Positions 1 through 53,173 are shown, counted from the stretch's first letter. The stretch: DNA of 53,173 nt from Macrostomum lignano (GCA_002269645.1 NIVC01002931.1:1-53173), one strand, 5' to 3'. Numbers and translations are program-made. Notes: generated by a model from the letters alone, not told the origin.

Positions 1-928
1 CAGAACACTACCAGAGAGCTAGCCATAAGCTACCAGAAACGCTACTAAACGCTACCAGAAATATTTAAATGAAATTTTAAGAAATAGTTAGGGAGTAAAA
101 CAAGTATAGTCAGGATAACTGTAGTGGCAAACAGGAATAACCCCTGTGACAACTTGGTGGCAGTTACTTAGAGGACAGAGAGAAAGCCCTATTACAACTA
201 TGTGCATACGTTGGAATTTTCATAGAGAGCCAAAAGGCCTGTTACAACTTGGTATCAGCAGTTGGGATTAATGATAAAGTAGGAGGTAAACACCTGTTAC
301 AGTGGCAATATTTCATGAATTTTTTTTTCATTTTTCATTTGAATTCATGCCAGTGCCAAGATTTAAATCAATGATTTGATTGATATGCTAAGAAGTAATG
401 CTACTTAGTAACTTCTACTAAGATAAGGCAAAAAATTCTATCTTATAAGTTATCTATGGCCCAAAAGGGTTGGTGTCTGATAATTGTTGAGTGGGAAAGG
501 AATAGAAAACTAGCAAACTACACCCCATTGTAGAGCCAAAGAAATGCAATACACATTTTTTAATAAGCTACATGTAGCCTGGAAATCATAAAAAAATCTC
601 TTGTCAAACTTCTAACCCTAACCTTAACCCTACCCATAACCCTAAATTTAATATTTTGTCCATGATTTTTCATATGACACTTCCATGATTTCCACATGAC
701 ACTTCTATTATTTTTGCATGATGCTTCTATGATAAACATTTTTAATAAGCTACATGAGCTGATATAAGTGTACCAGGGGTGCTTCCTGTACACTGAGAAT
801 CCCACCGTTATGTCACCAAAGTTGTAACAGGCCTTTTGGCTCTCTATAAGAATCTCAATCGCTGACACCAAAGTTGTCGTAGGGGTGACTTCTGTCCCTA
901 CAAATGATTTCACTGCTGTCACTAAAGT

Positions 929-1558
929 TGTTACAGGTGTGATTCCTTTTACTGTTCTTACTGTTTACTTACTGGTAGCGTCTGTACTTCTATTGTACTT
1001 TCGGGCCTGAGCGGTCTTTTTAGGCACTGTCTATCCTATTCTTATATTCCTCTAAAGATGTTATTCTCTCAGTCCTGGGCGTTCCCGGGATCAGAGGGTC
1101 ACAGCACACTTCGCTGGGTATTCTGCCCTGAGGCGGGTTTCTCAGGCTCTAAGCCTGGATTTCTCTACCCTGTGGTAGGATTTCTGCCTTTCTAAAGGCG
1201 GGTTACTAGACTTCTAAGTCTAGGATTTCTCGTTCTCTGAGAACGGACTAAGTTTCTCCCAATTTGGGGATCCTAATGCTGCTAAATAACTAAGTCAATA
1301 AGTATTAATCAAGCTTCAATCTTAGGATACTAGAACAGTTTTAAGCTTTGAAGCTATGCAACGAGGCAAGTTGCTCTCCTTCAGTTTCAGCTCGTATATT
1401 TATACTCCTCTTTTAGTTCATTTTAAACAAATAACATTTCATAATATTCATAATATTTACAATACTACTAATATTATACGCATTAAAACAAAAATAGTCT
1501 AATTTCAAACATACTACTTTCTAAGAAACAAGCAATCGCTAAGATAAGGCCTACCTCA
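929..1558 (-). mobile_element. possible LTR (TGAGG...TAACA on minus strand) followed by a tRNA-Leu-like primer-binding site
   Basis: Minus strand ends in ...CCTGTAACA, followed by ACTTTAGTGACAGCAGTGAAAT, resembling the tRNA-Leu PBS TGGTGGCAGCGGTGGGAT. AGTAAA-type motifs lie just upstream. The 5' boundary is a guess and no TSD was found. Confidence 0.35.
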
Positions 1559-1902
1559 TAAGCTACCCTAACCTTAGCCCTAGTCCAAATCTTAACGCTA
1601 TAACCCTAAACCCTAACACCAACCCTAACACTAACCCTATAGCCTGAAGTTTGTGAAGCACTAGTAGTATTTTTTAGCTTAGTATCTTAGCGTTGGTGAG
1701 CCAAAAATGCAGTATAAGTTTTGTAATAAACTACATATAGCATCTCTTTGCAATATACCTCAGCAGTCCCTTGTAAGCCTTGACATGTCAGTAATTCCCC
1801 ACAAGCTTTAACATATCAACTCCCCCCTTGACATCTCAGCGATGCCCCCTATATGCCTTGAAATCTAAAAAAATCTGTCAACCTTCTAACCCTAACCCTA
1901 GA

Positions 1903-2200
1903 CATACATGTGCAACAGTCGGCCGAGTCGGCCAATCTGGCCAACCGATTTGGCAGCCAATCAAGGAAGTCACAAAAATGCCCACCTGAAAAATACCAAA
2001 GTAGTACTACTAAGTAGCTGATGAGGCATTTTTACCTAATAAGACAGTCATAGTTACTTCTGCTGTTTACCCAAAGTTGCATTAATTTTGCTTTATGGTT
2101 TTTATTACATGTAAGTCACATTTTTGGCCAAAAACTACGTCGCATTTTTGTTAAAACTAAGTCGCATGGCCAACCGAATTTTGGAGGTTACGCATGTATG
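1903..2200. mobile_element. non-autonomous DNA transposon (MITE), hAT-like
   Basis: TIRs CATACATGTGCAAC / GTTACGCATGTATG; perfect 8-bp TSD ACCCTAGA at 1895-1902 and 2201-2208. Confidence 0.8.
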
Positions 2201-2994
2201 ACCCTAGAGCATTGACATTTTAGTAATTCTCTCCAAGAGTCATTATAGCACTATTACAGCATTATAGCGACTCCCTGCAAGCCTCAACATTGTAGGGATT
2301 CCCAAATGAATCTCTTAACTTCAATATGAAGCTTATTTTATTTTTTACATTACACTTCTTCTATCAGCAATCCCTCCCCTGAGGAGGCAACAAATAATGT
2401 AATAAAAAGTTTTGAATAAACTACATGTAGCTTCTGACTTTAGCCTTGACATCTTAGCTATTCCTCCCATAAGCCTTGACATGTCAACAATGCCCCCATA
2501 AACCTTGAAATCTGAAAAATCCCCTGTTAACCTTGAAACCCATTAAAATCTAACCTTCAACCTAAAACCTGACCTAAATCTAACTTTAACCCAACCTAAA
2601 GCCTTGAAATCTCAGCAATTCTTCTCCCGTAAGCCTTGACATTTTAGTGATTCCTTCTTTAAAAATCACAGCACTATAACAATTCTCTCCAAGCCTTGAT
2701 GTCATAGCAATTCCCAAATGAATATTTTAACTTCGACATGACTCTTCTTTTATGTATACATAATGCTTCTTTTCTTTTTTACATGACTTCTTCTATCAGC
2801 CCCCCCCTGTGGCGAGCCAACAAAGAATGTAATCAAAATTGAGTAAACTATATGTACTTGGAAGTAGCATCTGACTTTTGCTTTGACATCTCAGAAACCC
2901 ACCCCCCCATAGTCTCAGTTATTCTCCATGACCCTTGACATCTCAGTAATTCTCCCCAACACAGCACTATAGCTTCATTTAATTTTTACATTAC

Positions 2995-3528
2995 ACTTCT
3001 TTCATGTCTGACATGATGTTTCTATGATTGTTTATATGACGCTTCTATGATTGTTTGCATGATGCTTCTATGATTGTTTACATGATGCTTCTATGATTTT
3101 TACATGACGCTTCTATGATTGTTTACATGATGCTTCTATGATTGTTTATATGACACTTCTATGATTTTTACATGACGCTTCTATGATTGTTTGCATGTCT
3201 ATGATTTTTACATGACGCTTCTATGATTTTTACATGATGCTTCTATGATTGTTTACATGATGCTTCTATGATTTTTACATGACGCTTCTATGATTGTTTA
3301 CATGATGCTTCTATGATTGTTTATATGACACTTCTATGATTTTTACATGACGCTTCTATGATTGTTTGCATGTCTGTGATTTTTACATGATGCTTCTATG
3401 ATTATTTACACAATGCTTCTATGATTGTTTAGATGATGCTTCTATGATTGTTTAGATGATGCTTCTATGATTGTTTATATGATGCTTCTATGATTGTTTA
3501 TATGACATTTCTATGATTTTTTACATGA
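2995..3528. repeat. minisatellite, 22-23 bp unit
   Basis: tandem CATGATGCTTCTATGATTGTTTA and variants. Confidence 0.95.
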
Positions 3529-3564
3529 GACCTTTAGTCCTTTATTAGTCTTAATAAAAGCTTT

Positions 3565-4130
3565 CAATAAAAAATTTTCACTACTAAGATTTAAAACCCA
3601 GGTCGCTGCATTAGCAGTCCAGTCTGTTCACATCTAGGCTAGCTCTTATCCAATTTATAAATAAAATTGTAGCACTTAATTCAACACTCACTCATGAAGC
3701 AGTTATGACAATCAATTTCTCAGGCAAGTCAGTATCAGCCTCAATTAAAGTTGAAAATATGGTTATGAAATATAAATCAAGTCTAGTGCTATATGCTTCC
3801 ACACTATGTTTTCAACACTGTGATGCAATTGAACTCAGTGTCAAAATTCAGCCAGTATACAGACGATAAATAAAAAGCTTATGTGATGTAATCTCTTTCA
3901 GAATCAGAATTCAACCAGTCAGTTTCTTCTCTAGCATTCTTACAATGCATTTCAAGTCAAAAAGTTTGCTTGACCTTACAAAAAGCATGTTTTTTGAATA
4001 TTTAATCCTTTTAGCATTGAGCAATTTTTAGCCAAGACACATGTACCATCACAGGAAAATTTCTGATCGAACAATGTAAGTCTCATAAAAAAAATCACAA
4101 GCAAGCAAGATTTTCATTTTTAGTATAGAG
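3565..4130 (+). repeat. dispersed repeat copy 1 (about 560 bp), direct copy at 6460-7045
   Basis: shared colinear blocks CACTACTAAGATT..., CATTAGCAGTCCAGTCTGTTCACATCTAGGCTA, TCAGAATCAGAATTCAA, TCTAGCATTCTTACAATGCATTTCA, CATTTTTAGTATA. Confidence 0.85.
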
Positions 4131-4235
4131 GACTAGCAATCTTTGCCCCCCGATGGGGGACATCTAGATAAATCTTTGTTCTTTACAAGTAACAAATAGA
4201 CAACGAAAAAACAACAAATATTTCCTCTAAAAAGA

Positions 4236-5110
4236 AAATATCCCAAGATAGCAAGCATCCCCAGACAGCATGCAAGCATCCCCAGACAGCATGCAAGCAT
4301 CCCAAGACAGCATGCAAGTATCTCCCAGATAGCAAGCATCCCCCATGTTGGGCCTGGTGCGTAGGGTTGGGGTGCTCTTTTACTCTGTGTATTGTTTGTG
4401 TTCTTAACTCTTTGTGTGTACTCATGGTCCGTGGCTCACGCTCTTTGCACGTCTCTGCTCTATTGTGATTTTAATGTACATTGTTGGTGTTATAGCCCTG
4501 GGGTAGGGTGGCTACTATTGAACCTTGCTTGTAATAAATTGTATCGTTCGTTGTTGGTGCTCTTGGCACTTTTGTCTTGTCTTGCATACTCTCAGCTCAT
4601 GACTTGTTCATTTCAACACCCCAGACAGCAAGCATCCCCTAGATAGCAAGCATCCCCCGAATAGCAAGCATCCACCAGACAGCAAGAATCCTTCCAGATA
4701 GCAAGAATCCCTCCAGATAGCAAGCATCTCTATATACAAAGAATACTTATAGATAGCTATTGCAAGTTGCAACCCCCTCTCAAATAGAAAGTACCCTCCA
4801 CCCCGAGAGCAAGCATCCTCCAATATTAAGTTACATGCTTGGGCACAACCTAGGGATTCACCTGGCCTTTTCTATTGGCAACACACACGTAAGTTGCTAT
4901 TGGACAGAATAGTAATCACGTGACTGCTCTCAGCCAATAGCGACTTACATGTGTGTGTTGCCAATAGAAATGGCCGAGTGATTTCCAAGGTTGCGCATGT
5001 ATGTTAAGTTACCCCAGATAGCAAGCATCCTCCAATATTAAGTTAACCCAGATAGCAAGCATCCCCCTGATAGCAATAATCTATCCTTAAATAGCAAGCA
5101 TCTACCAAGA
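4236..5110. repeat. degenerate 18/21-bp minisatellite patches (CCCAGATAGCAAGCATC core) at about 4236-4342, 4620-4730 and 5012-5110
   Basis: visible tandem units; source of ORFs 4133..4339, 4183..4425 and 4608..4823. Confidence 0.85.
4834..5003. mobile_element. palindromic MITE, same TIR family as 1903-2200
   Basis: Right end AGGTTGCGCATGTATG; degenerate left end CATGCTTGGGCACAACCT; 8-bp TSD TTAAGTTA at 4826-4833 and 5004-5011; about 35-bp near-perfect internal inverted arms. Confidence 0.75.
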
Positions 5111-5149
5111 CAACAAGTAGCTAGTGCAATAATATCCTTAGCTTTACAG

Positions 5150-5392
5150 TGGCTCCTTTATGTTTGGCATGAAGCTTCTTTTTACAGTTGAAATGGTGGC
5201 TCTTTAATGTTTGACATGGTGGCTCTTTAATGTCTGACATGGAGTCATATATATGTTTGACATGGAGTCATGTATATGTCTGACATGGTAGCTCTTTAAT
5301 GTTTGACATAGAGCCACATATATGTTTGACATGAAGTCACGTATGTGTTTGACATGCAGTCATGTATATGTTTGGCATGGAGTCACATATAT
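5150..5392. repeat. minisatellite, about 23 bp unit (resumes at 6398-6440)
   Basis: TGTTTGACATGGAGTCATGTATA / TGTTTGACATGGTGGCTCTTTAA units. Confidence 0.9.
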
Positions 5393-6397
5393 TGTGGCAG
5401 GTGGCTGCCCCTGTTTCTTTAATATTTATTTTTGCAGTTTTAAAACTTTCAAAATTCAAAATTGATGTTTCACGTTAAGTGCACATTTCCCAAGCCGGGA
5501 CAGTTTTTTCGAAAAGTTATCACGCACCCCATCCCGCTATGGGATTTCTTTAATTCCCATCCAGTGTAAGTGTTTCCCTCCGTATGCCCCCTTTCGTATC
5601 ACGCTTAATTGTATGTTTTGTTACTCTGCCGCCGCTGGACCAAACGCGTATGTGTAATTTTCTTTATTCTGGTCCAGCCGCAGATTTTGCTCATTTTTTT
5701 GCTTATATACGAGTATGTGTGAGTTTATGTTTTTTTAACCTTTCTCGGCTCCACTTACGTCCGTTTTGTTTTTTTCTTTGCCTATCTTAGTTGTATAAGT
5801 TTTGGTCAATTTATTAGTTAATTAGTCGTCGCACCACGGCACGCCGAGTCCATCTCCATCAATAATTAAATAATCTATCAGTTATCCTGCTCAAACCAAT
5901 AAATAAAATTAATATTCCGCCAATTTATTAATATTCATTCGTTGACATTAGGCCATAGCCTATCTTGAGTCTTTTGCCCGTGGGGCGTTAAATAACCAAG
6001 TTTTCTCAGCTCAAAGAAAGCTCAGAGACTGATTCGTTTCCGTAATACGTAAATTACGGTGGTGGCAGCTCTACCCTACTGAAAGTAACAAGCTCAGCAA
6101 ATCGACACATTAATTTACGGTGTCTGTTTCTCCGGTGTTTCATTGCTTTGAACGACCACGCCGCTACACGACCGCTCCGCTACGACTGCAACTACCCTCC
6201 CCCCGGACTTGAGGACCCGGCTGTCGGAGTACAACAGGAGAAGAAATTTTGTTGTGATTCGTCTGCGCGTTTTTCCGGTTTTATTCGTGCAAACTCAACG
6301 CTGGCGGCAATTCAAACGAGGAATCCGCCCCACCTCACTGGTGTCTGCAAATTCAAAACAACCGTGCAAGAAAAGATCCTTCTCCACCCCCACCTCA
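5393..6397. mobile_element. probable solo LTR (Gypsy-like) inserted in the satellite
   Basis: TGTGG...CCTCA termini (TG...CA with short inverted match); 4-bp TSD ATAT (5389-5392, 6398-6401); satellite continues on both sides; internal AATAAA. Confidence 0.6.
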
Positions 6398-6459
6398 ATA
6401 TGTTTTACATGGTGGCTCTTTTATGTTTGACATGGTATCGCTTCAATGTTTTTAGGGCA

Positions 6460-7045
6460 TTTTAATAAAAAATTATTTTGCACTACTAAGATTTGAACCT
6501 AGGTCACTACATTAGCAGTCCAGTCTGTTCACATCTAGGCTATCTCTTTTCAATTCGAAAACATGAATTGTGGCCCTTATAATTCAATACTTACAGTAAG
6601 TTGGTTAGAGTAAAATGTTATGATATAATAAATTTCTCAGTCAGCCAGTATCAGTCTCAATTCAAGTTAACAATATTGGTTACGCAATTTAAATCAAGTC
6701 GTGTGTACATTTCTTTGGCACTGTTTTCAACTACATCTTCTGAAGATTGCATCTTCTGATAAAGATGCAATCTTTATCAGAATCAGAATTCAATGAGTCA
6801 GTTTTTTTCTAGCATTCTTACAATGCATTTCAGGTCAAAAGAACTGCTTGACCTTTGCAAAAAAGCATGTTTTTTTATATTTAATCCCTTTAACATTGAG
6901 CAATTTCTTAGCCAAGATGCATGTACCATCCCAGGAAAATTTCTGATTGAATGGTGAAAGTTTGAAAAAATTGGTTGGGCCATTTTTTCTCTAATCAATC
7001 GTATACCTATATACATACAGAAACTCATTTTTAGTATATAGGATT
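6460..7045 (+). repeat. dispersed repeat copy 2
   Basis: colinear similarity to 3565-4130. Confidence 0.85.
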
Positions 7046-7176
7046 TTTTACCAAATATATTTCTTCTAAAGCAAAAAGCTTGCTAACCATCAGTGTGTCA
7101 ACCATTGCCTATATTTTGTAGACCCAAATTACCCAACCCTAAATACAAACACCATTGAGAATATATGGGCTCATTG

Positions 7177-7794
7177 CCATAGTGTGGAAGGATTTCTGTA
7201 TACGACGGAAGGTAAATTTTCATTTCGGCTTGTTGTACGACAGTACAACAGGGATTGGAAAATGGTACTAGTGTTGTACGACAGAGTTAGAGTTTAAGGA
7301 AGTGCTGTATGACAAAAATTCTTGATATTGCGTTTTTTCAATATGCAAAAATAAAACAACAGATATATTGTACTTTTCTGCTTGCAATGTCAAGTATAGT
7401 TTTGCGCCAATAAAATTGAATTAAGAGTTTGTACGAATATAATACTGATAATTTAAATTACTCTTTGAGTGGAAAAGTGCAATTATTGAATTTTTACTTC
7501 TTTGCTTCAACGCAATACATTAACAACGACGTTATGAGTTAGTTACGAGACTACGAGTATCTGGTACTGGTGTCTCTGATTGTCCATCAAAGGAATACTA
7601 TGTCTATACTTCACGTATGAGTCGTATGACATTGACAAGTGTACAACAGACAGACATGTAACAAGTTTACATGTACGACAGTGTACGACATAGCGCCCCC
7701 CAAAAATTAGCGATGTACGACATGTACGACAGGCGATCCCTGTGTACGACGGAGATTTCTGGCGTAGGCCTATACCCGTCCTTCTGCACTATGG
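7177..7794. mobile_element. non-autonomous TIR element, CCATAG-terminus family
   Basis: TIRs CCATAGTGTGGAAGGA / reverse complement CCATAGTGCAGAAGGA; 8-bp TSD GCTCATTG (7169-7176, 7795-7802); subterminal GTACGACA repeats. Confidence 0.8.
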
Positions 7795-7898
7795 GCTCAT
7801 TGCAAGGCCAAGTTCTGGCAACTTTAAGGGACTTCAAGTGAGCTCTTCAAGTCCTATGGCTATATTCATATGGCAGAGTGCGCATGGAGATCTAGAAG

Positions 7899-8592
7899 CC
7901 ATACTCAGGAAGGTGGCCTGCACGCGGGAATTTTCCCGCGTGCACAAGCCACGCTAAAATTTTGGCGTGCAAAGTTGGCGTGCAAATAGGGGTCTCAAGC
8001 CACGCCTAAATTTTCAGCGTACAAGTTTTTTATTTGGCGTATAACCTTGGCGTGCAATTACAAACTGACAGTATATCAATAAGTCAGATATAGATGTATA
8101 CACATAATATATATACAATATATAAAGTTAAACGTGAACAATTGAATTTGAATATTGATTAAACCAACTAGTTGAGGCTACAGCCAGGCCTACACTCTAC
8201 AGCCTACATTAAAATTAAAATATCCAATAACTTTTATATGCTTTTATTTTGTGACTCTTGTAGACTTTTAGTTTATTTGTTTCTTGAAATTTGAAGAAAA
8301 AGTTTTTGATACTCACTATGTTCTTTGTAGTGAATTTCCTTTTTTTATATAAACTTTGTTTAACATAAGTAGAAAATTTATTTAAAAATAGTATCTAATA
8401 CGGTTAATATTCAAATCACACGTACATGAGGTGTACATGATTTTTGGTATTCAAGATTTTTGGCATGCAATAGAAACGTCATGTTTTAAAACAAAAACGT
8501 CAGGGTTTTAAAAATTTGGCGTACATTGGCGTGCACCAAGGATTTTTCCATAAATTGATTCCCGTGTGCACTTGCCACCTTCCTGACTATGG
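7899..8592. mobile_element. non-autonomous TIR element, CCATAG-terminus family
   Basis: TIRs CCATACTCAGGAAGGTGGC / reverse complement CCATAGTCAGGAAGGTGGC; 8-bp TSD TCTAGAAG (7891-7898, 8593-8600); subterminal TTGGCGTGCA repeats. Confidence 0.85.
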
Positions 8593-10981
8593 TCTAGAAG
8601 TAGTATTTGCTAAATGCAACATCCTGTATTAGATCTGTCATTAATATTAATAATGATTGATCCGTAGCTCTATATATACTAATTCGCTATGAACTATTTT
8701 TTTGGTTTATAGTTATGTTTATTGTTATAAACAAACCAATAAATATTTTACATGTTATAACAGTTCCTTGTACTCCTAGGACAAAAGTAAGAAAATAAAA
8801 TGTTAGGATATAAAATAAATTATTAGGCCTACTTTAGCCAAGTTCAAAAGAAAAATAATTTTGCAAATGAAACTGACTAGTGCCATAAATTATTATACTG
8901 TAATTATAACTACTGCTGTAATAATAAAAAATAAAAGCATTATCTAGATTATACTTATAGCTATCAAAAAAATATTTTTAATTAATTTATCATTTCTGAC
9001 TCATTTAAATTTTAAATTTACCTTATTACACAAGCGTTTATTTACAAATCAAACTAGGCCTAGGCCGCCTAGCATATTCTATTTGATACATATTTGAATC
9101 TGCATTCATATGCTGTGCAGTGGCCGTGCAGGTAGCTTAGTGTAGCTAACTGCTAACATCCTCATAAATGCTATTGGAAATTGTCTGGCGGATTATAACA
9201 TGCAATTGCTGAATGATTAGCCTATGATAAGCTGAATTCATCACTAGCAGATTCGCCATACGTCAGATACTACGGTCACGGACGATTATTTGTTTGACAA
9301 ATTGAAAATTGAAAATTGTACATTGTACAATAATTTACGATAAGCTAATACAAACCCAAAATGAAATAACCTAAATTCACCATTACTCAGTAAATTACCC
9401 AGATAGACCTAATATCACGTTTGAATAGAATTATCGATCAGGTGGTGCGAATTGTCATTGTGAATATGTATGAATATACCCTCGGCCACAGTTTTAGCTC
9501 GAACGATGTCGTCGATGATTATATTTTTTCTAAGAAAACGACGACTTATTCAGAAATCAAAAACGTTTCGTTACTTACGCTTTTCTAAGAGTTGTGTAAC
9601 GTGCGACTTTTTAATTAATTTACCGTTGCTAGATTGCAGTGGCAACAGTATTGTCGTTGCCAGACACATGGGTCCTGGTCCACGTCATCAGACAACACTC
9701 CTATTTAACTGTCACAATTTGAACGCCGAGCATGACTGACCGGCGACCAGAACTCGGGCCGACCAAACCTAAATCGTTGGCTACTTGACTTCAATGGTAT
9801 AGCTGGTTGTCCCTCATATCAGCTGATTGGCTCAGAACTTCAAACGCAAAATTGACTTGACTTTGGTATTTTACTCTCATCCCTACTTTTGAAGGTTTAG
9901 ATATTTATTGTATGAAAAAGTAGCTTTACATGTATATCATCATGATCCTTAACAAGATAAATTAGGTGGCTTTCTTCTATTTTAATCTTAAGCTAACGAA
10001 TTGGGCTGACTGACCGGGGCTAATATATTTAAAATTATTCGAAAGCGAGATAGTATACGTTAATAAATGTGCTTTTGCAAGCTATATACAGAAAGGGCTT
10101 AGACAAAAATTAAAGCATATGATACAATAAAAAATACAGTTTTTATAACAAAAATTAGAACTACAAAAGCCGCGTGTGGGACAATGCGAGTGTCAAACAT
10201 AATACAAGCAGTGATAATTCTGATAAATATTGGTCAGTGCCTAGCTCAACGGAACAATAATTTAAGAACTGATTGAATAACATTTCAACAAGAACTTAAG
10301 GAAATTTGAACGCAAAACAAGAATGTGATTTTTACCTTTCACAATAAAAAATGTACGCAACTGTTAACGCAATAGGTTGCTTGCAAACATTCCAAACAAT
10401 TCAAACAAATTTTGAAACAGCAAAGCGGTTAAAATCACGACACGATTTGATAAGTTTAACAACTCGATGGGAAATACAAAGGATGCATAAATAATATCTA
10501 CCCGCTAAGCATTTAGTAGCTGAATTCCGCTGCTTACTGCACAGTGCACATATCTTTGCGTACAAAACACCGCCCGAGCCATTGCCATGGATCGAGTTGA
10601 AATGCATGCAATAAATTTTTTTCTAGCCCCAAGAAACATGAATTTGTTCTTTTTCAGTTATATCAACTCTCGACATAATTAAGACTCAGTTATGTCTTTG
10701 TATAGCCAGTGAATAAGGATTGTTCCAAATGCCTTGATGAAGATATCAATATTACAATTGTTTAAAGATATCTATGACAGGTATATCATACCTATTATGT
10801 ATTCGATTAAGCCAGGTTCATTTGACAGTTGTCTGTTAAGATGAATATTTGAAATTAATATTCCTTATTTGACTCATTTCTCTTGGTTTCCCGAACAAAC
10901 GCACAACAGTTGATATATATATATATTATATAAATTTTTTAAAATGAAATTGTCCCGCATCATTCAAAAAAATAATAAGAC

Positions 10982-11098
10982 TCATTCATCGTCGCCATCA
11001 TCGTCGTCATCGGCGGCGTCGTGATTGGCGGCGGCGCTGTCGTCTGGCCTGGGGCGCTTTGTTGGGACGAAGGTGCCTTGCCTGTACTGGTTCATCTC
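10982..11098 (-). CDS. HMGB: HMGB-type protein, last coding exon (end of box B plus short acidic tail, EMNQYRQG...DDDDDGDDE*)
   Basis: Acceptor CTCGCAG at 11099-11100, phase 0 to the upstream exon; TGA at 10982-10984. Confidence 0.93.
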   Translation of the reverse strand, partial: EMNQYRQGTFVPTKRPRPDDSAAANHDAADDDDDGDDE

Positions 11099-11224
11099 CT
11101 GCGAGCGAGGACAAAGCAAAGGCGGGTTGATGTATTTAGATCTGCGATTAAAAATCAGTTTAATACTGATGTACAGTACTTTAAGTAGTTGTTAAGCATC
11201 AGATCTATTAAAAATATGACTTAC

Positions 11225-11695
11225 GTCTTCATAGCGCTGCTTATCGCGAACAGCGGCCGCCTCGTATTTTGGACGGTCAGTGCATGCTTCCCACATGCGG
11301 CCGAGCTCCTTGGCAACTTCGCTGACGCGCCAGTCTGGATGCTCGTCCCGGATTTTCTGACGGTGCTCGTCGGAGAACAGAAAGAATGCCGTGAGGGCGC
11401 GCTTCGGCATGTTGGGATCTTTCGGCTTCTTGCGCTTTTTACCCTTGCTGCCATCAGCGGGGACGTAATCGTCCATCTCGCGGTTGTACCGCTCTTTGTC
11501 CCGCGAGGCCATGTCTTCGAATCGCTTCTTCTCCTTAGGATTCATTGTCTTCCACTTCTCGGCGCACTTTTTGGAGAACTCGGCAAACACAACTGACTCC
11601 TCAGGGTGCTTCTTCTTGTGCTCCTCGCGAATCACTTGAACAAAGCACGCGTACGCGCTCATCGGGCCCTTGGGCCTCATCTTGTCCTTCACCAT
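11225..11695 (-). CDS. HMGB: HMGB-type protein, first coding exon (HMG boxes A and B); 195 aa in total
   Basis: [20 protein letters not shown]...[13 protein letters not shown]...[16 protein letters not shown]...VAKELGRMW matches tandem-box HMGB1/DSP1; donor GAC|GTAAGT at 11224. Confidence 0.96.
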
Positions 11696-12041
11696 CTTCT
11701 TGATTGATTAGCACTGAGAAATTAAAAATAGTATAAAAAACCAGCATTAGCAACGGGTAGCTTATATACAGATAAATTGTAATAGGCTTCTCATACACAA
11801 TCCTGATTTGAATAGACCCACCTATAGTCTCGTATATCAGAACTAAATTGAGACTGTAACATAATAAATAAGTATGAGTAATTTCATATCAATTTACATT
11901 CTCAAAAACGCAGGCTTGTTTATGAGCCTTTATCTTAAAACATCTTATACAAATACGTTACGCGATATATGCGACCACGAAGTGTATATCGGCAATACAT
12001 TCAGCAGTGCAAGTTAAATAAATAGACCAGCAAGCGCTTAC

Positions 12042-12170
12042 CAAAGCTTCAGAAGTATAGGTGAAGGCCAGTGCGGGCTAACACAGTAAAGGCTCTGCTT
12101 CTTCCTAGTGCCGATTCAGACAGTGTATAGAGTCGAGCAATGCTAAACATAGGGCGCAATGGAAAAGCTT
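12042..12170 (-). other. HMGB: probable non-coding 5' UTR exon of HMGB (5' end uncertain)
   Basis: Donor TTG|GTAAGC at 12041 pairs with acceptor TTTCTCAG at 11714-11715, 18 nt upstream of the ATG. Confidence 0.5.
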
Positions 12171-12210
12171 TCGGCAGATTTTTAGCACTGAGGGCCTTAG
12201 AGTGAAAAGT

Positions 12211-12251
12211 ATTGGTTAGAAGCCTATCACGTGATGAAACTGAGGGCCAAT
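12211..12251 (-). promoter_or_regulatory. putative HMGB promoter: two CCAAT boxes flanking palindromic TCACGTGA (E-box)
   Basis: ATTGG 12211-12215, TCACGTGA 12227-12234, CCAAT 12247-12251, just upstream of the predicted first exon. Confidence 0.4.
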
Positions 12252-15200
12252 AGAAATTCTGATAACGTGATATAACAAAAAGAAAGTTCATGAAGAGTAT
12301 AGTTCAAAAATTTTTTTCTTACGCTTTTTTCTGCAATATTAAAAACCTTTTACCCATTTTACTAGTAAAACATAAAAACATTGTAATTTCTGAAACAACA
12401 ATTAATTCTTTTTGTTAAAGCGCCAAGAAGTATAACGTTTCAAAAATGATATTTTCATAGAAACGATTTGACTTGGTCGATTCGCTTTGGTCATTTCGGA
12501 TGAAAGACTACAGCGGCACGTATATTTGCTCATGCTTCTATTTTGTCCTTCCTATTTAAGAAATAAATTTAATACTCTCTGGATTTATTATTAGTACGTT
12601 TTAGACAACTTTGAACCTGTGTAAAAATTACATCGTTTTTTAACTTTGACATTTTTGCCATGTGAACAAACAAAAATTAATTAAAGCTATTCAGTGCAAA
12701 CAAAAATAGATGTACATTATCAATTCTTTGTCAGGTGTTGATCCTTTGGCCTCCATATTTTTTGTTGCTGTAATGAAAAAATGTGTTAGTACAAGACAAT
12801 ACTATGACCTTTATTTATTTTATACTCTTTTAATACTTTTGAAATAATTTTAAACATAATAGACAATCTAGCTAGCTTAGCTAGATAAAGTAAGCTAAGT
12901 AAAAGTCAATGCATATCATTCATATTAACATCCAAACATAAATTTGTCAATTGTCTTCTTTAATATTTAATGATGCTTTAGTTTTGTTATTTATATTTTT
13001 TATTATAAAGAATGTCTGCATAAATTTATATACAAGATTAGAAATAAGCATGGAAAATAGTTATGTAATAAATAATTTCAAATGGCATACAATGCCATTC
13101 TCTTAACTACAAGTATATTGAGAATATTTTTTCTTTTAATTAGTATGTGAAAATATTTTAATATATACTCTTTTGGTATAAACTGCATTTTATTGAGTTG
13201 CTAGTCTCTAATAGCTGTTTAATAGCTTTAAGTGCTGCTAAAGATGCATAGATTCAATGTGCCTAAACCAGTGATAAAATGATTTATATATATATATAAA
13301 TTATATTTATATTTATATATATATAGCATATATTCAAAAATGCTATAATAATAATAGCATTAGCTATAAAGCATTTTTAATATGGATTATGCATTTTTAA
13401 AATGTGATATAATTTGATAATATTATTTAATATTTATATATTAAATTATTAAATTAAATTATGCTATTATTATTATCATCATCAATTTTAGTTGTCTGTT
13501 AATGCTTAAAATTAATCCATTAGTGTATGAATAAAACTTTATGAATAAAAGATTTTAAGAATAGAAGACTTTATTTTATGAATAAAAGAAGTATGCATAA
13601 AGAATACCAATTACTTTAATGTTTTAATTTTTGAAAAATTTTGCTTTTGTCGTATTATTTTTTATTGCAATTACTAAAAATTTTTCTTTTAAATCACATT
13701 GTACCACAGCATTATAAGTTTTACCTTTTGACAATTTGCAGAAGTTAGGAATGTGTCTTGAAACTTCAAAGTTTTGTTGATAAAAACTTGCATCGTAATT
13801 ATTGCGACTTGGTTTTAAGAAGGGAAATTGTCTAATTCAACTCCTTCGTGTTTAGTAATTTCATAAGCACACTAACCTACTGTAAGTAGCTGAGCTATCT
13901 GGTTCAGTTATTTTTAAAATACTTAAAAATAAATTTGATAGTTTTTGCATCTCGTGATCAGCTCCAATTGCAGACTTTTCTACCTGTTTTGAAGCCTTCC
14001 AACTTACGAATGGGAAAGTAGTGAAGAATCCACACACTAATCACAAGAATCTTTGAGAAATTTCTGCCTAGTGGCTCCAAAAGCAGCCCCAGGCTTGATA
14101 AATAACAGGCTGTTTTTTGTTTCCCGTTACAGCGGTCCCTTCGATCGCCCCCCGTCGCTTTGCTGCTAATGAGAGGCGAGATTGCGGCGAGAAGAGGAGC
14201 ACCAGCCCGGTTAAGCCTTCGGGAAGCTCCTTTCAGCCTTGTGTTTCCCCTGTTCCCGGCAGCGGTGGGGCGTGTCCCGCGCCTTTTTTGGACGTGCCGC
14301 CGCAACCGATGGCGAGCAGAACAGGGGGGAAAAATGAGTAGCAGCTCCAAGCGCGCCGCTCTCGGGGCAACCCCTGTGGCTCATTAACAGCGCCACTCGC
14401 TCGCGGTGTCTCGTTTTTCTTTCACACCTCCGGCTTCTCTTCTTCCCAAGGCCGGCTCTGGGCTCTGGCTTTAGCCGCATTAGCTTAATTAAACTTCCTT
14501 CTCTGGTCCCGAACCGGATGCGCCTGGCGAGCTTGATTGGGAATGGGAAATATTAAGAGACGCCCCGGTCGGGATGCTCGCCCTGCTCTGCGTTCTCAAT
14601 TTCTTCCAGAAGCAATCTTTCCTCTGTTCCTTTTGGAAGTAAATCAGCCAATGCTGCTTTTACCTTTTGAGAGTAGACCATCTTCTGCGAGGTGTCAGCC
14701 TCAAAGGACCTTTTTAGCAATATTTACGAGTGTATTGGAATGGCACAACACTGTATTAGCTATTTGTATTAGTTTGCACGTACTTCAACGAGTGGCATGA
14801 ATCCTGAAACAATGTCCATTCCATGCACCCCGGTAATGCTCAGTCAACAGGTGACCTCATGTACGAGCTGTATCGAACCAATGTCGTGTACTCGTATATA
14901 TAAATGTACATCGCAGAAAGTAATACGTAAAGTAATATACAATAATTATTGCTGCTGAATTCCTTAATATATTGGTTCAATTGCATGTTACAAAACTCGC
15001 TATATCAGTTGCCCCGTCGGCTGTTGAGAAACGAGCAGCGATATGCTTTGCCTCGGACCCTCCAACTCATGGAGCGGCAATTTCCATCAAACTGCATGGG
15101 GCGGCGGGGGGCGCCCACAAAGAAACGCCTCACCCGTCTAGAGTTTCACAGGCAAATGAGCACAAACGGAGACTGAAAGTAGGGCCATTCGAATCCTTTG

Positions 15201-16124
15201 TTTAACTGACGATCAGCAGGAATAGAAATTGAAGGTTCCCTTCATCTTTTGCTTCCCAGTGCTTCTGTCGCTTTTGCCTGCAGAAGGCTAAACACGCAGA
15301 CAATGGACGGTTTCTGGCCGAGAGGCTGTTGGCTCGTTAGCTCGGCCGCTTTTCCAGGGGCTCCAGAAAAAAAGATCTCCCTGTGTGTTTTTTCGCCGTT
15401 TGCGTCTCTGTCATTTTCGGCCGGCCCCCAATTTGCTGCTTCAGTCCTGAGCTGCTCACTGCATCTTTATCCGGTCGCGAGGGTAATTAAGGGGCATAGC
15501 CGCCCATCTGCTTTCCATTGATACCGCCGCTCTCTACTCTACTCTGCCAGCCAGCAGCGTTGCAAGACTTGACTGCTTGTTTTGTTTATAACTGTGCACG
15601 GGCTGCAGCTTTTGCAGTTTTTGGCGTATCGCAGATTCGTGTCTGTTAAGTTCAGTTTTCATTGAACTCCTCATTTTTTTTTACTAATTATTGCTCCCAT
15701 ATTTTGCTGGATGTCTCCCTGTGCCCGCTAACCGCAAGGAGGTGCTCAGCATCTTTAGGTTTGTTCACAGTTGCCATTAAATGAAATCAATTTTTTCTGC
15801 GATCATATATGGGCCTGCAAATCAGTTTTGTGATTCAATTTGATGACTCTATTGATGATGCTTTTTAACTAGCCTCGAACTCCGTTAGTGGCGAAATAGT
15901 TTTCGTTAATACAAAACATCCTACCGGTAGATCGTTAAATACTAAGCGTTTTATTGGTAGCTTTAACTTTAAAGTCCCTGATAATTTTTTACGCTTTTAT
16001 TAGGACTCAAGACCACTGCTGCGCCCTTGTTGAACCATTTTCATTCTATTTATTAATTTCACCAAAAATATAAGGTCGGCCATGTAGGATTTGCAAAGAC
16101 ATGGCGCCCCCTTCACAGGATCTT

Positions 16125-16648
16125 TGGCGGTGCCCCTGTCTCCAGGTGGCCGTCCCTGTCTCCTAGGTGAGCACCCATATCTCCAAGGTGGGCACCCCTG
16201 TCTCCTAGATGGGCGCACCTGTCTCCTAGATGGGCGCCCCTGTCTCCTAGGTGGGCGCCCCTGTCTCCAGGTGGCCGTCCCTGTCTCCTAGGTGAGCACC
16301 CTGTCTCCTAGGTGAGCACCCATATCTCCTAGGTGGGCGCCCCTGTCTCCTAGGTGGGCGCCCCTGTCTCCTAGGTGGGCGCCCCTGTCTCCTAGGTGGG
16401 CGCCCCTGTCTCCTAGGTGGGCGCCCCTGTCTCCTAGGTGGGCGCCCCTGTCTCCTAGGTGGGCGCCCCTGTCTCCTAGGTGGGCGCCCCTGTCTCCTAG
16501 GTGGGCGCCCCTGTCTCCTAGGTGGGCGCCCCTGTCTCCAGATGGGCGCCCCTGTCTCCTAGGTGGGCGCCCCTGTCTCCTAGGTGGGCGCCCCTGTCTC
16601 CTAGGTGGGCGCCCCTGTCTCCTAGGTGGGCGCCCCTATTTCCTAGGT
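16125..16648. repeat. minisatellite, 21 bp unit
   Basis: (GGGCGCCCCTGTCTCCTAGGT)n. Confidence 0.97.
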
Positions 16649-18234
16649 TTTCTTCTCACTTTCTTAAGCATGCGAGCTGCTCGCAAGTGTTTAACGAATG
16701 AATACTTTTGTTAATCGATAGAAATTTGACCTTAACACCAGAGTTTAATCAGGTCGCCACCGACAACTTAAACATCATGTACTCTTTGACTCGAGATCGA
16801 AAGCTATATGACTTTGTGGAAGATGATCAAGTCACTTCGGTCGAATTAATTTGCTCCTTATGCTTTCAAAGCGCCAATCCTGGCAGAATTCGTGTCTCAA
16901 ATTTTCATTCTTAAGCAGCTGCTCATAGCTACCTGCATTCCCCAATCCTCATTCGGAGCAAAGTGATGTGACAAGCAGGAAGGCGGGGAGGGGGAGCACT
17001 AAGCCCTGCACGCCACTTCGTTTCTCTTGGGCTGGAGCCCCGTCCTCCCGCTTTCTGATCGAATTACTCGCATCTCCGGACTAGCGGCTCCGGCGCGAAT
17101 GGCAGGCAGGTGACTCGAATGCGCACCCCCCCCCCCACCGCTGCCGCTACTCACTAAGCCCCGCTGGCTGCTGGAGAATAAGAAAATATAAGCGAGACAA
17201 ATTTGAAAATGGTCTGTGCGCCGCCCGCCCGGCCTGGACTCGGAGGGGTCTAGTCTCCGCTCCGACAAGAAAATCGGTGTCTCTTTCTTCTTCTCCAGCT
17301 TCTTGTCCTGCTAAGCTCCTTCCGTGTGGACCCGGAGCCCGCCCTGCCCCTCCCCAGGCCTGGAGAAAGGCAATTTTCTCGTCATCTTTGTCTGCTTGGC
17401 TATTTCTGCTCCTCATCCATCCTGGCAGCTCAGCTTCGCCCCTCCCCCCTCCCAGCTACATCTCCTAGGCCCGGAAATTGGTGCGGACTGCTTTGGCTGG
17501 TATCTCTGCCTCCTTGTCCTGCTGCCATCAAGCCGCGAGCGCCTCCTTCCTCTCGACAAGGCGGACACGGCAGGAAGGCGGACAGGTCGAGTCTCGAGTC
17601 GCTCGGATCCTCGCAGGCTACTGGATGCTCATGGAGCATTTGGGGCGGCTGCTGCAGGTGGGCAGCCGGTGGGAGAATGGGATGATAGGATGACAAAAAA
17701 TAGGCCCAGGTCATGCAACGCCGAGCCCTGCTATTAGCCATCCCCCAGCATCGGGGAATCACAGGGGTGAAGGCTGCGTTATTAATGCTCGCCGGCTTTG
17801 CTGGAAAACTTTTCCACCGCTCAATCTTTCTTCTCCCACCCCCCCCCTGTCGCCGCTTTCCCTTTCATTTCTAATAGGCGGGGAGGAGCAGACAGAATAC
17901 AGATGCAAGGCTGGGCCTGCTCCGCCCGCAGTCTCCATTTTGCTTCGCAGCGGGCTGCATGAGCTCCCCGGCGCGGGGCCTTAATTTTTCTCCCGCATGC
18001 TCCCCGCCCCTTCGGCCGGTCCGGGCTGAGTTGCAAACCGCCACCTGCGGCAGCTCGCGGAGGATGGGATGGGTGGCCAGCGCACCTGCAGCCTCGGTGT
18101 AGTGTGGGGGAGGGAGGCCACCCCAGCATGGCCACTGCAAACCGAATACTGACTGACTCCTCATCTGCTGGAGAAATAGAAGTTTTTCTGTCGGTTTGTT
18201 CGCCAAAATATTGGGGCTTCATTCGGTCCCGGAG

Positions 18235-18236
<2 letters not shown>

Positions 18237-18268
<32 letters not shown>
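18237..18268. repeat. (TC)n microsatellite
   Basis: about 16 TC units. Confidence 0.9.
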
Positions 18269-18272
<4 letters not shown>

Positions 18273-19094
18273 CCTCTCTCTCTTTCTCTCGTTTGTGGCC
18301 TCGGACTCCGAGCGAGCGTTTCGGCTTGATTAAAAATCACTTTGAAACCTGCTTTAGGAATAGGCAGCTACTACCTGGGGGGATTGTAGCGGTTTGTCTG
18401 TGTCTGTGTGAGGCCTGATATTGCCTGTCTGACTCTCCGCTGCTGTCTTCAGTCGGTTCGTTCTTATATTTTTTACTATCCCCGTCTTCTGATGCCCTCA
18501 AATCCGAGCCCCAATCTTGCCGAGGCATCACGCCAGCTTCTGCTTGGGGTAGGAGACCCACCTATGCCTACCTGGGTTTCATCCACCTGTTTCCTCTCAT
18601 CTTTTGGTGGAAAAAAAACGATACGGGGAATGATGGAGGGAGGGGAAGGAAAGAGCTCAAGGGGATAAAGACGAGAGTTAGAGGGAAAACGAAACGGAGA
18701 ATCGTTTGTGATATTTTGCCTCCTTGATTTTCGCTTTGTCCCGCTCGAGATTCGAATCGTGGGGTGGGGCGATCGGCCCGGCGGCTGAAACACAGGGCCG
18801 GGCTGAAGACCTGCAACTCAGGGGTGACTCCAGAATAGCGTGCCGGCTACGGCATTTCAGGGGTGAGGCAGGCTCGGATTAAGGAATTCTGAGTTTGAAC
18901 TCGGACAGGTGGAGCTGCTGCTGGTCGGGGGGGGGGGAATAATTGAAGCCAGGAGCGTTGAATCAGAAAATTCCCGCCATGGCTTCTTGAAGCTGGGCCG
19001 AGGCCTTGGGGCAAGGTTTGCAATCTAATTTCTATCACTTACTCTTTCTACCGATATTTCATTCCGAATCTTTCTCTCCTTTGGATCCGCTCTG

Positions 19095-20985
19095 AATCCC
19101 TCTTTCCCCCGCTCTGAATCTCTATTCCCGTTCTGAATCTCTCTATTCCCCACTCTGAATCTCTCTATTCCCCACTCTGAATCTCTCTATTCCCGCTCTG
19201 AATTTCTCTACTCCCGCTCTGAATCCCTCTTTCCGCCGCTTTGAATCTCTCAATTCCCCGCTCTGAATCTCTCTATTCCCCGCTCTGAATCTCTCTATTC
19301 CCGCTCTGAATCTCTCAATTCCCCGCTCTGAATCTCTCTATTCCCGCTCTGAATCTCTCAATTCCCCGCTCTGAATCCCTCTTTCCCCCGCTCTGAATCT
19401 CTCTATTCCCGCTCTGAATCTCTCTATTCCCCGCTCTGAATCTCTCTATTCCCCGCTCTGAATCCCTCTTTCCCCCGCTCTGAATCTCTCTATTCCCCGC
19501 TCTGAATCTCTCTATTCCCGCTCTGAATCTCTCTATTCCCCGCTCTGAATCTCTCAATTGCGGCTCTGAATCTCTCTATTCCCGCTCTGAATCTCTCTAT
19601 TCCTTGCTCTGAATCCCTTTCCCCCGCTCTGAATCTCTCTATTACCGCTCTGAATCTCTCTATTCCCCGCTCTGAATCCCTCTTTCCCCCGCTCTGAATC
19701 TCTCTATTCCCGCTCTGAATCTCTCTATTCCCTGCTCTGAATCTCTCTATTCCCCGCTCTGAATCTCTCTATTCCCGCTCTGAATCTCTCTATTCCCGCT
19801 CTGAATCTCTCTATTCCTTGCTCTGAATCCCTTTCCCCGCTCTGAATCTCTCTATTCCCCGCTCTGAATCTCTCTATTCCCGCTCTGAATCTCTCTATTC
19901 CCCGCTCTGAATCTCTCAATTGCCGCTCTGAATCTCTCTATTCCCGCTCTGAATCTCTCTATTCCCGCCCTGAATCTCTCTATTACCGCTCTGAATCTCT
20001 CTATTCCCCGCTCTGAATCCCTCTTTCCCCCGCTCTGAATCTCTCTATTCCCTGCTCTGAATCTCTCTATCCCCGCTCTGAATCTCTCTATTCCCCGCTC
20101 TGAATCCCTCTTTCCCCCGCTCTGAATCTCTCTATTCCCCGCTCTGAATCTCTCTATTCCCCGCTCTGAATCTCTCTATTCCTTGCTCTGAATCCCTTTC
20201 CCCCGCTCTGAATCTCTCTATTACCGCTCTGAATCTCTCTATTCCCCGCTCTGAATCTCTCTATTCCTTGCTCTGAATCCCTTTCCCCCGCTCTGAATCT
20301 CTCTATTACCGCTATGAATCTCTCTATTCCCCGCTCTGAATCCCTCTTTCCCCCGCTCTGAATCTCTCTATTCCCGCTCTGAATCTCTCTATTCCCCGCT
20401 CTGAATCTCTCTATTCCCGCTCTGAATCTCTCTATTCCCGCTCTGAATCTCTCTATTCCCGCTCTGAATCTCTCTATTCCTTGCTCTGAATCCCTTTCCC
20501 CCGCTCTGAATCTCTCTATTCCCCGCTCTGAATCTCTCTATTCCCGCTCTGAATCTCTCTATTCCCCGCTCTGAATCTCTCAATTGCCGCTCTGAATCTC
20601 TCTATTCCCGCTCTGAATCTCTCTATTCCCGCCCTGAATCTCTCTATTACCGCTCTGAATCTCTCTATTCCCCGCTCTGAATCCCTCTTTCCCCCGCTCT
20701 GAATCTCTCTATTCCCTGCTCTGAATCTCTCTATCCCCGCTCTGAATCTCTCTATTCCCCGCTCTGAATCCCTCTTTCCCCCGCTCTGAATCTCTCTATT
20801 CCCCGCTCTGAATCTCTCTATTCCCCGCTCTGAATCTCTCTATTCCCCGCTCTGAATCTCTCTATTCCCCGCTCTGAATCTCTCTATTCCCCGCTCTGAA
20901 TCTCTCTATTCCCCGCTCTGAATTTCTCTATTCCCCGCTCTGAATCTCTCTATTACCCGCTCTGAATATTTTCATTCCCGCTCTG
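19095..20985. repeat. minisatellite, 21-22 bp unit, with higher-order duplication
   Basis: (CCCCGCTCTGAATCTCTCTATT)n. Confidence 0.97.
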
Positions 20986-23091
20986 AGCTCCTTTTCTTGC
21001 TAAAGCCACCAGTTCACATTTTTAAAGAGCTTCAATGCACACTTTCGAGTTATTTATGCGGATTTTTATCAGGAAGAATATTTATCAGACAAGAAATGTG
21101 CCCGTTAATTTAGCTTTATCGACGCAGGCAAACGTACATAACAACATTAACAGGTATGACGCACTGGAAGGCTTGGTTACGCCAATCCGGAAATAAGCGG
21201 CAGTCTATAACGAGCTAAAAACGTTTTTGAGTTGCAGAGTTTTCGAACAGAAGGCGGGCGCGGGCCCTGTAGGTTCCGCTAATGGTGCCCCCAGCATGCC
21301 TGGGCAGGGTCCGGCGACCCCACCCACCGCGATCGTGCCAGCCCAGGTGCCAGGCGGCAGCAGGAGCTATGCGGGGTGGGGGGATTTCACGGCCGGGCGA
21401 GTTCGCCGGGAGCCTTCTGGCCGGGAGATAATGACCGAGCCCAGGCAGCAGAGGGGCTCTTTAATCAAATGCGAGTTCACTCCCGAGCGGGCCCTGTCCC
21501 TCCCACCCTGCTCCGGGCAGATAAAACCTGCCAACTGTATGGATTAAGCCCGAGGTGAGAAGGTCTTCTTATAACCTCCATCCTTCCTCGTCTACCTTCC
21601 AGCCTCCGTTGCTGCCGCTACCGCTGCTTGCAAGTTTTTTTAATTCCAACTTAATCCCTGGAGTTGAGACAACTGCTTTGCAGATACGCACTGGCCAGCG
21701 GGTGGGGATTTGGTTTTGGGGGATGATTTGCGCGCTAATCTTCTATACCAGGCTGTTCTCAGATTCAACACCAGGATGTTTTCTCTCCCGCAGCTCGGGA
21801 GGAAATAGAATTTTAATTTTTATATTTTTGGATGCTTTCTTAATCTAACGTTGATTCCAGGCCAGATCGTGTCGTGTCGGTTTCTAACATTTTAGGGTGT
21901 CCGAGCACAGATGCGCAACCTCGATTTATTCAACCCAGCCGTCTGTAGATTTATAATTGGCGAATTCCCTTTCAATCGGCGACTTTAGCTTTTGACCATA
22001 GACAGTAAAATTACATAAGCATGGCAGAGGCAGAGCTAGGCTAAGTATAGAAGTCCATGGACTACCTCGCCAAGCATGCACTTTATGAGTTAGCGAGTTT
22101 TGTCTATGGCCTAAAGCCAAACTCCCGACTGTCTACGCTCAATATTCACTAATTAGTAGAGCCTAATTTTCTACAATTTACGTGCTATTTGGTGATTCAG
22201 GTGAACAACTATGGTTACGGTGGTCTGTGAATTCTGTGAATTTGCATAAGTTGAATTTGCAACTTATATAATATGTTTGTTAAAATTTAGTAGTGTAAGC
22301 AAGCCACTAGGTTCTGTTACAACATGAACCCACATCTCTAACCCTTTACATTTCTAGTCTATATAGAAATCAGAGGTGACATTACAGAAAAAAATACAGG
22401 TTAGAGAGTGCGCTTACTGTAGCTTGTTATAACAGCAGCAGCGCATGATAGACAACCTATATTGGCTGCCACCTTTACTTCTTTGCTTCTAATTGGGTCA
22501 AAGGGGGACCCGAGTCGGCTTGAGAACAAAGCTGAGATTTGGCCCAGCAGGTAGGGCAGTCAGGGATTTCACGCTCGACTAGAGGGATAAGTGTCTAGCT
22601 GACCCAGCTGGGTGGACTGTGTCATCTCTGTGCTCAGCTGCCGCCAATGGCGCCGGAGACCGCACTCAACACTCAGCTTATAGGCACCCTTATTGTAGGA
22701 GAAGGTGGCATTAGGCTAATTAGCTGAGCTTCAAGGGTTAGAAGCGGGGGTTAGAGAGAGGGTTAGGAAGCCGAGCCTTTTGACTTCACACTTTTCCATT
22801 TTCTCTTGGCGGGGATTTCTTGCCGAATTCACCCACGGCAACCACCAGCACAGTTCCCTGAGTAGCACAACTCAATAAAGTCACTCAAAATGTGTGTTAT
22901 CATATCCCATTGGTAGTGTCAAAGCTTGATTTATTATTGGCTTGTAGTACCGAATCTGCATCAACATGATTGCTTGTCATGCATACTCATGTATATGCAT
23001 GTGAACCCATTGTTAGCCTGACTGTCTCCGTTTCTTTTCTTTAATAATGTCTAATGTCCGTGTCAACAATAACCTCGCGATGGAATACGCA

Positions 23092-24226
23092 ACATCGCCG
23101 GCTGGAGGTCGATTGTCATCTAGATTTTACCTGCCGGCTTGAGGTCGATTGTCATCTAGATTTTACCTGGTGGCTGGAGGTCGATTGTCATCTAGATTTT
23201 ACCTGCCCGTTTGAGGTCGATTGTCATCTAGATTTTACCTGCCCGTTTGAGGTCGATTGTCATCTAGATTTTACCTGCCCGTTTGAGGTCGATTGTCATC
23301 TAGATTTTACCTGCCGGCTTGAGGTCGATTGTCATCTAGATTTTACCTGCCGGCTTGAGGTCGATTGTCATCTAGATTTTACCTGCCGGCTTGAGGTCGA
23401 TTGTCATCTAGATTTTACCTGCCGGCTTGAGGTCGATTGTCATCTAGATTTTACCTGCCGGCTTGAGGTCGATTGTCATCTAGATTTTACCTGCCCGTTT
23501 GAGGTCGATTGTCATCTAGATTTTACCTGCCGGCTTGAGGTCGATTGTCATCTAGATTTTACCTGCCGCTTGAGGTCGATTGTCATCTAGATTTTACCTG
23601 CCCGTTTGAGGTCGATTGTCATCTAGATTTTACCTGCCCGTTTGAGGTCGATTGTCATCTAGATTTTACCTGCCGGCTTGAGGTCGATTGTCATCTAGAT
23701 TTTACCTGCCCGTTTGAGGTCGATTGTCATCTAGATTTTACCTGCCGGCTTGAGGTCGATTGTCATCTAGATTTTACCTGCCGGCTTGAGGTCGATTGTC
23801 ATCTAGATTTTACCTGCCCGTTTGAGGTCGATTGTCATCTAGATTTTACCTGCCCGTTTGAGGTCGATTGTCATCTAGATTTTACCTGCCGGCTTGAGGT
23901 CGATTGTCATCTAGATTTTACCTGCCCGTTTGAGGTCGATTGTCATCTAGATTTTACCTGCCGGCTTGAGGTCGATTGTCATCTAGATTTTACCTGCCGG
24001 CTGGAGGTCGGTCGATTGTCATCTAGATTTTACCTGCCGGCTTGAGGTCGATTGTCATCTAGATTTTACCTGCCGGCTTGAGGTCGATTGTCATCTAGAT
24101 TTTACCTGCCGGCTGGAGGTCGGTCGATTGTCATCTAGATTTTACCTGCCGGCTGGAGGTCGATTGTCATCTAGATTTTACCTGCCGGCTTGAGGTCGAT
24201 TGTCATCTAGATTTTACCTGGTGGCT
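23092..24226. repeat. minisatellite, 36 bp unit
   Basis: (GAGGTCGATTGTCATCTAGATTTTACCTGCCGGCTT)n. Confidence 0.97.
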
Positions 24227-24851
24227 TCCACTCCAAGCGCTATAACAGTAAGGAGTCCTTGGTCTCAATAAGTCTAGGAGCCCGAGTTTGGAAGGCTTCG
24301 AATGATTGACACAGGCGCAGACTCGGTTTGGAGAGAGGCCGTGTGCGGGGCATTGGTTTCCTGCTACGCCGCTTTGTTGTGCGGCTTCAGTTCTCCTGCA
24401 GTTCGAGCGGGGGAGTTGGGAGCGAGTGGCGGCCAGAGATTCTGAGGGCGAGGGGCTTTTCAGAGCGCAACGGGAACTGGCTGCTCCGGCTCTTTAGATG
24501 GAGATTTTTTGGTTGAAAGCGAATTTTGCGACCAGCAGATCTTTTTGGTCCGCTTATCCATAGCGCTAAACAAACTCGCTCACAGACTGCACCAACAGGC
24601 TGGCTTCCGCCAGGGAGAGCTGCTTGAAAGGTGGAGAAAGTGAAGTGGTGGAGAATCCATGACGGACGGGGAATAGAGATGAAGTTTGGTTTGGGAGGCT
24701 GGATTTTAACATGTGCCCATCAAAATTAGCCATTTAGAAACCTTAGCAAAATTAATTGTTACTGTATACTACCTAAGGTACATACATGAAGAGTTCTGGC
24801 TTTGGCTGTGTTTTGGCGATTATAATCAACTGTGCTCATTTCACTTGGCTC

Positions 24852-25449
24852 CATGACCATCGCTACCTATGACCATCGGCAGCCATGACCATCGCTACCT
24901 ATGACCATCGCTACCTACCAGTATGACCATCGGCAGCCATGACCATCGCTACCTATGACCATCGGCAACCATGACCATCGCTACCTATGACCATCGGCAG
25001 CGATGAACATCGCTACCTAGGACCATCGGCAACCATGAACATCGCTACCTATGACCATCGGCCCCCATGACCATCGCTACCTATGACCATCGGCAGCCAT
25101 GACCATCGCTACCTATGACCATCGGCAACCATGACCATCGCTACCTATGACCATCGGCAACCATGACCATCGCTACCTATGACCATCGCTACCTATGACC
25201 ATCGGCAGCCATGACCATCGCTACCTATGACCATCGGCAACCATGACCATCGCTACCTATGACCATCGGCAGCGATGAACATCGCTACCTAGGACCATCG
25301 GCAACCATGAACATCGCTACCTATGACCATCGGCAACCATGACCATCGCTACCTATGACCATCGGCAGCCATGACCATCGCTACCTATGACCATCGGCAA
25401 CCATGACCATCGCTACCTATGACCATCGGCAGCCATGACCATCGGCAAC
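24852..25449. repeat. minisatellite of alternating 16-bp units (32-bp dimer)
   Basis: ATGACCATCGCTACCT / ATGACCATCGGCAGCC. Confidence 0.97.
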
Positions 25450-26166
25450 CATTCTCTATCAATCCATGACTTTCGATGCATTATTTCGAAACCTTCAGCG
25501 CTCCCATCGCGCCCATCTTGCCCACCCACCGGCGCAACCTGACTTACGGCGACCCGCACCAGTTCACGCTTCAGAGGCTTCGCCACCAAACCCGACAGGG
25601 AAGGGTGGTAATTTTTCATATGCCGGAGAGCTCACTGCACAGCGTAAACTGAGGCTTTCAACAAACCGAGCTCCCACAGAATTTGCCGCCTCGGAGAATC
25701 TCTTCATCATATTTCATTATGTATCGCCTTCCAGCCTCCCCACGGTGGAAACACCTGCCCGCTTCATCCCAAATTCAAACAGGCCTAGCGCCCGCCCACT
25801 CAACGGCGCACGGGCTTGGTGTGTGTTTGTGCGCGGGGATTTCTGCCGACCAGGCCTTGATGGGATTCGCCGCCCCGGGGCTGCTGCGGTTGGGATGGCG
25901 GACAGGAGAGGAACACCCCCCCCCCCTACCAGCCGGCTCGGTTGGGGAGGTACCGGTGGCCGCCTCGTGCCGTGTTTGAGTCGGCAGGCAGCCGGCCATT
26001 GGCCAACCGGCAGCTGAGACGGCCAACCAACTGCCGCACGGCCAGCTTCCAGAGCCTGCATCTTGCCGGCGCATCCTCCTGGCCTCACTAATAAAAGCCC
26101 CGGACTCCAGCTGGCCGGCCGGCTTCGCTCGTCCTCCGTCCGAAAACAGACCAGAAACAGTGCAGC

Positions 26167-26325
26167 ATGCCGACAACCTGTGGCTTCCCCAACTGCAAGT
26201 TCCGGTCGCGCTACCGCGGCTCGGACGACAATCGGCATTTTTATCGGGTGCCGAAGAAGCCGGCGGTGTTGCGGGAGCGCTGGCTGGAGGCCATCGGGCG
26301 CACTGAGCAGACCATAGTGAGCCAG
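26167..26325 (+). CDS. CtBP: THAP-CtBP exon 1: N-terminal part of the THAP zinc finger (not in the ORF track)
   Basis: MPTTCGFPNCKFRSRYRGSDDNRHFYRVPKKPAVLRERWLEAIGRTEQTIVSQ closely matches the C. elegans CTBP-1 N-terminus as I recall it; donor CAG|GTAAGG, phase 0. Confidence 0.93.
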
Positions 26326-26805
26326 GTAAGGCCAAGCTCTTCATAGGGCCAACAGTCTGCCACCTGTGACACCTGTAGCTTTTTTTATCTAGGCAAGCAG
26401 AAAGCACATTTCAAACACTTTTCTCTTGTTCTGTCCTGTGTCAATAATCCGCGCGCCATTTTAGGAGGGGAAAGCGGTGATCGCCGCCCGGCCAGGTAAG
26501 TGGCGCAAGCCGCCGCCGCCGCTGCATTTCCTCTCATCGATGCCTTATGAGTCTAGCAGTTTGTTTATTGCTATTTCCTATTTGCTCTTTATCTAAGAAA
26601 TTTCCTCCAAATTCGTTTAACTCATTTTGCTTCGTTTTTTATTGACAGTGTAGACTTTTAACTCTACTTTGACTTTAACGCTAAATATGCTACAAGTGTC
26701 TTTGAATGTTTAGTTAAACGAATATGTCTTCAATATTTATCGGACTTTTATTAATCGCATTTGTACGTTTTAAATCTGTCTAAAACATACGTTTCTACAT
26801 GCGCC

Positions 26806-27786
26806 TAGAGAATTAGGGCAGGATCCAACTGAATTAGGACAGGATCCAGCTGAATTAGAACAGGATCCAAATGGATTAGGACAGGATCCAGCTGAATTAG
26901 GACAGGATCCAAATGGATTAGGACAGGATCCAGCTTGATTAGAACAGGATCCAGCTTGATTAGAACAGGATCCAGCTTGATTAGAACAGGATCCAGCTGA
27001 ATTAGTACAGGATCCAAATGGATTAGGACAGGATCCAGCTGAATTAGGACAGGATCCAACTGAATTAGGACAGGATCCAGCTTGATTAGGACAGGATCCA
27101 ACTGGATTAGGACAGGATCCAGCTGAATTAGAACAGGATCCAGCTGAATTAGGACAGGATCCAGCTGAATTAGGACAGTATCCAGCTGAATTAGAACAGG
27201 ATCCAGCTTGATTAGAACAGGATCCAGCTTGATTAGAACAGGATCCAGCTGAATTAGGACAGGATCCAAATGGATTAGGACAGGATCCAGCTGAATTAGG
27301 ACAGGATCCAAATGGATTAGAACAGGATCCAGCTGAATTAGGACAGGATCCAAATGGATTAGGACAGGATCCAGCTGAATTAGGACAGGATCCAACTGAA
27401 TTAGGACAGAATCCAACCGAATTAGGACAGGATCCAACTGAATTAGGACAGGATCCAACTGAATTAGGACAGGATCCAACTGAATTAGGACAGGATCCAA
27501 CTGAATTAGGACAGGATCCAGCTGAAGTAGGACAGGATCCAACTGAATTAGGACAGGATCCAAATGGATTAGGACAGGATCCAGCTGAATTAGGACAGGA
27601 TCCAACTGAATTAGGACAGGATCCAACTGAATTAGGACAGGATCCAACTGAATTAGGACAGGATCCAACTGAATTAGGACAGGATCCAACTGAATTAGGA
27701 CAGGATCCAGCTTGATTAGGACAGGATCCAACTGAATTAGGACAGGATCCAACTGAATTAGGACAGGATCCAACTGAATTAGGACT
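26806..27786. repeat. minisatellite, 21 bp unit (CtBP intron 1)
   Basis: (AATTAGGACAGGATCCAGCTG)n. Confidence 0.97.
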
Positions 27787-29514
27787 AGCTAAATTCGGTT
27801 GTATCCAGCCTGTTCAGTCAGTTGTTGCCAACAAAAACTGGGTCCCCAATCTGCAGTCCATGCTCTGTCGCTAATGAGCAGCACCACTATACAGCTATCA
27901 CCTTATTTCCCCTTAGGGCAGGATAATCGCTTGACTCAACTCTCTTTATGCATGCGAATACGGGGGCTGGCTTTGCGGCCCCGCAGAAGGACTGATGCGT
28001 GAGCCGCTGCTGTGGAAGGATGGTAGTCCGGACACCTGTTGAGCGAGGCGGGTACAGGCGTGCATGAGCACAGACACCTGGAGCACGCTGGGGATAACGG
28101 CTGAGAGAACACGCGTATACACACCGAGTGGACAATCAGAGGAGGTTATAATGAGAAGGCAGCGGAGTTGGTCCAATTTGCATGGCGACTTTGAGAAGAT
28201 AAGACTGGAGTAACAACTCGTTACTGGGCCAGTAGGAACGGCTCGATGGGAGGGGGATGGGTAGCTTGCAGAAAAAAAACTTTTCCATCTCAAATGGGCT
28301 CCTTGTGTGCTTTTTGAGTCTCTCTCTCTTCTATTTGCTTGCTGTGCCTAGCGTGTGTGTGTGTGTGTTTTCAGTTTGTGAATGGCTTGTGAAGAGCTCG
28401 TGAAGAACCGTGTATGATGCATGCTGGACAATTAAAAATATTCTCTTTTTTCCCTCTCCGGGGCCTGAGCATTATTGTAGCTCAACCTGCAGCTGCTTAT
28501 CATCATCCTTATCCCATCCGTGCAGCCGAATGTCAGGTGGCCCAGCAGTCGCGGCCAGCTCCCGGATAATGGGATACATGTAGGCCAGGGGCGGGGATAC
28601 GCGAGATGACAGTGAGGGCCCATTCCCAATCTGCCTCCTCGTCTCCCGGGTCGCGCACAAAAGCCAGGGGGGGGATAGCAAGGAGAAACATTAGCCTCTT
28701 TGAATCGCTACTTTTTATTTTGTTGTACCGGCCGGGGCCCCCCGTCCATTACGCAAGGTAAGGGAGATAGCGGGGAGGCTGAGATGGAGAGATGGCAGCG
28801 CAGCCTAAGGAGCTTAGGCAGGATGAATGCGGATCTCTCTTCACGGCAGCTTCCCGCCTTTCTTCCAGCCTCTCGCTCGGGGTCCCGCCCCATCTCCCAC
28901 CCAAACACTTAACTATTCGAGTCTGCCAGGCGGGCTGGAGCGATGCCAGGGGTGGGGCCTTATCCCCGTATCTGGTCCGCGCCCCATTCCCCCCAGTGGC
29001 CGTGTATCAAGGATCAATGCCGGAGCTGCCTCCGTGCCCCCCCCCCAACCCTACCGTCCGAGTCCAATTGCAAGTAAAAGAGGATGGTGAATATTTGCCA
29101 GGTAAGGCGTATCCGTTTACAAAGACTGAGGAGGCATGGAGACCCCGGCTCGGATTGGGAACATTCTCAATGCCCCCCCCTCTTTGCCTCGACTCGTTCT
29201 CAACCTTCCTTTGACAGAGAGGGTTTTGGAGCAGAGAATCCCGGCTCGAGAGACGATTGCCTGCTAATCGTGGCTGCTGCCATATCTTTTGCCTCGATCA
29301 TCTCTCAGCTTTTTTGTGCGTGTTGGCCGTCCCCTCCCCTCCCCCTGACTTCAATAGGTTCAATTTTAGTGACTGAGTTTTGGAGACTGACTCACCCAGG
29401 CTTTGGATTGCTACATCAGCTGGTTCGTTTGGTAGAGTCGGGGATTAGCTTGAATTTATGAGCAGAATTCAAACTCACAATAAATTATTCTGACGTTTTA
29501 AAATACATTCTCAG

Positions 29515-29758
29515 CTCCGCGTGTGCAGCGGCCATTTTCACGACGGCGAGAAAAAAGAAGGCGACGTGCCAGTAGCCGATCCGAGCGTCGACTCGCCTAT
29601 CAAAGTAGAACTGCCGCCGCGCAGCAACAAGGCCAGCGCCGAGCGCCGGGCCAAGCGGGCCAAGTTGGCCATTGAAAAGCAGCGCGGCAGTGCCGAGAGT
29701 CCGCAGAGCTCCAACAGCTCCTCAGCCTGCGTGCGCGAGCTGCTCAACTCCAGCCCGA
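29515..29758 (+). CDS. CtBP: THAP-CtBP exon 2: THAP C-terminal C57/H60 plus basic linker
   Basis: Acceptor TTCTCAG; LRVCSGHFHDGEKKEGDVPVADPSVDSPIKVELPP...; donor A|GTGAGT, phase 1. Confidence 0.92.
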
Positions 29759-29956
29759 GTGAGTTTGCGTATAATGGATATAAAACACTGATAGCCTGGT
29801 TAAGGCATTCACCCCGCTCTATGCAGTATAAAAAATACCAAACCTCAAGGATACCAACCCCCACTCCAGATAATAATAAAACTTAAGCACTGCTAACTGC
29901 CTGAAGTGAGGTGGGTGCCTTTAGAGCTTCGCGTTTGATTTTTGCTATTGGATTAA

Positions 29957-30215
29957 GTCACCCACCCCACTCTACACTATCTGAAAACAAACGCCCCTAA
30001 CTGGCTGAGGCACCCACCCCACTCCACGCAGTCATAAAACACAAACACCCCTAACTAGCTGAGGCACCCACCCCACTCCACGCAGTCATAAAACACAAAC
30101 ACCCCTAACTAGCTGAGGCACCCACCCCACTCCACGCATTCATAAAACACAAACACCCCTAACTGGCTGAGGCACCCACCCCACTCCACGCAGTCATAAA
30201 ATGCAAACACCCCTA
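29957..30215. repeat. minisatellite, 54 bp unit (about 4.8 copies; CtBP intron 2)
   Basis: CACCCACCCCACTCC recurs at 30011, 30065, 30119 and 30173. Confidence 0.93.
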
Positions 30216-30427
30216 ACGGGTTAAGATCTTCAGAGTCATATGGCACAGGGACCCAAAATTTGTTAGAGCATCTACCTTTGTCATGCAGTCCAAAAACGCA
30301 AAGAACCAACTTGATTGAAATTCCAACCCATTTATCACAATCGCACATCTCTATTCCTGAGTGAGTCAAACGCAGAACAAGGGCAAAGAAGACAAAAGAC
30401 AAACTTATCACCAGAACCGACTCCTAA

Positions 30428-31063
<636 letters not shown>

Positions 31064-31471
31064 TAATTTTATTTTCAAAAGCCAGAACCGCTTCCTGGAC
31101 CGAGCTGACTGGGATTTCCTTTGCTAGCCCTTCGAATGGGGCAGCCAGATGCCCGAGCTGATGCCAGCCCGCGGCGCACTGAGGGCCGTATTAGGGGCAG
31201 GTTGAATAGCCCCTGCCGACATGCGGGCGGCTCACCAACCATTCTTTGCCGACCCCGGCTGCTCTGGTCGGAGCAGGAGAAGGAGGTGGAGGAAGTGCCT
31301 ACAAATCTTATCTCCCACCGGGAGCAAGCCGCAGTGCAGGCTTAAGGATGGAGAGAGGGGCCACTCTCTGCCGAGAGTCGCAGCTGCATCCGGTCGCCAG
31401 GCCGTGGCAGCGCAGCTTCCAGGGGGCTTTTCTGCCTCTCTACTCCCACTATGCTCTCCGCCGACTTTCAG

Positions 31472-31616
31472 GTGCTCAACGAGGCCGTGGCCGCTCTAAT
31501 GTGGTCGTCAATTCACCTGGGCCGAGAGGAGCTGGCCCAGTTCAGGCAGCTCAAACTGCTTGTGCAGATTGGTCCCGGAAGCGAGAATATTGATTTGGCG
31601 GCTGCCCGCAGTCTCG
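31472..31616 (+). CDS. CtBP: THAP-CtBP exon 4
   Basis: Acceptor CTTTCAG; VLNEAVAALMWSSIHLGREELAQFRQLKLLVQIGPGSENIDLAAARSL; donor G|GTGAGT. Confidence 0.93.
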
Positions 31617-31944
31617 GTGAGTTCCGGTGAATGCTTTAAAGAGGGCCCCGGGCTTCTTGGCTGCTGCTCACCGCCAGCCGCCCACCAGCGTCCTCTTGGG
31701 CTGCGCCGCCTTCCTGGATGGGAGGGCCAGTCAGTCGGGGCAAACTTCGCTAGCTACTCATCGTTCTACTAATAGAAGCCGTTCTGGACTAAAAAAACGC
31801 GGAGAAACCGCTTTAGCGTGTCCGGGGCGAGGACGGGAGGCAACCTCTTTTGCTGATGGCTCCGCCGGACTCTTGACTCGACTCAAAAACGGGGGGATGA
31901 GGGCGGGGTTGGCCACTGGTTTTTCTTTAACTTAGTTACCCCAA

Positions 31945-32252
31945 GTCATTCTACCCTCCGGTCATTCTCTTGATAGAGCGGCACCACCCTCCGGTCATTC
32001 TCTTGATAGAGCGGCACCACCCTCCGGTCATTCTCTTGATAGAGCGGCACCACCCTCCGGTCATTCTCTTGATAGAGCGGCACCACCCTCCGGTCATTCT
32101 CTTGATAGAGCGGCACCACCCTCCGGTCATTCTCTTGATAGAGCGGCACCACCCTCCGGTCATTCTCTTGATAGAGCGGCGCCACTCTCCGGTCATTCTC
32201 TTGATAGAGCGGCGCTAACCTCCAGTCATTCCCTTGATAGAGCGGCGCCACC
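31945..32252. repeat. minisatellite, 33 bp unit (CtBP intron 4)
   Basis: (ATAGAGCGGCACCACCCTCCGGTCATTCTCTTG)n. Confidence 0.96.
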
Positions 32253-32894
32253 CTCTTTCTTTAGATGAAGCTTCGCTACCCTTCGATCCTTCGATGAGCC
32301 AAGGTGGAGCCTCTCCTACTGAGAATTCCTGTCCCCATCATTGCTTTGGCTATTGTAAAAACGAACCAAAGATCTGGTCCCGGTTTTGACCGCATATTTC
32401 ATTTCCTCCGAGCTACTCCTGCCAGTTCCCTTGGCTCCCATCTTTTTTACTATCCCTGCAGCCAGCAGAAGTCTCTGCCCCATCCACCCCCCACCGAGTT
32501 GCCGAGGGAGTGGCTGGCACGAGGCAAGGCCTCTGTGACACCGGTAGTGAGCCGCTAGCATCTCTCTATCCGACTCTGCCACCCCGGCCACCCCTCCAGC
32601 TTCTTTTCTTGGGTCTTTCTTTTCTCGTCATTCGTCTCATCTGTTTCTGGTGCGTCTGCAGCTGCAACACACACCGGCACCTGACTAATTAGGCCAAAGG
32701 TGGCTTGGTGGAAGGCGAAGCCCCCGGGGGCGGCTGGGGAACTCGCGGGCTCGAGAAAGCTTTTGGGAGAAGAGCGGAGAGGAAGCGAAAAAAGGAGCCG
32801 AGCTGAGGGGATTTTGGAGGATTTGTAGGAAAAGAAAAGTAACCAAATACATTTCCAGCCATCTCTCCACCGACTCCGGTGTATGCTCATGGAC

Positions 32895-33280
32895 CGCTGC
32901 TCACTCTTGCCTGGGCTGCCCGCCACTCTCCCAGGCCGCTCCTCACTTTTACCTGGGCTGCCCGCCACTCTCCCAGGCCGCTCCTCACTCTACCTGGGCT
33001 GCCCGCCACTCTCTCAGGCCGCTCCTCACTCTTACCTGGGCTGCCCGCCACTCTCCCAGGCCGCTCCTCACTTTTACCTGGGCTGCCCGCCACTCTCCCA
33101 GGCCGCTCCTCACTCTACCTGGGCTGCCCGCCACTCTCCCAGGCCGCTCCTCACTCTACCTGGGCTGCCCGCCACTCTCCCAGGCCGCTCCTCACTCTAC
33201 CTGGGCTGCCCGCCACTCTCTCAGGCCGCTCCTCACTCTACCTGGGCTGCCCGCCACTCTCTCAGGCCGCTCCTCACTCT
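32895..33280. repeat. minisatellite, 41-42 bp unit (CtBP intron 4)
   Basis: (CTCACTCTACCTGGGCTGCCCGCCACTCTCCCAGGCCGCTC)n. Confidence 0.96.
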
Positions 33281-34307
33281 TGATACTTTTTTGTCCTGTG
33301 CCTCGGCGAGCTCACATGGTTACCTGAGGATGTATAGATGGGAATATGAAGATGTGAAGAGGCGAGAGGCGGGCAGTCGGATTGGGGTCGGGAGTTGCTT
33401 AGCAGAAGCAGAAGAGTCGCCGCTGGTGGGTCGCGCAGTGCAGATTTTTACGGCTGGCCGAGCCGAGATTCGGGGGGCTGCTTTGAGTCGGCGAGGTTTT
33501 GGTTTACAGGCCGGCAGTCCTCCAATCTCCCATCTCGAGCTGGCGGTGAGGGATATCGCATTAGCTCGGCCACTCGCCTCTCCTCACCCCCCCCCCTGGC
33601 CCGTCATCACCCTTCCAGCATCCCGCCGGACCCACTCCAGGTGGGCTGCGGTTTCGATTGACCGAGAGGAGAAAGCAGATTATCCTCACTGGACGGCCTT
33701 CCATCGTCTCTGAGCCACTCCTTGCTTGGCCTGCCTCGCACTCTGCCCCGCTGCCCCAGCCTTCCAATATTCCACTTGAGGACCAGTGTGTGTGTGCGTC
33801 TGTGTGTGTGGCCGCGCCTGTCCCAGCTGATGGCTCTCGGATTGCTCTGTCGGCATGCCAAAAAGAGGAGGAGGAGGAGGAGGGCACGGGGAAGAAGGGA
33901 GCGAGTTACGGTGTGAATCAGAGCCTCAGACAGCCTCCCCGGGTGCTTCTGGAAGCGGAGCTTTCACACCTGGCAGAGCTCCCTCTCTCTCTCTGTCTTG
34001 GACCTCCCGCTGCTCTGTCTAATCCTTTCGCAGTCTCAAGTCCGGTCCAGTGGGCAGCGATCTGCCCCCCTCACCTCTGCTACCCCCCCAGGTCTCGAGA
34101 CTACTCAGCAGGAGTCTGGATTATTCGATTTGGCAGAAAATGAATAATAACAGTAGGAATTTTGCTGCCATTTTTTCAATAGTTTTTATACCGTTGAATA
34201 TGATTGGTAATTGAAAACTACAATAAATTAGATTAAGTAGAAGTTTTTTTGACAAACAAAAGATTCCAAGCTCTCCGATGGACCACTTAATTATTGTTGT
34301 TCTGACA

Positions 34308-34368
34308 GACCTTCTGGGCCTTCGGGACCTTCGGGACCTTCGGGACCTTCGGGACCTTCGGGACCTTC
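34308..34368. repeat. 9-bp tandem repeat just upstream of the exon 5 branch point
   Basis: five perfect GGGACCTTC copies plus two degenerate copies. Confidence 0.9.
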
Positions 34369-34403
34369 ACGACACTAACAGCAATAGCAATAACCGATTC
34401 CAG

Positions 34404-34613
34404 GCATCGCGGTCTCCTGCATCTCGGGCGCTTGCGTTGAGGAGACGGCGGACTCCACCATCTGCCTCATCCTGAACCTGTACCGCAAGACCCTCTTCCT
34501 GGCTAACAACTACGCCAAGGACAGCAACGGGGCCGTCAGCATCGACCGCATGGCCGAGCTGGCCTCGGGCGCCACCAGGATTCGAGGCCAGACTCTCGGC
34601 CTGGTCGGCTTCG
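34404..34613 (+). CDS. CtBP: THAP-CtBP exon 5
   Basis: Acceptor TTCCAG; GIAVSCISGACVEETADSTICLILNLYRK...ASGATRIRGQTLGLVGF; donor G|GTAAGG. Confidence 0.94.
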
Positions 34614-34724
34614 GTAAGGTTTCCGGGGTTGGGGTCGGCTCAGGGCTCAGCAGCTCTACCAGCTTGAGTCTTGCTCATATACCTGAACCTCAGACATCTT
34701 CATCAGTTAGAACACTATCAGCTG

Positions 34725-35175
34725 GAACAATGGTCCCATCATGATGAACCATGATCCCATCATGACGAACCCTGATCCCATCATGATGAACCCTGATCCC
34801 ATCATGATGAACCCTCATCCCATCATGATGAACCCTCATCCCATCATGATGAACCCTGATCCCATCATTATGAACCCTCATCCCATCATGATGAACCCTC
34901 ATCCCATCATGATGAACCCTGATCCCATCATGATGAACCCTGATCCCATCATTATGAACCCTCATCCCATCATGATAAACCCTCATCCCATCATGATGAA
35001 CCCTCATCCCATCATGATGAACCCTCATCCCATCATGATGAACCCTCATCCCATCATGATGAACCCTCATCCCATCATGATGAACCCTCATCCCATCATG
35101 ATGAACCCTCATCCCATCATTATGAACCCGGATCCCATTGTTCTGAACCCTTATCTCATAAATTTTTATCCCTGA
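34725..35175. repeat. minisatellite, 21 bp unit (CtBP intron 5)
   Basis: (CATCATGATGAACCCTCATCC)n. Confidence 0.96.
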
Positions 35176-36039
35176 TCTCATTAGTTTTATCTGTGATCCC
35201 ACAATAATCTAGGATCCCAAATCCCAAATTGTATTATTTAACCCCCTCCAACCGTGTATCTGCTGGGCAACCAAGAGCTCAGCATTGTTCACCTTATACT
35301 CAAGCAGTTACACAAGAGAGAATTCACAGGACTCCCTGGTCCGTGACACCGCGGCAGCTTTGGGCCTACAGGGACATCCCTTCACACACACTCACTCTAT
35401 CTCTCTGTTCTGCAGCTTCCAAGCCGCCTCATCGCCGCTGCCTTGGCCTCTCAGCTCCCAAGCTTGGCTTGGGGGAGGTTAATCAGATTGAGCATGCACG
35501 ATGAGTCCCCGAGGGGTCAGGTGGACTCTCCCGGCCCGTCTCGGAGCTGGCGGCTGGGAGGGGGATGGGTGGTGGCGAGCGGCGGCGGCGGCGGCGGCGG
35601 CTGACCCGGTCGGTGGTCAAGAGCTGTGGCGGCGGCCCGCGGAAATAGGCAATTTATTTCCTAATTAGAGCGGAACCTGCCGGCACTTCTCTAGCGATGA
35701 GCCTCGCCTCCTCTCTGACCCCCCCCCCCACTGCTCACCCCAGCCCCCTACCGCTGTTTCCCACCAGCCGTGCTGTCTTGAAGTAGCAAAAGTAACTCCG
35801 CTATTTAAGGTGAGCAATCGTTAATGCGGGGTTTATTGCCCCGCCCGGAGGGGCATTGGGATCTTTGGTCCATGAGACTCTATAGTGGTGTGGACTCAAA
35901 ACTGACTCCAGAGTCCTGTAGTAACCAAAGTTATTTAGCACAGGATCCTATCAGTTCACGGGGGCAACTAAACCCTGATATAATTTATTTTATTCCCAAT
36001 TACATTCTTTTCATCATCGATCCCAATATTTTGTAGCCT

Positions 36040-36680
36040 GATTCAATCATTCTGAACCTTGATCCCGTCATTTTGGACTTTGATCCGATCATTTTTTACT
36101 CTAATCCCATCATTTATTACTCTGATCTCATTATTTTACTCGGATACAAACATTTTTACCCCCGATCCTGTCATTTTTTGCTCTGATCACATCATTTTGA
36201 TCCCTGATCACATCATTTTGATCCCTGATAACATCATTTTGTTTCCTGATCCCATCATTTTTTACTCCAATCCCATCATTTTTATCCCTGATCCCATCAT
36301 TTTTACCCCCAATTCCGTCATTTTATGCTCTGATCCATCATTTTGATCCCTGATCCCATCATTTTGATCCCTGATCCCATCATTTTGATCCCTGATCCCA
36401 TCATTTTTATCCCTGATCCCATCATTTTTACCCCCAATTCCGTCATTTTATGCTCTGATCCATCATTTTGATCCCTGATCCCATCATTTTGATCCCTGAT
36501 CCCATCATTTTGATCCCTGATCCCATCATTTTGATCCCTGATCCCATCATTTTTAATCCCTGATCACATCATTTTGATCCCTGACCCCATCATTTTGATC
36601 CCTGATCACATCATTTTGATCCCTGACCCCATCATTTGAATCCCTGATCCCATCATTTTTTACTCTGATCCCATCATTCT
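36040..36680. repeat. minisatellite, 21 bp unit (CtBP intron 5)
   Basis: (GATCCCATCATTTTGATCCCT)n, more degenerate at the 5' end. Confidence 0.93.
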
Positions 36681-38959
36681 GAAACCAAATCAGCAGAAAA
36701 GTCCCGTTCTGTCAGTCCAATGGTTGGATTTGTCTGGCGCAGAATTCGCACTGAACACTCGACCGCCTTAAGCGGTTTGCAGCCCTTTGCTCACCCAGAT
36801 TTCGAACAAGTTCGGCGGCCACTTAGGTGTAGAAGCTCACCTGGACCCCCTTTTTGAGCAGACCGCCTCCCCCCCCCCCCAATCCGGCCAAATCCGCTCC
36901 CAATCTGGGGGGGGGGGGCGCCACTCCGATGGAAGCCGAAGCTTATAAGCGGGGATGTCTCGGGGCCAACAGCTGAAGTTCCTCATATGGGGGCGGCGGC
37001 TCTCGGCTGGCCTCCCAACTCGTTAGACTCGAGCAGGCAGCCCGCCTCCTGTCGGAAATAAGAGGAGGCCAGGGGATCAGCCAGGTAGGGGCCGCGGCTC
37101 TCTCAGACGGCGAGCGGGGCGAAGTCGGCGGCCGCGCAAAATGAAAGGGGAAAAGATTGCGCCGAGCAGAAGGGAAGCGAAATGCGTTTTGAGAGCATTG
37201 GAGACTGGGAAGAGGGGGGACCGGGAGCAAGATGAGGCTGGGGAGAGAGAGAGAGAGAGAAAGGGTTAAATCTTGGGAGTAAATCCCCAGGATTCCAAGC
37301 TCGGGGCTGGGCGAGCTTTCAGAGAAAGGATGAGGCTGCGGGCTGGAGATGGGGGCTGATGGGGCTGCTGCAGCGAGGCTGGGAGGCTGGGAGCGGCCTG
37401 GAAATAATGATGAGCTCAGGTAGGCCCGGGACCGTAATCCCGCTTCACCTACCAGTCAGCCGCAGCCTCCGGGAACGTCACTTAATTAGCGTCGTCCTCC
37501 CAGCCTTCCCGTCCTTCCCTCCTCCTTCGCCCCGCTGTCTCCCTCCGCCTTCTTTTCCTCTTCTTTGCTCCCACTCTTGCAGGCCAACTTTCGCCCTCTC
37601 CTCCTCACTTTCTCGGCCGGCCTGTCAAATCCAAGCCGCGGCTCGGCCGCTCTCCAGCTCCAAGCCGGCCGCCGCTTCAGCTGCGCCCGTAAAGGCGGGG
37701 CTTTGGAGGGGGGTTTGCGGATGAAGCTTCTCAGGGCGGGGACAAAATCCCCTCCAGGGTCTCTTCGTTTTTCTCCTCCATCTTTCTCTCTCTCTCTCTC
37801 TAATCTCGCAGCCACACCCTGACACTCTCCGCTACATTCGGCCAGCCTTCTGTCTCTGCCACCCTCACCACCCACCTATGGCGCATCGGACCAGGTGTCC
37901 AAGAAATAGAGAGAGCGAGAGAGGGGGGAGGCTGCTTCCTACTCCTAAAAAAGCGGAGCTCTCCGAGAGAGCGGACTGGAGTCCGCGGACCAGCTGCGTC
38001 CCTGATTGCATTAAGCCGCCCGGGCGGCCCTGAGGACCTTTGGCGTAGCCTCATCAAACCGGCGTACGAACCCCCCTCCGGGATCCTCCGCTTCCCATTT
38101 TTAAACTGTTTCACTCTGACTGAGCTGGCAGGTGTGTCTCATCGCCTGTTGCTCCGTCGGAGGTCCCGGATTCGAGTCGCAGCAGAGGAAATTTAGTAGG
38201 AGAGCTGAGCAGCCCAGTGGCCGCTAGCAATACTAATACTCTGCCTTCACTGTTTCTTTTGCTTTGCCCCCAGGGCAGTGGCCCAGCAGGCAAAAGGGAT
38301 TATCTTTTCCCTTTTCCTCTCCTGGTCCTGCCTCCTCCCTGCCTCCCTCCCCGTGTCCTCGCCTTCCGCGCTCCTTTATCTCAATCCGTCTTCCTCTCTA
38401 CCAAACTCGCCTTTCTCTTCCTCTCGGACAGCGCAGCATTGATTTACCTGACTGGCCGAAAGTGAGGCAAAAACTATGCCTATACTATGAGGCGGAGAAG
38501 CTGGGGGACAGGTTGGCGCTCGGACTCGCAGCCTCCCAGCTGCCGCATCACTGCAACTCAAAGCTACAGCTTCTCTCTACGCTGCTCGCCTCACCCAGAT
38601 TTTGTTCCGCATGGATTTTTTATGTCAGTTACAGCTCCGGTTTGTGGTGGGGGGGGGGCACCCCCTGCCAGTCCCCGGCCGGCTGTAACAGGTCAATAAA
38701 ATGTTTGATCCCCAGGCCCAGCGGTGACTTCTCCCGTTCCGCATCACTCCCATGTCTCCATTGATGACATCCCAGAGATATCTTCCAGCTACCCCGCCGC
38801 TCCCATTTTTATCCTCATGCAATCATTCGTTGAGGGGTCGCGAGAGCCCGCCGTGCTCAAAATTAATATGCTGGAATTTTCTTAGCAGAGAGGGGAGACG
38901 CTGGCAAAACTCCACGGTTCCCCTTCAGCCTCACTGACTCCCGAGATATTTTGCCTCCT

Positions 38960-39590
38960 CTTCATCTCTTTCTTTCCTCTACTCTCACATATCTACTCTC
39001 CCATCTCATGTCTACTCTCCGATCCTACGTCTACTCTCCGATCCTACGTCTACTCTCTCATCCCATGTCTTCTCTCCCATTTCATATCTACTCTCTCATC
39101 TCATTTCTACTCTCCCATCTCATGTCTACTCTCTTTCTCATGTCTACTCTTCCATCTCATATCTACTCTCCCATCATGTCTACTCTCAGGCATGGGATGG
39201 GAGGACATGTCCCCCCAGTAAAAGCTATGGAGGGAAATTCCAATGCTTTGTCCCCCCACCCCACCTTGTGACTCGTTGTGGTAATCAATAAATTTTCTTC
39301 AGGGCGCCAAAATATAGCGCCTTCGGCGCCAAAATGAGTGCCTGCGGAGTCAAAATGAGGGTTGACAACACGATTCTCAAAATAATGAAAATGTAGGAAT
39401 TCAGTCATGTACATGTACATGTTGAATTCTTGGCTTTGTTTCCCCATCATAAAATCCATGGCGACGTCCCTGTCTCCGATCCCACGTCTACTCTCCCAGC
39501 ACATGTCTACTCTTCCATCTCATTCTTGCTTTCCATCCAATATCACTTCTCTTTCTCATGTCTACTCTCTACTACCAGGTCTAGCCTCCA
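38960..39590. repeat. degenerate 19-bp minisatellite patches (about 38960-39190 and 39470-39590)
   Basis: ATGTCTACTCTCCCATCTC variants. Confidence 0.8.
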
Positions 39591-40233
39591 TCTCATTCTG
39601 TTAATTTTTGTCCTATCTCTAACTTTTTCCTCTTAATCCAGATTCCAGTCTCCCCAGGCTGGAGCAGTTTGCAGCAGCCTCTCAATCGGCATGCGATGAA
39701 GCAGCAGTGGGGATCTGCTTGTGCCCGAATACGGGGATATCGCTGCTGGTTGGATATCCCTCTGAACTGGGACTGGTGGTTGTTCAGCTGCATAGCTGAT
39801 GAGACAGTCAGGCGGGTGGCCTCTCTGCAATCGGCCCCGCAATCACGCATTCAGGCCAGGCAACTCGCGGCTGAGACAAAAACACACCAGGAAAATGTCT
39901 GGCAGAGAGCAGCTGAGCTTTGATTGAGTCAACTGCGGGGAATTGGTTTCTGGCGAGTCTTCAGCTCTGTTGGGAATTCCGATGCGATTTTTGGAAGCCG
40001 GTCGGTCCTGTGGGATGCGGCCAGATGACATGAGATTGCCACTGAGAGCAGATGCCTTGTCACCATGCGCTTTTGTCTCTTGTTTAGCGTCTCTGCTCTG
40101 GGGGTAATTTTGTGCGCTTGCTGGCTGGTGGAAACCTCTGGCTATTTTTTCCTGGAATGATTTTCGAAGGAGTCAATGAAGAGGAAAGTAAAGGGTGAAA
40201 CGGTAATAATGAGTCTGAGGGAAGCGGGAAGTC

Positions 40234-41000
40234 AGGGATCTGAGGGAAATGAAGGATCTGCGGGAAATGAAGGATGTGAGGGAAATGAAGGATGTGAGGG
40301 AAATGAAGGATCTGAGGGAAATGAAGGATCTGAGGGAAATGAAGGATGTGAGGGAAATGAAGGATCTGCTGAGGGAAATGAAGGATCTGCTGAGGGAAAT
40401 GAAGGATCTGCTGAGGGAAATGAAGGATCTGAGGGAAATGAAGGATGTGAGGGAAATGAAGAATTTGAGGGAAATGAAGAATCTGAGGGAAATGAAGGAT
40501 GTGAGGGAAATGAAGGATGTGAGGGAAATGAAGGATGTGAGGGAAATGAAGGATGTGAGGGAAATGAAGGATGTGAGGGAAATGAAGGATCTGCTGAGGG
40601 AAATGAAGGATCTGAGGGAAATGAAGAATCTGAGGGAAATGAATGATGTGAGGGAAATAAAGGATCTGCTGAGGGAAATGAAGGATCTGAGGGAAATGAA
40701 GGATGTGAGGGAAATGAAGGATGTGAGGGAAATGAAGGATTTGAGGGAAATGAAGGATCTGAGGGAAATGAAGAATCTGAGGGAAATGAATGATGTGAGG
40801 GAAATAAAGAATCTGCTGAGGGAAATGAAGGATCTGAGGGAAATGAAGGATCTGAGGGAAATGAAGGATGTGAGGGAAATGAAGGATGTGAGGGAAATGA
40901 AGAATTTGAGGGAAATGAAGGATTTGAGGGAAATGAAGGATGTGAGGGAAATGAAGAATTTGAGGGAAATGAAGGATTTGAGGGAAATGAAGGATCCGAG
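40234..41000. repeat. purine-rich minisatellite, 18 (21) bp unit
   Basis: (GAGGGAAATGAAGGATCT/GT)n. Confidence 0.96.
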
Positions 41001-41679
41001 GAAAGCGGGAGTGAACGGCTGGAGGCCATCTTTACAGTTCGTTATTCGAACAAATCTCCAAGAGAGAAAAGAGAACTCGCGTCAAGTTGAGAGAGAGCTT
41101 TCCCCCTTTCTCCATTCTGCCAACACGTTCGAGCCAATTTTCGGCGCTCGAAGTTGAGTAAAAACTGGTTGCCCCAGCCCATCAACCAGCCGGCTGCGGT
41201 GCGGTCTCGAAGTGGCCAGCCAGGCGTGTAAGCCAGCCCCGATTTCGCACTGGTAGGAAGTGGAAGTGTGCAGCTAAACTAGTTTCTTTTTCTCCTTTTT
41301 TAAGCCAGCCACCGCCCGCACTCCGCTGAGTTATTGCCGGCCGACAGTGTGGGATATAAGTGTCATTCATCTCCGGTCCGGAGCCGCTGGAAGAATGAGA
41401 GAACGGCTGAGAAGAGAGAGAAAGAGGGAGCGGCTGCAGCTGGGAGAAGTCGGAGAGCTCGGATCAAAGTTCCCTCGCATTGCCCCCCCCTCTTCCCCAT
41501 TTTTGAGTGAGTTTGGAAGCAGATGCCACTGCTAAACTGAGAGAGCTGAAAACTCGATGGGCCAAAATTCCGGCCTGGGGGGAGCAGCCATCGCTCTTTG
41601 ACTGAGGAGGCTGGGAAGCTGAGCGGCTCTGATACACTTTGCTAGTGTTATTGTTAAATAACAATGGGCTTGAGAGATT

Positions 41680-43490
41680 ATATGGAATGGATTGCTAATC
41701 TAGCCTACATCATGGATGAAGGAATAGAATGGATTGCTAATCTAGCCTGCATCATGAATGCAGGAATAGAATGGATTGCTAATCTAGCCTACACCAATGA
41801 AGGAATAGAATGGATTGCTAATCTAGCCTGCATCATGAATGAAGGAATATAATGGATTGCTAATCTAGCCTACATCATGAATGAAGAAATAGAATGGATT
41901 GCTAATCTAGCCTACATCATGGATGAAGGAATAGAATGGATTGCTAATCTAGCCTACACCAATGAAGGAATAGAATGGATTGCTAATCTAGCCTACATCA
42001 TGAATGAAGGAATAGAATGGATTGCTAATCTAGCCTGCATCATGAATGAAGGAATAGAATGGATTGCTAATCTAGCCTACATCATGGATGAAGGAATAGA
42101 ATGGATTGCTAATCTAGCCTACATCATGAATGAAGAAATAGAATGGATTGCTAATCTAGCCTACATCATGAATGAAGGAATAGAATGGATTGCTAATCTA
42201 GCCTGCATCATAAATGAAGGAATAGAATGGATTGCTAATCTAGCCTACATCAATGAAGGAATAGAATGGATTGCTAATCTAGCCTACCTCATGAATGAAG
42301 GAATAGAATGGATTGCTAATCTAGCCTACATCATGAATGAAGAAATAGAATGGATTGCTAATCTAGCCTACATCATGGATGAAGGAATAGAATGGATTGC
42401 TAATCTAGCCTACACCAATGAAGGAATAGAATGGATTGCTAATCTAGCCTACACCAATGAAGGAATAGAATGGATTGCTAATCTAGCCTACATCATGGAT
42501 GAAGGAATAGAATGGATTGCTAATCTAGCCTACATCATGAATGAAGGAATAGAATGGATTGCTAATCTAGCCTGCATCATAAATGAAGGAATAGAATGGA
42601 TTGCTAATCTAGCCTGCATCATGAATGAAGGAATAGAATGGATTGCTAATCTAGCCTACATCATGAATGAAGGAATAGAATGGATTGCTAATCTAGCCTA
42701 CATCATGAATGAAGAAATAGAATGGATTGCTAATCTAGCCTACCTCATGAATGAAGGAATAGAATGGATTGCTAATCTAGCCTACATCATGAATGAAGGA
42801 ATAGAATGGATTGCTAATCTAGCCTACATCATGGATGAAGGAATAGAATGGATTGCTAATCTAGCCTACACCAATGAAGGAATAGAATGGATTGCTAATC
42901 TAGCCAACACCAATGAAGGAATAGAATGTATTGCTAATCTAGCCTACATCATAAATGAAGGAATAGAATGGATTGCTAATCTAGCCTGCATCATAAATGA
43001 AGGAATAGAATGGATTGCTAATCTAGCCTACATCATGAATGAAGGAAATGAATGGATTGCTAATCTAGCCTACATCATGAATGAAGGAATAGAATGGATT
43101 GCTAATCTAGCCTACATCATGAATGAAGAAATAGAATGGATTGCTAATCTAGCCTACATCATGGATGAAGGAATAGAATGGATTGCTAATCTAGCCTACA
43201 CCAATGAAGGAATAGAATGGATTGCTAATCTAGCCTACATCATGAATGAAGGAATAGAATGGATTGCTAATCTAGCCTGCATCATGAATGAAGGAATAGA
43301 ATGGATTGCTAATCTAGCCTACATCATGAATGAAGGAATAGAATGGATTGCTAATCTAGCCTACATCATGAATGAAGGAATAGAATGGACTGCTAATCTA
43401 GCCTACATCATGAATGAAGGAATAGAATGGATTGCTAATCTAGCCTGCATCATGAATGAAGGAATAGAATGGATTGCTAATCTGGCCTAG
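41680..43490. repeat. minisatellite, 42 (39) bp unit, about 43 copies
   Basis: (GAAGGAATAGAATGGATTGCTAATCTAGCCTACATCATGAAT)n. Confidence 0.97.
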
Positions 43491-44500
43491 ATGAGCCTAG
43501 ATGAATAGAATAGCATTTTAAGTAGGTAATTAAAAGTGAATTCACCGAGTTTCTCTACGTGAGGCCCTGTAGCTCAGTCAGGCGCGCCCCTTCGTGACCC
43601 ATTGGCCGAAAACTGGCCCCTAAGATTTCCGCCCGAGCTTGGCTTAGGGATCGGGAGGACGAGGCTGCGGGTTGGGATTTGAGCAACACAGGATCTGGCA
43701 GTGATTACACCTTGATTCGGGTTACATCCCGATGCCCGGCCTTGCTACATGGGGGCTTTTCGCTTGCCTGCCTTGCCGCCTTTGCTACCAGAGAGAGATG
43801 GGGAGAGTGGGCGGGCGCATGAGCTGGATGGATTCTGGATCATGGAGGCGAAATTCAGGCAAGCGCGAAAGACTGAATGCAGGTCTGGGGAAGCAGAGAA
43901 CCCACGCATCGCTACGGGGTAAAAGGGGAGCACCTCACCTGACTGACTGACTTATTGCGGCGGTTCTGCATCAAAAGAGACTGAGGTTGCTGGGTTAGGA
44001 TTTTTTGGGGGTAAGCAAGCTGATGGAGAAAGAGAGAGGCCCAATGGACCGCAGCGAATATTTTTAGTTTGTGTGTTTCCAGCGCTGCCTGCCCTCTGTT
44101 TGCCTTTAAGGCGACGTTTTCCTTTGTGCCCCAAAAAACGGATTTCCACCTGGCCTGATCCTCGCAGTTTTCTTTCTGATCATTTGTTTTTTCTTCAAGC
44201 TCAGCTGCGTTAAAAAGCCTGCGTGCTCAGTGGTTTTGGTTTCCAAAGCCGGTAATTATTATTTGTACAGCCACTGTTAAGAAGAGCTGACAGATATGAC
44301 TGTTCCTTGTGCCTTTCAGTCAAGTATTCAGCAATATTATTGAGCAGAAATATTGGCTGCATATGGTGATTCATACGTATTTATCTTACCAGCCGTCGTA
44401 TAGGCAGCCGATTTCACACCCAGAACCGCCCTCTCCTCCGCCTAGGCCCTAGACAAAATGAAGCCTATAGCATTTCTGGCACTTAATTCTTTCTTCTCAG

Positions 44501-44728
44501 GCCGAGTCGGCACCGCTGTGGCCATCCGGGCTCGGGCTTTTGGCTTCCAGGTTGTGGTGTTCGATCCAAACCTGGCCGAAGGCGTCGAGAGCTCGTTCGG
44601 CGTCGGCAGGGCCGGCAGCATTGAGGAGCTGGTGGCGGCCAGCGACTGCGTGAGTTTGCACTGCCCGGATGGGCCGGGCACTCGCAGACTCATCAGCGAG
44701 CAGGCGATTCGATGCGCCAAAAAGACAG
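44501..44728 (+). CDS. CtBP: THAP-CtBP exon 6 (NAD-binding Rossmann fold)
   Basis: Acceptor TTCTTCTCAG; GRVGTAVAIRARAFGFQVVVFDP...DCVSLHC; completes GFGRVG; donor G|GTGAGT. Confidence 0.95.
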
Positions 44729-44850
44729 GTGAGTGTTGAAACTAAACAGGAATGTTGTCAATCAGTCCAGGAGAAGAGCCTATGTTGCAGCAGAGTTTAT
44801 TGACCAATATATTCCAACGCTATCTCCGTGGTTGCTCGTGGTCTCCGCAG

Positions 44851-44982
44851 GCTTCTTTCTGGTGAACACCTGCTCCGCCGCGCTGATGGACGAGGCCGCA
44901 GTGGCCGACGCCCTACGCGACGGTATTGTCCGCGGCCTTGCGCTCGACCTGCCCAACCGCTGCGCCATTGACGTTGAGAATG
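44851..44982 (+). CDS. CtBP: THAP-CtBP exon 7
   Basis: Acceptor CTCCGCAG; GFFLVNTCSAALMDEAAVADALRDGIVRGLALDLPNRCAIDVEN; donor G|GTGAGC. Confidence 0.92.
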
Positions 44983-45497
44983 GTGAGCTGCTCATAAAGT
45001 CACCTGCTCTAGCATGATTTATGATTCTATTATTGGGTCAGATACCCAAAATGGTTATGCAAAACTTTTATAATTAAACATGTCAATCGTGCTTCTTAGA
45101 ATACGAAGTAGCTGTGTGAGTTTATTTATTATTTTAGACTTTTTCCATAATTAGGCTATACTAAACACCAATTGCCTACTAACGAAAGTAGCCAGAAAAG
45201 AATGCAAAGCGAATCTCTTTAATGGTGTGGGCAAAAAGATTTAGCATTTTTAGCACTAAAATTGCCAGAAGCTCTTCCGAATTTTTAACTGGAGCAAAGG
45301 TGTATTGTCAGGTGAAAATCACTCGCAGCACGCACACGCTCACGCAGGGTGTACAGCGGCTCTGACTTCTCACTGTCAGGCATGTTCGCCTCTGTGCCTT
45401 TGGGAGTTGGCCCTCATGGGCGGGAGCTACAGGTCCTGGGCCAATTTACTTGTCCATGTCCGACAACACCTCTCCCCTCTGCTCCCCGCTACCGCAG

Positions 45498-45904
45498 GCG
45501 CCCTGAAGGACTGTCCGAACGTGGTGGCCACCCCGGGCTCGGCCTTCTACAGCGACCAGGCCTGCGCCGAGCTGCGCGAGCTGGCGGCAGAGGAGATCCG
45601 GCGCGGATTGGCCGCCGCCTGCCGGACAGTCTGAAATTCTGCGTCAACTCGGAGCCGGCCGCCATTGCCTGTCCGGCCAAGCGGCCTCGGACAGCCGGTC
45701 AGGCGCGCTTTGCCACGGCGACTGCCTCGACCGCCTCCTCATCATCCGGAGCGTCGTCCAGCACCGGAGGCAGCATCGGCCGGGGCGGCGGCTGCACCAG
45801 CGGCGACTTTCTTCACCAGGCAGCCAAACGGGCCGCAGCTTCCTGCCTGTCGAAGCCGGTGCCGCCACCAGGCTTCGGGGCGCCGCCGATCCGACTGAAC
45901 TTTG
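45498..45904 (+). CDS. CtBP: THAP-CtBP exon 8 (apparent 1-nt deletion at about 45614)
   Basis: GALKDCPNVVATPGSAFYSDQACAELRELAAEEIRRGLA, then after a frameshift (G)RLPDSLKFCVN, matching CtBP GRIPDSLKNCVN; donor G|GTGAGT at 45905. Confidence 0.88.
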
Positions 45905-45925
45905 GTGAGTTGAGTGACTTGTCTG

Positions 45926-46822
45926 AGTGACCCGTCTGAGTGACCGGTCTGAGTGACCGGTCTGAGTGACCGGTCTGAGTGACCGGTCTGAGTGACCGGT
46001 CTGAGTGACCGAGTGAACCGTCTGAGTGAACCGTCTGAGTGACCCGTCTGAGTGACCCGTCCTGACTAACATCCTGCCTTGACCCATAAATGAGTTATCC
46101 ATCCAGTGACCCTTCAGTAGCCATAAATTGATTATCCATGAGTGACCCATGAGTGATCCATGAGTGACCCATGAGTGACCCATGAGTGATCCATGAGTGA
46201 CCCATGAGTGACCCATGAGTGATCCATGAGTGACCCATGAGTGACCCATGAGCCAATGAGTGACCCATGAGTGACCGATGAGCCAATGAGTGACCCATGA
46301 GTGACCGATGAGCCAATGAGTGACCCATGAGTGACCCATGAGCCAATGAGTGATCCATGAGTGACCCATGAGTGACCCATGAGTGACCCATGAGTGACCC
46401 TTGAGTGATCCATGAGTGACCCATGAGTGACCCATGAGTGACCCATGAGTGACCGATGAGCCAATGAGTGACCCATGAGTGATCCATGAGTGACCCATGA
46501 GTGACCCATGAGTGATCCATGAGTGACCCATGAGTGACCCATGAGTGATCCATGAGTGACCCATGAGTGACCCATGATCCAATGAGTGACCCATGAGTGA
46601 CCGATGAGCCAATGAGTGACCCATGAGTGACCGATGAGCCAATGAGTGACCCATGAGTGACCCATGAGCCAATGAGTGATCCATGAGTGACCCATGAGTG
46701 ACCCATGAGTGACCCATGAGTGACCCTTGAGTGATCCATGAGTGACCCATGAGTGACCCATGAGTGACCCATGAGTGACCGATGAGCCAATGAGTGACCC
46801 ATGAGTGATCCATGAGTGACCG
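45926..46822. repeat. compound minisatellite: 13-bp GTCTGAGTGACCG (to about 46060), then 11-bp CCATGAGTGAC (from about 46135)
   Basis: tandem units filling CtBP intron 8. Confidence 0.96.
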
Positions 46823-46896
46823 TGCAACTGTCCATAGAAGAACATGGCTTTGATGAGCCGTCATTAACTCGCCAGCTCGCCAACCCCCGTTGCTAG

Positions 46897-47039
46897 GCTA
46901 CGTGGACTCGTTCCCCCAGTCGAGCTTGGCCTCCCTAATGCTGCCGGGAGCCAATTATGACTCGCTGCATGCCGCCGCGCTCAGCTCGGTGGCGCCCCTT
47001 CACTATGACGCGTTCGGCAAGAAGGACATTCTTATCTGA
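46897..47039 (+). CDS. CtBP: THAP-CtBP exon 9 (C-terminal tail; alternative in-frame acceptor at 46876)
   Basis: Acceptor TGCTAG in phase 1 with exon 8; GYVDSFPQSSLASLML...FGKKDILI*; GC-rich codon usage, then AT-rich 3' UTR. Confidence 0.7.
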
Positions 47040-47375
47040 TGTTGAACAAGCTTTTAAATTCGATGCATGCAGTTTGAAACACACTTTTCTATCTTATTAT
47101 ATCAATATATTTTGAGTCATGTCTCGATTAATAATTCATGATTAGAGAGTCATAGCCGCCCGCACCCTGTTGCTCCGTTTCAACACGTCTTGTTGATCCT
47201 TGTAAAGAAAGGCGCACCTCCGCCCCAGTTGCAGAAATGTTTTTTTTGCTTTTTTTGCTGCTTATCCGTAGCCGTCTCCAGTGTCCAGTTGTAGCTGCAG
47301 TGTGCTTTTTTGCTAAAAGTACAAATTTGTGATTTTAAAATTCAATGCTTTGCGTCGCTTCAAGGCTATTCGTGA

Positions 47376-47381
47376 AATAAA
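47376..47381 (+). terminator. candidate polyadenylation signal of CtBP
   Basis: AATAAA 337 nt after the stop, followed by T/GT-rich sequence. Confidence 0.5.
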
Positions 47382-48543
47382 TGTCTGTTTAACTGTTCTC
47401 ACTATTTTGATTTCTGTTTAATATTTTGCTTGTGTAAAGCAGTGTTTGAATGTGTATAGTGCTTATTCTTAGCACAGCTAGTGAAACAGTTCTCGCACAC
47501 CTGCTGCAGGTACGCAAGCTTGATTGCTTATTTACTTCACATTTGCTTTTGTAGACGCTTTATTAAAATGCTCTTATATTTTCTCACGTTTTTTGTAAAT
47601 TTATAATTGTCATGCTTGCACTCAACTACTACTAGGCTAGTGGGCAGTAGTGTTTGTGTGTATTTGTTCGCAAAATTAAAAAAATACTTCTTTTATTAGA
47701 ATTGTACTTGATCTTGCCTCTTGAATCAGACAGATCGGCTCGCTAGCGGAGTTCCAGCAGGGTTCGGTAGTTCAACAGATGAATGAAAGCGACGTTTTAT
47801 TTCGAAGAAAAAAAAAACTCTTTTTGAAAGCTTTTTAAAGAATGCGTCTCATTTTTGCCCGTGTTTTTTACGGTCTCGCTTGCCTGCTTTAAATACGTTT
47901 GTGTTTGCAAATATTAATATTCAACATTATATTGCATGTTTATTAGAGCGTACGATTAATTAAAATGCCAGAAACGAGTTCACGTAATTTTAAAATTTTA
48001 AATTCGCACGGAGGAAGAAAAATAAGTCAGACTTGCACCAAATTTGGAAGAAAAGCAATTCAAAAGCACTCGAAATTGGGGGGGGGGTGAAACCAGATGG
48101 AGCATCAAAGGCCTCAGTTTCCTTTCTAAATCTTTCCAACTCGTTCTGAAATTACGTTTAGGACCGAAACGTCTTCATAAAATATTGGAGAGTTTATGAA
48201 CAGCTTAGTTAAAATGCTGTAAAATTTGCTAACTATTGCTTCAGAATAACAAATTAAAATTGAAGTTTTTTATACGCTAAATAGAAAACGATGCTTGAAC
48301 TTCTGGGCAGGGATAATTTCTCTAGTAAAGACAAATCCGAGCAAGCAGAAGTAATAATAAGAATTGATTGCACCTGCCGTAATGGGCAGATGTGCAACCG
48401 ACAGCTCAGCCGTAGCTATTGCGCGGCGCATCTGAAGGCTGCGTACGGCTGTTCAGTTCAAGGACTGGGGGGTCGCCACACACACCCTCAATTACCCCAG
48501 CTAATGCTGGCACCCATTTTACAGCTGGGTGAACTGAAGCAAT

Positions 48544-48655
48544 CCTGTACTTTGAGTGCTGCCACCCACCTCATTCCATCCCTGTACTTTGAGTGCTGTC
48601 ACCCACCTCACTCCATTCCTGTACTTTGAGTGCGGCCGTCCACCTCACTCCATCC
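48544..48655. repeat. 37-bp tandem repeat x3 directly after the MFS stop codon
   Basis: CCTGTACTTTGAGTGC at 48544, 48581 and 48618. Confidence 0.9.
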
Positions 48656-48663
48656 CGATCAGT

Positions 48664-50088
48664 TTAGTTGATTTTGCTATTCACGATGGTCGCTGCAGTC
48701 CGGCGTCCAACGGCGATGTCGCCACGCTCCAGCTCCGAGTAGGCCTCGGGATCGTGCTCCAGCTGCTGCTGCTGCTGGGCGCGCGTCTCCACGTCGAGTT
48801 GCTTGAGCAGCTCGTAACGGTCCCTGCGACTGGCCGCCTTGAGCATGATGATGATGAGCAGTAGTGCCAGGAACTTGATGAATATCAGGAAGCCCTGGAT
48901 GACGAAGAAGTATCGATATTCGTAGCGCTCGGCGATCATGGCAGTGACCGAGGGCGACAGCGCCATGCCGACCCCCATGCCGGCCAGGCTGAACGGGTAG
49001 GCCAGGTGTCCGGGCAAGGTGGTCATCTCCTCGCCAGCCGGAACAAAAATGTAATGCTGGGTCCCATGCAGAAGCCGGAGATGTAGGCCAGGATGTAGCT
49101 CAGAGTCTTGTTAGAAGCCACCACCTCCCAGTAGACAAGGCTGCAGGCCATGATGAAGGTAGTGACGCTGAGGATGTACTTTAGCCGGCCTTTGAGAAAG
49201 TCTTTCGTAGCGATGGCCAGCACGGCTGCGATGGCGTAGGTCGAAGCCTCTCCGGAAGCGAATAGCAAAGTCAGGTGTGAGCTCTTAGTCAGCGATGACT
49301 CCCGCCTGCGCACGTAGTCGGCCAGGTTCAGCAGCATGCCGTACGTCACGATGCTGGTCATGACGCGGTCGAGGAACCACAACAGCAGGTAGGGCACCTT
49401 GGAGCGTTCCACCTCCCAGAAGGCGCCGAAGCACTGCTTGTTGCTGGAGTAGGGCGGCAGTTCTTCGCGTTTAGTGAAGAAAATGCTGCCAGAAATGTTG
49501 ACGAAAAAGTAAATGACGCCAAGAATGATGAAGGCGTTTCGCCAGGTGTACAGTTCGATCAAGTAAGCGTACAGCTGCACGAACAGGATGGAGGCGATTG
49601 AACGCCAGACACGAGGTCGTAGCAAGGATGTGGTACGGATGCTGCTTGTCGAAGTGCTCGTTGACCACCAGGCGACTGTGCTGAGGATCAGCGAGCTGCC
49701 GACGCCGTGGAAGACTGTGTGCGTCAGGAACAGCCAGTGCGGGTTCGGCACGAATGCACTAGTGATGCAGGCGAGCAGGATGGCCAGGGTGCCCAGCATC
49801 TGGAAGAACTGGAAGCGCCGGCCGCTGCTCAGGATAACGGAGGTGCTCAGCGTTGTGGTCATGTAGCCTACGGCGGCGTAGGAGTCGCCAATCCAGTTGA
49901 GCTCGGCGAGGGAGATCGTCCCGTTGAACTCGGCGTGCAGTTGGGCAACAAAGACGCCGAATGCGCGTCGCTTGCCGCCGAGAAAGATGACGTTGGTGGC
50001 TGCGCAGCCCAGGATCAGCCAGGCCAGAGCTCCCTTCGCCTGTGCTGCTGGGCTGGGCTGCAATTGCGGGGGTGGGGGTTGGGGCTTT
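48664..50088 (-). CDS. MFS transporter, SLC16/monocarboxylate-transporter-like, main exon (four apparent 1-nt deletions); about 487 aa when corrected
   Basis: Multiple hydrophobic helices; AFGVFVAQL, WIGDS, HGVGSSL, LIELYTWRNAFIILG parallel the MCT family pattern; acceptor GTTCTGCAG at 50089-50090; TAA at 48664-48666. Confidence 0.85.
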
Positions 50089-50106
50089 CTGCAGAACCAA
50101 CCAGCT

Positions 50107-50863
50107 CAGTGGCAATTTGCTGGTCAAGGGAATGCCAGGACCAAACCAGTCAGTAAACCGGTGGCTGGTCAAGGGAATGCCAGGACCAAACCAGTCAGTA
50201 AACCGGTGGCTGGTCAAGGGAATGACAGGACCAAACCAGTCAGTAAACCGGTGGCTGGTCAAGAGAATGACAAGACCAAACCAGTCAGTAAACCGGTGGC
50301 TGGTCAAGGGAATGCCAGGACCAAACCAGTCAGTAAACCGGTGGCTGGTCAAGGGAATGCCAGGACCAAACCAGTCAGTAAACCGGTGGCTGGTCAAGGG
50401 AATGCCAGGACCAAACCAGTCAGTAAACCGGTGGCTGGTCAAGGGAATGGCAGGACCAAACCAGTCAGTAAACCGGTGGCTGGTCAAGGGAATGACAGGA
50501 CCAAACCAGTCAGTAAACCGGTGGCTGGTCAAGGGAATGACAGGACCAAACCAGTCAGTAAACCGTGGTGCTGGTCAAGGGAATGCCAGGACCAAACCAG
50601 TCAGTAAACCGGTGGCTGGTCAAGGGAATGGCAGGACCAAACCAGTCAGTAAACCGGTGGCTGGTCAAGGGAATGACAGGACCAAACCAGTCAGTAAACC
50701 GTGGCTGGTCAAGGGAATGACAGGACCAAACCAGTCAGTAAACGGTGGCTGGTCAAGGGAATGCCAGGACCAAACCAGTCAGTAAACCGGTGGCTGGTCA
50801 AGGGAATGACAGGACCAAACCAGTCAGTAAACCGGTGGCTGGTCAAGGGAATGACAGGACCAA
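50107..50863. repeat. minisatellite, 45 bp unit (MFS intron)
   Basis: (GGTGGCTGGTCAAGGGAATGCCAGGACCAAACCAGTCAGTAAACC)n. Confidence 0.97.
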
Positions 50864-50915
50864 CCCAGACGTAGGTTTTCATGCTCAAAGTTTCGTTAAG
50901 CACCCCAATTCTTAC

Positions 50916-50950
50916 ACAGGATGGCTTTCCTCTTCCGCCGTCAGTGCCAT
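50916..50950 (-). CDS. MFS transporter, probable first coding exon (MALTAEEESHPV)
   Basis: CAGCATGG start with an in-frame TGA upstream; donor GT|GTAAGA at 50915 is phase 2, matching the 50088 acceptor; acceptor TGCTTTAG 15 nt before the ATG. Confidence 0.65.
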
Positions 50951-51577
50951 GCTGTTCAGTCAATCCTAAAGCAGTATTTTTCACCTCACGGTCGATCAGC
51001 AGAGTCAGCTGCCAAGACTGGGAGACCTCCGATCGGCTGTCCCTACGTTGCTCTTCTACAGTATGGAGTTCAACGTCTCATTTTAAGCTGTCTTCTCAAC
51101 CCTATCCCTCTGTTACCAGAGTCTCCCCCCCCATAATGGAGGTTGCTCGGGCTGCAGCATTCAGCCTTGCCGAGTACTGTGCAATGCTGCAGCAGAAGCA
51201 GAGCGAGAGTGTGGGTGGAGGGCGAAGATCAATGACTCCCCAAAGGGGTTGAGCCGCAATTTTCCAGTTTGCCAAGCCAAGTCGCCAACAGTCGCTAAGA
51301 AATCAGCAGGTGGTCATGCTCTGGCTGACTCCGGTTTAAAGAACTCTGTTAGGATCACGAAACTCACAAATGGTCTCGTTTAAATCAGTGAAGTAAGTCG
51401 TACGCTCTCCCACAACCACGATTTGTGTTTACCACAACTGAGCTTGTTATAGCGTCACTGTGAGTATGACGAATACCCTGCTTGAGCACGGTGTTTGACA
51501 AAAGTCTAAGAACCCTGACCCTTGCAGCTGGGCAACTACGTCGTAATATGTAATTGCACCCATTCTGTGAACTCACC

Positions 51578-51720
51578 TGAATCTATCCCATTCTGTTGTA
51601 AACTCATCTGAATCTATCCCATTCTGTTGTAAACTCACCTGAATCTATCCCATTCTGTTGTAAACTCACCTGAATCTATCCCATTCTGTTGTAAACTCAT
51701 CTGAATCTATCCCATTCTGT
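51578..51720. repeat. minisatellite, 31 bp unit (about 5 copies)
   Basis: (AACTCACCTGAATCTATCCCATTCTGTTGTA)n. Confidence 0.93.
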
Positions 51721-52185
51721 GGTGGCTACTGAACTCCTTACTGTACTTCTAGCCCGTGTCCGCGAAGCACAAAACTGGAAACCCCAGCGCTCAAGACGGG
51801 GCATTTCCTGTACGCAGATCCCGCGCAGACCAGAGTCAAATCTCCCATTCATCTTGACGCACACTGGTTTGACGGCACATCCGACCCAACGTGAATAGCC
51901 AGTCACGACTCACACTTAGCGAGTACGGTATAAATTCAGATAATTCTACGACCAGAAGGAGCTTAAGATACGAGCGATAAAACACGACGAAGATTTCTGT
52001 ACTTTCAATTCGTTTCTTGAGGGTAAGTTTTTGGATTAAATATCATTCCTTCTCTAGAATTTATCTAAAAGAAGGAACGTAGTCAATCAAAATGCAAGGC
52101 GATTTTGTAAAACAAAAAATAGTATTTACCTAGAATAAGACATGTTCTCCTGTGAGACGCACTTCTTCTTGATGCTTGAGTCTTC

Positions 52186-52612
52186 GGTCTCCGGTCTCTG
52201 GTCTCTGGTCTCTGGTCTCCGGTCTCTGGTCTCTGGTCTCTGGTCTCTGTTCTCTGGTCTCTGGTCTCTGGTCTCTGATCTCTGGTCTCTGGTCTCTGAT
52301 CTCTGGTCTCTGGTCTCTGATCTCTGATCTCTGGTCTCTGGTCTCTGGTCTCTGGTCTCTGGTCTTTGGTCTCTGGTCTCTGATCTCTGGTCTCTGGTCT
52401 CTGGTCTCTGATCTCTGGTCTCTGGTCTCTGATCTCTGATCTCTGGTCTCTGGTCTCTGGTCTCTGGTCTCTGGTCTTTGGTCTCTGGTCTCTGATCTCT
52501 GGTCTCTGGTCTCTGGTCTCTGATCTCTGGTCTCTGGTCTCTGATCTCTGATCTCTGGTCTCTTGTCTCTGGTCTCCGGTCTCTGTTCTCCGTCTCTAGT
52601 CTCTGGTCTCCG
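52186..52612. repeat. 7-bp satellite
   Basis: (GGTCTCT)n with GATCTCT variants. Confidence 0.96.
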
Positions 52613-52804
52613 ATTTGATCTGAGGTTCTGGTTGAGCAGCCAGACCACACGTGCTTACGAGTAGTTTATGACCCCAAAGGCAGACGGAGCTTCGCCAATC
52701 CCTCCTCCCCTCCCAGCGCGTGCGCAAAAATTGACGAAGGCGATCGAGATTCGCACAGTTGAGTCAAGTTTATTGCGGGAAGGAATGGGAGGAAAAAACA
52801 GGCA

Positions 52805-53128
52805 CTAAGTTGAGAGTTGAACTCCGTGCAACACGAGGCTGACTTGCCACGCTGGAGGTGCGCCAACCCAGCCCCCTACCACCCCCTCCCATAAGTTTTC
52901 CCCTGCCGAGCGGGGCTTGTTGCGGAGCCTGAGCAGCTGTTTGTGCGCCAGCCCATGGCCATGGAATTTAGACCTATGATCTGGATTGGAAACTATGGAG
53001 TATCGAGTGTCCCTGAAACTGGATTTGATATTGCCGTAAAAACCATGGCGTTCTGTACCTTTCATGATGAACAAGGAACTGCTGTGCATTGGGCCTAGAG
53101 TTTAGGGAATCGATGCCGATCTTGAGTT
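52805..53128 (-). CDS. possible 3' exons (53128-53059 and 53012-52805) of an unidentified gene starting beyond the window
   Basis: Acceptor TTATTCAG; 46-nt GT..TTTCAG intron joins ELKIGIDSLNSRPNAQQFLVHHE-R-DTRYSIVSNPDHRSKFHG... in frame; AATAAA at 52769-52774 after the stop; no family recognised. Confidence 0.35.
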
Positions 53129-53173
53129 CTGAATAACTATAAATTAACCATGGTTTTCTAGACATGGTATCTG

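Follow-up and report, generated by a model that had tools for sequence, protein, structure and literature searches.

The closest described systems belong to the THAP-domain CtBP group (Nicholas et al. 2008, as cited in PMC9907507 and PMC8816384). In C. elegans CTBP-1a a dehydrogenase-like domain and a PXDLS cleft are combined with a THAP domain whose cysteines are needed in vivo (bioRxiv 10.1101/2020.06.09.143248). According to PMC9907507, the catalytic Arg-Glu-His triad is conserved in all bilaterians but nematodes, whose CtBPs have lost one triad residue, and in database models of Bursaphelenchus, Panagrellus, Globodera and Strongyloides we found one to three triad losses. Plant ANGUSTIFOLIA is CtBP-related and also without the conserved catalytic residues (PMC9907507); it shares about 30% identity with animal CtBPs, resides in the cytoplasm, lacks a THAP domain but carries plant-specific motifs and a plant-specific C-terminal extension, and is considered non-orthologous. 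CtBP copies with an eroded triad are found in springtails as well (Orchesella cincta ODN03116.1 and ODM94696.1, and O. dallaii CAL8092032.1 and CAL8092360.1), and we found no literature describing these divergent springtail paralogs.

In a window of 53,173 nucleotides of the flatworm Macrostomum lignano (the whole stretch of DNA that was analysed) we identified a gene that is, with a probability of roughly 0.7, the THAP-CtBP gene of this species, having a catalytically dead core and a putative role as a DNA-tethered corepressor scaffold. The predicted protein resembles CTBP-1a in its THAP domain, linker, PXDLS cleft, dehydrogenase-like core and disordered tail. It differs from that group in its flatworm (spiralian) origin, in the loss of R97, R266, E295 and H315 together and in the presence of a second dead paralog, and unlike C. 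elegans, which has one locus with a THAP-less isoform, M. lignano has a separate canonical CtBP gene. In the springtails, too, a canonical CtBP accompanies the eroded copies in the genome, but no THAP domain was seen in these copies and their origin is independent. With canonical animal CtBPs (human CtBP1/2, Drosophila CtBP and M. lignano BOX15_Mlig004953g1) the protein shares the fold, 52-55% core identity, the cleft residues, the GXGXXG-17-D motif and the animal intron positions (as in an annelid gene), whereas it lacks the triad and the substrate Arg, carries a THAP domain and has an unrelated tail. An identity as ANGUSTIFOLIA was rejected on the basis of this core identity and these intron positions; the flatworm protein nests within the animal CtBPs by score and gene structure.

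Gene structure and the reading frame of the last exon

Using tblastn, a search for motifs in all six frames and splice mapping by hand, we placed eight GT/AG exons with canonical splice sites (14/14) on the + strand between 26167 and 45930. They encode a CtBP core that is preceded by an N-terminal C2CH THAP zinc finger and a disordered linker and followed by a disordered tail, and residues 1-360 of the product are identical to UniProt A0A1I8IUV3 (M. lignano). The first two exons, which encode the THAP domain, were overlooked in an earlier, sequence-only reading. Exon 1 (26167-26325; peptide identical to A0A1I8IUV3) contains the start ATG and the first half of the THAP domain with C5 and C10 (MPTTCGFPNCKF...TIVSQ, followed by a GT donor), and exon 2 (29515-29758) contains the second half (RVCSGHF, which completes the C2CH) and a basic linker (RRAKRAKL). 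All four ligands (C5, C10, C57 and H60) are present, the Pfam THAP score is 36.4 bits (cut-off 23.9) and the identity to PDB 2JM3 (C. elegans CTBP-1) is about 80% over 89 amino acids (E=9e-49), so that a C2CH zinc finger precedes the CtBP core as in the CTBP-1 type. The THAP and CtBP exons form one gene: the UniProt model unites them, and the splice sites between them are canonical.

The core starts in exon 3 (30447-30769), where a Ser/Thr/Pro-rich linker is followed by the PXDLS-cleft segment (70% identity to human CtBP1 residues 25-74). Exon 4 (31472-31616), the sequence of which recurs in a second M. lignano UniProt model (A0A1I8I8H0), encodes a strand of the substrate-binding domain, and exon 5 (34404-34613) encodes ISGACVEETADST, the LNLYRK dimer helix and TRIRGQTLGLVGFG (the first half of GXGXXG). 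Exon 6 (44501-44728) provides the second half (RVG), D204 (within VVFDP), LHC and a divergent loop (PDGPGTRR). In exon 7 (44851-44982) we found NTCSA and LDLPNRCA, and in exon 8 (45498-45930) TPGSAF, the C-terminal helix EEIRRGLAGRLPDSLKFCVN and, after FCVNSE in the corrected frame, a disordered tail of about 100 Ala/Ser/Pro/Gly-rich residues with a KRPR motif. Its sequence shows no relation to the canonical CtBP C-terminal motifs, as flatworm CtBP tails are reported to do (PMC9907507). All intron positions, including those after Q53 (exon 1/exon 2) and at GFG|RVG, are common to the THAP-CtBP gene of the annelid Lamellibrachia satsuma, which has the same exon-intron structure throughout and a THAP exon 1 that is 90% identical. 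Unlike the flatworm protein, the annelid protein keeps VRLGTG, NTARGG, HENEP and TPHSAF, and it looks catalytically competent as judged from these motifs.

Exons 5 and 6 are separated by a phase 1 intron of 9.9 kb (34614-44500) that is packed with minisatellite arrays (tandem repeats at 34734-35159, 36019-36683, 38988-39187, 40236-41001 and 41685-43489). The GFGRVG motif noted earlier is indeed present, but only once this intron is spliced out (exon 5 closes with GFG at 34613, and RVG opens exon 6 at 44501). We infer the join from homology and from the split codon G|GC, which restores GFGRVG with correct phases for exons 6-8. A0A1I8IUV3, the sole public gene model, takes its final 64 residues from within the intron (35394-35483 and 37580-37711), and with an intron swollen by minisatellites the true product could be a short protein, a THAP domain plus half a CtBP, with the downstream Rossmann exons disused. 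Such a product seems improbable: the 64 residues match no homologue and sit between repeat arrays, exons 6-8 have open frames, canonical splice sites and only synonymous differences between assemblies, and another M. lignano model, A0A1I8H0E2, runs through the same GFG|RVG junction.

As written in the window, the last exon lacks a G at 45613-45614 (GCC[G]GCC) and the frame stops at 45632-45634, just beyond the end of the range given in the sequence-only reading. The window reads GGATTGGCC-GCCGCC and the independent assembly Mlig_3_7 reads GGATTGGCCGGCCGCC, which includes the additional G and leaves the frame open; the corrected frame, which stops at a TGA at 45928-45930, yields a peptide that parallels A0A1I8H0E2 (EEIKRGLTGPLPAALQFCVN) and human CtBP. 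Positions 39437-53173 of the window are collinear with Mlig_3_7 contig NIVC01001503.1. Between the assemblies there are two differences in exons 6-8, both synonymous, and seven in introns, a contrast that is not significant (p=0.087); exon 7 is 100% identical at the nucleotide level, and exon 6 has a single synonymous difference and an identical protein. Five such deletions occur in G/C runs of the neighbouring MFS gene as it stands in the window, while its copy in Mlig_3_7 is intact and annotated. Because of these five deletions and the open frame in Mlig_3_7, the 1-nt deletion is most likely an assembly artefact.

Lost catalytic residues in a retained CtBP fold

The core was compared with an alignment of 116 metazoan CtBPs and, using HMMER, with the solved CtBP1 and CtBP2 chains. 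Five replacements proposed earlier were all borne out: R97Q (R in 116/116 family members) and S100P (S in 102/116), both within VQIGPG (31562-31579), R266S (R in 114/116) within NTCSA (44865-44879), E295C (E in 115/116) within DLPNRCA (44946-44966), and H315G (H in 110/116) within TPGSAF (45530-45547). Further changes include A265C (A in 116/116) and G267A in NTCSA, E293N and P296A in LDLPNRCA, and H77S in MWSSIH of exon 4. The replacements are in frame and spread over three exons, and they are not read errors, since the NTCSA, DLPNRCA and TPGSAF codons recur in Mlig_3_7 and VQIGPG recurs in A0A1I8I8H0. Among 171 family-invariant columns, 126 are kept and 45 are changed; at this general rate of divergence the chance that R97, R266 and E295 all change is about 0.017, or about 0.004 with H315 added. 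In place of the Arg-Glu-His triad of an active D-isomer 2-hydroxyacid dehydrogenase the protein has S, C and G. The alignment shows that the core has lost every residue predicted to be required to bind substrate and transfer hydride, namely the substrate Arg R97 and the triad R266, E295 and H315, with H77 lost as well.

Not all of the changes proposed earlier proved to be losses. The Phe at W318 is the majority state (89/116) and also occurs in the canonical M. lignano CtBP, making it an ordinary protostome residue. Of the supposedly new cysteines, only C265 is common to both dead paralogs. The other copy has Ser at positions 119 and 295, and the canonical paralog contains the Cys of DCP too.

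The fold itself is that of a CtBP. HMMER E-values were about 1e-112 for CtBP1/2 PDB chains versus 1e-27 for the next dehydrogenases, the Pfam domains 2-Hacid_dh_C, 2-Hacid_dh and THAP all exceed their cut-offs, and the 20 best Foldseek matches of the AlphaFold model (pLDDT 78, pTM 0.72) are all CtBP1/2 (E about 1e-39, TM about 0.7). On this basis the protein is an animal CtBP homologue by descent that lacks the triad. The Pfam NAD-domain score is lower than that of the canonical paralog (113 vs 182 bits).

The PXDLS-cleft segment (h28-70) is the best conserved part, with 86% identity to the family consensus versus 46-61% for the other segments. The cleft residues A52 and V66 are kept, in agreement with the cleft described before, and so are H63, R141 and R171. 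VAFCD (30725-30739) and HEKV (30761-30772) lie some 700 nt upstream of the start of the range given in the sequence-only reading. The PXDLS-binding cleft is therefore shown to be conserved at the level of its predicted residues. The dimer helix is mostly kept; R163, an Arg of the dimer interface, is Ala in both dead copies. With regard to NAD(H), the equivalent of D204 is retained, as had been proposed, and so are the complete GXGXXG-17-D motif, R184, C237, T264 and D290. The earlier view of an intact site did not hold for S100, N240 and A265, presumably NAD(H) contacts, nor for the L239-E241 loop, and with S100, N240, A265 and H315 changed the binding of NAD(H) is uncertain, as is the redox sensing proposed earlier.

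The retained Rossmann motif, D204, T264 and D290, together with a Cys265 that lies within NTCS in both dead paralogs, could point to a domain that is still enzymatic, either as a weakly active 2-hydroxyacid dehydrogenase that uses substitute residues or through new thiol chemistry at Cys265. The loop HCPDGPGTRRLI presumably resembles a pattern, H-x-P...T..LI, that is generic among the other D-2-hydroxyacid dehydrogenases, which would count in the same direction. Nevertheless, with Q, S, C and G for the substrate Arg and the triad, neither an acid/base role nor carboxylate binding is possible, and at 293-296 and 239-241 the two dead paralogs have diverged from each other, a drift not expected of a working active site. 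We consider residual enzymatic activity highly improbable.

Paralogs and selection

The catalytically intact paralog for which the sequence-only reading had suggested a search is present in the same genome: BOX15_Mlig004953g1 is intron-poor and has RIGSG, NTARG, FESEP and TPHSAF. The 10 kb upstream of it contain no THAP exon. A second dead paralog, UniProt A0A1I8H0E2, shares NTCS and TPGSAF with the gene in the window. The derived states A265C and R266S, and also H315G, are common to both dead copies, while at E293/E295/P296 and L239/N240/E241 each copy is derived in a different way. R97 could not be scored in A0A1I8H0E2, the model of which is out of frame over the equivalent of exon 4, and this copy may be damaged. 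The shared states show, as far as the two sequences allow, that catalytic loss predates the duplication that gave rise to the second dead paralog.

Identity between the two dead copies is 78% where the family is invariant but 36% where it varies (Fisher p=1.5e-6), a pattern that points to purifying selection since catalysis was lost. The comparison shows a scaffold that appears constrained since then, with former active-site loops that drift freely.

Could the gene be a decaying, unprocessed pseudogene, in which the replacements, the frameshift and the absence of a transcript-based annotation reflect loss of function? The 1-nt deletion in the window copy and the out-of-frame exon of A0A1I8H0E2 would fit, and in Mlig_3_7 the NCBI annotation leaves the CtBP exons without a gene. 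Among 5.8 billion clusters, neither the gene nor A0A1I8H0E2 was matched by a BOX15 or Logan protein; absence from Logan is weak evidence, since clearly expressed neighbouring genes are also absent there. The protein also evolves faster, with 53% identity to the annelid THAP-CtBP versus 77% for the canonical paralog, which corresponds to about twice the divergence. On the other side stand the open frame in Mlig_3_7, the bases lost from G/C runs elsewhere in the window assembly, the full set of canonical splice sites, the close match to the nematode THAP domain and the conservation by both dead paralogs of exactly the family-invariant columns. Moreover, an open frame seldom survives neutral drift to the observed divergence (under neutral substitution, the probability that an ORF is still free of stops at an amino-acid divergence of 38-45% is 0.013-0.005). 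The sequence gives no sign of real, fixed disabling lesions combined with neutral evolution, and we regard a pseudogene as unlikely.

A possible division of roles between CtBP genes

As a DNA-tethered corepressor scaffold, the protein would bind DNA directly through its THAP domain, by analogy with C. elegans CTBP-1a, and its cleft would recruit partners with a PXDLS motif. The dehydrogenase-like domain might then serve solely as an oligomerisation module, possibly one that binds a nucleotide. In C. elegans one locus with alternative promoters produces isoforms with and without the THAP domain that cover two roles; in M. lignano these roles may have been split between genes, which would have freed the THAP copy from keeping catalysis.

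It is doubtful, though conceivable, that the dead-site THAP-CtBP acts as the dedicated DNA-tethering subunit of an NAD(H)-dependent heterodimer with the intact CtBP, with Cys265, which is next to the former nicotinamide pocket and kept in both dead paralogs, as a redox thiol switch. If true, sensing and tethering on the one hand and catalysis on the other would be divided between flatworm genes, and nature would offer a separation-of-function system with which to address the long-standing question of what purpose the enzymatic activity of CtBP serves. Independently of this, M. lignano probably carries a natural "dead enzyme" CtBP alongside a normal CtBP gene in one genome.

Structure and origin of the THAP-CtBP gene

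The CtBP-like exons on the forward strand were located by tblastn and a six-frame motif search (with human CtBP1 serving only as a probe); the exon boundaries, set by eye, have canonical AG/GT sites and consistent phases. A protein search showed that the first 360 residues of our model are those of A0A1I8IUV3 (P0004, a 'THAP-type domain-containing protein' of M. lignano), which supplies two upstream exons and marks the window as M. lignano DNA. The combined gene has eight exons at 26167-26325, 29515-29758, 30447-30769, 31472-31616, 34404-34613, 44501-44728, 44851-44982 and 45498-45930. An ATG at 30527 was ruled out as the gene start by A0A1I8IUV3, as the two THAP exons lie further upstream. 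The GFGRVG motif is restored by splicing over a 9.9 kb phase-1 intron, which was rejected as a transposon insertion: minisatellites occupy it, and none of its ORFs matches Pfam. The last 64 residues of A0A1I8IUV3 were drawn from 35394-35483 and 37580-37711, inside this minisatellite-filled intron, and not from exons 6-8. We regard this end as a mis-prediction, although a short isoform ending within the large intron, as A0A1I8IUV3 does, may exist. Without exons 6-8 the public model is missing its entire Rossmann domain, and the dead active site goes unseen; the NCBI annotation of the independent assembly Mlig_3_7 has no gene call on the CtBP exons. A second M. lignano model of the gene, A0A1I8I8H0 (P0187), has exon 3 in another frame as its N-terminal 40 residues, with a deletion at the join directly ahead of RPLVALL; it stands for either a further gene copy or a further assembly error.

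A C2CH THAP finger (Pfam, 36 bits) forms the N-terminus; over 89 residues it shares about 80% identity (E=9e-49) with PDB 2JM3, taken here as the structure of the C. elegans CtBP THAP domain. THAP exon 1 shows 90% identity to its counterpart in the THAP-CtBP gene of the annelid Lamellibrachia satsuma, and all intron positions are common to both genes (after THAP Q53, HEK/V, G/IAV, G.G/RVG, ..G/AF and ../.LKD, the slash marking the intron), which, as judged from gene structure, identifies the window gene as the ancestral spiralian THAP-CtBP locus. Unlike the window protein, the annelid protein keeps the catalytic triad (R266/E295/H315 in human CtBP1 numbering). In the Lamellibrachia contig JAHXPS010000454.1 (L002 18507-19250) the exon of IAVCNVPGYGVEEVADT...LNLY occurs in about nine tandem 85-bp copies, and in the annotated protein (P0080) one segment is duplicated and 20 aa are inserted at the THAP intron; all of this looks like artefacts of assembly or annotation.

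Minisatellite arrays (units of 11-45 bp, up to 88 copies) are very dense across the window, for instance at 3011-3528, 16132-16648, 19087-20986, 23097-24227, 26810-27785, 41685-43489, 46136-21 (sic) and 50119-50868; they inflate its introns and yield long spurious ORFs (e.g. 41877-43490 and 45644-46864). A complete ORF of 167 aa with two HMG boxes on the reverse strand at 11192-11695 (Pfam HMG_box, E=1e-36) looks like an HMGB-type gene without introns.

The frameshift in the last exon

The reading frame breaks just past 45600, where the sequence-only reading had ended the domain: EEIRRG goes on in the +1 frame as ...RRLPDSLKFCVN, and the uncorrected frame meets a stop at 45632-45634. The neighbouring intronless SLC16/MFS monocarboxylate-transporter gene (48667-50024, reverse strand; protein 92% identical to BOX15_Mlig001059g2) served as an anchor, leading through BOX15_Mlig001059g2 to Mlig_3_7 contig NIVC01001503.1, which is collinear with window positions 39437-53173. 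Here Mlig_3_7 has GGATTGGCCGGCCGCC versus GGATTGGCC-GCCGCC in the window, and its frame is open (EEIRRGLAGRLPDSLKFCVNSE..., followed by about 100 tail residues and a stop). This alignment puts the deletion at 45613^45614, so that a frameshift at 45605-45606 was rejected. The corrected peptide aligns residue for residue with human CtBP and with a second M. lignano paralog, A0A1I8H0E2 (P0136).

Relative to Mlig_3_7, where the transporter ORF is intact and annotated, the window copy is broken by five 1-nt deletions, all in G/C runs (50026, 49674, 49617, 49604 and 49042), which shows that the window contig is deletion-prone. Given these deletions and the open frame in Mlig_3_7, the CtBP frameshift is most likely an artefact of the window contig's assembly. 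The motifs NTCSA, DLPNRCA and TPGSAF are the same in both assemblies. Two exonic substitutions, both synonymous, and seven intronic ones separate them, a difference that is not significant (p=0.087) and suggestive only.

Active site and conserved scaffold

Replacements were scored against solved CtBP1/CtBP2 chains (E about 1e-112) and 116 metazoan CtBPs. The losses claimed from the sequence at R97 (Q in the window, R in 116/116), S100 (P, S in 102/116), R266 (S, R in 114/116), E295 (C, E in 115/116) and H315 (G, H in 110/116) were each confirmed, and A265 (C, A in 116/116) and H77 (S, H in 109/116) are replaced as well. Since no triad residue remains and the substrate arginine R97 is gone too, the proposal of a catalytically dead protein is borne out as far as sequence alone permits. 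W318F is no loss, since F is the majority state (89/116) and also occurs in the canonical M. lignano CtBP.

GFGRVG, D204 and VAFCD/HEKV are indeed kept, but the VAFCD and HEKV motifs (30725-30772) map upstream of 31472, where the domain had been said to start. Also kept are T264, D290, C237 and R184, the cleft residues A52, H63 and V66, and altogether 126 of the 171 family-invariant columns; within the protein, conservation is highest in the cleft segment (86%). Radical changes are concentrated at the active site and the 239-241 loop. S100, N240, A265 and H315 are changed while the core NAD(H) motif is intact; S100, N240 and A265 are presumably NAD(H) contacts in CtBP. Among the new cysteines that the sequence-only reading had pointed out near the former active site, C265 is common to both dead copies and is the only one conserved between them; redox sensing and thiol sensitivity are speculation. 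An AlphaFold model, which had been suggested as a check, was predicted with pLDDT 78 and pTM 0.72, and its top Foldseek matches were CtBP structures only.

Paralogs, constraint and loss of catalysis in the family

The search for a catalytically intact paralog yielded BOX15_Mlig004953g1 (P0055), with RIGSG, NTARG, FESEP and TPHSAF and with no THAP exon within 10 kb upstream. Its gene (L001 10001-14009, Mlig_3_7 contig NIVC01002687.1) has three introns versus seven in the THAP-CtBP gene, so that it is the triad-intact copy whose intron-poor structure is derived. When cluster representatives were searched exhaustively, A0A1I8H0E2 and the nematode and springtail cases described below came up, but no other flatworm dead copy; A0A1I8H0E2 has 62-65% identity to the window protein, with NTCS and TPGSAF in common. 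A profile search built from the two dead sequences found no dead orthologues beyond A0A1I8H0E2 and A0A1I8IUV3. Exons are repeated internally in the top-scoring matches, the vertebrate CtBP models P0001-P0003 (Acipenser sinensis, flagged UNVERIFIED_CONTAM), which owe their high bit scores to this duplication and not to closeness to the query.

Between the dead copies, identity falls from 78% at family-invariant columns through 57% at intermediate ones to 36% at variable ones (Fisher p=1.5e-6), a gradient which indicates that change after catalytic loss and duplication was still filtered in a CtBP-like way. At positions 293, 295, 296 and 239-241 each copy has derived residues of its own, as expected for a disused active site. 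In a neutral simulation with substitutions only, 1.3% of runs kept an open frame when divergence was 38%, and 0.5% did when it was 45%. Both analyses stand in for a nucleotide dN/dS between the dead paralogs, as a lookup by exact product returned no genomic loci on record for A0A1I8IUV3 and A0A1I8H0E2. The neighbor-joining placement of the dead clade beside long branches (H315N sequences) was judged to be long-branch attraction, and the tree was not relied on. H315N occurs in otherwise canonical CtBPs from environmental or Logan contigs (P0024, P0036, P0050, P0051, P0052 and P0105).

We put the probability that the window gene encodes a functional DNA-tethered CtBP pseudoenzyme at roughly 0.7. 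That it is a pseudogene appears improbable. No BOX15 or Logan protein was found for either dead paralog, but since the canonical CtBP and the transporter are missing from Logan too, this says little.

THAP-CtBPs are already a described group (Nicholas et al. 2008, as cited in PMC9907507 and PMC8816384), and C. elegans CTBP-1a requires its THAP cysteines in vivo (bioRxiv 10.1101/2020.06.09.143248). According to Raicu et al. (2023; PMC9907507), nematodes, with one residue lost, are the only bilaterians in which the triad is not conserved, and plant ANGUSTIFOLIA lacks the catalytic residues. The same survey sums up mammalian cell work as finding the catalytic residues of CtBP dispensable and fly work as finding that they matter. 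Searches of the literature gave nothing relevant, either on a CtBP pseudoenzyme or on CtBP in Macrostomum. In one automatic alignment, one to three triad losses were seen in THAP-CtBPs of Bursaphelenchus, Panagrellus, Globodera and Strongyloides and in extra CtBP paralogs of the springtail Orchesella. The triad-eroded entries are P0148, P0145, P0142, P0149, P0138, P0134 and P0139 (nematodes) and P0162, P0170, P0146 and P0157 (Orchesella); the THAP-CtBP of Bursaphelenchus okinawaensis is one example of the many CtBP homologues in public databases in which one, two or all three residues of the triad differ. By these sequences, triad erosion in database nematode CtBPs exceeds the published single-residue loss, and, with such undescribed proteins in nematodes and springtails, CtBP catalysis seems to have been lost more than once.

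The flatworm case is a clean form of a known kind, in which loss is complete, two dead copies are retained next to an intact paralog, and the THAP domain is strongly conserved. Flatworms and annelids, whose THAP domains are nearly identical, now join the groups with a THAP-CtBP architecture. Since the first structures it has been debated whether CtBP represses via dehydrogenase chemistry or via NAD(H)-driven assembly only. In one spiralian at least two CtBP-derived genes persist that have lost the entire triad and the substrate arginine, apparently under continuing constraint and beside a canonical copy, which would show that the CtBP scaffold serves a function open to selection even when catalysis is lost. 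The dead and canonical CtBPs of M. lignano, a flatworm amenable to RNAi and transgenesis, form a natural separation-of-function pair.
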